DNA of 64,000 nucleotides from Bispira polyomma (lineage: Eukaryota). Below the pieces are notes generated by a model. That model ran no database searches and was not told where the DNA came from. It saw only the letters and a list, made by a program, of their open reading frames with translations. The stretch covers positions 44,950,001 through 45,014,000 of the forward strand of contig OZ287756.1 of assembly GCA_965649765.1 (NCBI GenBank). The letters run 5' to 3'. The translations under genes and the position numbers were made by a program. Position 1 is the stretch's first letter. Each line of letters starts with the position of its first letter. Positions 1 through 64,000 of this stretch are shown here, piece by piece.

Positions 1-3000
1 AAATTGTTTATGCACTGTAATGAAATAATATCAGGGTAATAAGACCCATATAAGTAATTTGATTCAAAATAAATTCACATGAAAACATTGGATGGCATTG
101 TGTGGCAAAAGAATGCTTAATCTTTTCATTAGAGTCACTGGAGTTTGTACAAGTAATATACAAACATAATAATAATTAAAATCTGAAACTATAACATTTA
201 TACTTTTCAGAGTGATAAAATTAATATACAACTTAAGTGAATAAATGTACCTTATTTTGTAATAATTTGCAAGTGGTAACATTTCGAGCATGATAGACAT
301 TTGCAGATTAAAATAAAAGACATTTTGACGTGAATTTTACTTTAATTAAAATAGAATACAGATCTACCTTGTGAGAAATAAGAAAAATCTGATGAGAAGT
401 ATGTTATGCAATGAATAAAACTAAATAAAAAAAAATAACCATAAGCCAGTGTTTGTACTATGCCTTTTTTACTTAGTTTTCAGGGTTTCTAAATTTGCTT
501 CCTTTTTCACTGGGTAAACGTTTATGTCTAACTAATCATGTTTAATTTTTTCTGTTTTCATCCACTATTTTGAGGATATTACTGTATCTCCAGTAAGGTA
601 AACTAGTCCATTCCAACTGAAAGAGTCATAGTTGCAAGTTTTGTAAATTGTCTGATTGACAAGACATATAAGGTGCTTATGCTCCAAAATTGTCTATTTA
701 TGGGAGAAAGTTATCACAATGGTGGATGATTGGTAAGCTTGTACAGGAAGCTTTTCAATTGACTTTTACAATTGTGCCCTAACAATTTGTAAAGGTTGAC
801 GATACTCAACTGGAGTGGTGAGGGTAAAACCGCCTTGACCAATCTGGCGAAGACTGATGGCATATTGACATGTTTTAAGTTACTAGTCCTGATGAGAGAA
901 GACAAGGGGTTTGTTCAAGTCTAATGGTTCTAAACGCCATACTTAAAAAATCTGGGCTGCTCTATTGGTAAGTAAAGTATATTTAGGTATGATAACAGTG
1001 CTGAATAGTGGACAGTCGGCACTAATTGACTTGGTACAGTGAAACTGATGTGAGGTCGTGGTTGGTATGGGGAGGGACAATTGTTTCATGGTAGGTGTGA
1101 CAAATAGTTATATCACACAGACCAGGGGGTTGCCTTTTTAAGTGTTCTTCAGGAGCCAAAAATGACACCATCATTGCGCATACACTACATATGGTGACAT
1201 GCGACTCAGTTAACACAGTTGCACAAAACTATGTATTTAGTATGAATACTACATGTGGCAATACCAAACTCAGTACTCGCAATATATTTGTTGAAAAGTG
1301 CTGAAGTGGTTTCGTGGTTTTCATCTAATCAACAGGTATCAGGTGAACTTGTTTATAGGTAGAAAAAGATAGTAAAAATTAACGACATAATAATCGACTT
1401 ACCTATTGACTAAAGAGCTTGGCAGGTAAACACAATGTCATTCAATTACCAATACTGATAAACTCTGGTTCTTGGGATAAAGTTTCCGTACCCAGTCCAT
1501 GTACGTTCCTTTGAAATATAAGTATCTACAATATGAGTCACCAACTCCAAAGGTGTGAATTTGAGTGAGAAGGCAGAGGAACACCAAGTCATTAAAAAGG
1601 CACTCTTTGGGTTTTTATTAGTTCTAATACATCTACATAACTAAAATTAGTATTCTACTACTATTTTATGTACAAGGTTTTGATATAATAATAAGTAACA
1701 TCACAGTTAAGCTAATCACTAATGCACTTAACTGTGCTCAATAACAACATTTACAATAGTTACAATCATATTATTCTCACATTAGTCAAGTTTGTATCAT
1801 GCACTTAACTATCAAATTCACATACTAAAAGCAAGTTTATAAATAACACAGCTGCATGGATTAGTTAATGTAAGTAAGAACATGCTGCATTAATTATTTC
1901 ATTGAAGTACATGCAATGTATACGCATTAAAAATAAAAGATAATTATAAAACATATAAATGACAAATTACTGATATAAAAACGTATAAATGTAAAGAAAG
2001 ATTGCCCCACTATAAGGTTAAAAGATTAAAAGAAATATTTTGAGTAATATATTGCACATTATGATATAGCTGTTTGTTTTAGTAATTTTCGTCAGGACGA
2101 CCTTCAGAAGTTTTTACCTTGTGCAGCCCTGAATTCCAGAGTTCGGTAATTCGATGTTTATGTCTTGCTGTATTTTCTTTAAGGTCAAGGCAACCCCCTT
2201 TACGAACAATCACAGCTCATTAAAGAACATATAATTGCGAGTTCAAAGCATCATGGCATGACATATATATTTTACTGGGTATTTATGTGAGGACAAAGCG
2301 TTCCTTCCATTGCATCTCACTGTCAGTTGGCATTTTCCCAGTGCCTTTGCTGTTGTAGTCATGCCACTTTGCTGGATTTCACAGTACCACTGGTATGAGT
2401 TTACCTCGCAAAATGCAGAAGACGGTATGCGTTTGGTAATTGTCACAAACATAACATTCAATATACATAATTATATAGTTAAGGTAACATATAGGTATAC
2501 AAATACAGGGACTGGGGGGGGGGGATTTTAGCAGCACTTTGAGAGGCAGATGAATTTTGATGCCTTTTCTCTCAAAACCAGGGGTTTTTATAGGCAGAAG
2601 CCCAAGTTAGCAGGTGTATAATAGCTGAAAAGAAAACATTAGTCATTAGCCTGGCAAAACCTAAAGGGAGAAAAAGGGGTAAACAATCCATTAGTTTCAC
2701 TTCTAGGACTGACATCTAGTGCGGCACCTCGCTCTAGTTTTGGTATGTGGTCATAATATGATTATTCTGTGTACTCAAAACTCAATTGAACAAAGGGATA
2801 TTTTGTAATAATCACTATTGCAATGTGCTAACAGTCCCACACAAATGTGTACAGTAAAATAACATCTATGACACTAGTAGAATAATTAAGGTCTGCTGGC
2901 TGAAGGCTTTGAAAGGTAATCCATTGGAAGTGGAATTCTTTGAAAAATATGGTTCGATTTGCGGTTAGGTGTAGAATGATTAGATGTGTGATATATAGCT

Positions 3001-3124
3001 GATGAAATAAAGCAACAATATAATTTTTAGCATGTATTTGTGTAACAGTGCACAAAGTACAATATATCTAGCAATAGCTCAAGTGGTTTATGTAGTTATT
3101 AGATATATAAGACATATCTTTCAG

Positions 3125-3737
3125 AAGACAACTTAACTGGGGAGCCTGGACCAGTTGGCTTTGCTGGTCAACTAGGTGCAACAGGAGATACTGTAAATGT
3201 TGGACAACCCGGTGAAAGAGGCAAGCTTGGAGACACAGGGTATACCGGGGAAAAGGCCCAGATGGGGTTGATGGTATTAAAGGCCTCGCAGGTCTGATTG
3301 ATGATACCGGATTAGCTGGAATCAAAGGGTTTACTGGACAACGAGGTCCCAAAGGAATTAATGGTGATACTAGAGCAACAGGTGCACATGGGATACAAGG
3401 TTCCAAGGGACCGTTAGGATCCAAGGGTAAACCAGGTCTTAAAGGTCAACAGGGGTTAGAAGGTATACGTGGAAATAAAGGCATTAAAGGTACAGAGGGA
3501 GAAAAATGTGTAATTGGTCCAATTGGAGAAAATGGTGCCAGAGGATATTATGGTCCATCAGGTGATAAAGGTCCAGAAGGTGCTCCTGGACCACCAGGCT
3601 CTAGGGGTAACCATGGGAACAATGGGGCTTCAGCCAAGGGCGATTCTGGTGATACTGGATACACAGGTCCAAGTGGTGAATGTGGAAGTACAGGACACAC
3701 GGGCAAGCCTGGTCCGGCTGGTAGATATATATACTGA
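3125..3737 (+). pseudogene. Degenerate copy of exon 2 of the plus-strand short collagen
   Basis: Homologous to 17336-17994. It has a -1 frameshift near 3250 (ggg g aaaa ggc), several Gly substitutions and a 45-nt deletion (GYR-GVK-GGS-GST-GDK) between taaagg microhomologies. No exon 1 is seen upstream. Confidence 0.9.
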
Positions 3738-6700
3738 ACAATGGATTTCTGCAAAAAAATGACAGTTCTTATGCTACAGTTGTCACTTATATGTATTAAC
3801 TTCAAACAGGACATTTTTGAGATAAATTTAGATTTGTGAGAAAATCCAGGGGTAGAACATCTAATAATTAAAGACAGTTTGATATTTATTAACTTTGATT
3901 CTTGGATCTTCAAATAAGTGGCCATGTTTAAAATACCCATTATAGATTAATTTGGTAAAGTGTCAATTCATGTGTAACACTAATATCCAATTTTAAACAT
4001 GTTAATTACCTTAGCATATGACATGTTTGCTACAAGAAACAATTGAACTTAAACTGACAATAAATTTAGGATTGATTTGTGTCTTAATTGCATAATTAGT
4101 CTCGAATATTTAGAATAATGAATACAAATATAGAAGTAATTTATTGAAATAATGATTTTAGTATTTCTTGAAGTCAATCGAATATTCAAAATATAATAAA
4201 TTGTTTCACGAACATGCTTTTTTAAACATCAAACCCTGCCATTGAAATAAATTTGTATTGACATTGTATATGGGTTGTAGCATAATATCTATATGGCTCG
4301 CGTTTAAGGTTGATCATACTTGCATTTAAGGACAAATTATTTGAAGTTAAAACAGTTAAAGTAATGCCGCGTGAATTTTTGTTTTTAAGTTTTACAATTT
4401 TTTTAATATTTAACAGTTAACGTTGGTAGTATGGTTCACAGCATGTATATTTAAAGTGTGGCCAAGTCACTCAAAAAGGTTTGAGAAACAGAAAATTGGA
4501 AGTTTTTAAGGGTTAATTTGACACTCATATATTCTGTAATTATAAGCGTGTACCCTGATTATTGATATTAACTTTGCCACAGAGAATTGTGATGTTTAGT
4601 AATATGTATATGCATCATCTACAGAATATGGGCCAGTTTGTGTATTTAATATTTTTATGAAGTTATTATTGTCTTGAAGTTAAGTCACATGCTGCTTCTT
4701 TAAATATGAAAAAAACAAAAGTAACTGTTATGATATATATGTTTGGTTTTTAGTATGACTGCTCGTTGAGAGTGTTTCCGGTTAAATAAACATGCTTCGT
4801 TTGTAGTTTCACTTGTATGTTGTGATACAAACATTACAGTAACCCTTAAGAGGAAAGTTTTTTAATGTATAAGATCATTAAATTGTGAATGCAGTGATGT
4901 TATTTTGATATTTTCTAGTCGTAACAATATCCATGCAAATAACTTGATTCAAAATAAATTCACCAGAAAAATACACATTTGGATATCACTAGGTATGTTT
5001 ACCAGTGGATATGTTGTCAATAATGTCAATTAAAAAATGCCCGTCAAAACTTCCTTGTTATTTAACTAACGTTATGTATGTTTACTGGGGAATTAAGTAA
5101 TCTTTCAGAGTCTACTATTTATGTTAATGGAGTATACAAAAATAATATAAATGGAATTTTTTATTTTTTTGGTAATGATTCCACTTTCCCAGAGTGACAT
5201 TTCATCCTTAAACAAGCAAATTAAGCTCTTAAATATACTTACGTCTGCATTGGTTTGCATAAGGAACATTTATGGGCCTCATAAACCTTTGTTGGCGGCT
5301 ATAATTGTGATTTGATCCTTCTTTGAGGTAAATTAAAGCCTTAGTATTTGTGTATGTTTAAGACAGCTTAATTAAAATGTTACTGTTCATACATCTCTAC
5401 GATCTTTTGTTCCCCCAAAGTAATTGGAATCAGTGACAATTAAAAAATCTAATCAAATTTATAATAAGTATTTGTACCAATACAGTTGATCACACTCTAG
5501 TCCCCTTAACCAAAAGATATATCCAGGCCAAATATAAAGATTCATCGATGCCAAATATATATTTAATCAAGCTGGAAACCCTAACTGAGAACATATGACA
5601 AGTATCATTGGTAAGGGCAGTGGGGTCAACTCTCGAAGTTTGTCATGTACTTTGTTGTAGGTTGTTGCTTTACAGTACAAATATTCAGTGTACATTGATT
5701 TTGGTTGGTTGTACCTTTGGTAGCACCTATATCACCTAAAGTCAGAGTAGATAAGATTGCTGATTTCAACCACCAATAAATCCTGCTACCAAATATATTA
5801 CAATAATTAATTAAAATATATATCAACAAAATATTGAATCTTATATTTAATATAGTTAATACAATGATAATAATAAATATTATTCATTAAATATAGCACA
5901 TTTTGAACATCACTGTTATCAAATGTACTTTGACATTATTACCCCAGCCTGGGTTCTACCACTTGTCAACCAATTGTTCAGTCTCAGCTCCCTCAGGAAG
6001 CATAGTAGCCGTGCTGTACAAAGTTTGAAAACACCCATTAGAACCGTGGCTCTGAGATCACTCAGATCAAAAGCTTGACAGTCTAACCGCTTGTTATAAG
6101 AAAGTACTAAAGCTTGTTGAATTAAATTTTTCATTTTCATTCCTCCTTTTGCATTTTACAACCCTGAGGATAATTTAACTGATATGCTTAAATGTGTTTA
6201 AAGAGTGAAAAATTTGTTGGAACTAAAATTGGAAAACTGCAATTATTTTATTAAATGAGTGTTGGTATTAAAGTGTCTATCATTATAACAATTCAGTAAA
6301 CAATTATCTTGCGTGAAGTTAAAGGTTCAGTAAAGCAAGGAAAGATATACATTCATTGGGGTGTACAACGCCATGTTTTGATGTTACCCAAAAGCTGTGA
6401 GATTTTGGCATCTCATATGCTATGTTTTTGAAAAGGCATTTTAATGCAAATGCAAAGTCTACAAAGATTTGTGCGGATATAACATACACATTTAAAGTAT
6501 TTTCTGTGTATATTTATGTACATTAACTTTCATTGAATTATTTTGTCCGATTATTAAATTATTTTCTAGTCGGCTTTTAAACATTTAGTTTAAAAAGCAT
6601 CAATGCAATTTTTCTTCACAGAATATGATATGGGTTGAATAACCATAGAAAGATGTGTTTGCAAATTTTATTCTATTTTTATTTTTATAATAAAGCAAAC

Positions 6701-6929
6701 AAGGGATTTAGGGAAACATCTATGTTACAAAATACTTATACACAGGAGACACCATGAAGTTACCATGAAAGATTCCTACTGTTTCCTAACCCAAACCATT
6801 GTATTTAATCTTCACATCCCTTTAAATGGTTCAGTACCACATATATTGCTAACTGGCAAGTAGAGGTCCACCACAAAGATAAGCTTTTGCCACTCAAAAT
6901 TTGTTTGTTTGCGTTTAATGTAATGCTGT

Positions 6930-7737
6930 TTAGGTTGACGAGTGCACCCACCTTTTTAAAAAGGTTAATAGAAAGAGTTTGATCAGGGTTGCAATATGAA
7001 AAAAGTGATACTTTGAAAACTAAATGACATATTCAAAACAATATTTCAATAGACTAAGAGGGGCCAACCTAAAGCTGTCCCTAGTGTAATCTTTTCCTAC
7101 ATAGATTAGAGGTTATAGGTAATGTTGCGTATTGATCAGTTAGGAGTTGGACAATTCAAACTACTATCAAACAAATTAGAAGCTTCTTCCTATTACCGTA
7201 ATTTCATCAGAAACTTTTCAACAATACTAATTAGACAGACATACACACCTATGACAAAATTTCAATGGACATCAAAATGTAAAAAAGTTTTCAGTAAGCT
7301 TAAGTCTTGTTAAGTAAGTGTACCAATTTTTACATATCCTGATATATCGAACCATTTATCTCAGACACTGACACAAGTACTGTTGGCATAGCAGCAGTAC
7401 TATCACAAAAATCTAATGTTCATTGTACAGAATTGGTACTTACAATTATGCAATCATTCATTGTTCTGTCAAACTTCATGGTAATGACGATGCACCATCA
7501 AAAAGGGCATAATTTAAAGCACGGAATGGTAGTAAGGACAATCATTAGTAACCCAACAAATGATGGAACATCATTTGAATCACGAATTCAGTGTTACACA
7601 TCAGATGATTGAAAAAGCGAGTCACAAAACAAAGACTTGTCATTGATTTTTGGAAGAATAAAGGTGTCAAGCCATCCTGGCATGATATTTTAAGATATTC
7701 TACCACCCTTAAAAGTTACTGGTCACAATGGTACAGG
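6930..7737 (+). mobile_element. Decayed Ty3/Gypsy LTR retrotransposon pol fragment (RT/RNase H)
   Basis: Broken motifs FGLTSAP, YYRNFIRNFS, FQWTSKCKKVFSKLK, DTDTS-VGIAAVLSQ and LKSYWSQW. Confidence 0.8.
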
Positions 7738-7934
7738 TAGACTTGCTTACAAGTCTTTACTGTTGCTAAAGCACTGTATGACGGCTTTTTAAACAGTTCC
7801 TATTCATTCAAAAGGGGGCAGCACCAGTCTTTTTATAACTGCCAGCTTCTTTATTTTATCCAAAATGTCAATCCACACAGGGATATAGAATAAAAGTCAT
7901 AATGCCCTTATTGAGGGACCTTGCACAAGGGCTA
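7738..7934. mobile_element. About 200-bp MITE-like insertion in the Gypsy remnant (also at 21921-22117 and 29909-30106)
   Basis: Imperfect terminal inverted repeats tagacttgcttacaag / cttgcacaagg(g/t)cta, flanked by a near-perfect 9-bp duplication tgggacagg. Removing it at 29.9-30.1 kb restores Gypsy-like WSQWDRLHIR. Confidence 0.6.
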
Positions 7935-7959
7935 TGGGACAGGTAGACTTGCTTACAAG

Positions 7960-8550
7960 GCAAATATCGAGGCTTCCCTACAAAACCCACTCTCATTACC
8001 TTTATTTAATATGTAATGCATTGACTATTAAAGTTCAACTTGCAAAATATTTTGTTCCATTTATATATAGTGCCATGAATAATGACAATCAGGTGTCTTC
8101 ATTGGGCAGTAGACTAGCTATTCAAGGCAGTACTTCTGCAGTTAGTAAAAACATTGTTGTTTTAGCAGATTTAGTGAAATATGATACATACTTTATGTTC
8201 AAAATGCAAACTTCTCACTAAATGAAATTGATAGTCTACTCTACTGAGTCCGATAAAACTATATCTAATGTCATCAAAGACTGTATTTTCTTAAGGGACG
8301 AAAGATCGACCAGGTTTTCTGTTCACGAGTTAACATATATGATCAATGTTCTCTGTATTGATTGATTAACCTGAATTTTATCTACAGTGTCTGATTGTAT
8401 ATCCAATGTATATAGTTTATGTGATTATAGAAAAACTACACACCAGCTGTTTTTTTCTTGTTTTTGTTTCTATTTCCTTCTTTGTAAACATTGTATGTAT
8501 GTCAAATTATTGTGCTGATTGTACAAATACTGAATAAATAATAATAATAC
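7960..8550 (+). mobile_element. 3' fragment of a non-LTR retrotransposon (second copy at 22143-22735)
   Basis: LINE-type C-terminal peptide ISRLPYKTHSHYLYLIC...IKDCIFLRD...ELTYMINVLCID, ending in an aataaa(taa)n tail. Confidence 0.55.
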
Positions 8551-9716
8551 AAACGAAAATCTGAAACTGTGTGACGGTAATATAATTCTACGCTTAAACA
8601 GAGATCTTTCATAGGTGTACATTTAAAACAGCCTAATTAATCTGGTAAAACATTGTTTCATCTCTTGACTAGTGATACAATCATGCGATACACTTGCTTG
8701 TTTATTTCACTTATTTCAATTCCAGATTAGTGTAATCGTTGACAATTCATAAACATGATCAATTGCTATTAAATATATTTTTCCTCACAATTTAATTCCC
8801 TGAATTGAACAATACTTTGATCGCAAGATAGTCTGCATTGCCTGTAGATTGGTAATGACTCACGTGGTTGAGCTAATTAAAGTAAATAAACCAAATTGCT
8901 CATTTTTCAAATGTTGATGGATTTAAGTAATAATTTAACAAACATATTAAATGTTTTAGCTGTTTTTAAATATTTTTAATACAAGACTAAGCCATACTAT
9001 ATCCCTATTTGAATATATTAAGACATATCTATTCATTTGCTGTAAGTTGTTGGTTTGAGGTACAAATGGAAAATGTAATGTAAAAGTAATCCATTGGAAG
9101 TTGAATTATTTAATAGATATGGTTAGATTTTCTAGGTGTCAGATGATATATAGCTTATGAAACAAAACAACAACATAACTATAATCATGTATTTGTGTAA
9201 AAGTGACATACAGTGCACAAAATATAAGATATCTAGCAATAGGTCAAGCGGTTTATGTAGCATATATATATCATAACAGCAAAGCTCAAGTGTTTAAGGT
9301 ATTGATAAAAACAATATGACAATATTGTTACAAGTCGACACACTTTAATGTTACTGGAGAATTATACAGACATACAACTTTAGGTTTGATTTTAGACTTT
9401 AGGGATTCTCTTTAATGTAGGAAATATTAAGCTTAATCAATTTTAGCTCGAGTGTTTAAGTTATTTGTAAAAAACATATTCCTCAATTTGACATACTCTG
9501 GTTGTGGTTTTCATCCAATCTATAGGTATCTGACAAACTTCTCCTGAAGTTATTTTTGAAATCAACTTTTGGTAGTGTTGACTTCTTGATAAGGGGGGGT
9601 TAGAACATAGCAAGCTTTAAAGCACCCCGGAAAGTTCCACTGAGTAAGAAAGATCTACAAGCTTAATGAAAAGAGCTAGCAATATTGATACAAGTTGACA
9701 CACTTTAATTTTCCGG

Positions 9717-12700
9717 TTATTCAAGATTGACACATATTTTGTCTAATTCGCCTGCTCGACAACCTTTTGGTCCTGTAGGCCCTGTACTACCAGTTGCACC
9801 TTGTGACCCTTTGGAACCTGTTGCGCCTGTGTCTCCTCTAGCTCCTCTACTTCCCATGTATCCACTGTACCCTCTGGGTCCTCTAGGCCCTGAAGTACCA
9901 GGTGAACCTTTCTGTCCTTTTGGACCCTGAAAACCAGTGTCCCCTTGCATACCATCTGGACCTGATACTCCAGGTAATACGCCTTGGTTGCCTGTGTCAC
10001 CAATATATCCAGTAGAACCAAGTTGTCCCTTAAAGCCTTTATCACCTGGTTGCCCATTGTCACCTTTTGCTCCCTTTTCTCCTGATTGGCCCAGTGAGCC
10101 CTTTGTCCCAGCTGGACCTGTTAAGCCTCTTTGTCCAGTACTGCCTTGCTGTCCCACAATTCCTGTTATACCTTTAATTCCATTACTTCCTTGTGAACCA
10201 GATATTCCTGCATTTCCACTTCTTCCAGTTGGTCCAGTCTGTCCTGACAACCCAATGACTCCTTCATCACCCTTTTGACCAACTAATCCAGTACTTCCAG
10301 TGTATCCTATATCACCAATAAGTCCTTTATGTCCTTTTATTCCAGTATATCCTGGCAGACCAACAGATCCTCTTGGTCCAGGTTTTCCAGTCTGGATTCC
10401 ATCTAATAAATAAACATAAATTACATGTAATGTTCATGTTAAAAATTGGCCAAAATGGTTATCATTTTTAATTTTAAGCTAATTGTTATGAAATGTGGAT
10501 GTCATTTACTAATACAGATAAAATATAGGTTATATGTATTTCATATTTTATAAAAGGTAGTCTACACAAATAACATAGCTGACACCAAAAAGGTAAATGC
10601 TAACATTAAGTATATCAAAATAGATAACATAAAATTCATATAGCCAAATGAAATCAAATATATTTGTCATTTCAAATAATCATAACTTGTATATTTTATT
10701 CAATCTGAATAGTTTTATCATCAAATGTTTTAATTTACATGTATCCCGATTATTGGATCACTAATATGCCCACATAAAGTAAGTTAGCCATTGATCAATG
10801 AAATTACACAGCACGACCCTAAAGGGGTATGCTTATTCAGTTCCCTTAGCAAATATATACCTTTACCTTAACCCCTAGGGGTCCATTTGAATACTGTTCA
10901 ATGGCCTCTCTTTCGATTGACCAATGGGAGACATTTGAACCCCAAATTTTACCTCTCACATGCTTACCCTACCATATTGAATTTCGTTTTACAAGAGACA
11001 ACATTAGAAATATTTTTGTGGGACACTTAATGATAAAGTGTCTGAACTTTACAGTCTTTTAGTATTTTAGTTTTTTACCTTGGAATGGTTTTAATCATAT
11101 ACATATTGTTTTAACTGTGAATTATATACCGTGTACACATGGGACGAGCTAAGAAAACACCGGCGAAAGCAGCACCCAAGTCGAGACGACAGAAGAAGTC
11201 TACTGTGAAGGGTACAAAGGGTAATGTAGCTTATAGTACTGACATGAATGAAAGTATAATAGGAGACCTACGGGTTCCGTCCGAGCAAGCTCTCTGCTCT
11301 CATCAAAATTCACCTCAAGCGGGAGGTTCCACCTTCCCGATGGCCGCCTCGGTAGATTTACAACACCCGGTGCCACAGATGCTGCAACCCGCTACTTCGC
11401 TTAATACTACCAGTGATAACGTAGCAATATTGACAATGTTGAATCGAATGGAGCAATCCAACGCTGACATAGCCCGTCGGTTGGACCAGATAGAAGCTAG
11501 GGGGCTTACACCGGTACAGACAACTGCCGTGTCCACTACAGCGTTTCAACCGGCTTACGTACCTTCACCAGTGGTGCAGCCTACCAACGGTTATGGAAAT
11601 ATAACCGCCTCGACTGCTTCAGTCGTGCAGCCTGCGTCCGTATCCAGCACAGCGCTTCCACCAGTTTATGTTCAGCCTACCAGCGGTTATGGACATTTGG
11701 TCGGGCCCACTACTACAGCTTCAACCTCAGCTGAATACACACGTGACGGAATTGTTCCTAGGACGGACGTCTTGAGGTCGATGCCCGAGGTGCAAGCCTT
11801 AGTGAATCAGCGGCTGGCTGAGCATGAAGTCAGGGCACAAGCTATCTTTAACCAAGGTAAGGTTAATTCGCGCCAGAAGTCGGGACGTTATAACAATACC
11901 GACACAGCGGCCACAGATCCGCGCATGAAATGGGCTAACGAAGGTTGGAGTGGGGGGTCTTCACGTAAGCGTCCAACGTTTGATGAGCTTTCCCTTCCAC
12001 ATTGGGCTGCAGGGCAGTTGTGTAATGCTTTACTGATAAGTGACAACCAGTTGTTACGGGATATGATCCAGCAAGTGGTACTCTCGCTGAAGGATGCTTC
12101 GTCGCTCCCCTGGGAGGTCGTCCGCACGGCTTGGGCGACAAGCATGCAGGAGGTCGAGGAAGGTCGCCTGACCTGGGACAACACTACTCAGTGGTCGCTC
12201 AACCGAATTAGCGCGTCCCAGACAGTGATGGCTAATTCATCTCACAACACAGGTTCGGCTGGTGCATATACGGGGAGATCCACGATTTGCAAGTTGTTTA
12301 ATTCAGGGAAATGTTCACAGAAGAATGATCATGGAAATTACAAGCATGCCTGTTGGCATTGTGCTACCATTTTGAATAAAGATTCGCCTCATCCTGAGTT
12401 TAAGTGCTACAAGGCCAATGCCACAAAACAGTTAGAAAATAAGCATAGTTAGGACATTGACCGACTACCAGTGAAAGGAACATTAGCAGTGAGTTGTAGG
12501 GACAGAACTGTAGAAACTAACGTATCTAAGTCAATAGATTTAAAAGATAATGGCATTGTAAACTATGACGATGAAGACATTTTGCTTAGCCATTTGCAAA
12601 TTATTCATAATGATAAACAATGCATGCATAATATGATTGATATTAATGATACCGGCATTACTACACAGTTTGAGGGTAACCAAATGGAACATAATGAGCA

Positions 12701-15700
12701 AACAAAGATTATACACGAAAATCGTACACATGTACACACACCTTATGGTGATTCTGGGGATACAACCAATAGAAATAAAAAATTGGCAAGTATAACAGGT
12801 CAAGACAAGTTCCATTTGGGTACCACAGATACTGTAATAGATGTTTCTAATGTTGGTGTTCAATGTCCACAGGACAGGGAAAGTAGTGGTCATAATGTGT
12901 TACATTCCACACAAGCATATGTGGAGATTTCGAAAACAAATTGGGAATTTTGCACCGAGATTGGGGGACCATTGTTCCCCGTGGTTTTCGTGAACTCTGT
13001 TCACTCAGAAATTAATGGGTTTTATACCTGGAGGGATGGGGGTCACACAAAAGGGAGTGCATTGGAAAAATGTCTTGGCACTCCAATAGGTCCTATTTAT
13101 ATTTTAGAAAAATTCTATACACAGGTAACCATCATGGAAAGTCATGAGGACATTATGGATGTTCATAATGTATACATTCCTACGGATACTGATCACATGG
13201 TGGCTAGAAATACCTCCTATCATTATAAGAAAGACATTGAATGTCAGCATCGGCATAATGTTAATTATACTACATATATAACTAACTTAATCCATAAGTT
13301 GATTGAAGCTGATGATATAGTCACACAGCCATTTCATAATTGTACAAACTTGGACATGCATGAAGGGAAGACAAAACTTCATTGCAAGGACAAGTCGCTG
13401 GATGGAGGACAAGCAAATATCACAGTGTATGAATTTAAGGATCATGGTTCCGAGATAGATAGTCAGAATAAGGCAATTAAGGATTTTAACTTTCCAGATA
13501 AGGATAAGGGTTTCATTCCTTTAAGTCATACAGAATTTGAATTCTGTGGCCCAGATAGGGCTCCAATTAAAATTGCTACAGTGCAACAAATGGTGGATAT
13601 AGCTCACACAATCAAGGATTCTGGTTGTGCCAATTATAAGGGTGCCAGAATACCAATAGCTTCTGAATTACAAATCCAGGCTTGGGAGAAGGTTTTGATT
13701 GATTATCCGGATAAGTTGTTACTCCAATATTTAACTTTTGGGTTTCCACTTTCTCTTGAGCATTCTGAAAATTTAACAGTTAAGGAAGTTTCTAATCATA
13801 GTTCTGCCCTGCAACATGCAGAGGCAGTTAGTCAATATATCAGTAAGGAACAAGTTCATGGTGCCATGTTAGGTCCAGTTAAGAAAGTCGATAGCGAGTT
13901 GTTTCACTGTTCCCCCTTACTCACTCGTCCTAAAGACGGAAATAAACATAGAGTGATCCTTAACCTCTCTTATCCGGAAGGCAGTTCAGTTAACAGTAAT
14001 GTAGATAAGCAACGCTTCGATGGAGTCGAATTCGCTTTAAAGTTCCCTACCATAGATGACATTGTAGCAAAAATCAGGGATACCGATAATCCTAAGATAT
14101 TCAAATTGGATATTTCGAGGGCATTTAGGAATTTAAGAATAGATCCGGTCGATGCCATGAAGCTAGGTATCTGTTTTAATGAATATAAGTACATTGATCC
14201 GGCTATGGCGTTCGGATGGATACACAGATCCGGAGCTTTTCAGAGATGCTCTGACGTCATAGCTTACACCATGCGCAAACGTAAACATACTATATTTTGC
14301 TACATTGATGACTACATCGGAATATCACCTGCTCATGAGGCAGAAGGCGCTTTTAACGATCTTTATGAGTTAGTAACGTCCTTGGGTCTTCCCCTGAATC
14401 CGGACAAGATCTCACGTCCTAGTACAAGTCTAACTTGCCTGGGGATAGATATTGACATAGAGGAGGGCGTTATTAGTATTTCCAAGGAAAAATTGGAACA
14501 AACTTACGAATGTTGCCAACAAGCTTTTAATAAGAAGTGGATGTCTAGAAGAAATTTCCAATCTGTTTTAGGCAGGCTTCTATATGTTCATAAGTGTGTT
14601 AAGCCGGCTAGGATTTTTATAAATCGATTATTAATGGCTTTCAGGAAGAATGCTCATGCCAAGCGATTTCATATTACTAATGATATCAAAGCAGATTTGC
14701 TCTGGTTTATACGGTTTCTTCCCTTGTATAATGGCATAACTTATATCGATCCAATAATTCCTCCTCACCAGAATGAAGTATTCATTGATGCGTGTTTAAC
14801 TGGTTTAGGGGGGCTTTATACTGACCAAGTTTTTGCTTCTCCATTTTATAACATCTATAATCAGCGGCTGTCTATAGTGCACATTGAAATGCTTAATATA
14901 TTAATTGCCTTGCGTGTGTGGGGGATACAGTGGAAACATAAGAGAATAATTATTAACTGTGACAACATGGCTGTGGTACTGGTAGTTAGGTCTGATAAGA
15001 CTAAGGACCAATTTTTAGCTTTATGTTTAAGGAATATGTGGCTGCTTACTGCAGCTTATGACATTACTTTGGTCATTCAGCATGTTAGGGGGAAGGACAA
15101 TACTATAGCAGACATTTTATCAAGGTTATACTCAGATCACCCACCAACTGGTCACCAGGTCGACATGTTACAAACAGGATATAAATGGCATAGTATTCCT
15201 ATTCACTACTTTAACTTGAATTTAAATGTTTAATTGTAGGAACCAACACCGTGACTCAACACCTTATGAATTCTGCATGGAAACGGGTCTCTTCAGCATT
15301 ACGTCCAAAGACTACTGCTACATACAACCAACAGTTTAGAACTTTCGTTGCTTTTCTTATATTTGTTGGCATACAGGACATTTCAACTAATTCTGTTATA
15401 GCATTTTTGGAGTACCTGGCGCAAAACGGCTCTTCCCCTAATGTTTTAACCAACCATTTATCAGCTCTAAAGTTCACAGCTAACAAACTATATTGGAACC
15501 AAAATATTTTCGAAAATCCTTCAGTTGCCATGTTTATTAGGAGTTTGTCACATTCTTCTACTTTTAGACCTCAACCTAGGGGTATTTTTGATATTACACA
15601 TTTACAACAGATATCTAAAGCATGTGACATTCTGGGGGATCCCCCATTATATAGGGCAATATTTCTGGTGGCATACTTTGGATTCCTTAGAATCTCAAAC

Positions 15701-16604
15701 ATTGCTCCACATTCCAGAAATAAATTTGACCCAACGCGTCATTTCCTTAGAAAGGATGTTGTGTTTGGCCATCCTGGAGCTCATTTAATACTTAAATGGG
15801 CTAAGAACTTACAAAATAGATCAGAACATCATGTAATTCAATTACCCCAACTGCAGAATATACATTTGTGCCCAGTCAGGGCACTTCATAAATTGTTAGA
15901 TTCAAGGCCTTTGCCTGTAGAGTGTCCACTTTTTGTTACTGCAAGTTGTCCTCATGTTCCCATTGTGGAGACTCATGTCAGACATTCTTTAACCTTGGTC
16001 TTACAACATATAGGTATACCACACAGAGGTCATAGTTTCCACACATTTAGAAGGTCAGGAGCTACCTATGCTTTTAACAATAACGTTTCTCTCCAAAACA
16101 TTATGTCTCACGGGTTATGGAGATCTTCAGCAGTCTGGGTTTATCTTCAGAAAACTCCTCAGGCTGCTGCAACTATTCCCCTTGCCTTTGCTTCTTCTAT
16201 CCCTTCTTCCCTTTAGTTTGGCTTGGGATATTTTAAAATTCTCTCTTTAAATTTTAAAAAACTTGAAAATTTTTAACCTACCCTGTATATACCTTACTAA
16301 TGTGTATATAAAATAAACCTCAAACTACTATCTATTAATTTAATTTACTTCACCTGTAATTACTACAAGGTCACATAGTCTGCTTCTTAAACTCTATATC
16401 TTTACCTCACTTTGCGAACAGGAGAACTGGAGTATAAATACCTAAAATGACATATTTTATTTGTGTCCAAGCATTCTTCATCATCTGTATATCCGATTTT
16501 AGCATCTTTACCACATCTCTGCAACCGAGAATCTGGGGTTTTGTTGTGTATTGTCCAAATGTAGATGAAATACAACCAAAACACAAAACATAGAAAAATA
16601 ACAT
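9717..16604 (-). CDS. Short secreted collagen, chain B, copy 1 (exons 16604-16442 and 10402-9717; 282 aa); intron carries a 5.6-kb YR retroelement
   Basis: Signal peptide MLFFYVLCFGCISSTFG, phase-1 GT-AG intron, 70 Gly-X-Y triplets with one interruption, C-terminal GCRAGELDKICVNLE. Confidence 0.88.
11139..12452 (+). CDS. Gag-like ORF1 of the Ngaro-like element
   Basis: 437 aa with a basic N-terminus, a heptad segment (LNRMEQSNADIARRLDQIE) and a C-terminal Cys/His cluster CKLFNSGKC...HACWHC...HPEFKC. Confidence 0.9.
   Translation: MGRAKKTPAKAAPKSRRQKKSTVKGTKGNVAYSTDMNESIIGDLRVPSEQALCSHQNSPQAGGSTFPMAASVDLQHPVPQMLQPATSLNTTSDNVAILTMLNRMEQSNADIARRLDQIEARGLTPVQTTAVSTTAFQPAYVPSPVVQPTNGYGNITASTASVVQPASVSSTALPPVYVQPTSGYGHLVGPTTTASTSAEYTRDGIVPRTDVLRSMPEVQALVNQRLAEHEVRAQAIFNQGKVNSRQKSGRYNNTDTAATDPRMKWANEGWSGGSSRKRPTFDELSLPHWAAGQLCNALLISDNQLLRDMIQQVVLSLKDASSLPWEVVRTAWATSMQEVEEGRLTWDNTTQWSLNRISASQTVMANSSHNTGSAGAYTGRSTICKLFNSGKCSQKNDHGNYKHACWHCATILNKDSPHPEFKCYKANATKQLENKHS
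12453..15233 (+). CDS. Pol ORF2 (uncharacterised N-terminal region, reverse transcriptase, RNase H), in frame with gag
   Basis: Motifs SPLLTRPK...RVILNLSYP, KLDISRAFR, YIDD, DACLTG, CDNMAVV and NTIADILSR. The frame is open from the codon immediately after the gag TAG. Confidence 0.95.
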   Translation, partial: DIDRLPVKGTLAVSCRDRTVETNVSKSIDLKDNGIVNYDDEDILLSHLQIIHNDKQCMHNMIDINDTGITTQFEGNQMEHNEQTKIIHENRTHVHTPYGDSGDTTNRNKKLASITGQDKFHLGTTDTVIDVSNVGVQCPQDRESSGHNVLHSTQAYVEISKTNWEFCTEIGGPLFPVVFVNSVHSEINGFYTWRDGGHTKGSALEKCLGTPIGPIYILEKFYTQVTIMESHEDIMDVHNVYIPTDTDHMVARNTSYHYKKDIECQHRHNVNYTTYITNLIHKLIEADDIVTQPFHNCTNLDMHEGKTKLHCKDKSLDGGQANITVYEFKDHGSEIDSQNKAIKDFNFPDKDKGFIPLSHTEFEFCGPDRAPIKIATVQQMVDIAHTIKDSGCANYKGARIPIASELQIQAWEKVLIDYPDKLLLQYLTFGFPLSLEHSENLTVKEVSNHSSALQHAEAVSQYISKEQVHGAMLGPVKKVDSELFHCSPLLTRPKDGNKHRVILNLSYPEGSSVNSNVDKQRFDGVEFALKFPTIDDIVAKIRDTDNPKIFKLDISRAFRNLRIDPVDAMKLGICFNEYKYIDPAMAFGWIHRSGAFQRCSDVIAYTMRKRKHTIFCYIDDYIGISPAHEAEGAFNDLYELVTSLGLPLNPDKISRPSTSLTCLGIDIDIEEGVISISKEKLEQTYECCQQAFNKKWMSRRNFQSVLGRLLYVHKCVKPARIFINRLLMAFRKNAHAKRFHITNDIKADLLWFIRFLPLYNGITYIDPIIPPHQNEVFIDACLTGLGGLYTDQVFASPFYNIYNQRLSIVHIEMLNILIALRVWGIQWKHKRIIINCDNMAVVLVVRSDKTKDQFLALCLRNMWLLTAAYDITLVIQHVRGKDNTIADILSRLYSDHPPTGHQVDMLQTGYKWHSIPIHYFNLNLNV
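15240..16216 (+). CDS. Tyrosine recombinase ORF3 (probably reached by splicing, exon start 15240)
   Basis: Catalytic signature R (GFLRISN), K (WAKN), HxxR (HTFRR), H/W (HGLW) and Y (VWVYL). Confidence 0.93.
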
Positions 16605-16817
16605 TTTTAGCCTATCTTTAAATATAATATTTAACTTTGTCCCGTCCTTACTTACACAGATCTGAATTCTGAATTAATGTTTTCAGTCGTCATAAGTGTG
16701 TACTATATGATATATTGGCAACTTTCCAAGGTCGTAATATATGTACCAAATATACAAAGAGGAAGACAATTTCTATATTGTGGGCCTCAGTTTAAAGAAT
16801 ATAGGGAGACATCAAAC
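16605..16817. promoter_or_regulatory. Putative bidirectional promoter between divergent collagen genes, copy 1
   Basis: Only 213 bp separate the two oppositely oriented ATGs. Promoter function is inferred from geometry alone. Confidence 0.6.
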
Positions 16818-17994
16818 ATGTTAAATATGCCTGTTTTTCATATTTTAACAATTTTAACATTATCCTTTGTATTGGTTTCTAGCCAAAAAACTTTTCAGTG
16901 TGGATTATTTATGTGTGACAGCAAAATACAGTACTTGGTTAATAGCATAGATACTTTAAAAAGAGAATGGGCACAGGCAAAGAAAATATTATCAGGAATA
17001 GTTTTAAATGTACATATTATGAGCTACAATTATAAGTTTAAATATGATGTCAATAAGAAATATTGACAAACCTGTATTGATAGATTTCTGGCTAATTACT
17101 TTTATGTTATAAAATGTTATTTATTGGTTATTATATTATACCTCTCTGTCTGCAAGTGCATATAATAAGTAAGATAATGAAGTTTATTCATATAACCCTA
17201 TTTCTAAAATTACTAAAGCCACTTTTTTATAGTTTTTTCAAATAAAACAATATTTGCTTCTGATATACTTTACAGTTAGTAAAATGTTCAAAACACTGTA
17301 TAATATTAAATACATTAGACATATTCTATTTTCAGCAGGCAACTTGACGGGGGAGCCTGGACCAGTTGGCTTTGCTGGTCAACTGGGTGCAACAGGCTAT
17401 ACTGGAAATGTTGGACAACCCGGTGAAAGAGGCAAGCTTGGAGACACAGGGTATACTGGGGCCACAGGCCCAGATGGGGTTGTTGGAATTAAAGGCCTAG
17501 CGGGTCCTATTGGTGATACCGGATTACATGGGATCAAAGGGTTTCCTGGACAACAAGGTCCTAAAGGGATTAATGGTGATACTGGAGCAACTGGTGCACA
17601 GGGAGTACAAGGTTCCAAGGGACTGTTAGGATCCAAAGGTGAACCAGGTCTTAAAGGATACAGAGGGGTGAAAGGTGGGTCAGGATCAACAGGAGATAAA
17701 GGTCAACAGGGTTCAGAAGGTAGACGTGGCAATAAAGGCATTAAAGGTCCAGATGGAGGAAGAGGTGTGATGGGTCCAATTGGACAGAATGGTGCCAGAG
17801 GATATTATGGTCCATCAGGTGATAAAGGTCCAGAAGGTGCTCCTGGACCACCAGGCTCTAGGGGTAACCGCGGGAACAATGGGGCTTCAGCCAAGGGCGA
17901 TACTGGTGATACTGGATACACAGGTGGAAGTGGTGAACGTGGAAGTACAGGACACACAGGCTGGCCTGGTCCAGCTGGTAGATATATAAAGTGA
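16818..17994 (+). CDS. Short secreted collagen, chain A, copy 1 (exons 16818-16995 and 17336-17994); splice donor mutated, possible pseudogene
   Basis: Signal peptide plus 70 Gly-X-Y triplets. The donor reads GA at 16996-16997 where copy 2 has GT. Confidence 0.8.
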
Positions 17995-20900
17995 GCAATG
18001 GATTTCTGCAAAAAACGACAGTTCTTATGCTACAGTTGTCACTTATATGTATTAACTTCAAACATGACATTTTGAAATAAATTTAGATTTGTGAGAAAAT
18101 CCAGCAGTATAACATCTGATAATGAAAGACAGTTTGATATATATTAACTTTGATTCATGGCTCTTTAATTCAGAGGCCATGTTTAAAATACTGATTATAT
18201 ATTTAATTAGTGGTGTCAATTTATATTGAACTCTAATATTCCATTCCAGAAATTTTGATTACTTTAGCAAATAACATGTTTGCTAAAAGAAACAGCTTAA
18301 CTTGAAATAGCAATAAATTTTAGATTTATTTGTGTTTTAATATTGCATGATTATTGTCAGATTTTAAATGTTTATCTGTGGAATATTTCTAATAATAAAT
18401 ACAAATATGGAAGCAATTTATTGAAATCATGATTAAAATATTTCTTTAAGTGTACCGAATATTAAAAATATAATAAATTGTTTCGCAGAATACTTTTTAA
18501 GCACCAAAGCCTCACGTTCAAATAAATTGCACCTTGTATCACATCGCATATTGATGTAGCATAATATTTATATGGCTCGCATTTAAGGTTGATTAAAATT
18601 GAAATTTAAGGAAAAGTTTTTTCAAGTTAAAATAGTTAAAGTAATGCAGCCTGTAGCTTTGTTTTAAGTTTTACTATAGGTAATATTTAACAGTTAACGT
18701 CAATTTAAATTAATTTTGAAATTTTAAATTTTAAAAAAGAATAATTAAAAAAACTAACATGTCTGTTGATCACATCCACAAATCTGAGTTTTTCGCTATT
18801 GATATGGTTTGCAGCATTTATTTTTAAAAGTGTGGCCCAATCACTCCCAAAGTTTTTGACATGACTGGAAATAGAAAATAGGGAAGTTTTTAAAAATAAT
18901 AATTGTAAGCATAAACTCTGATTATTGATATTATCTTGCCATACTTTGCCATGGGGAATTGTGATGTTCAGTAATGTGAAAAGGAATCATCTCTAGAATA
19001 TGGGCCTCGGGATATTATTTTATGTGGCAGTAATTAAGTCTAATGCCATTTTGTCTGCAGCTGATATTGCGATTAGAAAACTTCATTTCCAGAACAGCTA
19101 TTTCATATTATATTAAGTTATTATTGTCTTGAAGTTAAGTCACATGCTACTTCTTAAAATATGAAAATAACAAAGGTAACCCTTAAGAGGAAAAAGAGTT
19201 TTTTAATGTATCAGATCATTGAATTGTGAATGCAATGATGTCAATTCGATGTTTTCTAATCGTAACAATAACCATGTAAATAATTTGATTCAAAATAAAA
19301 CTACCAGTAACATACACATTTGGATATAATTAGGTATGTTTACCAGTGTACACATTGTCAATAATGTCAATTAAAATTAATGCCTGTCAAAACTTCCTTG
19401 TCTTTTAAAATACCGCTATGTATGTTTGTCTGCGTCGGTTTGCATAAGGAATATTTGTGCGCCTGATTGACATTTGTTGATGGCTTTAATTGTAATTTAA
19501 TCCTACTTTGAGGTGACTTAAAACGTTTGTATTAGTTTATGTTTACGACAGCTTAATTAAAATGGCATAATCAATGTTACTGTTCATACATCTCCACGAT
19601 CTTTTGTTCACCCAAAGTTATTGGAATCAGTGACAATTAAACAAACTAATCAAATTTATAATAAATATTTGTACCAATACAGTTGATCACACTCTAGTCC
19701 CCTTAACCAAAAGATTTATCGATGCCAAATATATATTTAATCAAGTTGGGAATCCTAACCGAGAGCATATAACAGGTATAATTGGTAAAGGCCGTGGGGT
19801 CAACTCTCGAAGTTTGTCATGTACTTTGTTGTAGGTTGTTGCTTTACAGTACAAATATTCAGTGAACATTGATTTTGGTTGGTTGTACCTTTGGTAGCAC
19901 ATATATCACCTAAAGTCAGAGTAGATAAGATTGCTGATTTCCACCACCAATAAATCCTGCTGCCAAATATATTGCAATAATAAATTAAAATATATATCAT
20001 GAAAATATTGAATCTTATATTTAATATAATTAATACAATAATAATAATAAATATTATTCATTAGATATAGCACATTTTGAACATCACTGTTATCAAATGC
20101 GCTTTGACATTATTACCCCAGCCTGGGTTCTACCACTTGTCAACCAATTGTTCAGTCTCAGCTCCCTCAGGAAGCATAGTAGCCGTGCAGCCACATATGG
20201 CACAAGTCTGAAAACACCCATTAGAACCGTGGCTCTGAGATCACTCAGATCAAAAGCCTGACAGTCTAACCGCTTATTATAAGAGAGTACTAAAGCTTGT
20301 TGAATTAAATTTTTCATTTTCATTCCTCTTTTTGCATTTTACAACCCTGAGAGTAATTTAACTGAAATGTTTAAATGTGTTTAAAGAGTGAAAGATTTGT
20401 TGGAACTAAAATTGGAAAACTGCAATTATTTTATTAAATGGGTGTTGGTATTAAAGTGCCTATCATTATAACAATTCAGTAAACAATTATCTTGCGATAA
20501 GTTAAAGATTCAGTAAAGCAAGGAAAGATATACATTCATTGGGGTGTACAACGCCATGTTTTCATGTTACCCAAAAGCTGTGAGATTTTGGCATCTCATA
20601 TGCTATGTTTTTGAAAAGCCTTTTTAATGCAAATGCAAAGTCTACAAAGATTTGTGTGGATATAACATACACATTTAAAGTATTTTCTGTGTATATTTAT
20701 GTACATCAATTTTCATTGAATTATTTTGTCCTATTATTAAATTATTTTCTAGTCGGCTTTTAAACATTTAGTTTAAAAAGCATCAATGCAATTTTTCTTC
20801 ACAGAATATGATATGGGTTGAATAACCATAGAAAGATGTGTTTGCAAATTTTATTCTATTTTTATTTTTATAATAAAGCAAACAAAGGATTTAGGGAAAC

Positions 20901-21112
20901 ATCTATGTTACAACATACTTATACACAGGAGACACCATGAAGTTACCATGAAAGATTCCTACTGTTTCCTAACCCAAACCATTGTATTTAATCTTCACAT
21001 CCCTTTAAATGGTTCAGTACCACATATATTGCTAACTGGCAAGTAGAGGTCCACCACAAAGATAAGCTTTTGCCACTCAAAATTTGTTTGTTTGCGTTTA
21101 ATGTAATGCTGT

Positions 21113-21920
21113 TTAGGTTGACGAGTGCACCCACCTTTTTAAAAAGGTTAATAGAAAGAGTTTGATCAGGGTTGCAATATGAAAAAAGTGATACTTTGAA
21201 AACTAAATGACATATTCAAAACAATATTTCAATAGACTAAGAGCGGCCAACCTAAAGCTGTCCCTAGTGTAATCTTTTCCTACATAGATTAGAGGTTATA
21301 GGTAATGTTGCGTATTGATCAGTTAGGAGTTGGACAATTCAAACTACTATCAAACAAATTAGAAGCTTCTTCCTATTACCGTAATTTCATCAGAAACTTT
21401 TCAACAATACTAATTAGACAGACATACACACCTATGACAAAATTTCAATGGACATCAAAATGTAAAAAAGTTTTCAGTAAGCTTAAGTCTTGTTAAGTAA
21501 GTGTACCAATTTTTACATATCCTGATATATCGAACCATTTATCTCAGACACTGACACAAGTAATGTTGGCATAGCAGCAGTACTATCACAAAAATCTAAT
21601 GTTCGTTGTACAGAATTGGTACTTACAATTATACAATCATTCATTGTTCTGTCAAACTTCATGGTAATGACGATGCACCATCAAAAAGGGCATAATTTAA
21701 AGCACGGAATGGTAGTAAGGACAATCATTAGTAACCCAACAAATGATGGAACATCATTTGAATCACGAATTCAGTGTTACACATCAGATGATTGAAAAAG
21801 CGAGTCACAAAACAAAGACTTGTCATTGATTTTTGGAAGAATAAAGGTGTCAAGCCATCCTGGCATGATATTTTAAGATATTCTACCACCCTTAAAAGTT
21901 ACTGGTCACAATGGTACAGG
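21113..21920 (+). mobile_element. Decayed Gypsy pol fragment (duplicate of 6930-7737)
   Basis: Same motifs; the ORF at 21305-21496 translates identically to 7122-7313. Confidence 0.8.
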
Positions 21921-23861
21921 TAGACTTGCTTACAAGTCTTTACTGTTGCTAAAGCACTGTATGACGGCTTTTTAAACAGTTCCTATTCATTCAAAAGGGG
22001 GCAGCACCAGTCTTTTTATAACTGCCAGCTTCTTTATTTTATCCAAAATGTCAATCCACACAGGGATATAGAGTAAAAGTCATAATGCCCTTATTGAGGG
22101 ACCTTGCACAAGGGCTATGGGACAGGTAGACTTGCTTACAAGGCAAATATCGAGGCTTCCCTACAAAACCCACTCTCATTACCTTTATTTAATATGTAAT
22201 GCATTGACTATTAAAGTTCAACTTGCAAAATATTTTGTTCCATTTATATATAGTGCCATGAATAATGACAATCAGGTGTCTTCATTGTGCAGTAGACTAG
22301 CTATTCAAGGCAGTACTTCTGCAGTTAGTAAAAACATTGTTGTTTTAGCAGATTTAGTGAAATATGATACATACTTTATGTTCAAAATGCAAACTTCTCA
22401 CTAAATGAAATTGATAGTCTACTCTACTGAGTCCGATAAAACTATATCTAATGTCATCAAAGACTGTATTTTCTTAAGGGACGAAAGATCGACCAGGTTT
22501 TCTGTTCACGAGTTAACATATATGATCAATGCTCTCTGTATTGATTGATTAACCTGAATTTTATCTACAGTGTCTGATTGTATATCCAATGTATATAGTT
22601 TATGTGATTATAGAAAAACTACACACCAGCTGTTTTTTTTCTTGTTTTTTGTTTCTATTTCCTTCTTTGTAAACATTGTATGTATGTCAAATTATTGTGG
22701 TGATTGTACAAATACTGAATAAATAATAATAATACAAACGAAAATCTGAAACTGTGTGACGGTAATATAATTCTACGCTTAAACAGAGATCTTTCATGGG
22801 TGTACATTTAAAACAGCCTAATTAATCTGGTATAATCAAACATTGTTTCATCTCTTGACTAGTGAGACAATCATGCGATACACTTGCTTGTTTATTTCAC
22901 TTATTTCAATTCCAGATTAGTGTAATCGTTGACAATTCATAAACATGATCAATTGCTATTAAATATATTTTTCCTCACAATTTAATTCCCTGAATTGAAC
23001 AATACTTTGATCGCAAGATAGTCTGCATTGCCTGTAGATTGGTAATGACTCACGTGGTTGAGCTAATTAAAGTAAATAAACCAAATTGCTCATTTTTCAA
23101 ATGTTGATGGATTTAAGTAATAATTTAACAAACATATTAAATGTTTTAGCTGTTTTTAAATATTTTTAATACAAGACTAAGCCATACTATATCCCTATTT
23201 GAATATATTAAGACATATCTATTCATTTGCTGTAAGTTGTTGGTTTGAGGTACAAATGGAAAATGAAAAGTAATCCATTGGAAGTTGAATTATTTAATAG
23301 ATATGGTTAGATTTTCTAGGTGTCAGATGAATGATATATAGCTTATGAAACAAAACAACAACATAACTATAAGATATCTAGCAATAGGTCAAGCGGTTTA
23401 TGTAGCATATATATATCATAACAGCAAAGCTCAAGTGTTTAAGGTATTGATAAAAACAATATGACAATATTGTTACAAGTCGACACACTTTAATGTTACT
23501 GGAGAATTATACAGACATACAACTTTAATTTTGATTTTAGACTTTAGGGATTCTCTTTAATGTAGGAAATATTAAGCTTAATCAATTTTAGCTCGAGTGT
23601 TTAAGTTATTTGTAAAAAAACATATTCCTCAATTTGACATACTCTGGTTGTGGTTTTCATCCAATCTATAGGTATCTGACAAACTTGTCCTGAAGATATT
23701 TTTGAAATCAACTTTTGGTAGTGTTGACTTCTTGATAAGGGGGGTTACAACATAGCAAGCTTTAAAGCACCCCGGAAAGTTCCACTGAGTAAGAAAGATC
23801 TACAAGCTTAATGAAAAGAGCTAGCAATATTGATACAAGTTGACACACTTTAATTTTCCGG

Positions 23862-25126
23862 TTATTCAGGATTGACACATATTTTGTCTAATTCGCCTGC
23901 TCGACAACCTTTTGGTCCTGTAGGCCCTGTACTACCAGTTGCACCTTGTGACCCTTTGGAACCTGTTGCGCCTGTGTCTCCTCTAGCTCCTCTACTTCCC
24001 ATGTATCCACTGTACCCTCTGGGTCCTCTAGGCCCTGAAGTACCAGGTGAACCTTTCTGTCCTTTTGGACCCTGAAAACCAGTGTCCCCTTGCATACCAT
24101 CTGGACCTGATACTCCAGGTAATACGCCTTGTTTGCCTGTGTCACCAATATATCCAGTGGAACCAAGTTGTCCCTTAAAGCCTTTATTGCCTGGTAGCCC
24201 ATTGTCACCTTTTGCTCCCTTTTCTCCTGATTGGCCCAGTGAGCCCTTTGTTCCAGCTGGACCTGTTAAGCCTCTTTGTCCAGTACTGCCTTGCTGTCCC
24301 ACAATTCCTGTTATACCTTTAATTCCATTACTTCCTTGTGAACCAGATATTCCTGCATTTCCACTTCTTCCAGTTGGTCCAGTCTGTCCTGACAACCCAA
24401 TGTCTCCTTTATCACCCTTTTGACCAACTGATCCAGTACTTCCAGTGTATCCTATATCACCAATAAGTCCTTTATGTCCTTTTATTCCAGTATATCCTGG
24501 CAGACCAACAGATCCTCTTGGTCCAGGTTTTCCAGTCTGGATTCCATCTAATAAATAAACATAAATTACATGTAATGTTCATGTTAAAAATTGGCCAAAA
24601 TGGTTATCATTTTTAATTTTAAGCTAATTGTTATGAAATGTGGATGTCATTTACTAATACAGATAAAATATAGGTTATATGTATTTCATATTTTATAAAA
24701 GGTAGTCTACACAAATAACATAGCTGACACCAAAAAGGTAAATGCTAACATTAAGTATATATCAAAATAGATAACATAAAATTCATATAGCCAAATGAAA
24801 TCAAATATATTTGTCATTTCAAATAATCATAACTTGTATATTTTATTCAATCTGAATAGTTTTATCATCAAATGTTTTAATTTACATGTATCCCGATTAT
24901 TGGATCACTAATATGCCCACATAAAGTAAGTTAGCCATTGATCAATGAAATGAGTATAAATACCTAAAATGACATATTTTATTTGTGTCCAAGCATTCTT
25001 CATCATCTGTATATCCGATTTTAGCATCTTTACCACATCTCTGCAACCGAGAATCTGGGGTTTTGTGGTGTATTGTCCAAATGTAGATGAAATACAACCA
25101 AAACACAAAACATAGAAAAATAACAT
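23862..25126 (-). CDS. Short secreted collagen, chain B, copy 2 (exons 25126-24964 and 24547-23862; 282 aa)
   Basis: ATG, signal peptide, 416-nt phase-1 GT-AG intron and open Gly-X-Y domain. Confidence 0.92.
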
Positions 25127-25339
25127 TTTTAGCCTATCTTTAAATATAATATTTAACTTTGTCCCGTCCTTACTTACACAGATCTGAATTCTGAATTAAT
25201 GTTTTCAGTCGTCATAAGTGTGTACTATATGATATATTGGCAACTTTCCAAGGTCGTAATATATGTACCAAATATACAAAGAGGAAGACAATTTCTATAT
25301 TGTGGGCCTCAGTTTAAAGAATATAGGGAGACATCAAAC
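25127..25339. promoter_or_regulatory. Putative bidirectional promoter, copy 2
   Basis: 213 bp between divergent ATGs, matching 16605-16817. Confidence 0.6.
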
Positions 25340-26492
25340 ATGTTAAATATGCCTGTTTTTCATATTTTAACAATTTTAACATTATCCTTTGTATTGGTTT
25401 CTAGCCAAAAAACTTTTCAGTGTGGATTATTTATGTGTGACAGCAAAATACAGTACTTGGTTAATAGCATAGATACTTTAAAAAGAGAATGGGCACAGGC
25501 AAAGAAAATGTTATCAGGTATAGTTTTAAATGTACATATTATGAGCTACAATTATAAGTTTAAATATGATGTCAATAAGAAATATTGACAAACCTGTATT
25601 GATAGATTTCTGGCTAATTACTTTTATGTTATAAAATGTTATTTATTGGTTATTATATTATACCTCTCTGTCTGCAAGTGCATATAATAAGTAAGATAAT
25701 GAAGTTTATTCATATAACCCTATTTCTAAAATTTTTCAAATAAAGCAATATTTGCTTCTGATATACTTTACAGTTAGTAAAATGTTCAAAACACTGTATA
25801 ATATTAAATACATTAGACATATTCTATTTTCAGCAGGCAACTTGACGGGGGAGCCTGGACCAGTTGGCTTTGCTGGTCAACTGGGTGCAACAGGCTATAC
25901 TGGAAATGTTGGACAACCCGGTGAAAGAGGCAAGCTTGGAGACACAGGGTATACTGGGGCCACAGGCCCAGATGGGGTTGTTGGAATTAAAGGCCGAGCG
26001 GGTCCTATTGGTGATACCGGATTACATGGGATCAAAGGGTTTCCTGGACAACAAGGTCCTAAAGGGATTAATGGTGATACTGGAGCAACTGGTGCACAGG
26101 GAGCACAAGGTTCCAAGGGACTGTTAGGATCCAAAGGTGAACCAGGTCTTAAAGGATACAGAGGGGTGAAAGGTGGGTCAGGATCAACAGGAGATAAAGG
26201 TCAACAGGGTTCAGAAGGTAGACGTGGCAATAAAGGCATTAAAGGTCCAGATGGAGGAAGAGGTGTGATGGGTCCAATTGGACAGAATGGTGCCAGAGGA
26301 TATTATGGTCCATCAGGTGATAAAGGTCCAGAAGGTGCTCCTGGACCACCAGGCTCTAGGGGTAACCGCGGGAACAATGGGGCTTCAGCCAAGGGCGATA
26401 CTGGTGATACTGGATACACAGGCCCAAGTGGTGAACGTGGAAGTACAGGACACACAGGCTGGCCTGGTCCAGCTGGTAGATATATAAAGTGA
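25340..26492 (+). CDS. Short secreted collagen, chain A, copy 2 (exons 25340-25517 and 25834-26492; about 278 aa)
   Basis: Signal peptide MLNMPVFHILTILTLSFVLVSS, donor cag|gtatag, acceptor tttcag|cag and 70 Gly-X-Y triplets. A further 3' exon cannot be excluded. Confidence 0.9.
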
Positions 26493-29400
26493 GCAATGGA
26501 TTTCTGCAAAAAACGACAGTTCTTATGCTACAGTTGTCACTTATATGTATTAACTTCAAACATGACATTTTGAAATAAATTTAGATTTGTGAGAAAATCC
26601 AGCAGTATAACATCTGATAATGAAAGACAGTTTGATATATATTAACTTTGATTCATGGCGCTTTAATTCAGAGGCCATGTTTAAAATACTGATTATATAT
26701 TTAATTAGTGGTGTCAATTTATATTGAACTCTAATATTCAATTCCAGAAATTTTGATTACTTTAGCAAATAACATGTTTGCTAAAAGAAACAGCTTAACT
26801 TGAAATAGCAATAAATTTTAGATTTATTTGTGTTTTAATATTGCATGATTATTGTCAGATTTTAAATGTTTATCTGTGGAATATTTCTAATAATAAATAC
26901 AAATATGGAAGCAATTTATTGAAATCATGATTAAAATATTTCTTTAAGTGTACCGAATATTAAAAATATAATAAATTGTTTCGCAGAATACTTTTTAAGC
27001 ACCAAAGCCTCACGTTCAAATAAATTGCACCTTGTATCACATCGCATATTGATGTAGCATAATATTTATATGGCTCGCATTTAAGGTTGATTAAAATTGA
27101 AATTTAAGGAAAAGTTTTTTCAAGTTAAAATAGTTAAAGTAATGCAGCCTGTAGCTTTGTTTTAAGTTTTACTATAGGTAATATTTAACAGTTAACGTCA
27201 ATTTAAATTAATTTTAAATTTTAAAAAAGAATAATTAAAAAAACTAACATGTCTGTTGATCACATCCATAAATCTGGGTTTTTCGCTATTGATATGGTTT
27301 GCAGCATTTATTTTTAAAAGTGTGGCCCAATCACTCCCAAAGTTTTTGACATGACTGGAAATAGAAAATAGGGAAGTTTTTAAAAATAATAATTGTAAGC
27401 ATAAACTCTGATTATTGATATTATCTTGCCATACTTTGCCATGGGGAATTGTGATGTTCAGTAATGTGTAAATGTATCATCTCTAGAATATGGGCCTCGG
27501 GATATTATTTTATGTGGCAGTAATTAAGTCTAATGCCATTTTGTCTGCAGCTGATATTGCGATTAGAAAACTTCATTTCCAGAACAGCTGTTTCATATTA
27601 TATTAAGTTATTATTGTCTTGAAGTTAAGTCACATGCTACTTCTTAAAATATGAAAATAACAAAGGTAACCCTTAAGAGGAAAAAGAGTTTTTTAATGTA
27701 TCAGATCATTGAATTGTGAATGCAATGATGTCAATTCGATGTTTTCTAATCGTAACAATAACCATGTAAATAATTTGATTCAAAATAAAATTACCAGTAA
27801 CATACACATTTGGATATAATTAGGTATGTTTACCAGTGTACACATTGTCAATAATGTCAATTAAAATTAATGCCTGTCAAAACTTCCTTGTCTTTTAAAA
27901 TACCGCTATGTATGTTTGTCTGCGTCGGTTTGCATAAGGAATATTTGTGCGCCTGATTGACATTTGTTGATGGCTTTAATTGTAATTTAATCCTACTTTG
28001 AGGTGACTTAAAACGTTTGTATTAGTTTATGTTTACGACAGCTTAATTAAAATGGCATAATCAATGTTACTGTTCATACATCTCCACGATCTTTTGTTCA
28101 CCCAAAGTTATTGGAATCAGTGACAATTAAACAAACTAATCAAATTTATAATAAATATTTGTACCAATACAGTTGATCACACTCTAGTCCCCTTAACCAA
28201 AAGATTTATCGATGCCAAATATATATTTAATCAAGTTGGGAATCCTAACCGAGAGCATATAACAGGTATAATTGGTAAAGGCCGTGGGGTCAACTCTCGA
28301 AGTTTGTCATGTACTTTGTTGTAGGTTGTTGCTTTACAGTACAAATATTCAGTGAACATTGATTTTGGTTGGTTGTACCTTTGGTAGCACATATATCACC
28401 TAAAGTCAGAGTAGATAAGATTGCTGATTTCCACCACCAATAAATCCTGCTGCCAAATATATTGCAATAATAAATTAAAATATATATCATGAAAATATTG
28501 AATCTTATATTTAATATAATTAATACAATAATAATAATAAATATTATTCATTAGATATAGCACATTTTGAACATCACTGTTATCAAATGCGCTTTGACAT
28601 TATTACCCCAGCCTGGGTTCTACCACTTGTCAACCAATTGTTCAGTCTCAGCTCCCTCAGGAAGCATAGTAGCCGTGCAGCCACATATGGCACAAGTCTG
28701 AAAACACCCATTAGAACCGTGGCTCTGAGATCACTCAGATCAAAAGCCCGACAGTCTAACCGCTCATTATAAGAGAGTACTAAAGCTTGTTGAATTAAAT
28801 TTTTCATTTTCATTCCTCTTTTTGCATTTTACAACCCTGAGAGTAATTTAACTGAAATGTTTAAATGTGTTTAAAGAGTGAAAGATTTGTTGGAACTAAA
28901 ATTGGAAAACTGCAATTATTTTATTAAATGGGTGTTGGTATTAAAGTGCCTATCATTATAACAATTCAGTAAACAATTATCTTGCGATAAGTTAAAGATT
29001 CAGTAAAGCAAGGAAAGATATACATTCATTGGGGTGTACAACGCCATGTTTTCATGTTACCCAAAAGCTGTGAGATTTTGGCATCTCATATGCTATGTTT
29101 TCGAAAAGCCTTTTTAATGCAAATGCAAAGTCTACAAAGATTTGTGTGGATATAACATACACATTTAAAGTATTTTCTGTGTATATTTATGTACATCAAT
29201 TTTCATTGAATTATTTTGTCCTATTATTAAATTATTCTAGTCGGCTTTTAAACATTTAGTTTAAAAAACATCAATGCAATTTTTCTTCACAGAATATGAT
29301 ATTATAGAAAGATGTGTTTGCAAATTTTATTCTATATTTTATTTTTATAATAAAACAAACAAGGCATTTAGGGAAACATCTATGTTACAACATACTATAT

Positions 29401-29699
29401 ACACAGGAGATACCATAACGTTACCATGAAAGATTCCTACTGTTTCCTAACCCAAAGCATTGTATTTAATCTTCACATCCCTTTAAATGGTTCAGTACTA
29501 TATATATATTGCTGACTGGCTAAAAGAGACCCACCACAAAGATAAGCTTTTGCCACCCGAAATGGTTTGTTTGTGTTTAATGTAATCGTCGTTGTACAGA
29601 ATTGTCGGCACTTACAATTATACAATCATTCATTGTCCTGCAAACTTCATGGTAATGACGATGCACCATCAAGAAGGGCATAATTAAAAGCACGGAATA

Positions 29700-30480
29700 G
29701 TAGTAAGGACAATCAGTAGTGACACAACAGGTGATGGAACATAATTTGAATAATGGATTCAGTGTTACACATCAGATGATTGAAAAAGCCAGTCACAAAA
29801 CAAAGACTCGTCATTGATTTTTGGAAGAATAAAGGTGTCAAGCCATCCTGGCATGATATTTTAAGATATTCTGCCACCCTTAAAAGTTACTGGTCACAAT
29901 GGGACAAGGAGATTTGCTTACAAGCCTTTACTGTTGCTAAAGCACTGTATGACGCCATTTTAAACAGTTCCTATTCCATTCAAAAGGTGTCAGCACTAGT
30001 GTTTTTATAACTGCCAGCTTCTTTATTTTATCCCAAATATCAATCCACACAGGGATATAGAGTAAAAGTCATAATACCATCATTAAAGGACCTTGCACAA
30101 GGTCTATGGGACAGGCTACATATCAGGAAAATACTATTGCACAGTGAATGAATTAATCCATAAATCCATCACATTTGTGGCCAACTTGTAGTACCTCGAA
30201 ATAACATCAATAAGGCAAGATTTGTTTCAGTTGTATGGACAAAAAAAAAATGGTCAGGTAATTTTGGTATCAGGAGGACTATTGGTCGTGTGAGAAGAAG
30301 ATTCTACTGGGTAGGATATAAAGCTGATATTCAGAAATGTTGTCAGTCATGTCAAGAATGCCAGAGACGTAAGTCTTCAAACAAAAAGGCCCTATATTCT
30401 ATGATGTAGTATCTGGTAGGAGCTTCCATGTAAAGGAAAGCTTTAGATATCCTATCTCCACTATCTGAGAGCCACTTGGA
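29700..30480 (+). mobile_element. Decayed Gypsy pol fragment running into the integrase zinc-binding region
   Basis: FGIRRTIGRVRRRFYWVGYKADIQKCCQSCQECQRRK near 30263-30373. Confidence 0.85.
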
Positions 30481-30699
30481 ACTGATTATTGTGTCAAATG
30501 TATTTAACAAATATTAGTTTTGATGTCACATATATGCGTTTATCAATTTCAGAATAAAGTGATTTTGTTTATTTTGGTCTGTTTTTTTTCCTCTGAGAAA
30601 ATGTTGAACCCCTTTGCACATTATATTATGGTAGAGTGATAGGGGATAGCAATTTTGTAAAGCAGTGGAGGTGTGAGTAGATAAAATGGATAGATAGAA

Positions 30700-31585
30700 G
30701 AGTGGAATGGCATACTTAAAATAATTCAGATAGGTGATAAGTTACTTTTGGGACTCAACTGGCAGACCCCTCCTAGATCGTGCTATGCACAGTTCCATGA
30801 AGTATGATGGATGTGACCTTAGGGGCAGGGTGAAATATATGTTTGCCCATTTAAATGTGTACACGTTAGGTTTCTACACGCATATAGTAAAGTCTAATCG
30901 TAATACTAAATTGTAACCTTGGTAAGATTAGAAATACACACATGCCACACTAGGCCTACATAATGATATGGAATGGTGGACACAAATGTGAGTGGGAATA
31001 CTGATGCTTGGTAGGAGGAATGTTGCAGGAGAACCCATGCAGTTGAATAACGCCTGAGTTCATGATAGATGGTGTGTTGAAGGGATACATTATTACTAAG
31101 TGCTACAGATGCACCAAATCTGTAGAGGATAGTGAAGCCAGGATAATTATAGTCTACCCCTAAATGTTGGATGACTGTTTTGAGAGCAGATCGGATGTCG
31201 GAATCTAAAATGGGATGATGAGAGGCAAGACAAGGGATAAAAACAGTGGGCCATTAGAGCTAAACTGCCTGGAATATAACAATTGTATCAAAGCAACAAC
31301 GGGGTGCATAAATTGTTATGCAGAAGTGTGAGCAGGACTATGTGTCTTTTGGACCTAATCTACATATTTTGGCCAACTTTATGATGAGATGAGCCCGAAG
31401 GGTGGCCAAAGACTACATCCTGATGTAACAAGTCCTGAAATGGGGAGCAATTTTGAACATCCTTAAGAAGCCGAAGAAAGCTACCAGGAAGTCAACTCTG
31501 TATAGCTTAGGATCGTTAAAGATGGAGAGTATTTTAGAAATATTTTCAAGATGGTGGATGTCAAAGATACCTTTCTTGAGGGGTT
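30700..31585 (-). mobile_element. Decayed Ngaro-like 3' fragment (YR plus internal repeat junction)
   Basis: The reverse strand reads FLVAFFGFLR..IAPH and DVVFGHP. Downstream ggaactg|tgcatagcacgatc matches the joined ends of the intact element. Confidence 0.85.
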
Positions 31586-31829
31586 TAAAGTTAAAGTCAA
31601 AGAGAGACTACAAAAGAAGTTTAAATTACAAAAATTTAAATTCTGTTTAAATTTTAAATAAAATTTTAAAGTTTAAATTTTGAAAATGGTTTAAATTATA
31701 TTTTGAAAATATAGACTCAAGGGCAGCCACGTGTTTATTGACCACCCTTTTTATTATTATTTTAGATTTTTAACGTGTTTTATTGATGCTAGGCATCTTC
31801 TAAAGCACAACAGCAGAATCATTAGTCCA

Positions 31830-32185
31830 ATCATTAAGTCCATGGAAATAGCAAAGTTGTAAGGAGGGAAGTGGGAGCGTGCATGAGGAAAGCTAATGTG
31901 GTAAGATTCAAAAGATAGGTTTTAAGGTTTTTCCTAAAACCGATAAGTGTGTCAACTGATCTGAGGTCAACTGGGAGACTGTTACATAACCGTGGAGCTG
32001 TAGTGGAGAACGCTCTGAAACCCGCCTTTCTGATTGGTCTGACCAAAGTGACGGAGAGTTTGTTGCCTCTCTTGCGGTTACTAAAGGAAAGAAGGGAGGC
32101 AAGATAGGGTGGTTGTTGAGTGACTACAGCCTTAAAAGTGGCAATGTGAATCTCAAACAAAATTCGAGATTTAATGGGCACCCTG
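31830..32185 (-). mobile_element. 3' end of an L2/CR1-group LINE ORF2
   Basis: PIKSRILF...PPYLASLL...GFRAFSTTAPRLCNSLPVDLR...FRKNLKTYL. Confidence 0.85.
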
Positions 32186-33191
32186 TGGGAAATGTTGTGG
32201 GCTAGAAACAGTAGAATAGAATGACCCCATGACCTGCTTCAGGCCCGAATAATGAACAAAAGCTAAACTATGACATGTAAGCACTGGCGGTTTAAGGCCC
32301 CAGATAAGAGTTGATAATCTGTATGGCAGCTGGGCTCAACAGGATAGTAAATGGTGCTGAACTTACAATAGGCCAATTCAGAATTTTGAGTGTGCATGTC
32401 CAATTCGGGATAAATAATAGCATGTGTGAACGATAACAACATTTTCAAGTATTTTCAAATCTTGCAAAATCCGGCAACTTCCTTCCACTTTAGATTTTCA
32501 AAATAAATGAAAACAATTAATATAGAGCACTAATATAGGTAATCTTGATATCCTAAGAAATGTTTTGATGGGAACTTCTTGATAATAAGCTAAATTTACA
32601 ATAATTGTATGTTATTAGTCTACAAGTCAAAATTCCCAAGCTCACACTATTTCCAAGCTCATGACCAATTTCGCATTTTGTTGATTTGTGGCAAAGTCAT
32701 ATTTGACTTTTTTATATGATAGATGATTCAATTATTCTTTAGAATTTATACCACAATTCTTTAACACTTTATTAATCTCACACATACAGGTTAACACATT
32801 GAGCTACACTTGTGAATCTATAAAATTAGTCTTGTTATTTATTTACAAAAGAGTTCCCAGTTCTTCCTTTCTCACTAATTCCGAGAATAGCTATGCTACA
32901 GGCAGATATTTATGAAGAACATTTTTAAGGACATTGTCACTAAGCAATACTTGTACATCCCTTTATAACTCCGTCATAATATACAACACTTCCCAAAGAT
33001 ACCAAGGCACTGCATATCACACATAAACTTTAGTGCAATATCCAGCCAAGGCAGGTCCAGCAGCGATGCGGTTCATCCAATCTAGAATGAAATCAGTGAG
33101 GCAGACCAAAGTGTAATTTCATTTCCATGCCATATCCTATCTTGACATATGATACCACCTTAAAATACATGAAAGTTTCAATTTTAGTACA

Positions 33192-33195
<4 letters not shown>

Positions 33196-33271
<76 letters not shown>
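33196..33271. repeat. (AT)n microsatellite
   Basis: Perfect AT dinucleotide run of about 76 bp. Confidence 0.99.
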
Positions 33272-33274
<3 letters not shown>

Positions 33275-33963
33275 TGTTACTTATTCTAACCTAATAAGGT
33301 ACATTATGGGTGGGTGGGGAAAAAGAGATGTTCCTCCTTTGCTCGCTACCTTCACACTGACCAGCATTTTCGAACCCCAACTTTCCTGACCCACTATTAC
33401 CCACACGGTTGAACTGCAGACAGAGTCTGCCTATTCATATGTATATGTATATCTTGTTTTAACAGTCTGTGTATTACGAAGGCGAAGGTCAATGTTGAAA
33501 TTTCTCAAGTTAGTTGATTTTTGTTTTGATTCACCCGTGTGGCTTACTCACCACATACACAGTGTACAAGTCAAAATTCCAAAGCTCACGCTGCCGAAGC
33601 TTATGACTAATTTAACAATTTGAGCAGTATATTTTTGACTTTTATACACTTGTATAAGATTGCAAGAATCACCGACCATCTATTGATTCTTGATTTTGTA
33701 CCATTCAGAACAAAAGAATTTCATTTGGTATTGTATCAGTCATTCTGTCAGGCCACTCATCGTATATATTGCAAGAACGAGCCAATAAAATGTAAAAAAT
33801 TGACATGTCATTATTAGTTGTCTATGATCTATTATAATTACAAACTGTGATGGTTGATAATTATTGATGTACACAATTACTGTTACATGAAATAGTTTAC
33901 TCTCCTGGGACAGTTAAAATAATTGCTATTTCCTTTCAGCGTATTCTCTACAATCAAGCCAAA

Positions 33964-36900
33964 ATGTCAAACCAAGAAATATTAGGGATATGGTAAAGTC
34001 AGTTACAAAGCTTTGTATATATAATTTCTTGTGTTGTATGTTACATCAGATTAACATAGGATATAATAGTCGATTTAGGTATGTAATATATTCACAATTA
34101 TTCTTAGATCATTCAGCAGTCTTTATTGGGTATTTAAAGTCCTATTTGAATAATAGTATATCAATTCAGTACTTGTAACTGGCATTTCCCCAACTGCAGA
34201 AATAGGCTTGAGGATGAGCATTTACCAAGAAATAAATATCTCACCAAAAGCCCCAACATCTGTACTTAGTTGTTTATTTATTTTTATTGATAAAGTGCAA
34301 TTGTACTTACTGTTCATAACAATGCTCTTTTGTTTTGTTTCTTATTATTTTAGCAATGTACATGTATTTTTACATACATTAAAAAATCATGTTTTACATT
34401 TTACATCATTTTCCACACTCCGAAGTTCAGTAGCAGATGAGGTAAGTCAGGTCTCAGAAAGAGATGGGATATAAAAGTTTATTTTAAAATTTAAAACATT
34501 ATTTCTAAAAGACAGAGGAGTATCATTGTGACTATATGAGTACATTATGTATATAGTACTTTAAGATATTTATCAACTTATCATTATTAGAGATATTTTG
34601 ATATAGCAAAGCCCACTTTGTGTAAGCGAGAAATGTATATAGTTTACATAGAATGTACATATTGGTGCTGTACAATAAAATCTCTTTTCAACATGTGTTT
34701 AGTTGTATATTTTACTGTAAAATTACCCTAGCAGGCGCCAATGAACATTGATAAAGATTAAGTTTCACAGTATGAGAAAGGGATAAATGTAAATGTAACC
34801 CACCAAACTACCTCACAACCCTTATGAAACATGCTCTAGAACCCTACTCTGTGAACCTACACACAAGTAAATCATTAATAATATTGAACACTTTTTGAGC
34901 CGAACTTGAGCAATCTTTTGAGAGTAATAAGTGTAAATCAATAGGATCCAGGGAGATAACTACTCACTCACTGACCAAAGTGTTAACTTTGAGGAGTATT
35001 AAGGCCAACAACATATAAAGTATTGTTTAGCGCCATGCCAGACATTAAATGTGGTGCTATATGTGTTGTCATAGAATTTGAAGTTTGAGAAAGCCCACTA
35101 AAATTGATGTGTCTTTGTTTTATTTTAACATTAGACAGTCTTTTCACAATCCATTATCCCTTATCTGTGATGGTAGTTGAAAAAACTGAAAGCTCTGTTA
35201 CCATATAATGCAAGCTTGAATCTTGGTTCCACTAATAGGTTTTTGTTCCCGATCTAAAAAATCTAGTAGGTATTTAGTGTTCCAGAAGATCAGTAGATGA
35301 TCCATGCCATCTAGGCCTCTCTCATGCGGAGGTAATGAGTGAAGCTGAAATAGGGTTTAAATGACGTGATCAGACCATATCTTGTTTATTAAAAATTATT
35401 CGTACAATTTTAACCAGGCTGCACACCCATATCCTTTTAAGAGGTCATATAACATGCTATTTCTGTAGTCCAGACGTGAAGTTATGAGGACATGTACAAC
35501 TAATTGTGTAGCTTCTGTAGTAACATTAGGTCTGAATATGGATAAGTCATCCTCAGTTTTTGGTCTACTCAAAAGCCCAGATTATATGCACTTCTACTGC
35601 TTTTTATTTCAGTGTCACTGACTTTCAGTGTTGTTTCACCATCTTAGACCTCTGACAAGTCCTTAAGTATTAATGTGTAATTATTCATTAAACAACTGAT
35701 CTTCTCTCTAGTGATAATACCAAGAATTGATACGGCACAAATGCTACCAATTAAAATTGATTACAAACATTTTTTACAATAAATTATTTTAAATTAATAT
35801 ATTTTCATTATACAGCCAGGTCATATGAAGATGAAACTTGGTCCAGGATAGGTTGTCTATTTCATTCAACCAGCTATATTGCTATACATATGTGAATGAT
35901 ATGAAATGAAAGGCCTCTATCTTGTGAGCTTAAATATTTGTGTGTGTTTAATGCAAGTATACATACACATACGTTGTTTCAGGTACACATTGACGAACTA
36001 TGAAACAGAATATATTACGTGAAGTGAGCTGTATTTGCAAACAAAGAATAACGTGAGTTTGTTATAGTTTATTCTACCATTTTAATGTCTATTTAACATA
36101 GAATAATTGCACACAATACATGTATATTTTGAAAACTACCTTAGTTCTATATGTAATGACCAAGACTTGTACATGCAGATGTATAAAAGATTTTTAAAGT
36201 TTTTTCAGAGTTGTATTCCTAGTACTATGTCATCATTACTTGTGCTAAGTTGACTTTGTCAGGGAATATTTCTAATGTAAGCAATAATATAAATAATGTC
36301 AAAAATGGTCAATACTGGTAAAGATGAACTTGTTCAGACTTACAGTGACCAGATTTTTAAGACCTGTAGAAATGGTATGAATGAGACAAATGAATTTCAT
36401 ATTATAGAAAATATTAAGGACTTACTGTATCTAAGGGATAACAACACTACAAGATTTACAAGGTATGAAATAAATGTTATGCTAAAATATCTATGTGAAG
36501 ATCAATTTTGAATTGTACCTTTAAAGTTACCTGCTCTTTTCTATATATACTTACTGTGCTGTTATAAATAGTTTGTCTGTTTTTTGTCTGTTTGACTATG
36601 TACTACGAGAACGAAAAATAAATTATTATTATTAAGACTTCTCATCCAATAAATCCATTAAAGTAGCATCAAAAAACTTTCAAAAAAAGTCGAATAAGTC
36701 ACACAAATCTACATAGACTAAACAAATTTATGTTATTTTAGCGCCAAGGTGGTTGTCCCGGGATTTCTACTGATAACCTGTCTCCTCTTCATTGTTGACA
36801 ATGTATACACAACAAATAAGAACACCCCACCCTGTCGATGTTTACATAACAAGGTCAAGGATGACCTCACACTTCCGGTAGTGTATGTCATCACTCCCAC

Positions 36901-39514
36901 TTACCCCAGAGCGAGCCAGTGCCCAGAACTAACACGAATGGCTCAAACACTGATGCTGGTAGGTTAGACGGCAGATTCCATATTCTCAGTATACTCAGTT
37001 GAAACTCATATTCAACTCAAATTTGGCTCTGAGGTTATAATTTTGCACAGCTAAAACAGTATGGTATATCTGACTTTACTTACGATCTTTGAACATAATT
37101 ACACTTGTAATATATAAATTGAGAGGTCATATATGTTTTCCCATATTTTGACTTTTCAGTGTGGCTTTACACCTGATGAATTTTTTCATTAATTTAATGC
37201 CATCCACTTACATTATCTTGCCATAAAGATATCGAAAGTATTAATAATTGATTGTTACCATAATGTTATCTGATTTTCAGTCTATATATTTATATCTGAT
37301 TTCATATAGCACTGCTGTTTTTGTTCACACTAGTGAATACTTCGTTTTATCAAGTATTGCTACTTGATTTTGCCAGTATTAATATTTGGGTTTTAGAATA
37401 TTGAGTACTGGTATTTGGTTCTATACATTATTGACATCAGACTTTATGCAGTAGTGGTGATTAGTTTTATGCAGTATTTGTACCTTCTTTTAATTTAAGG
37501 TATTGCTATTTGACTTAAAAGTATTGCTGTCTGAATTTAAACAGTATTGGTAAATAGCTGTATCCAGTAATAAGTATTTGTATATTTATGCAGTATTAAA
37601 CATTGTAGTATTACAAATTTTGTTTTTGTACAACATTGATTGTTGTCATCTGATTGTGCACAGCCGAGGTATGTCTTTTTAAAAGTATTAGAAACTAATA
37701 TTCCTGAAGTAAAAAAAGTCTAGCAATAAATAATTATAAACACCACTAGGGTTCTTTGGCCTTCAATCATCTAAAAGCATTAGTTATGCAAAATAAATTT
37801 ATGTATTTAGGTATAAGTCACATAGGTGTAACTAAGTTTTTAGATGTGAATCTTTAGGATATCAACCTTTGCTATCGAACATATCACAGTTTACATCACT
37901 ACGATCATTTTTAGAACATTTTAGCACTCCTTATACATGTAATTCTTTTAAGGACTAATTATCATATGTCATATGTAAAAAAATTTGAGAAGTATTTATT
38001 TATTCCTTATACATGTAATGTCTTTGAGAAGTAATTCACACTTATTGTACATGTAATTATTTTGAGAACGACTTATCATTACTTGTACATATAATTATTC
38101 TGAGAAGTATTCATATTTCTTATATGTGTAATTCTTTAAAAAAAATAAATTATTCCTAAAACATGTAATTCTCTTAAATGTATTTATAACTTCTTATACA
38201 TAAAATTTTTAAAAAGAATATTGATCATTCCATTTACAATAATTTGCCCAGGTGCCCCGCGTCCACTGGATTGTAGTTGAAGACTGGCCTGTAAAGACTC
38301 CATTTGTGACAGAGTTGCTACACAGGACACCTGTTCAGTCTACACACCTGTGTATTACTACATCGTCTGTAGAGAAGAGAGCCAATGTGAGTGCACAGGA
38401 GAATACCTGGTAGCTAAGTATGCCCTTTTATAATGCCAACATCTGTCATTCCTGGTAATACCACATCCGTCACATCAAAAGAATCAGAAACCACCTGTCA
38501 CTGGACACTGCTATAACTGTGGCTAATGCCCTTGTGAGTAGCCGTCTCGACTAATGCAAGTTTCTCTTGTTTGGAGTAAACGAGTCACAGAGACTCAAAA
38601 GCTCAAGTCCATTCAGAACTACCTATTCGAGGTGATTTTTCGGCCCACATCTCTCCTTATGACCTTGCTATGCTGACTAACTTTACAATTGTATCACTGA
38701 TAATGCTGTTGCCCCTTTAAGATGCCTAGTATCAATAAAGCTGAATTTCTCATGATGTAGCTTTGATATGTCTTTGCTGAGACTGATTAAAACACTGTCA
38801 CAGATAGTTGTGTAACTGTCATGGATAGAACATTTTCTAACCCATTTTATCAAAATATCTATGATCAGGACAATGTTATATTATTTAGTATTTGTTGCTA
38901 TACTGGTCACTGAACATTACAATATTTTTTGTGTAAACTAGGTCAGGGGTTTTTCCCAAAGAAATCTTGCTCTGTCTTGGATCAAGGACCATGCTACCGA
39001 TGGCATCATCTATTTTGCTGACGATGACAACACTTACAGCCTTAAACTATTCAGTGAAATCAGAAAAACCACTCGGATTGGAGTTCTTCCTTCTGGTTAC
39101 ATGAAAGTTACTGGAGTGTCTAGCCCAATCGTGAAAGGTGGCAAAGTCGTAGGGTTCCTGGATTGTTATATACATGGTAGGAAATTCCCTATGGATATGG
39201 CTAGTATAGCTATAAATATTCAATACTGGCTTCAGAGAAATGCTACACTGTTCAATAACCCCAAAATAGCCTATTTAGAAACAAGGCTCCTAGAAGCCAT
39301 GGGTGTGATGTGGAGTGACCTCGAACCTTTAGCAGAAAACTGTACAAAGATCCTGGTGTGGCACACACAGACAAAGGAGATTTTGGCAGCAAAGATGACA
39401 ATAGACAGTTCACTGGAGGATAGTAATGTACCCAAGTTACTGGAAAGTACCAGGTTTACCAAGCATTCAGGCTATGTAAAATACAAAAGACTCTATGAAC
39501 TGCTTAAGTCCTAG
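33964..39514 (+). CDS. B3GAT: GT43-family beta-1,3-glucuronosyltransferase (B3GAT/GlcAT-like); exons 33964-33992 (tentative), 36742-36958, 38252-38386 and 38942-39514
   Basis: Type II transmembrane segment, then VITPTY, WIVVED, RGFSQRN, YFADDDNTY, FPMDMA and LVWHTQT. GT-AG introns with compatible phases (2,0,0). The first coding exon was chosen only for its phase match. Confidence 0.9.
36050..36632 (+). mobile_element. 3' fragment of a non-LTR retrotransposon in a B3GAT intron
   Basis: IKDLLYLRD...YEINVMLKYLCE resembles the 7960-8550 fragment; aataaa(tta)n tail. Confidence 0.55.
37930..38240. repeat. Degenerate minisatellite of about 38 bp
   Basis: Recurring tacatgtaattctttgagaagtattta-like units. 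Confidence 0.7.
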
Positions 39515-40224
39515 GAAATAAGCTATGATTATGTATTAGCAAAATACTGTGGTCTAGTAAATGCTGATTGTGCTGACATGCTGACATGTTTAGTGCCTAG
39601 TGATGTAACTTAGCACAGGGTTTTGTCATTTGCATGAGTAATTTAACGGGTATTAAAAGTTTTACCATTGAGCCAAAAAAGGTTGAGCATTTGTACCAGA
39701 GAAGTGTATAAATTACAAGCAAAATATTATAGAAACAACGAAAGCCGAACTAAAGCATGTCATTTTAGTTGGGCTAGATAAAAATGCCCGTGCCAATTTA
39801 CAATGCCAAGTACTACGTGTTTTATAACCTTAGATAAGGATAAACGAAGTCCACAGGGCAATTGATTCATCCATCAATCATGTAAAGAGCATGGACTTGG
39901 AGTGAACTGTCATGGTGATTTATTATTTACAAAAAAATGTTTTAATTGCCATAACCTTTAGTGTTACCGTCATACCCCAATTGTTCAACTAAGGCTACCC
40001 AAACTACTTATGGCAAAAATATAAACTCAAACCAAGCAGTTCCTGACTAAAGGTCATAATTGACCAAGGTCAGATGTCAAACGGAGGTAGAGTCACTAAG
40101 TCAAGCAACTCACACCTATGACGTAGCAAACTGTACAATGTTGTTCTGGTCTAAAATTTAGTTGTGTGTTACGTTGCTTTCAACAACTTAGGTCATATCA
40201 CGATAACCAAATTTAATAGTGGAA

Positions 40225-40376
40225 GATACCGGTGTTGACGCACTGTAAACCACCGACCTTCGACAACTTTAAAAAGTACCTGAAAAACATTTGCACATGA
40301 AGGAACGAAAAGGATTCGAACCCAAATTGGTGAGAGGCCAATGATTGTGAAGTTAACTACAAGGCCACTGTGACCA
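40225..40376 (-). mobile_element. Decayed tRNA-derived SINE
   Basis: B box gggttcgaatcc on the minus strand; the head resembles the SINE at 46002-46198. Confidence 0.6.
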
Positions 40377-41929
40377 ATAGGTCCAGTTTAAAGACATACA
40401 ATAACATACAATAAGCATAGCATTAACTATGTAAACTCACTGTTGTCTGGTGTGTCATAGTTTGTAAGATTGGCCTCAAATCCACAGCACGATCATTGTG
40501 GAATTACTTAACTTTAGATATACCAACAAGATTATCCATTCTAGTATTCCTAAATCCTCTTCAAACAAGCTTTTAATTAACCTGCCACCTTGGGTACTAT
40601 ACTACCTCTGAATCTGGCTTTGTCTGTAGACTATGTTTCTGAAGTACGAAAATGATTAATAGCACTTTGCATCCCACACTTTGAGAGACACACATCGTCA
40701 GTAAAATAGCTAGATATGAAATTGTGTTTGGGATGCCTGTAACAAATAAGAATTTTTCTATAGGTATTGCAAAGTATCATGTCCAGCAACCACAGACAAC
40801 CATCATGATATCTGTCATGATATCTGGTTCATTATTAATAATGACTATTTCTATTTAATGCATTTATATCCTAAACATTAAATAATATTCATATTTTTAA
40901 ATTACTTCATCTCGGTTGTATCATCTCTTGATATTCCGATTAAATTAATATTTAGGCACATGATGACATCACTAAAAATATTAGTCAAGAAAGATATTAG
41001 TCCATTATTATGCCATCTTTACTATTAAAGAATTCTCATATATGTATAACCTACTTATATACTTGTAAAATGGCACAGTGTGTTATTTATAATTTGACAA
41101 AAAAGTACAAAAGGTATAAAACCAAACTTTCAAAAAATATTAATTCTAATACAAAATAAATTGAAACAATTCTAATATGGGAATTTATAAAATTTAAGAG
41201 AAATGTTTCTGAAAAATCACAAGTAAGTCCAGATGTAGTATGTTGTTTTATTTGTGCCAAATTATAACTTATGTGCAAAATCACAATGCCAGACACTAGC
41301 AGTAAAATTTTGCGCAGGTGTAATAGATTACTTTGACACAAACTATGTAACACATTTTAAATTTTCATTCTATGCAAGAAATTAATCGCCTTACTTTGGT
41401 ACAGTATGGTGACAGTTAACTGTGCAAAAATACCTGTTGAGCATCTATAATCAACGATATATTGACATTGAATCAATTTAGTTCCTCGAATTTTTGGCAA
41501 TTTTCACCCATAGCTCAATTTCAATTGATAATATCTTCTATTGCATTTATTAGAAATTGTAAAACAGTTCAACCCGTCAAAAAGGACAAGAGATAACATT
41601 TTTGTCGATACCAAAATAAATGTTTTTGCAATAATGGAATAAAATGTTAGTATATATTCCGTGATAGTCAAGGTTTCATTCTAAGAGAAATTCGTGAAAA
41701 TGCTGTCCTAAGGTTTGAAATTTGATGACTGCATCATCTAAGAACAGTGTCACAAAGTCTCTTATGATAACTAAAGGTCAAAATAGAAGTTATGATATGA
41801 CAAGCTTTTGACATTAATAGTGGAAGTTGGAACATGATGTTAGAAGAGTTTATTTACAGATATAATTTTGTGCAGCTATACAGAAATCTGAAAAAAATAT
41901 GATACTCAAAATTTCAAAAGGCAAACACA

Positions 41930-42210
41930 CAGACCATCAACCTAAAAGAAAATAAACCAATATTATCTGTGAACGTATAAATTACAAAAAGAAATATCTG
42001 TCAATCTATAATCTAAAAAACAATTTTCCAATTAAAAGTTACAAAATAAAATTATATGTCAACCTGTTTACCTATAACTTATTTTTTTTATTATTTGTGT
42101 ACCTGTCAACCTATAAGTTACAAAAAATTATCTATCTGTCGACCTGTCATCCTGTCTATCTAAAAGTTAATTGACAAAATATTATTTGTAGACCTGTCAA
42201 CCTATAACTA
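41930..42210. repeat. Degenerate minisatellite of about 37-40 bp
   Basis: Recurring acctgtcaacctataa(g/c)ttacaaaa units. Confidence 0.7.
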
Positions 42211-42226
42211 AAGAAAAAAAAAAGAA

Positions 42227-45200
42227 TGAAGTGACCAGTCACTTTTACTTTGAAGCAGACTCGTGCAAGGCAAAGCCAGGGATAACTAGATTTAAAGTTT
42301 GGAGAGTTTATTTACATGATTTAAATCTTCAACTGTACATAAAAATTTAGGATAAAATAAATTTTTATAAACCCCATATAAATGAGTATAAACTAAAAAT
42401 TATAAAATGCTTGATAAAACTATAACGTGTATAATCAATCAAATTATGTCATAACTTGTGTAGGTATAAACTGATGAATATTCATCATTAAATATAAATA
42501 AAATATATATATCCTCCAATTTATTGGGTGGAGGGTGGGAAATTTTTCCACTTCTTGACACTTTGGTCACTAATTATTTAATGCCACATATGAGAAAAAG
42601 GAGGGAAAACCTTCCTCTATACTGTTTCTGATTAGCTAGCAGGTTAGTAAACAATTTAAGAGAGGGACCTTCCTTTAGCTAAGCTGTGATTGGCTTTAAG
42701 TCAATACCCACAGGTGTGTGGACACAGATACAGTAAACTACTGACTTTTAGCGACTGACTGGTCATGCTGTCTATGACCCCGCAGTGACTTACACAGTCG
42801 CTTTTACGTTGAAGCAGACTCGTGTAAGGCAAAGCCAGGGATAACTAGATTTAAAGTTTGGAGAGTTTATTTACATGATTTAAATCTTCAACTGCACATA
42901 AAAATTTAGGATAAAATAAATTTTTATAAACCTCAATAGCCGTAAATGTTTGAGGTATTATCGAAGCAGCATTAGTAGTTGAGTCAAGGTAGTGCCAAAT
43001 GGCATCGGATTTCCAGCACCCGTGTTTCTGAATATTTTGGAGCTTTATATTTGCATTAAAGGCCAATGAGGCACCTGATCTTCGCAGGCAATGAAAAGTA
43101 TGGCCTTGATGAAGAATACCCAGTTTTACTAATAGAGATCTTAATGCCTCTCTTAATTTTGATTCTGAGATGCATTTACCCCTGTAGCCTTTTGAAACAG
43201 GGCTCTAGCAGAAGTAACTGGGCGAAGCCAGACATTTTCCAAACACGAGAGCTGGATAATATTTACATTTTCTCTTGATTGGTTGGTCTTAGACCACTTA
43301 AGGACCAAGTGTATGCCTGGTGGAGCAAAGAGTACATCAGCCCTCGTGAGGTGTCGAGAGGGGTCAAAAGTGTTTGAAGTTGAGGGGGCTAGATTTGAAA
43401 TCCTTAAGAACCCAAAGAATGCAAATAAAATCGCAGTTCTGTACAACTCTGGGAAAACCAAAGTTTCACATAGTTTTGATATTTCTTGCAATTGTTTCAT
43501 GTCCAAAATGCCTTTAGGTTTAGGTGTAAACCTTGAGTTAATTGCTAAAGATTTCTGATACATAGTAATTCGATAGTCATATAACTGATGACTCTGAATG
43601 TGAAGCACCTTACATGAGTGACGAATAGCTGCAATGTAATTGTTAATAACTTTGTGTAAAATATTGATGTAAATATTCCATGAATGCAAGCAGAGAGGTG
43701 AACAAAAAGTGGTTGTCTATGTTATGGTAAACCATGAAGGCCATGTACAGTCTGAATTGTCTGTCGTATTGTCTCCGTGTTCTTGGACGCTGGCTGTCTT
43801 TAATTTTCGTCATAGCGTCAGAAATGAGGGTTCTGACTGCTAGAGGGTTACCTGTAATTATATATCATTATTCATTAAAAATAAGTCAACCTTAACTTCA
43901 TTCATAACAAAGTTACTTAAAATTTCTCTTTTCATTTCATAGCTATGAATACCTAGTTTATGCCATCTAGATAGGACGTCTGCTACAATATTCTTTTTTC
44001 CCTCTATGTGTCTTATGTTAAGGTTAATATTGTAATTTGCACAAACGAGCCATAAGTTTCTTAGACACCTGCTTAAATAGAGGTCCCTAGTTTTGGAGGA
44101 CTGCACAACAGAGACAACTGCGGCATTGTCTGACTGTATACTAACTGTTTTATCCTTGAATTTGTGTTTCCATAGTCTTATTGCTACCAGTAAACTCAGC
44201 AACTCAGAGTGAACTAGCGACAAAGATTGCTTAATACATAAGGGCAAGATGGCAGTGAATACATCACTGTCAGATACTCCACCGATGCCTTCTAAACATG
44301 CATCTACCTGTAATGATGTAGTTTGTACTATGTCATCACTTTGAAACTTTGTAGTGCCATTATAGTCAAAAAGGAATCTAAGAAACCAGTCTCTCTTAAA
44401 GTCCTGGTTTAAAGTTATAGTCTTGTCACTTGTCAAGTTTCTCAGTATATTTAGCATTCTGTTCATAAAAATCCTTACTGGTTTAATGCATCTATGAATA
44501 TAGAGCAATTTCCCCAGCAAGAATTGATATTTATTTTTTCTTACTTTATTCAGAGGAATAAATTCCCTACACGTTTCGTGTATTGATTGTAATTTATCTT
44601 TGTCTATGCTCAAAGATTTTTCACACACGTCAATAGTAATTCCCATACATGTTACACGTGTACTCGGCGGTACCAATTTGTCTTTGTTTATGGGGAGACC
44701 AAGGTCACTCAGTATTTTCTTCAGAAATTCGAAAGCTAAGGTCGCCTTACTCTCAGATTCTACGATGACAAAATGACGTCAGAGTTAAATCCACGTAATA
44801 ATTATGTTTCCAACTGTAGCCGAGTTTAAGGCAGTCAAAAGGGTCGACTCGCAAATTTCTAAAGGCGTGAGCCACGTCGACCTTTGCTATTTTTGCTGTT
44901 GGACCAATATGTTTAATTTGGTCGACTATCTGATCAATAGTTGGTAGTTTTAAAGTAAACCCGATATGGTCATATTCACTTTTAATGGTACAGTCATTTA
45001 CTGACGCCCCATTTGGGTGAGACAGACTTAAAATGAATCTTCTCTGTCCGTCGTCCTTTGGACGTGTCAATAAAGGAGAGCAATGTACTTCTTTGTTGTC
45101 GAGTGAACTAAAAGGGCCAATAATAGTACCTTTATTTACTTCTTTGGTAAAGTACCGGTCAACGTATTCAGGAAATTGTAAAGCTGAGTAGTGATTCTTC

Positions 45201-48130
45201 ACTTTTTGTGTGTTTAATCGATTCCTTTCATAAAAGGATATAGGAAAGCCATATTCCAAGTACTGCAGCAGTTGCTGATCTGGATAATCGCTTAAGTAGT
45301 GTTTCTACTGGTCTATATTAAGTCCAGAAATAATAGGGATTCTTGCATTCTGGTAGTTTGGCTGACCCGTCTCTTTAATTGTGTCAGCTATTCTTATTGG
45401 AGTAGCATAATCCTTAATATCGACTGGTTCTATACTTGGACATACAAGCTAAAACTTTGTGATACTGTGAGGAATAAACCCGTACTGTCTTATTGGATTA
45501 CATTCCCTATCATGTTCAGTGTCAACATTATTGAGTTTGTCTTCATCTAAGAAATGTGTGAATAAGTTGTCATTCTCACACATGAGTTCCTTGTGAGTAT
45601 TACTGTCGTTTCCTAACTGTCCCTGCCTAACGTTCAAGTCCATCTGTCTGGTAAGTGACTTGTTCATTATGTTATGAGGTGATGGTTTCTTGTGTGTTGT
45701 ACAAGTGTGATGTGTATTCTTCGTATTAGAATGAGCACGAGCTGTATTACTGTTGTGTAATTGTTCCTCATACTGTGTTCTAACCATGTCACCTGTTTCA
45801 CTAATCTGCATGTAACTAGAAGGTATAACTATATTACACAGTTTGTCCATGATGTCAATATAATAGTTTGCTTGCCCTATTTTTGCCCTTACATGTGAAG
45901 TTTTGTTGTGCTTAAATCTGTCAGTGTGATCATATGTCTTGTCTGTATGTATGTTTTTGCTTGGTTGTGGTAAATGATGTTTGAATTTTGAATTGGGATA
46001 ATTAACGTCCACTCTAGTACCTGTTTAGGTTATATTGGGACGGGTAGTTGGAAACGCTGGAGGAAACACTGCATACAGTAAGGAACTACCACCTTTCCCA
46101 CATAGGCATCGACGGGATTCGAACTCACGCCGCCCAGAGGTGAGAGACCAGTGATTGTGAAGCGCAATGCTTGCTAACCACTAGGCCACCGTGGCCCCGG
46201 TAAATGGTGTGCTACTATAACTGTCTGTGTGTAGTATGATAGAGGCCATACATCCTTTATGTTATGATCAGTTTTCATGAATGTTGCCTGAAATACATTA
46301 TTGTAACACAACTTATATACACCATTTAGGTTAGTATCACTTCTACACATAATATAAAACAGTTGGTTAGCATTATAGTTCACATTATAACTTCTATATA
46401 CATCTACAGTAACCCATTTGTATTCAGCAGTGGTCTCTGTACTACCATTAACTTGCACTACCTCATTACTAATTTTAGTGCTAACACTATATGACATATC
46501 ACTTGACCTATCTATATTCATAGTTTCAAAAGTACAAATTTGTTTGTCTTTTCCTAAATTAATAAATTTATCACATAAACTATTCTCATTGTCATTGTCT
46601 GTATTTTCCAACACATTGCCATAGATACTACTGTTGGTGCTAACTGGTTCATAAACAGTTGCCTCTGCACACAGCCTCCTGTCCTATTGGGTAGTAATGC
46701 TGGTAGATTGAGGTTTCCCGTTGAGTTTAAAACATTTTGATTCTGGATGGACATTCTCTCGCTTGTTAACTCTAAAAAAATTTGCACAAATATGTTTAAA
46801 ACTCGTAGTGTTGTTCTCATGGTCACCCGGGTGTAAACACTGGCCCCTCTGATAGTGCCTACAAGGCACCTTAGATTTTGTCGCGTTGATCGTGGTTGAG
46901 GCTGACATGGAAGCCTGAGAACACGAGATCCTGTTCATGCTCCATTTGTTTTCATCCGCCCAAGTCAGTCGCCCCTCTTCCAGATCATGCATGTTGCTCG
47001 CGTAGGTGGCCTTGGCCACCTGCCATGATATATTACTCACGTCCCGTAGAGTGTCCCCTAACTGCCTTAACATCGCTCTAGCTGTTGCTGCATTTCTAAC
47101 CTCCAAAATATTTTGAATTTGGCCTGAAGCAAATTGTGAAACAGTTAGATCATCATAAGCCGACAGTTTTTTAGAAAGGCCGATCAAACAGCTCTCATTC
47201 GGCCACCTGTACTGGGGGTCAGTAGTACATTTTTCTGAAGTATTAAAACGTCCAGATCTTTTTTTAGAATAAAGCTTACCGTGAAGTATGTCGTCGGTAG
47301 CCATGGACTCATATTGTGCCAACCTGTGGTTCACTTCGTTTTGTATGAGGGCAGAATGTCTTAATACGATTCCATTCCTGTGTCCACTGTTGCTCAGGGG
47401 TTGGGTAAGAAGGCCTGTCTGGGTTAATCGGCGTTTTGTATGTGCCCCAGTATGGATTCCCCACTGTCGAAGGCGCGTTATGGGGTTAACGGGTACTGAT
47501 GGACCCTACTGTCAGTCGTCCTGCTTCCAGTTTGTCAATCTTGCGTTGTTTGCCCCTGTGTGGGTTGTACTAAGGTGGTGGTGGGGGATGTGCGATATCA
47601 AGGAGTAGTTACAGGTGTGATTTTTGTAATGTGATCTTGACTATAACTCACGTTTCTTTGTAGGCAGTCATCCTGGCTAGCTTCCCCCGACGTCCTCATA
47701 ACATCCTCCTGAATCGTGGAATCACCACCCTGAGCCTTTAGTTCTGTGACATCCTTCTGTAGTGTAGACACGGATTGCAGTATAGTGTCCATCATTTCTT
47801 GCTGTTTTCTGCATATTTCTTCATAGGGATTGACACCGTGTTCACCTTGATTAGTCATCTCGCTGCTACCAGCCATTTCGCTGTCGCTAATGGGTTTCTC
47901 TGTAATAACTGTATCCAAGACACGGTTTTTCAAACACCTTACGCCAACCGGTCTCTCATGTTTTATTTTACATTTTGAACACTCGGCCAACTCATGTTGA
48001 CTCTGCCTGGTTTTTCCCTTTCCCATTATGGTATCACTACGTTTCCTACTGGTTACGACGTATCTTCCCATTAGTTACTACTTTACACATAAAAACACAC
48101 TAAAAACACTAAAACAAGTAAAAGTTGTAA
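42227..48130 (-). mobile_element. Near full-length decayed Ngaro-like element with split direct repeats
   Basis: gag (48071-46684, frameshifted), pol (46683-43858; frameshifts, SINE insertion, YxDD region deleted) and YR (43851 to about 42935, frameshifted). A 138-bp direct repeat lies at 42236-42373 and 42795-42932. The 5' terminal repeat was not found. Confidence 0.92.
46002..46198 (-). mobile_element. tRNA-derived SINE inserted in the pol N-terminal region
   Basis: Starts GGGGCCACGG, with A box TGGCCTAGTGG, B box GTTCGAATCC and tail gagtggacgttaa. Confidence 0.85.
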
Positions 48131-48379
48131 AGAAAACTTCATATAAGTTCGTTTTTTCCAATATGGCTGCTGCCAATATGGCTTCTTAAATTTTTCAATT
48201 GTTCAATGGAAATGTCAACCTCTAGCAACAAAATATTTTTTTTACAAAGAATAAAAACGTTTGCATCTTCTGTCAAAATGTGAGGCCATTATTTAGATTA
48301 ATAACTGCGAAATAACATTTTTTATATCTTTTGGTAGCTTACAGAAGTTGCTTTGTTTACCTACAATTTCCTCTTGATT

Positions 48380-49300
48380 GTTGTGGGTCAATGTCTGTTA
48401 GTACGCACAGATTTTATTGGTCACTGTATTAGCGATTCTGATTGGCTGACCACACACATGTGACGTTTTAAAGCATCTTAACAAATCAATATTGCGTGGT
48501 TTAAAAAGCACATGGACATAAAGATATTTGTAAAGCAAATTGAACAGATTAATATACATAAGGTAAATTTTAGAAATGTTATTGTATTTGTATGACAAAA
48601 TAAAGGGTTTATCTTACTTTTATCTTCTATTTTTATTTTATTTGTACTTGTTAACTATGACTCGATCGACCTAATCATCCAATCGTTCTTCCTTACTTAT
48701 ATATACAGCATAGTTTTGAAGTATGACATCAGTTTCGGGTGAAGGTCGTTAGAGAATCCATTTGTGTATTTACGCGATCTAATTTTTCATCTTTCCTTCT
48801 TGCTTGTATATATTTTATCATATATCTATATAGTTTGCAAATACCTTTAAAGCTGTTTATATTTGCAGTAACCTCAGTAGTAGTACACAGATAGATTCAC
48901 ATGTTGTTGACAGCTTTCGCAGTACTTGCATAGAATAAAATTAGTCTTTCTTGGAAACGGCCCATTTCTAATACATTTATATCTCCTTCATTTTAAAAAA
49001 AACACTGTAGTTACTGCCTGTGTATATTGACAGTTTAATATCGTCTTATGGAAGTTGGTATTATAATCTTGTCATGGATTAGCAAATATATGAATGGCTG
49101 TAGTGTGCTGACCCCTAGCGGATCGAGCCCAAGCCATTTCTAATGAAAATCAATTAATCTTGTCTAAGAGGTCTCACCTTTGAACTCATTGCTTAATCTA
49201 CTGCGCACGTGCATTGGAAACGGCCCAGTTTTTCACCCAATGACCGTCTCGTGTGATTTAATAAGGTCAGTCGCCAAATTTGATCAATGTTTACAACTAT
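48380..49300. repeat. Non-coding dispersed repeat; diverged inverted copy at 59230-60215
   Basis: Shared reverse-complement blocks, e.g. ctgattggctgaccacacacatgtgacg / cgtcacgtgtgtgatcagccaatca and taagaggtctca / tgagacctctta. Confidence 0.8.
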
Positions 49301-49585
49301 TTAATACCACAAATATGGCCGTTACGAAAGCTATCAAAGTCTCGCAAACTAAAGAATGTTTTAATGAATTAAACCAACTATATATGCATATAAGGTAATA
49401 TTTTGTCAAACTTTCATATAATAGTAATGTTTTTATTGAATCAAGCAATTTCATCTCTATTAGCCGTCCCGTCTATTGTTTTGAAAAATGGTATTTATCC
49501 CCCGTTAAAGGTCTTCCTTGTTTACAAAAATAAAACCTCTAGCGGTCGAAACCAAAATCAAAGGGCGTGTGTTCTCGCAACTTAA

Positions 49586-49717
49586 NNNNNNNNNNNNNNN
49601 NNNNNNNNNNNNNNNNNNNNNNNNNNNNNNNNNNNNNNNNNNNNNNNNNNNNNNNNNNNNNNNNNNNNNNNNNNNNNNNNNNNNNNNNNNNNNNNNNNNN
49701 NNNNNNNNNNNNNNNNN
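49586..49717. other. Assembly gap
   Basis: Run of N. Confidence 1.
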
Positions 49718-50339
49718 TAAAAATGCCTTTTACAACCTACGACCATGATTGCCTCCACGAAAAAGGGACATAACAGAATATGCAGTAATTGCGAGGTCAA
49801 AGGTTAAATCTTATTTCATAAACAAAATCAAAAAATAAAGATTTTAAAGATTCTGACTCGTCCCCAGTGCCAATCACATGTAACTGCCAAAAATTAACTT
49901 TAAATAATGGACGGAATTGGTAGATAGTGCTGTCTGCACGCAAAAAACATATACCCAATACATGATCACGCTGGGCCCCGCCCTTCTAGATAAAAACAAA
50001 AACATTTTAAAGAGGTTGTGAGGTTGACAATATTTTATACCATTTATATTTCGGAAATAAACTGCTGTATATTTTGCCATATGACTTTAAGTTTTTCTTT
50101 CTTTACTTGAATATTGATATCAGCTATACCTTCAAGATATTGTTCCAATACGGTTCTTCAGTAGTTAAATTACATTCATATATGAACGTACTAATGGACA
50201 AAATCAAACAATTTAATTCTTTTTCATACTTATTATAATTATGATTTTTAAGTCCAAAAGCTAGCATTATATCCCTTTTAGTCAATACTTATATTTATAT
50301 TTGAGCAAAAACGTTATTAAATGCACAATCTCTTTTATT

Positions 50340-53300
50340 GTGGGTAAATACCACCTTTGTAGTAACAATGAAAACTACCCAGTGCTATACCTCTAATGCA
50401 ATGGTTCACTGGACATGTTAATCATCTGTTATATCAGTTATGACAGTAATACTGACATATATATGTATAACCCAATTGACCATATACAGAGATGTCCTAT
50501 ATTGGTTATTGAAAAACAGGAATTTGATGTATCAGTACACCATTTTCATAGTATACACATTTATTTGGATGAACTAATGAATATGGCAAAAAGAAATGCT
50601 TACCAGGAGTATAGCAACGACTTGCTATGTCCCAGAACTGTGGCTGTAGATTACACCAAACATATATGTAGTATTATTGACGATATGCTATTAATGGATA
50701 ATATAATATTGGATAAAAGTAAATCATGTATGAGTGTTTTATGTGAGCACAAAAATAAGGTAAGTCATAACATCGTCCGTACCAACTCTGGTAAACTTCT
50801 GGATGGGCTAGATGACCCATACTGAAGAACCAGGCCTTCTTCTGAAACACATAGTAAGGATATTTTTGATGATACCGAGCATATTGGTTTCATAATTATT
50901 TCTAAGGAAAATTTGACTGGTGCTGTAACAGTAGAGGCCCGCGATCAGTTAAGGCCCACCCATTGTTTAAGTGGAGATAAATCTTTAAATATTGCTTTTT
51001 AATATATTTTTAATACACCTGTCCATTTAGTATGTCATTTTGATTTCAATACAACAATATTTGTGTTAAAATACCAATGCTTCTCGGATATATTAACCAT
51101 TAATTTCAGGGTGGGCCTTAACTGTTACAACACTAGTAAATTTGTTGGGCCTGACAGGGAGTCGGTCAACATTCCCAGAATAAACCAAATGTGTAAAGTG
51201 GCACAGACCATTAGGGCCACTGGCCTACCTAATTACAAGCAGGCACGAATACCCACTAAGTCCCAAATTAAAAATTCCTGCTTGGGGAAAAAATAACTGA
51301 AAACCACCCTGATAAAATTGTAACCCAGCATTTAAAATTTGGATTCCCACTCTTTCTCTTAATAATGCAGGACAGTTAACATTCAAAAAGGTCGACAACC
51401 ACCACTCTTCTCTGCAATACACAGAAGCAATTGACCAATACCTAGAAAAGGATCAGTCAAAGGGTGCCATCTTGGGCCCAGTTGACAACATCTGAGATCC
51501 TTTTCCACTACTTACCAGGCCCAAGGATTCTAACAATCACAGGGTCATATTAAATTTATCTTATCCCCAGGGTCAGTCGGTTAATAACAATGTTAACAGA
51601 TAAATTTTCAATGAAACTTTGAAACTTTAATTCACTTTAACATTTCCAATATTGATAACGTCACTTAGAGTATAATCACCACACCGGATCTGGAATTATT
51701 CACGGTTGATTTGCCATGAGCATTTAGAAATTTACCAGTTTACACACTGAAATTAGGGATAAATCATAACCACAAAAACTACCTCGATGCTGTGGTCGCA
51801 TTCTAGGGGCAATTTGGGGCTCTGACATAAAGAAAATTAGTGTACCAAATTCGCGAGTGCAAGTATCTTAAATAATCGCCCATCAAAGTCAAAATTTTCA
51901 ACTTTAGATTATTATAATATCCTAACTTCAAGTATTATATCTACAATTTAAAATCATTTTATTTGATTTATTTGACAGGAATTTCATGTGTTTTGTTTGG
52001 GTGCATCACGCTGCACTGTACGCATATTAAGATGTAGTTCCAGGAATTTGGTGATTGTGTATTAGTTTCACAAAGGTATTTATAATAATACTGACACAAC
52101 ATTTTATTTTATATGTTTCTAAGTGTGTATGTTTTAGATTTAAATAGGTTACCCATCATATTATATTTTACGTAATGTAACATGTTTAATACTGTATTAT
52201 TACTAATTAGAGATAATTTATTTTACTTCTTATAAAAGGTTGTGCGTAGTTTGAAAACTAGATACTTAAGCTCCACTAAGCATGTCAGCCTATTCACAGT
52301 GTAGTGATTTAACATAAAATAATTTTGTCTATATATGTACCAGGTTTACCTTTCTGTGTGGTTCCCTTGCTAAAAGTGAACCGGCAATCAAGGAGAAGAA
52401 AAGTTATATTTAATCAGAGAAGGAAACAAGAAGATACAAGTTTTTGAAACTAAAGGAAAATATTATTAGGAAAGTATGTATTTTCTAAAATACTTTAGCC
52501 ATGAGGAGTGATTAGGAGTGGGGACGAGAAAATGTCTATGTTTATGGATAAAGAGGGGGGGGGATCCCCACAAAATGTCCCCTATGTCCCCTGTCTTGGA
52601 GTCCCCCCATGTCCCCCCCCCCCCTGTTTTATTCCCTTGGTTTCATGATTCAGGCAGTGGTTTTAAAGGAGGTCAATGGGGACATATGTAGTCTTTAATT
52701 AGGCACATTGTTGGAATTAAATTAGATAAATATAACTAGGATATTTAGATACCAAATTTGATTGTAAATTGGAGCAAGGCAATGTTTATTTATAAACTTT
52801 AGCATGCTGTTCTGTGTATAAACAGTAATAAGGTTATGGAAAAGCTTTATTAATTTGTACTTGATTGTCATGTAAAAGGGTATTTTTTCCAACAAGATCA
52901 CTTGATTATGGAGAGGGGGAGTGACCCTGTCCTGACTATGTACACAGGAATCTGCAGCATTTCATTCTGAATGTTTATTTATTGCTGATGGGCATTAGTT
53001 TCAGAATAGCTAACTTAGTTTGGAATGTCCTTGCTTGATATATTAACTGTTGTAGCTAGTGTAGATTTAATGTAGTTTAGGTTGATGAGTGCATGAGAAT
53101 GGGCGTGTCGTGTGCACCTTTTTAATGTACATAATTGTTTAGTGGCTTTTGCTTTTCTGATTGCATGCAGAATATTATTTGCACCCTTTGTAGTTTGATT
53201 CGTTTGCTAATATTATTGTTATATATTTTCTGTGCATATCCTTTGTGAATATTAATAAATGTAAGTGTTGCTTTTCATTTAATCTCCTTTATTCTTTCTC

Positions 53301-54830
53301 AATAGAGTAGTAGCTGAATGTCTGATTGGCCTTTTAATTGTGTTATACCTCAACCCTGCTTTATAGTAAATTTATAGATACATGTCTCTTAGGTTGATCA
53401 ATTCCAACAGACCCAATTAAGTCTGATTTAAGAAATCAGTATCCATTAGAGTAAGTAAAGGCGGCCAATACAGTCTTGGTTTTGTTTGAGGCATTGTTAA
53501 ATACTGACTATGAAAATAGTCAAGTGATTGTTATAATGCCGAGGTACCAAATAAAATGTTATAGAATTCTGCATTATTCTAGGAGGATTATTATAATATA
53601 CTCGCGATAATGCGTAAGCGAATGTGTTGTCTTTGCCTCTAATGTGTTGAATGCTTAGCATTATGTCACAGAGTGAAATGATAAGCCATATGTTTCTGAT
53701 GCCGAAATTGATTCTTTTGTCTTTACAATCTCGACGACTATAACCACGGCCATGTTGTCACAGTTAAACAGCACCTTCTGGTGTGGCCAATCCTGGCCCA
53801 TGTCCTTAACACTATTACTACATTCAATATTTCTAGTTGAGTAATTGCAAGACCTTGCTGGTAAATATTGTAAATTGATAGTATTGTAACAGGCCAGATC
53901 AGAACTGGTAGAACCTAGATCAGAGATTATAAAGAATTAGAACTAAGTGGTATTTTCCAATGCTAGTTAAAACCAACCCAGCTCAGTATTCTTAAACCTT
54001 AAGATCACCTACTTTGACTATGAACCCATAAAGTATAACAGGAACTAACATAAATTCTCTTGTCTCCATATTTTTTTCTGCATGTTAGAAAAATATATAT
54101 ATTATTTATTTCATATTAACCAGACTTTCGTTTCAGGTATCTCGGCATATGCCAGTGTTAGACAGTGTATACTATGGTAATAGTGTAAACCTATAACTGT
54201 GCCTCAGCAATACCATACACTTGAAATCTTAGCATATACCTCGACATATTTCTTGTAATTTCACGGTGTGAACTATTTTCATAGTACAGACCTCACTATG
54301 CCTCAGTCAGTGGTATAACTGGTTTCCTCCCAATGTACTTCAGCAGTACATAGATTCTACCAATCAAGGAATCACACGCCAACACATACCTTTAGACTTT
54401 TTTAACATGGACTGTCATATATAATTCCAGGCTCCACTGCTCTGTCGTAAGCTTTAGGCAGAGCAGCCATCGCAAGGCTCAACCATGCTTTGAGACCTTC
54501 CACTACATCAGCCTATGCTGGACAGTTCATAAATCATGCTGTATTAGCTTTCATGGAATATTTAGTTCAAAATAACATCTCTCCAGAGGTGGCAGCCTTG
54601 AAATTTAAGGCTAAAAATACCGCTTAGACACCACAGTGTTTCACCACAATTCAATTTCGTTGTTAACACGCAGCTTAACTCTCAACTCCCCTTATAGACC
54701 AGCAATTAAAGGGGTGGTTAAAATCAAACAACTCGTATTTCTCAGTCATGTAAAATTTTTCCTGACCCTCACCTGAAAAGGGCCATATTTCTGGTTGCAT
54801 TCTATGGGTTCTCACTTTCTACTTATGGGT
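50340..54830 (+). mobile_element. Fragmented, rearranged Ngaro-like element
   Basis: pol pieces FVGPDR...GLPNYKQARIP and PLLTRPKD..HRVILNLSYP (51.1-51.8 kb), an RNase H piece CDNMAVV on the minus strand (53.7-53.9 kb), and the pol end plus YR start ALRPST..AY..QF (54.35-54.83 kb). Confidence 0.85.
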
Positions 54831-55064
54831 TCTCACAATTTTTACTTATAAAAACCACACCACATAGGAACTATTCTTCACATTATATCTATGTTAGATA
54901 GTACAGACATTCAGAAAATATAATTTGGTGTCACTAAGTTTGCCTTTAATTTAAAGATAAGGTTCCCAAAACAGTAGGCTTCCATGTCTACCCAAATACC
55001 AAATTTGAAAGGTTAGTAAAGTATGGAGGGAGGTAATTTGGCTGTGAATCAAATAATTGTTTGA

Positions 55065-55408
55065 AAAGCGTACTCATATACTGTATATATTCCATCATAA
55101 TCCATAAATTTGGTTATTCAGTTAGTGTTTCAAGTACATACTAATAATCCATATATTTGGTTTTAATTCAGTTTGTGGGTAAATAATATTCTGTATTTAT
55201 TTCATCATAATCTATATATTTTGCCATAATTTCGTTAGTTTTATAGCAACGTACCCATATGCTGTATTTATTCCTTCCTAATCCATATATTTTACAATTA
55301 ATTCAGTTAGTTGTTCAACAATGTACTCATATGCTGTATTTATTCCATCATAATCTATATATTTAGTCATTAATTCAGTAAGTGGCTCAACAACGTACTT
55401 ATATGGTA
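55065..55408. repeat. 72-bp satellite, first block
   Basis: Units resembling atatgctgtatttattccatcataatccatatatttggttattaattcagttagtggttcaacaacgtactc. Confidence 0.9.
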
Positions 55409-58400
55409 TATACCCTCTACAATTAATTTGGTCGCTGTTGTGTGAACACCTAGTTCGAACAGCTCTTTTTTTGGATTTGTTTTTTGTGGATTTGTTAAAA
55501 AATATGACAGTGAAGCAAGTTTCTTCAAAGGCTGCAAAGCAAAAAATGGCTCTAGAGTGTGGGCATGGCGCTTTGACTTGCATCGTTTTTGTCTGCTTTG
55601 TCGTGAAAAACACTTGGGTGATGAGGCTACGGCACCCTTCACCATGTGAAGCGTGAAAGGGAGTTGCACCCCCTGCCGCCAGATGCTACGGGGTGGGTTA
55701 ACACCCAGTCTGGTAGCTTGCTGATTAACAATCTGTTACCCCCCTACCCTTACAACCTTGCTATGCCCATGGACTTTACGATTGGGTCACTGATTCTGAT
55801 GTTGCGCTTTAGAAGATGCCTAGCATCAATAAAGCGCATTAAAAATGCATAATAATAATAATAATGACCTTTGTGTTGTGGGGGACCCTGATGATTGTTT
55901 AGTGTGCTTAACCCTTGCAGAGGAACAGAATAAACGCCTCAAGTCCAGACTGGCCAAGATTAAGAGGCGAGAGAAAGCCAGGAACGATTTTTTAGCATTT
56001 TTAGCATAAGTAGTTCCGATCAAAAATGTACAGACACCCCCAGTGTGATCGGTTGATCTATTTTTCTGATCGACTCCTAAAAGTCAAGTCAGGTAAGGTG
56101 TCAGTTAGGAGTGCTGCTGTAGAAGAAGAGGGTGAATTGTCTCCACATGGGAACCAAAACCTCACAAAAATGACGGCCAGTGACAGATTTAAGCTTTTTA
56201 AACAATCATTTGTATGTCCCAACATTCAAAATGGAGACAACATAGGTTATACGAAACTCGTTGAAACAGGGGAATGGGCATCATCGATAAATCTGACTAA
56301 TGTGTACTTCCACATTCCAATACACCAAGAATCACAAAAACTGTTTTGATTCAATGTCAGAAGGCAGTGTTACCAATTTCGGGGGCTTTTGTTTGGGATA
56401 GCGACAGCCCCACTCGAATTTACTTGGATTGCCAGAGAAACGAAGTTAGTGTTGCAAGCTCATGGCATTTGGATACACCAGTAAATAGATGACTAGTTAA
56501 TTGGCTCCTATCTCAACAGGACAGTCGAACTAATTCAGCAAATGCTTCACATAGTCAAGTCAATGGGTTGGGTAATCAATGACAAAAAAAAATTCAAACG
56601 GAAATCAGAAATCGATTTTCTCTGTTACCACTTCCATTTGGACAGGGGTTTAGTATTTCCGACCCAGAAGAAGTGGGAGACGCTGACAGAATCAATACAA
56701 ATGTTTCAGAAAGCTCAGGTCATTACTGTAAGGAAACTAATGTCTTCGATAGGGGTCATGGGGTGATTACAAAAGATTGTCCCATTTGGCAGACTCCACA
56801 TGAGGTCGTTCCAATAGTACTTAAAAACTTATTCGCGAGTTCCTCAGTCATTAGAACTGCTGATTCCTGTGTCACACAAGTTAAAAGGTCAACTGGTCTG
56901 GTGGCCAGATCCTATAAATGTAATGATCGGAGAGAATCCATCTTCTAGAGCACAGTTTTTTAGATGCTTCAAACACAGGTAGGGGATCTCATCTTGGAAA
57001 CGGGTACTTATAGCTATCGACAACGCCTCTGTAGTCACTTATCTCAACAAACAGGGCGGAACCAGTTCATTAGAAATGTGCCTGTTAGTCAGGATGATCA
57101 TGTCGTTTTGCAATCCTCACACGATCAGGGTTCAAGCCCGTCACATAGAAGGTTGTCTCAATGTCCTAGCTGACAGCCTCTCCAGACTGGACAAGGTGAT
57201 ACAAACAGAGTAGTCGTTAAAATCCTTTAATGCTCAGGCTATTGTGTCAAAAGCTTTGCCAACCATTAGTAGATTTGTTTGCAACCAATCAAGCTGCCAC
57301 AGCCACAAGCTGCCTCTCTATGTATAATCAATCCCAGGTGTCTAAGCTCTAGCCATAGATGCATTGAACATCTCTTGGGAGGGACTGGACATTTATGCCT
57401 TTTGTCCAGTGGCCTTAATTCCAAAATTAGTACAAAAAATGCTTTTTCATTGTCGAATAATGGTTCTAGCCCCCAAGGTGGCCAGGAATGACCTGGTTTT
57501 TGGGATCTGGTAGATCTATCAGTTAGGCCACCATAACAAAAACAGCCATTCAGTCTAATGTACCACCTGAATCTTCTGTCTTTTTGGCCAAGAATCAATT
57601 GCCTTCAGTTGGGCCTGATTTCATAAAGCCAGTGATCATTCAAGCCTGAAGACCATTTCTGGATGAGACATTTACTAAGGACATCACCTTATGTCCAGTG
57701 AGGGCCTTACGTTTACATAGACAGGACTAAATATTTTAGAAAAATCTCCTGTTCATTTCCTTTAGGGAGAGTTTTTTAAATGGTATTAAAAGGACAACCA
57801 TCTCTTTTGTTGGCTTCTAAGCCGGCATATCAAGAAATAGCATCTCTTTGCCAGGTTAAGGCTCAGCACTTTAGAGCTATGGCTATCTCACTCGCTTTTA
57901 AGGAAGGCGTATCACTTGATCAAATTTTAGGTTCTTGCTACTGGACCTCCCATAACACTTTCACCCACTTCTATCTTAAAGATATAGCTTGGCAGGCTAA
58001 AGAGGATTCTCAATTTATTCTGGGCCTTTTTTGGGGCACAAAATGTTATGTTTGAGTGAGATTTCTTTATGCTTTGACATGTGTATTTAATAAATGTTTT
58101 CTCTACATGTTTTATACATCTGATATGTGTGATTATGCTGATGATAGATGTTTTTCCATTGCAGGGCCTGCCTAGTGAGTTTCTTCTGCTTGGAGGAGTG
58201 ATGCCATCCTGATGGTGATGTCAGCCTGACAGTGGGTGACCTCACCACTACCGGCCATGTTCAGTTAGCAGTTTCGTTTGATGTTAGATGTATTATAAGA
58301 AAGCACATTGTAGATATACACACATTGTATAATGGACAGATCAACTACCTATGGCTAAGGTAGGATGCTCTTTCTATACACTTACTTCGTCAGGAGTGTT

Positions 58401-58780
58401 TATGAGTAGGTTACTTGCTTTATCCTCAACACTAATGCTTGACATATTTGTCCTAAATTTCCTTAAGTGAGACTCTATATTTCAAAAATTACTCTCCTCC
58501 TTGAAAGTTAGATTCAAGCATTAGTAAGGATAAGGTAAGGGTATTTATCGCAATAAAAAGTACAAATTTTATTGTAATTGATCATTTTACCGGCCGCACT
58601 TTTATTTTTGCAATATAACTAAATTAATTGTGAAGGGTATCTCGAGGACGAGAGTTCGGCTTGAAAAAAGACTGATGTGATTTTTATGGTCGAATATTTA
58701 GGTGAACCAAATGAAAGCATTAGTGAGTATAAGGTAAGTATTTATGTTCCAAAAAGATAAATTACAATAAAATTTTGTAC
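55409..58780 (+). mobile_element. Decayed DIRS1-type YR retrotransposon
   Basis: RT (NLTNVYFHIPIH, FGIATAP), RNase H (IDNASVVTYLNKQGG), methyltransferase-like (VDLFAT...DALNISW...YAF) and YR (HFRAMAISLAF...WTSHNTFTHFYLKD). Inverted and complementary terminal segments are present. Confidence 0.9.
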
Positions 58781-58784
58781 AATT

Positions 58785-59160
58785 TTGGCAATTATTCAGT
58801 TAGTGGTTCAACAACGTACTTACATGCTGTATTTATTCCATCAAAATCCATATATGTGGTGATTAATTCAGTTAGTGGGTTAAAAAATGTACTTGTACAC
58901 AGTATTCATTCCATCATAATCCATACATTTGGTTGTTAATTCAGTTAGTGGTTAAGCAACATACTCGTATGGTGTATTTATTCCATCATAATCCATATAT
59001 TTGATAATTAATTCAGTTTGCGGATCAATAACCTACTCATATGCTGTATTTATTAAATCATAATCCATATATTTTGCCATTACCTCAGTTAGTGGCGCAA
59101 CAATGCACTCCTATTCTGCATTTATTCCATGATAATCTATATATTATGCCGTTAATTTGG
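58785..59160. repeat. 72-bp satellite, second block
   Basis: The same unit resumes after the DIRS element. Confidence 0.9.
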
Positions 59161-59229
59161 GTTGTGGAGCGGACGTTGGTGTAGTGTGTGTTGGAGATTC
59201 TATGATTTGAAACAGGTTATTCATTAAAT

Positions 59230-60215
59230 ATTTGTGAACAAATTATCAAAGATGGCGACCAACCTAATTAAATCACATGAGACAGTGATTGGCTGAAAGT
59301 CTAGGCCATTTCAATGCGCGTGCGCATAAAGGTCAAAGATGAGACCTCTTAAACCATATTAATTGATTTTAATCCGCCAATCAGAAACTCGCCCCATCTG
59401 TGACATTATTTTTACTTCAAATCCATGCAGAGTATTATACAGCATGTATATTACGAGATTCATCAACACGTGTTTATGTATCTGTGTACTTCTGTGTACT
59501 ATCTATCTACACAACTTCGGTTACTGCAAATATAAACAGATTTGAAGATATTTGCATAGTATATTGATATATGAAAGAATATATATTGTCGAGGAAACAG
59601 TGTTTAAAAAAATGGCGAATTGCTTTTTTATTAGTGAATATACCCACGGATTATTATTATTTAAAAAAGCAAGCACTTTTCTGGACATTTTGAAACACAA
59701 GTAAGTAAATAAACTATATATTTTGTCATACAAATACATGTAGCATTTCTAAAATTTACCTTTGGTCTTATATTAATCCCCTCAATTTGCTTCTTAAATG
59801 AAAACGTATGTTGGGAAATGGCATACAAATAGATACTCCCTAATAAATTGATATTTATATTCTGTTTTTCAACCGTTCAGAATATCAGCTGATATGTGCA
59901 CAGTTTAGAAAACATGGCTTCGCAATTCGATTTTCTTAAATAACATTTAATTTATTTCTAATTTCGAAGTAAAAAGCAATCCCTTTTCTGAAGATTTCGG
60001 AGAAAAGAAAGTAAGATAAACTCTTATTTTGTCATACAAACATTTCTAAAAATTTAGCTTTCGTTCATTACTATCTTTAATTTGCTTCCCAAACATATCC
60101 ATATGCTTCCCAATTACACAATATTTATTGTTATAATGCGTCACGTGTGTGATCAGCCAATCAAAATCACTGATACAGTAACCAATGTAATCACTTCATA
60201 CAAACAGACATTATG
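59230..60215. repeat. Non-coding dispersed repeat interrupting the satellite
   Basis: Inverted homolog of 48380-49300. Confidence 0.8.
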
Positions 60216-60359
60216 GTGAGTGAAAATATAAAATGTTTTGTACTAACGAGTTGGGTAATACTACTCCATCTTCTCAACTAATGACTAGTCCACTATTTTT
60301 GTACTCTTTAGCAGTCTTCCATCTTGATATGTGGTGACCACTGTTACCACTGTTTTCCT

Positions 60360-63300
60360 TGTTAATTCAGTTAGTAGTTCAACAACGTACTCATAAGCTG
60401 TATTATTCCATCATAATCCATATATTTGGTGATTAATTCAGTTTGTGGTTCAACAATGTACTCAAATGCTGTATTTATTCTATCATAATCCATATATTTG
60501 GTTATGATTTCTGTTTGTGGTTCAAGAACATACTCAGATGCTTTATTTATTCCATCATAATCCATATATTTTGCCATTATTTCAGTTGGTGGTTTAACAA
60601 TGTGCTCATTTGAAGTATTTATTCCATTATAATCCATATATTTTGCCAGTAATTCAGTTATTGGTTCAACAGCATACTCATTTGCTGTATTCATTCTAAC
60701 ATAATCCACATATTTGGTTATTAATTCTGTACTGATATGCTGTTTTTATCTTAATCCATATACTTGGTTATTAATTCAGTTGGTGGTTCAACAACGTACT
60801 TATATGCTGTATTTATTCTAACATAATCTACATATGTGGTTATCAATTATGTTAGTGGTTCAACAAGATACTTATATGCTGTATTATTCTATCATAATCC
60901 ATATATTTGGTTATTAATTCAGTTAGTAGTCTACAAACGTACTTATTTGCTATATTATTTCCATCATAGGCAATATATTTCTAAATTATTTGCGTTAGTG
61001 GTTTAACAACCTACTCATGTATTTGGTGATTAATTCAGTTTGATCTTTCAACAAAATACTAAAAAGCTGTATTTTTCCATCATAATCCATATATTTGGTA
61101 ATTAATGCAGTTAGTGGTTCAACAATGTACTCATATGCTGTATTTATTTTAACATAATCTACATATTTAGTTATTAAGTCTGTTAGTGGTTCAACAAGAT
61201 ACTTATATATTGTATTATACTATTATAATTCATATATTTGGTTATTACTTCAGTTTGAGGTTCAACTACGTACTTAGATGCTGTATTTATTCTATCATAA
61301 TTCACATATTTAATTAATTATGTCAGTAGCTCAACAAGGTACTCATATGCTGTGCTATTCCAAAATAATCCAAATATTTGGTTAATAATTCAGTTAATGG
61401 TTTAACAACGCACCAATGTGCTGTATTTATTCCATCACAATATATGTATGTGGTTATTAATTTTGTTGGGGGTTTAAAAACGCACTCAGAGGCTGTATTT
61501 ATTCCATCATAGTCCATCAATTTGGTTATTCATTCTATTGGTGGTTCAAGAACGTACTCAGATGCTGTATTTTTTCCATCATAGTCCACATTTTTGTTGA
61601 GTAATTTAGTGGTTAAAGACCTACTCATATGTTGTATTTATTTTATTATAATCCATTTCGTCATTAATTCCATTGGCAGTTCAACAACGCACTCATATGT
61701 TGTATTTATGCCATTAAAATACATATATGTGGTAACTAATGCAGTTGGTGGTTCAACAATGTACTCATATTCTGTAGTTATACTAACAAAATCCACATAT
61801 TTCGTTATTAATTCTGCTAATAATTCAACAAGATACTCTTATGCTGTGTTTATTCCCTCAAATCCATATATTTAGTACTTAAATCTGTTGGCAGTGAAAG
61901 AATGTTAACAGAAGCTGTATTTATTCCATCTTAATCCATATATTTGGTGGTTAATCCTGTCAGTAGCTCAACAAGATACTCATATGCTGTACTATTCCAA
62001 CATAATCCAAATATTTGGTCATTAATTCAGTTAGTGGTTCAACAACGTACTTATATGCTATATTTATACTGTATTTATCCATATATTTGCTGAATTATTC
62101 AGTTAGTGGTTCAAGAACGTGCTTATATGCTGTATTGTTCCATCATAATACATATATTTAGTGAGTAATTCATTGTGTGATTCAATAATGTAAATGTACT
62201 TAGATGTTGTATTTATTCTATCATAATCCACATATTTGGTTATTAATTCTGTTAGTAGCTCCACAAGATATTCATATGCTGTACTATTCCATCATAATTC
62301 AAATATTTGGTTATTAATTCAGTTAGTGGTTTAACAACATACCGCTCTGCTGTATTTATTCCATCACAATCCATATATTTGGTGATTAATTCACTTAGTG
62401 GTTCAACAATGTAAGAATATGCACTATTTATTTTAACATAATCCACATATTTAGTTATTAATTCTGTTAGTGGTTCAACAAGATACTCATGTATTGTATT
62501 ATACTATTATCATTAATATTTTTGGTTGTTAATTCAGTTGGTGGTTCAACGACGTACTCATATGCTGTATTTATTCTAACATAACCCACATATTTGGTTA
62601 TTAATTCGGTTATTGGTTCAACAAGCTACTCTTATGCTGTATTTATTCCATTAAATTCATTAATTTGGTTATTAATTCATTTGGTGGTTCAACAACGTAC
62701 TCAAGTGCTGTATTTATTCTAACATAACCAACATATTTGGTTATTAAGTTTGTTAGTGGGTCAACAAGATACTCTTATGCTGTATTTATTCCCTCAGAGC
62801 CATATATTTGACTGTATTTATTCCATCATAATCCATATATTTAGTGATTACTTCAGTTTATGGTTCAACAACATACTCAGATGCTGTATTTATTATATCA
62901 TAATCCACATATTTGGCTATTATCTCTGTTAGTAGCTCATAAAGATACTCATATGCTGTACTGTTCCATCATAATCTAAATATTTGGTGATTGATTCAGT
63001 TAGTGGTTCAACAACATGCTGATATGCTGTATTTATTCTATTAAAATCCATATATTTGGTGATTAATTCAGTTAGTGGTTCAACAACGTGCTCATATGCT
63101 GTATTTATTGAATCACAGTCCATGTTTTTTGTTATTAATTCTATTGGTTGTTTAAGAACATACTCAGAGACTGCATTTATTCCATGATAGTCCTTTATTT
63201 GTTGAGTAATTGAGTGGTTCAAAGACCTAATCACAAGCTATATTTATTCTATTATAATCCATTTCGTCATTAATTCAGTTGGCGGTTCAACAACGCACTC

Positions 63301-63915
63301 ATATGCCGTATTTATTCCATCAAAATACATATATTTGGTAATTAATGCATTTGGTTCAACAATGTACTCATATGCTGTATTTATACTAACTTAATCCACA
63401 TATTTCGATATTATTTCTGCTAGTGATTCAACAAGATATTCTTATGCTGTGTTTATTCCCTCAAATCCATATATTTGGCAATTAAATCTGTTGGCGGTGT
63501 AAGAATGTTCACAAAAGCTGTATTTATTCCATCATAATCCATATATTTGGTGATAACTTCTGTTAGTAGCTCAACAAGATACTCATATGCTGTACTATTC
63601 CAACATAATCCAAATATTTGGTTATTAATTCAGTTAGTGGTTTAACAACGTACTTAGATGCTATATTTATTCTGTATTTATCCATATATTTGGTGATTAA
63701 TTCAGTTAGTGGTTCAAGAACGTGCTCAAATGCTGTATTATTCTATCATAATCCATATATTTGGTTATTAATTCAGTTCGTGGTTCAATAATGTACTGAT
63801 ATGCTGTATTTATTCGAACTTAATCTGCATTTTTGGCTATTAATTATGTTAGTTATTCAAAAGATACTCATATGCTGTATTATTCTATCATAATCCATAT
63901 ATATAGTTATTAATT
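60360..63915. repeat. 72-bp satellite, main array, with higher-order structure of about 1.6 kb
   Basis: Roughly 50 diverged units. A distinctive variant at 61653 recurs at 63259. Confidence 0.95.
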
Positions 63916-64000
63916 AAATCAGGAAAATCTCTGGCAGAAAAATTTGGGGTTTTCTTCAGTGAAAAAATTAAAAATATCAAAAACATGTTCTCTGGCTCAA

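Follow-up and report, generated by a model that had tools for sequence, protein, structure and literature searches.

Stop codons lying in frame between gag and pol are already known from MLV and from the LTR elements Tca2 and Tj1/Tosmo. In the available portions of the respective papers, UAG-G contexts of type III are described as generally requiring a downstream structure (PMC13517186), a simple long-range helix is described for PLRV readthrough (PMC9553062), and the 300-nt junction of Tca2 is described as having failed by itself to drive readthrough (PMC2194720). Ngaro elements are defined, as far as the accessible text goes, by split direct repeats, the order gag - RT/RNase H - YR, and the lack of a methyltransferase (PMC4157794, PMC3266345). 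The accessible parts of four Ngaro descriptions (PMC4157794, PMC3266345, PMC9210276, PMC3783388) give the ORF layout without the expression mode of pol or YR, and no expression mechanism was seen in the available text of PMC8547959, PMC6681497, PMC3266345, PMC9210276, PMC3783388, PMC7192593, PMC4157794, and PMC12440569. The openly accessible literature yielded nothing on readthrough, a stop codon, frameshifting, or splicing in DIRS/Ngaro elements, and nothing on long-range pairing with readthrough in retrotransposons. In the literature searched, a readthrough design with a distant helix is described only for RNA viruses.

The window, a stretch of 64,000 nucleotides on the contig labelled G000:C9 of a 1.04-Gb animal assembly, carries element 1 on the plus strand and element 2 on the minus strand. 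Their features are as follows (bases after the gag stop are numbered from +1).

10805..16429, plus strand: element 1, a copy of an Ngaro-like YR retrotransposon; there is an empty site in a tandem duplicate, and the ends match 8 other copies
10805..11016, plus strand: terminal repeat A, 212 nt; 7 of 8 sister copies have it again behind B1, the eighth in part
11139..12452, plus strand: gag-like ORF of 437 aa (coding part 11139-12449, followed by the stop), with C-terminal Cys/His zinc-knuckle-like motifs
11854..11862, plus strand: predicted splice donor, phase 1; cut 11856/11857, intron from 11857
12450..12453, plus strand: gag stop TAG (12450-12452) and the following G, predicted readthrough site
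12459..12473, plus strand: proximal arm of the predicted long-range helix, +7 to +21; -26.6 kcal/mol, second of 374 windows
12453..15233, plus strand: pol ORF of 926 aa with a variable region of about 370 aa, RT, and RNase H
14977..14992, plus strand: distal arm of the predicted helix, RNase H codons directly 3′ of the Asp-Asn motif
15234..15240, plus strand: predicted T-rich splice acceptor, phase 1, 6 nt 3′ of the pol stop; cut 15239/15240
15240..16216, plus strand: tyrosine recombinase exon/ORF of 324 codons, with Pfam Phage_int_SAM and Phage_integrase
16224..16429, plus strand: terminal repeat B, 206 nt, from repeat comparison with sister copies
46683..46686, minus strand: gag stop TAG and the following G of element 2, a degenerate copy of the second clade
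46655..46679, minus strand: proximal helix arm of element 2, +5 to +29; -38.7 kcal/mol, best of 427 windows
44095..44121, minus strand: distal helix arm of element 2, RNase H codons; Asp codon at 44130

In element 1, a single strand encodes first gag, then RT/RNase H, then YR. Its pol matches Pfam RVT_1 (E 6e-8) and RVT_3 (E 1e-4) and ends about 35 aa past the RNase H match, and no methyltransferase domain was detected in Pfam scans. The Pfam scan of its gag gave zero matches, while a protein search in an ENA-derived set gave 13 relatives at 44-53% identity; a PDB sequence search gave a weak RT match alone (E 0.043). The split direct repeats A1...B1-A2-B2 behind YR are complete in 7 of 8 family-1 copies (the eighth is partly deleted) and are also found in four other families. 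The copy in the window has A1 - ORFs - B1 only, lacking the A2-spacer-B2 tail of its sister copies. Judged by these sequence features, element 1 appears to fit the published Ngaro definition. It was named Ngaro-like rather than Ngaro because the tree of this study holds no named reference element. A DIRS1-like or PAT element was considered and rejected, there being neither a methyltransferase nor a terminal inverted repeat.

Several other observations were made on these loci. In sister copies of element 1, a non-coding 663-nt spacer separates A2 from B2, and the arrangement A1...B1 without the A2-spacer-B2 tail is shared by the window copy (to 16429) and three clade-3 copies (set L241-L248). 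The region 8000-27000 of the window is a tandem duplication, 98-100% identical, with collagen-repeat exons on both strands, and element 1 lies in one copy. The empty site is in the other copy, at 24951/24952, without a clear target duplication; the empty-site joint was seen in sequencing reads, which may derive from the tandem duplicate, and no insertion polymorphism is claimed from it. The region between the gag stop and RT (12453-13560 in the window) measures 300-450 aa in intact families and is open in all of them, nearly unalignable, and with dN near dS; it is a long spacer or a fast-evolving domain. A tRNA-like insertion, the SINE of the sequence-only reading, splits the pol of element 2 at about 46200-45990 (minus strand); Rfam and ARAGORN made zero calls on the window, this insertion included. 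The gag N-termini of clade 2 (L085, L091, L097, L106) have an extra Cys-x2-Cys...His...Cys motif which is absent in clade 1. The element group is very abundant in this genome and has several young families; the first-look genome-wide candidates numbered 6,838-8,249 for gag and 10,699-21,249 for RT.

According to the sequence-only reading, gag and pol stand in frame across a single UAG in both elements. This was confirmed: the pol of element 1 is open to 15233, giving 1364 residues if read through, and element 2 has the same junction, with TAG at 46686-46684 (minus strand) and 169 open codons beyond. The lack of a nearby ATG was also borne out, the first in-frame ATG of element 1 pol being codon 58 in a weak context. 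On the other hand, the shared TAG-GAC-A did not hold up, since A at +4 is present in only 12 of 30 family-1 copies and 18 of 40 families.

Is this junction common among the copies of the genome? With three gag queries, thousands of candidates came up, and the scored matches numbered 150, 150, and 136. From these, 166 distinct loci were taken, namely the best 30 per gag search plus copies chosen across identity and open-frame classes, the longest frames included. I analysed 153 of them directly and inspected the 13 set aside later; there are 40 families, which make up two clades and hence do not represent 40 independent origins. The gag stop is TAG in 151 of the 153 loci and TAA in two. A displaced pol frame or a sense codon in intact copies had been named beforehand as the observation that would speak against readthrough; in fact, all 40 family representatives have TAG, and pol is in frame in the 14 intact families. 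Element 2 belongs to a family with TAG at the gag end in 8 of 8 copies. Among the 13 set-aside loci, four have TAG-G behind an earlier stop or shift, three are without the junction, and six have a sense codon (three TGG, GAG, TAT, and TTG), so that TAG is retained in 155 of the 166 gag-anchored loci. None of the six sense-codon loci has an intact pol; four of them had been selected for their long open frames, and one, L179, is the sole copy seen of its family. Of 14 pairs compared at the gag end, 10 have a dS that is saturated or between 1.7 and 2.4, and the remaining four are within-family pairs. Although synonymous sites are near saturation, no family has replaced TAG by TAA. The pol stops of the 14 intact families, in contrast, are TAA in 10, TGA in four, and TAG in none.

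Two broader searches were also made. A degenerate junction pattern had 604 matches in the genome against 386 for a control, with a gag match in 5 of 20 loci fetched; these 20 loci were excluded from all counts as circular. A search for fused Gag-Pol among longer proteins, a weak test, gave three matches of 992-1054 aa and a gag match in 0 of 123 pol proteins.

The in-frame arrangement by itself would also be seen if UAG were a sense codon of the host, or if the stop were a shared inactivating mutation. As for the former, TAG ends the YR ORF in five of nine intact families (TAA in three, TGA in one). As for the latter, the young families, whose copies are more than 99% alike and whose terminal repeats are 100% identical, all carry TAG. 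The chance that either explanation applies is next to nil.

In the 14 intact families, the pol frame is open from the gag stop to the pol end, with 944 stop-free codons before the first Met, while the other frames have 12.9% stops. These codons bear on another explanation, in which translation of pol starts at a downstream AUG, either because ribosomes reinitiate past the gag stop or because an internal promoter lies at the junction. Tca2 offers a precedent with a minor internal promoter, according to the available text (PMC2194720), and the first 100 pol codons are nearly neutral at the protein level (dN close to dS). Yet the AUG is not conserved: the first Met of pol lies anywhere from codon 16 to 269, in weak contexts, and in 12 of the 14 families, the first AUG past the gag stop is not in the pol frame. 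A stop-free stretch of this length speaks against such initiation, which also leaves TAG in 40 of 40 families unexplained; it is therefore very improbable. Readthrough, by comparison, needs the frame to be kept through the junction, and the spacer indels do keep it (+3 in one family, -9 in one copy).

The bases following the stop are also conserved. Among the 40 families, G+1 is found in 39, C+10 in 33, C+13, A+18, and G+19 in 35 each. Thus, the UAG-then-G of type III readthrough signals is found in 39 of 40 families; the type III hexamers UAGGGV, UAGGUA, and UAGGAU account for 11 families, and UAGGAC occurs in 23.

What structure follows the stop? The sequence-only reading had folded a hairpin by hand in each element, starting 8-9 nt after the stop, and compared the arrangement to that of MLV. 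The hairpins were no better than chance (six windows, z +0.1 to +1.5). The stem of element 1 has a pair probability of 0.02-0.04, and the outer stem of element 2 has 0.01, although its 5-bp inner stem reaches 0.69-0.85 in a 53-nt window. Across the 40 families, the mean z of local folding is +0.23 for 60 nt and +0.30 for 100 nt, and structure below z -2 was found in 3 of 40 and 1 of 40 families, respectively. A local H-type pseudoknot or stem-loop of the gammaretroviral (MLV) kind was not found in these local scans, which were secondary-structure folding. The spacing, in contrast, was right: pairing begins at +7/+8. The likeness to MLV thus survives in the in-frame UAG-G and the spacer of about 8 nt and fails in the local stem-loop; the partner strand is not a nearby hairpin arm and lies about 2.5 kb downstream.

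The bases from +7/+8 to about +30 after the stop have a predicted pairing partner in the RNase H codons, about 2.5 kb further on. In a discovery scan, the best perfect helix to +1..+30 was searched for in each of the 14 intact elements, and a partner recurred 238-255 nt upstream of the pol stop in 11 of them, at the codons after the RNase H Asp-Asn motif. In element 1, the Asp codon is at 14961, and the pol stop lies about 245 nt downstream of the distal arm. The helix was then assessed in 86 copies of 37 families (three of the 40 families have no RNase H site in the data). When about 420 windows were ranked, the RNase H site came first in 72 of the 86 copies, in 29 of the 37 families, and in 19 of the 23 families outside the discovery set; in 34 families, it was among the top three. 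The distance between the arms is 2240-2881 nt in 34 families and shorter in three deleted copies. By position, only 5-14 of the 37 families are paired at +1..+6, and 32-36 are paired at +8..+19. The predicted covarying helix thus supplies the structure that a type III signal is expected to have some 8 nt past its stop.

The pairing is specific to each family. The cognate duplexes have a mean energy of -33.1 kcal/mol versus -21.0 kcal/mol for cross-family duplexes, and 0 of 10,000 permutations, whose shuffles ignore kinship, reached the observed cognate mean, overall or within each clade. In 18 disjoint sister pairs, the cognate pairing is stronger than the swapped one in 15, with one tie and two favouring the swap. 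When the distal codons were redrawn synonymously, p was at most 0.05 in 35 of 37 families, and the cognate excess disappeared when the distal window was slid by 45-135 nt or the proximal one by 40-120 nt. In clade 1, +14 is paired in 20 of 20 families (G-C in nine, U-A in seven, A-U in three, C-G in one), and covariation is seen at +17 (C-G in 13, U-A in five) and +19 (G-C in 16, A-U in three). In clade 2, +15 and +21 are paired in 13 of 17 families with five pair types each. In a fixed register, the covarying sites fall at wobble positions of the distal codons, and the register is shifted by one base between the clades, tracking Leu versus Ser in the distal codon. The sense pairing is stronger than the antisense pairing in 28 of 37 families, which is expected for RNA because RNA allows G-U pairs.

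The helix is not equally strong everywhere, and its evidence is comparative throughout and comes from one genome. Element 1's own helix is modest; it is not the best in the reverse search, and it ranks 17 of 296 among all long-range helices of the element. The reverse search, starting from the RNase H site, picked the junction as the top partner in only 26 of 37 families. A seed-based all-against-all scan of the 14 elements ranked the helix first in three, second in two, and lower in six, and missed it in three. In the weak-helix families L083, L122, and L128, which are old, 8-28 windows score better.

Foamy viruses make Pol by alternative splicing. A corresponding mode here would join the gag donor to a YAG at +17..+19 or use the TAG-G of the stop itself as an acceptor. 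The conserved A+18 and G+19 are in phase 1, like the conserved donor, and among the eight families without this AG, four have a phase-1 YAG at +22 or +28 and a fifth at +25. However, three multi-copy families (9, 4, and 2 copies), whose pol is open for 920, 694, and 568 codons, have no phase-1 YAG within 60 nt, and where the AG is lost, the distal arm has changed in compensation. The conservation of the YAG at +19 is thus attributed to complementarity to the distal codons. The T content at -20..-4 is 0.14 for the +19 site and 0.18 for TAG-G, versus 0.53 for the YR acceptor; TAG-G has no conserved phase-0 donor to match, and the phase-0 GTRAGT sites in the gag N-terminus provided none. Frame-keeping spacer indels would also be needless under splicing. 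This route to pol is improbable, and readthrough of the gag UAG is preferred.

For the recombinase, splicing is predicted. The sequence-only reading had proposed that, with a splice, one transcript could yield Gag, Gag-Pol, and Gag-YR, and this scheme is supported at the level of conserved signals. The signals for a gag-to-YR splice exist in element 1 (donor 11856/11857 and acceptor 15239/15240, both phase 1, with YR open for 324 codons). A phase-1 donor lies 580-640 nt upstream of the gag stop in 34 of 40 families, all 14 intact families have a T-rich phase-1 acceptor 6 nt past the pol stop, and YR is open for 324-326 codons in the acceptor phase in nine intact families. Three sequencing runs behave as DNA, because the flanking intron DNA is evenly covered and neither a donor nor an acceptor joint is seen; they therefore bear on neither splicing nor expression. 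Both helix arms are inside the predicted intron, the distal arm about 250 nt before the acceptor.

A third clade (L191-L220; for example, G000:C7:25975431-25980167 and C5:58130818-58135545) was found by an RT query from a more distant protein. At its gag end, 26 of 28 loci with a gag match have a -1 slippery heptamer, followed 6-9 nt later by a GC-rich local stem (z -0.5 to -3.4 in seven copies), and in 13 copies the -1 frame of pol stays open for 816-849 codons. The phase-1 donor is kept in this clade, about 600 nt upstream of where gag ends, and a T-rich phase-1 acceptor with YR open for 324-333 codons was found in four of seven copies checked. The helix between the junction and RNase H is absent in the eight copies assessed, the junction ranking 5-55 of about 460 windows. 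In an unrooted tree, each of the three groups forms one side of a well supported branch. Five rows of the tree are long-branched, their copies being frameshifted in the aligned stretch, and no order of readthrough and frameshift is claimed from an unrooted tree.

It was also considered that the helix serves another job in the unspliced RNA, such as splice restraint or aid, export, packaging, protection from NMD, or a template jump in reverse transcription, readthrough then coming from the UAG-G context or an unseen signal. The position of both arms within the predicted intron would suit such a job, and covariation indicates pairing, not purpose. Against this, the start of the helix is fixed 7-8 nt from the stop, and the frameshifting clade keeps the donor and acceptor, yet has no helix. 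A separate job for the helix is accordingly unlikely, though less so than any other alternative above.

Metagenomic relatives were analysed as 80 loci, giving 32 distinct families with a long pol. The junction is an in-frame UGA in seven, a +1 overlap in 11, and a -1 site in one; four are broken and nine lack a knuckle. The seven UGA loci (L261, L263, L264, L279, L307, L310, L325) have UGA-C in six and UGA-U in one, with the gag zinc knuckle in frame with pol. L324 has UGA-CUAG at the junction and is broken. In the 11 families with the +1 frame, pol overlaps gag by 80-686 nt, and the single -1 family has a slippery site. No equivalent helix to the RNase H site was found in these relatives; recurrent best partners at about -170 to -195 relative to the RNase H motif were set aside as weak (-20 to -35) and probably due to G-rich codons. 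A gag-profile scan of metagenome and viral contigs gave zero matches, as did an RT scan of the viral contigs.

The in-frame junction gag-UAG-pol does exist and shows strong conservation. Because of TAG in 40 of 40 families, the frame-keeping indels, the 944 stop-free codons, and the recoding signals in the sister groups, programmed readthrough at the gag UAG is well supported as a prediction. Whatever the helix does, readthrough very probably occurs there. Recoding appears to be the usual way in which Gag is fused to Pol at this junction, though the signals differ.

The likely mechanism is UAG-G readthrough stimulated by the predicted 2.5-kb helix, giving a minor Gag-Pol. Most ribosomes would terminate at UAG and produce abundant Gag. 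The unspliced RNA would form the helix. Once UAG occupies the A site, the helix, 7-8 unpaired bases on, would meet the mRNA entrance of the ribosome, to judge from MLV, alphaviruses, and PLRV. It may slow termination, so that a near-cognate tRNA is inserted at UAG; occasional readthrough would give the minor Gag-Pol beside Gag. A splice joining the gag donor to the acceptor downstream of pol would remove the stop and the helix and give Gag(N)-recombinase. More speculatively, the signal may be self-limiting, since both arms have to be opened by any ribosome reading past the stop.

A wider reading is held with a little more confidence than doubt: the Ngaro-like RT would be made by recoding, in two animal clades via a kilobase helix from the gag UAG to wobble positions of RNase H, which would be the first case in a retroelement or a nuclear-transcribed animal RNA. 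The junction would swap between UAG-G with a distant helix, UGA-C, -1 frameshifting, and a +1 overlap, and the recombinase would be made by splicing. If true, this answers how elements of the DIRS order set their Gag:Pol:YR ratios; readthrough signals would then escape local reporters and local folding scans, and the decoding of a stop could be governed by synonymous codons in a remote enzyme domain. It would also suggest why the Tca2 junction alone failed, since a distant partner could explain that failure. The model is directly testable, and dozens of natural compensatory variants are at hand.

How does the locus compare with the known systems? Described Ngaro elements share gag - RT/RH - YR on one strand, the lack of a methyltransferase, and split repeats, as far as the available text shows (PMC4157794, PMC3266345, PMC9210276, PMC3783388), and differ from those of this study, which have a 660-nt spacer between A2 and B2. 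Tca2, Tj1, Tosmo1-3, and Tcry1 also have gag and pol in frame across one stop; they are LTR elements using UGA, with no long-range partner described in the accessible portions (PMC2194720, PMC10085805). Moloney MLV shares gag-UAG-G-pol in frame and about 8 unpaired bases before the structure, which is a compact local pseudoknot in MLV, whereas none was found here in local folding. In CIRV, the distal element reportedly pairs with the bulge of a local stem-loop. The RdRp of this tombusvirid shares UAG-G of type III, kilobase-range pairing (more than 3.5 kb there), and a polymerase made by readthrough; its distal element is in the 3′ UTR, whereas the partner here is coding and there is no local stem (PMC13517186, PMC9553062, available text). 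The PLRV CP signal (PRTE/DRTE) and the extended stem of alphaviruses share UAG, a short spacer, and a simple helix with distant arms, and the distal arm of PLRV lies, like here, within the readthrough coding region; the loop is about 670 nt in PLRV and 100-150 nt in alphaviruses, versus 2.2-2.9 kb in 34 of 37 families here (PMC9553062, in the parts accessible). In contrast to both, the distal arm here consists of RNase H codons, and its role is predicted from sequence. Readthrough helices of long range are well known from plant RNA viruses; the one predicted here spans 2.5 kb in an animal retroelement.

Follow-up and report, generated by a model that had tools for sequence, protein, structure and literature searches.

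Three clustered short genes give the ABC trimer of C1q, and nematode cuticle collagens combine an N-terminal helical segment, a short helix and a Cys-bearing tail. Cuticle collagen of the Riftia type is very long and carries O-glycosylated Thr, and Mann et al. reportedly found in 1996 that Thr is the dominant residue at Y in the cuticle collagen of this vent worm. Collagen IV has an interrupted helix of 1300-1400 residues and a 7S domain (PMC12562938). The sawfly silk collagens SfC A-C have 60-62 triplets, Pro at 38-53% of X positions and Gly-rich flanks, and the accessible part of their description shows no heterotrimer (PMC3790195). In collagen IX, the choice of the three chains and their stagger depend on NC2, a helical bundle of ~35 residues with a disulfide between chains (PMC5126661). 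Control by the helix itself has been shown for artificial sequences, with real collagens described as still to be addressed (PMC5126661, Boudko and Bachinger), and later work points to Lys-Asp/Glu bridges in register (PMC11923368). In designed ABC peptides an axial R-Y pair counts for +6.3°C and a lateral one for -4.0°C (PMC12086834), a crystal structure exists of a designed trimer of the Arg-Tyr/Phe type (10.1101/2024.05.21.595195), and the RGY/RGF motif counts for collagens I-IV in Table S1 of PMC12086834 could bear on the novelty of what is reported here.

Here we analyzed a head-to-head pair of short collagen genes in the annelid Bispira polyomma, for which an original prediction made from the sequence had proposed a heterotrimer of the two encoded chains.

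Results

Exploring 64,000 nucleotides of contig OZ287756.1 (the window, positions 44,950,001 to 45,014,000), we found two divergent collagen genes, A2 on the + strand and B2 on the - strand, with 213 bp from ATG to ATG and two coding exons each. Exon 1 of A2 (25340..25517, +; ATG at 25340) encodes a putative 22-aa signal peptide and a 37-aa N-terminal segment (Q1, C11, W29) and is followed by a GT donor after 25517 and a 316-nt intron; exon 2 (25834..26492, +) encodes the linker AGNLT, 60 triplets, AK, 10 triplets and IK-stop, giving a product of 278 aa. Exon 1 of B2 (24964..25126, -; ATG at 25126) encodes a putative 17-aa signal peptide and a 37-aa segment, and a GT donor and a 416-nt intron lead to exon 2 (23862..24547, -), which encodes the linker DGIQT, 70 triplets interrupted past triplet 46 by a single additional residue, and a C-terminal tail of 12 residues, Cys included, giving a product of 282 aa. 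The 37-residue segments share Gln1, Cys11 and Trp29, both introns are phase-1, GT-AG, and lie 8 residues past the Trp, and each 5-residue linker is followed by 70 Gly-X-Y triplets within a single exon. This two-gene anatomy, from the 213-bp distance to the linkers and the triplet count, is as originally predicted, except that the helices are imperfect, with one flaw each in A and B2: in A, a two-residue insert AK (equivalent to a lost Gly) follows triplet 60 in all four A copies, and the extra residue after triplet 46 is shared by B2 and B1 and missing from B0. The splice acceptor of A is a tandem CAGCAG, so a 4-residue linker is also possible. The putative signal peptides were recognized by eye, from a hydrophobic core and small residues at -3/-1; the predicted mature N-terminal Gln is invariant in 11/11 aligned first exons.

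PolyA-type hexamers lie downstream of the A2 and B2 stops. The expectation that no C-terminal globular domain follows the helix was borne out, as the stop comes close after it and no known collagen domain was found by Pfam in 50 stop-to-stop frames (45+ aa) downstream on the gene strands. With respect to known classes, there is no NC1 domain as in collagen IV (stop 2-21 residues past the helix; none in the 50 downstream frames), no C-propeptide (COLFI) in Pfam searches or the downstream frames and no ~1000-residue fibrillar helix (210-213 residues here), no gC1q domain of the C1q or collagen VIII and X type (Pfam, 50 downstream frames), and no match to Col_cuticle_N in exon 1 of A, B or the third chain C described below at E up to 0.5. 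The only Pfam matches in these frames were an integrase fragment and the neighbouring glycosyltransferase. The former is a zinc-binding fragment at 30164-30406 (+), at the end of a duplicated unit; the latter belongs to exons of glycosyltransferase family 43 (glucuronosyltransferase) at 38243-39514 (+), 12 kb downstream of A2, whose best named matches are only ~50% identical, indicating a divergent paralog. This gene was considered as a partner of the collagen pair and set aside, as no evidence of linkage was found. A long array of diverged ~72-bp tandem repeats occupies 55036-64000.

The spacer between the two ATGs (25127..25339, 213 bp) is a candidate bidirectional promoter. Aligned with the spacer of an older pair, B0/A0, it is identical at 174/213 bases; between old and new pair, identity is 82% in the spacer, 72% in the A intron and 84-91% in the exons. 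Just 5' of the B ATG lies a 44-nt GT...AG stretch (25130-25173, -) with a strong donor-like start; it is kept in B0 and may represent a promoter motif or a very small intron in the 5' UTR. AT-rich 8-mers are common to the spacer and the region upstream of C.

The pair does not stand alone but belongs to a tandem cluster that also includes a third type of chain, C: A2/B2 is the last unit of ~50 kb (44,926,000-44,977,000 of contig OZ287756.1) ordered orphan C-type exon, C1, B0/A0, C2, C3, A pseudogene, B1/A1, B2/A2. Self-comparison shows that a C-B-A cassette was duplicated and afterwards an 8.5-kb B-A unit. Chain C carries Q1/C11/W29, a phase-1 intron and a linker of the same length as A and B, followed by 71 triplets with non-Gly residues at triplets 1 and 14 in C1 and at 36 in C3, and a tail with 4 Cys. 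Upstream of the window lie C3 (44946936-44948284, -) and C1 (44927092-44928440, -), both with an open frame and a GT donor, and the older pair B0/A0 (44933627-44937297), in which B0 has an open frame, a GT donor and a Gly to Asp change at triplet 31. Within the window, A1 (16818..17994, +) is a near-identical A copy with an open frame whose donor is GA for GT and which is likely unspliced for that reason, and an A-type pseudogene (3125..3737, +) retains only exon 2, frameshifted and with a deletion. B1 (9717..16604, -; exon 1 16604-16442, exon 2 10402-9717) is a near-identical B copy that harbors, ~12 nt inside its intron, an apparently intact tyrosine-recombinase retrotransposon of 5625 bp (10805..16429, +) with gag-like, RT/RNase H-like and YR frames. 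No target-site duplication was seen at this element; the empty site is visible in B2, indicating that insertion is likely later than the last duplication. A second, broken tyrosine-recombinase retroelement with similar frames lies at 43153-48074 (-).

An open frame together with a GT donor is found in A2, B0, B1, B2, C1 and C3, so that at least one open copy of each chain type is retained, A2 being the only one among four A copies; 3/4 A copies, C2 and the orphan C exon are broken. Every open copy has a helix flaw, at positions that differ between chains. The head-to-head B-A layout is kept in 3/3 copies with both first exons, with C outside the pair. In contig sets of runs X1-X3 (DNA-like, no spliced joints) the two donor variants of A and the Gly-to-Arg variant of C3 are all present, which makes assembly slips unlikely. 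dN/dS is 0.45 for B2/B0 (Fisher p 2e-4) and 0.56 for C1/C3 (p 0.02), the C helix alone giving 0.62, not significantly below 1 (p 0.13); A1 and A2 are too alike for such a judgement.

Given several pseudogene copies, the cluster could be decaying. On that account it would be the remnant of a once functional ABC collagen, its code real and its genes protein-less, and the broken A, C2 and orphan C copies, the retroelement in B1, the flaws in all open helices and dN/dS values of 0.4-0.6 speak for it. We regard it as very improbable, since one full open set keeps polyA-type signals and canonical splice sites, B and C overall have dN/dS values significantly below 1, and residues paired in the register analysis below change conservatively only.

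The Gly-X-Y repeats match PF01391 with 114 and 119 bits. Helix length is 210-213 residues in A, B and C. Compared without a shift, the chain types agree at 11-16% of X/Y positions, roughly what shifted comparisons give. Pro occupies 12-27 of 140-142 X/Y positions and 8-12 of 70 X positions (11-17%), Thr is the commonest Y residue in 7/7 gene models (14-21 of 70), and aromatic residues occupy no more than 7-9 of 70 X sites.

Triple-helix geometry places Y of the leading or middle chain opposite the X residue two positions further along the next chain; for Y of the trailing chain, the facing X lies in the leading chain, five positions further along (PMC11923368). A backbone model reproduced this geometry. 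In a first pass all 27 chain orders were ranked by salt bridges, and cation-pi pairs were counted alongside. Salt bridges alone do not pick C-A-B (leading, middle, trailing): CCB or BCB came first and C-A-B second to sixth, with corrected p 0.36-0.70 over 70 triplets. K/R-aromatic pairs in this first pass numbered 16-18 in C-A-B and at most 14 in other orders. The cation-pi metric was chosen post hoc, after the salt-bridge ranking, and was then tested with corrections. The combined score for A2/B2/C3 was 31 for C-A-B, 25 for the next order and 11, 17 and 19 for homotrimers, and the C-A-B score was reached as best of 27 by 0-3/600 shuffles in 4/4 copy combinations.

Scanning offsets between chains gave peaks at +1 triplet for C>A, +1 for A>B (tied with +5) and +2 for B>C, which is the i+2, i+2, i+5 closure required by a triple helix. 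In the C-A-B order, 15/20 Arg residues at Y face an axial Tyr or Phe at X; at C>A the facing residues run F, Y, F, Y, D, Y, at A>B they run Y, A, Y, V, F, Y, Y, S and at B>C Y, S, Y, Y, Y, Y. Among 2187 order-and-slip states C-A-B is the best, the top three states being one physical arrangement with zero slip from the equal-N-terminal-length alignment, and the next distinct state has 9 pairs. Homotrimers have 2, 4 and 3 pairs and the best A/B-only register 8, compared with 15 for C-A-B, and none of 400 shuffles, each at its best state, exceeded 11 or reached 15. Other copies give the same winner, with 14 pairs for A2/B0/C1. Weighted sums using the measured axial and lateral pair effects of Table 2 of PMC12086834, which rank states and are not melting points, gave 79-81 for C-A-B (reached by 0/1000 shuffles), 43-47 for the next state, 0.6 for AAA, 21 for BBB, -1 to -2 for CCC and 41-42 for the best A/B-only state.

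The signal is densest near the C-terminus. Seven Arg-Tyr pairs fall at triplets 56-64, where A2 contributes R57, R58 and Y64 (triplets 57-64, 26352..26420, +), flanking the AK break, and B2 contributes R56, R57, Y58, Y59, R60 and R61 (triplets 56-61, 23982..24035, -); the paired Tyr residues of C are Y58, Y59, Y62 and Y63. In five windows of 30 triplets A/B/C has 5, 2, 3, 7 and 9 pairs. In 5000 triples of unrelated collagens no count per 30 triplets exceeded 3 pairs, a weak control given that only 5/165 pieces are comparably rich in Arg and aromatic residues; of a first negative control 4/120 sequences were usable, and the analysis had no natural heterotrimer of known register as positive control. 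Common ancestry does not explain the pattern, as X/Y identity between chain types is low and the pattern is missing in same-chain and reverse pairs. Between diverged copies 5/29 Arg/aromatic sites changed (R-K, Y-F, F-Y, R-K, and F-L at an unpaired site) and 53/251 other X/Y sites; the Arg/aromatic rate is not clearly lower, and only the kind of change differs.

Given 15 pairs in C-A-B and at most 9 in the next state, 2-4 in homotrimers, 8 in A/B-only registers and 11 in shuffles, an ABC molecule is the most likely product, not A2B. We conclude from the sequence pattern that the three chains very probably form one ABC triple helix with C leading, A in the middle (the place predicted for A2) and B trailing (predicted for B2), its register fixed by the helix sequence. 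The predicted heterotrimer of the pair is upheld insofar as a mixed trimer is favoured over homotrimers, but three chain types are involved, and A and B without C reach only 8 pairs, against 15 for C-A-B.

The original proposal, A and B alone as A2B or AB2 with a shared promoter and N-terminal coiled-coil registration, is very unlikely in our judgement. The conserved head-to-head layout agrees with it, as do two B-A units without an adjacent C, five Arg-aromatic pairs at the A>B interface and BAB as the top A/B-only state (41), but chain C is needed for 10/15 pairs, the A/B-only count does not favour A2B or AB2, and the A and B segments are both basic while that of C is acidic. The other possibility, that A, B and C are independent equal-length homotrimers co-assembling side by side, as may hold for sawfly silk, where each chain folds alone (PMC3790195), gains from five diverged C-type exons found in another organism where A and B were not detected and from 3 favourable g-e pairs per homotrimeric segment; 2-4 axial pairs, weighted sums near zero for AAA and CCC, and a +1, +1, +2 asymmetry that goes beyond shared homotrimer ancestry, with no pattern in same-chain or reverse pairs, leave it with little probability.

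The N-terminal segments bear on the C-A-B order to a lesser degree. As predicted, a Cys (Cys11) and an amphipathic heptad segment are present, with a clean pattern of a = 8, 15, 22, 29, 36 and d = 11, 18, 25, 32, all hydrophobic, Ala or Cys in all chains. Segment charges are +3 in A, +4 in B and -3 in C. Pairs between g and e number 4-5 in the cycle C-B-A, 1-2 in its mirror and 3 in homotrimers, and in ideal geometry the C-B-A cycle of the segment turns in the same sense as the C-A-B order of the helix. The cycle is ahead of mixed trimers such as ACC by a single g-e pair, so the segment supports the order weakly. Judging from these patterns, an N-terminal coiled coil probably assists chain registration; the coiled-coil registration put forward originally is plausible in that the heptads are clean and g-e pairs weakly indicate the same order, while register is signalled most strongly by the triple helix.

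Searches in Pfam and PDB gave nothing significant for the segment (PDB best E 0.69), and a genome search with three first exons gave no convincing match beyond the cluster (best E 1.5). The exon-1 profile search proposed with the original prediction revealed C-type relatives in another organism, though no known domain family: a profile of 7 first exons run against 1.84 billion representatives gave 7 matches, of which five (P0239, P0241, P0243, P0244, P0245) are first exons of C type that share 30-46% identity with C3, retain Gln, Cys and Trp, and lose similarity at the intron position; P0240 and P0242 were discarded as repeat-driven. The five probably form one cluster in another organism and an independent expansion of chain C. 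No A- or B-type first exon was found in another organism by the profile or by a word-based A/B exon-1 search confined to near lengths, which gave 2 candidates, none scored. A helix search of the protein collection gave 288 matches among 8000 scored candidates, and the 120 of them listed were all generic Gly-X-Y proteins. The helix, profile and exon searches gave no full-length relative among annotated proteins.

Other collagen genes and lineage markers were noted in the rest of the genome. At G000:C13:10,018,000-10,312,000 numerous collagen exons on the - strand give way to numerous others on the + strand, judged by their arrangement likely the genome's own head-to-head collagen IV pair, and G000:C2:81,059,000-81,088,000 carries a collagen gene whose Gly-X-Y exons are very long, with open frames of as much as 743 aa, a candidate giant cuticle collagen. 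Three erythrocruorin linker matches lie above the Pfam cut-off, compared with 0/14 control genomes, which marks the host as an annelid. The mitochondrial genome (G000:C75) has genes on both strands, with cox1, cox2, cox3 and nad3 opposite to the rest, a majority strand with G over C, and rrnL and rrnS adjoining cox1 on the opposite strand, a block reported beside cox1 for Sabella, Sabellastarte, Branchiomma and Bispira (PMC13602327) and pointing to a sabelline fan worm as the likely host; atp8 was not seen in a scan of this contig.

Discussion

Together, the data make a strong computational case for helix-encoded register in what appears to be a new three-chain short collagen family. In the molecule that we propose, the signal peptides would be removed and the three 37-residue segments would form a parallel three-helix bundle, with Cys11 at a core position and possibly disulfide-linked, gathering one chain each of A, B and C. 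About 15 axial Arg-aromatic pairs and 13-15 Lys/Arg-Asp/Glu pairs would select and stabilise the C-A-B stagger, and Gly-Tyr-Arg triplets would penalise homotrimers; the pairs would stand in for the missing C-terminal trimerisation domain and for part of the usual Pro/Hyp stability. The C-terminal end may be nucleated, or clamped across the A break, by the seven Arg-Tyr pairs of triplets 56-64. The rod would be a single ABC helix ~60 nm long, likely secreted, and the Cys-bearing B and C tails would join such rods by cross-links into a mesh or fibre outside the cell. The Thr-rich, Pro-poor composition, like that of vent-worm cuticle collagen, leads us to guess, with little conviction, at an outer-surface matrix (cuticle or tube lining) as the site. 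We lean towards reading the pairs as an Arg-Tyr cation-pi zipper that writes both chain choice and stagger into the helix, with no C-terminal trimerisation domain and little Hyp, and, with the same moderate preference, towards seeing this zipper as the evolved counterpart of the designed ABC peptides.

Which chain leads in heterotrimeric collagens is a standing question that A/B/C, if the proposal is true, could answer. The prediction is sharp, naming C-A-B and 15 Arg-aromatic pairs, and three peptides of 21 triplets would be enough to probe it. As a recombinant scaffold, an ABC collagen that is small, Pro-poor, encoded in two exons and self-registering would also be convenient, and the register scoring is usable on other invertebrate collagen clusters to find partners from sequence. 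A literature search of partial coverage, which does not establish absence from print, turned up no account of the A/B/C family and none of an Arg-Tyr register code in nature, making A/B/C a candidate natural case of a code that we found described only for designed peptides.

Judged by defining domains, A/B/C is not a collagen IV, fibrillar, C1q-type, FACIT or nematode cuticle collagen. The likeness to COL4A1/COL4A2 in the original prediction is one of layout only: a divergent gene pair with a very short spacer is shared, whereas A/B/C has no NC1 and no 7S, a helix about 1/6 as long, two exons, and a third partner gene in tandem. The clustered short A, B and C genes resemble those of C1q without the gC1q head; an N-terminal helical segment, a short helix and a Cys tail recall nematode cuticle collagens, without Col_cuticle_N. 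FACIT collagens have several collagen domains split by NC domains, and A/B/C has a single helix. With the Riftia cuticle collagen, A/B/C shares an annelid host and Thr as the commonest Y residue but is far shorter. The sawfly SfC A-C, of independent origin, are likewise three small chains of similar length with Arg at Y, but Pro at X is 11-17% in A/B/C, and the Gly-rich flanks and Pro-rich X positions of sawfly silk were not found. Like collagen IX, A/B/C has three distinct chains, and its 37-residue segment may act in chain selection as NC2 does; unlike NC2, the segment is N-terminal to a single helix, has a regular heptad and no sequence match to NC2 in the PDB search, and the register pattern lies in the helix itself. 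With the designed ABC collagen-mimetic peptides, A/B/C shares the same Arg-Tyr/Phe and Lys-Asp axial pair types in the same geometry; those peptides are short, synthetic and set in a Pro-Hyp-Gly background, while A/B/C is natural, Pro-poor and 70 triplets long. Of the systems compared, A/B/C would work most like NC2 of collagen IX combined with the designed cation-pi heterotrimers.
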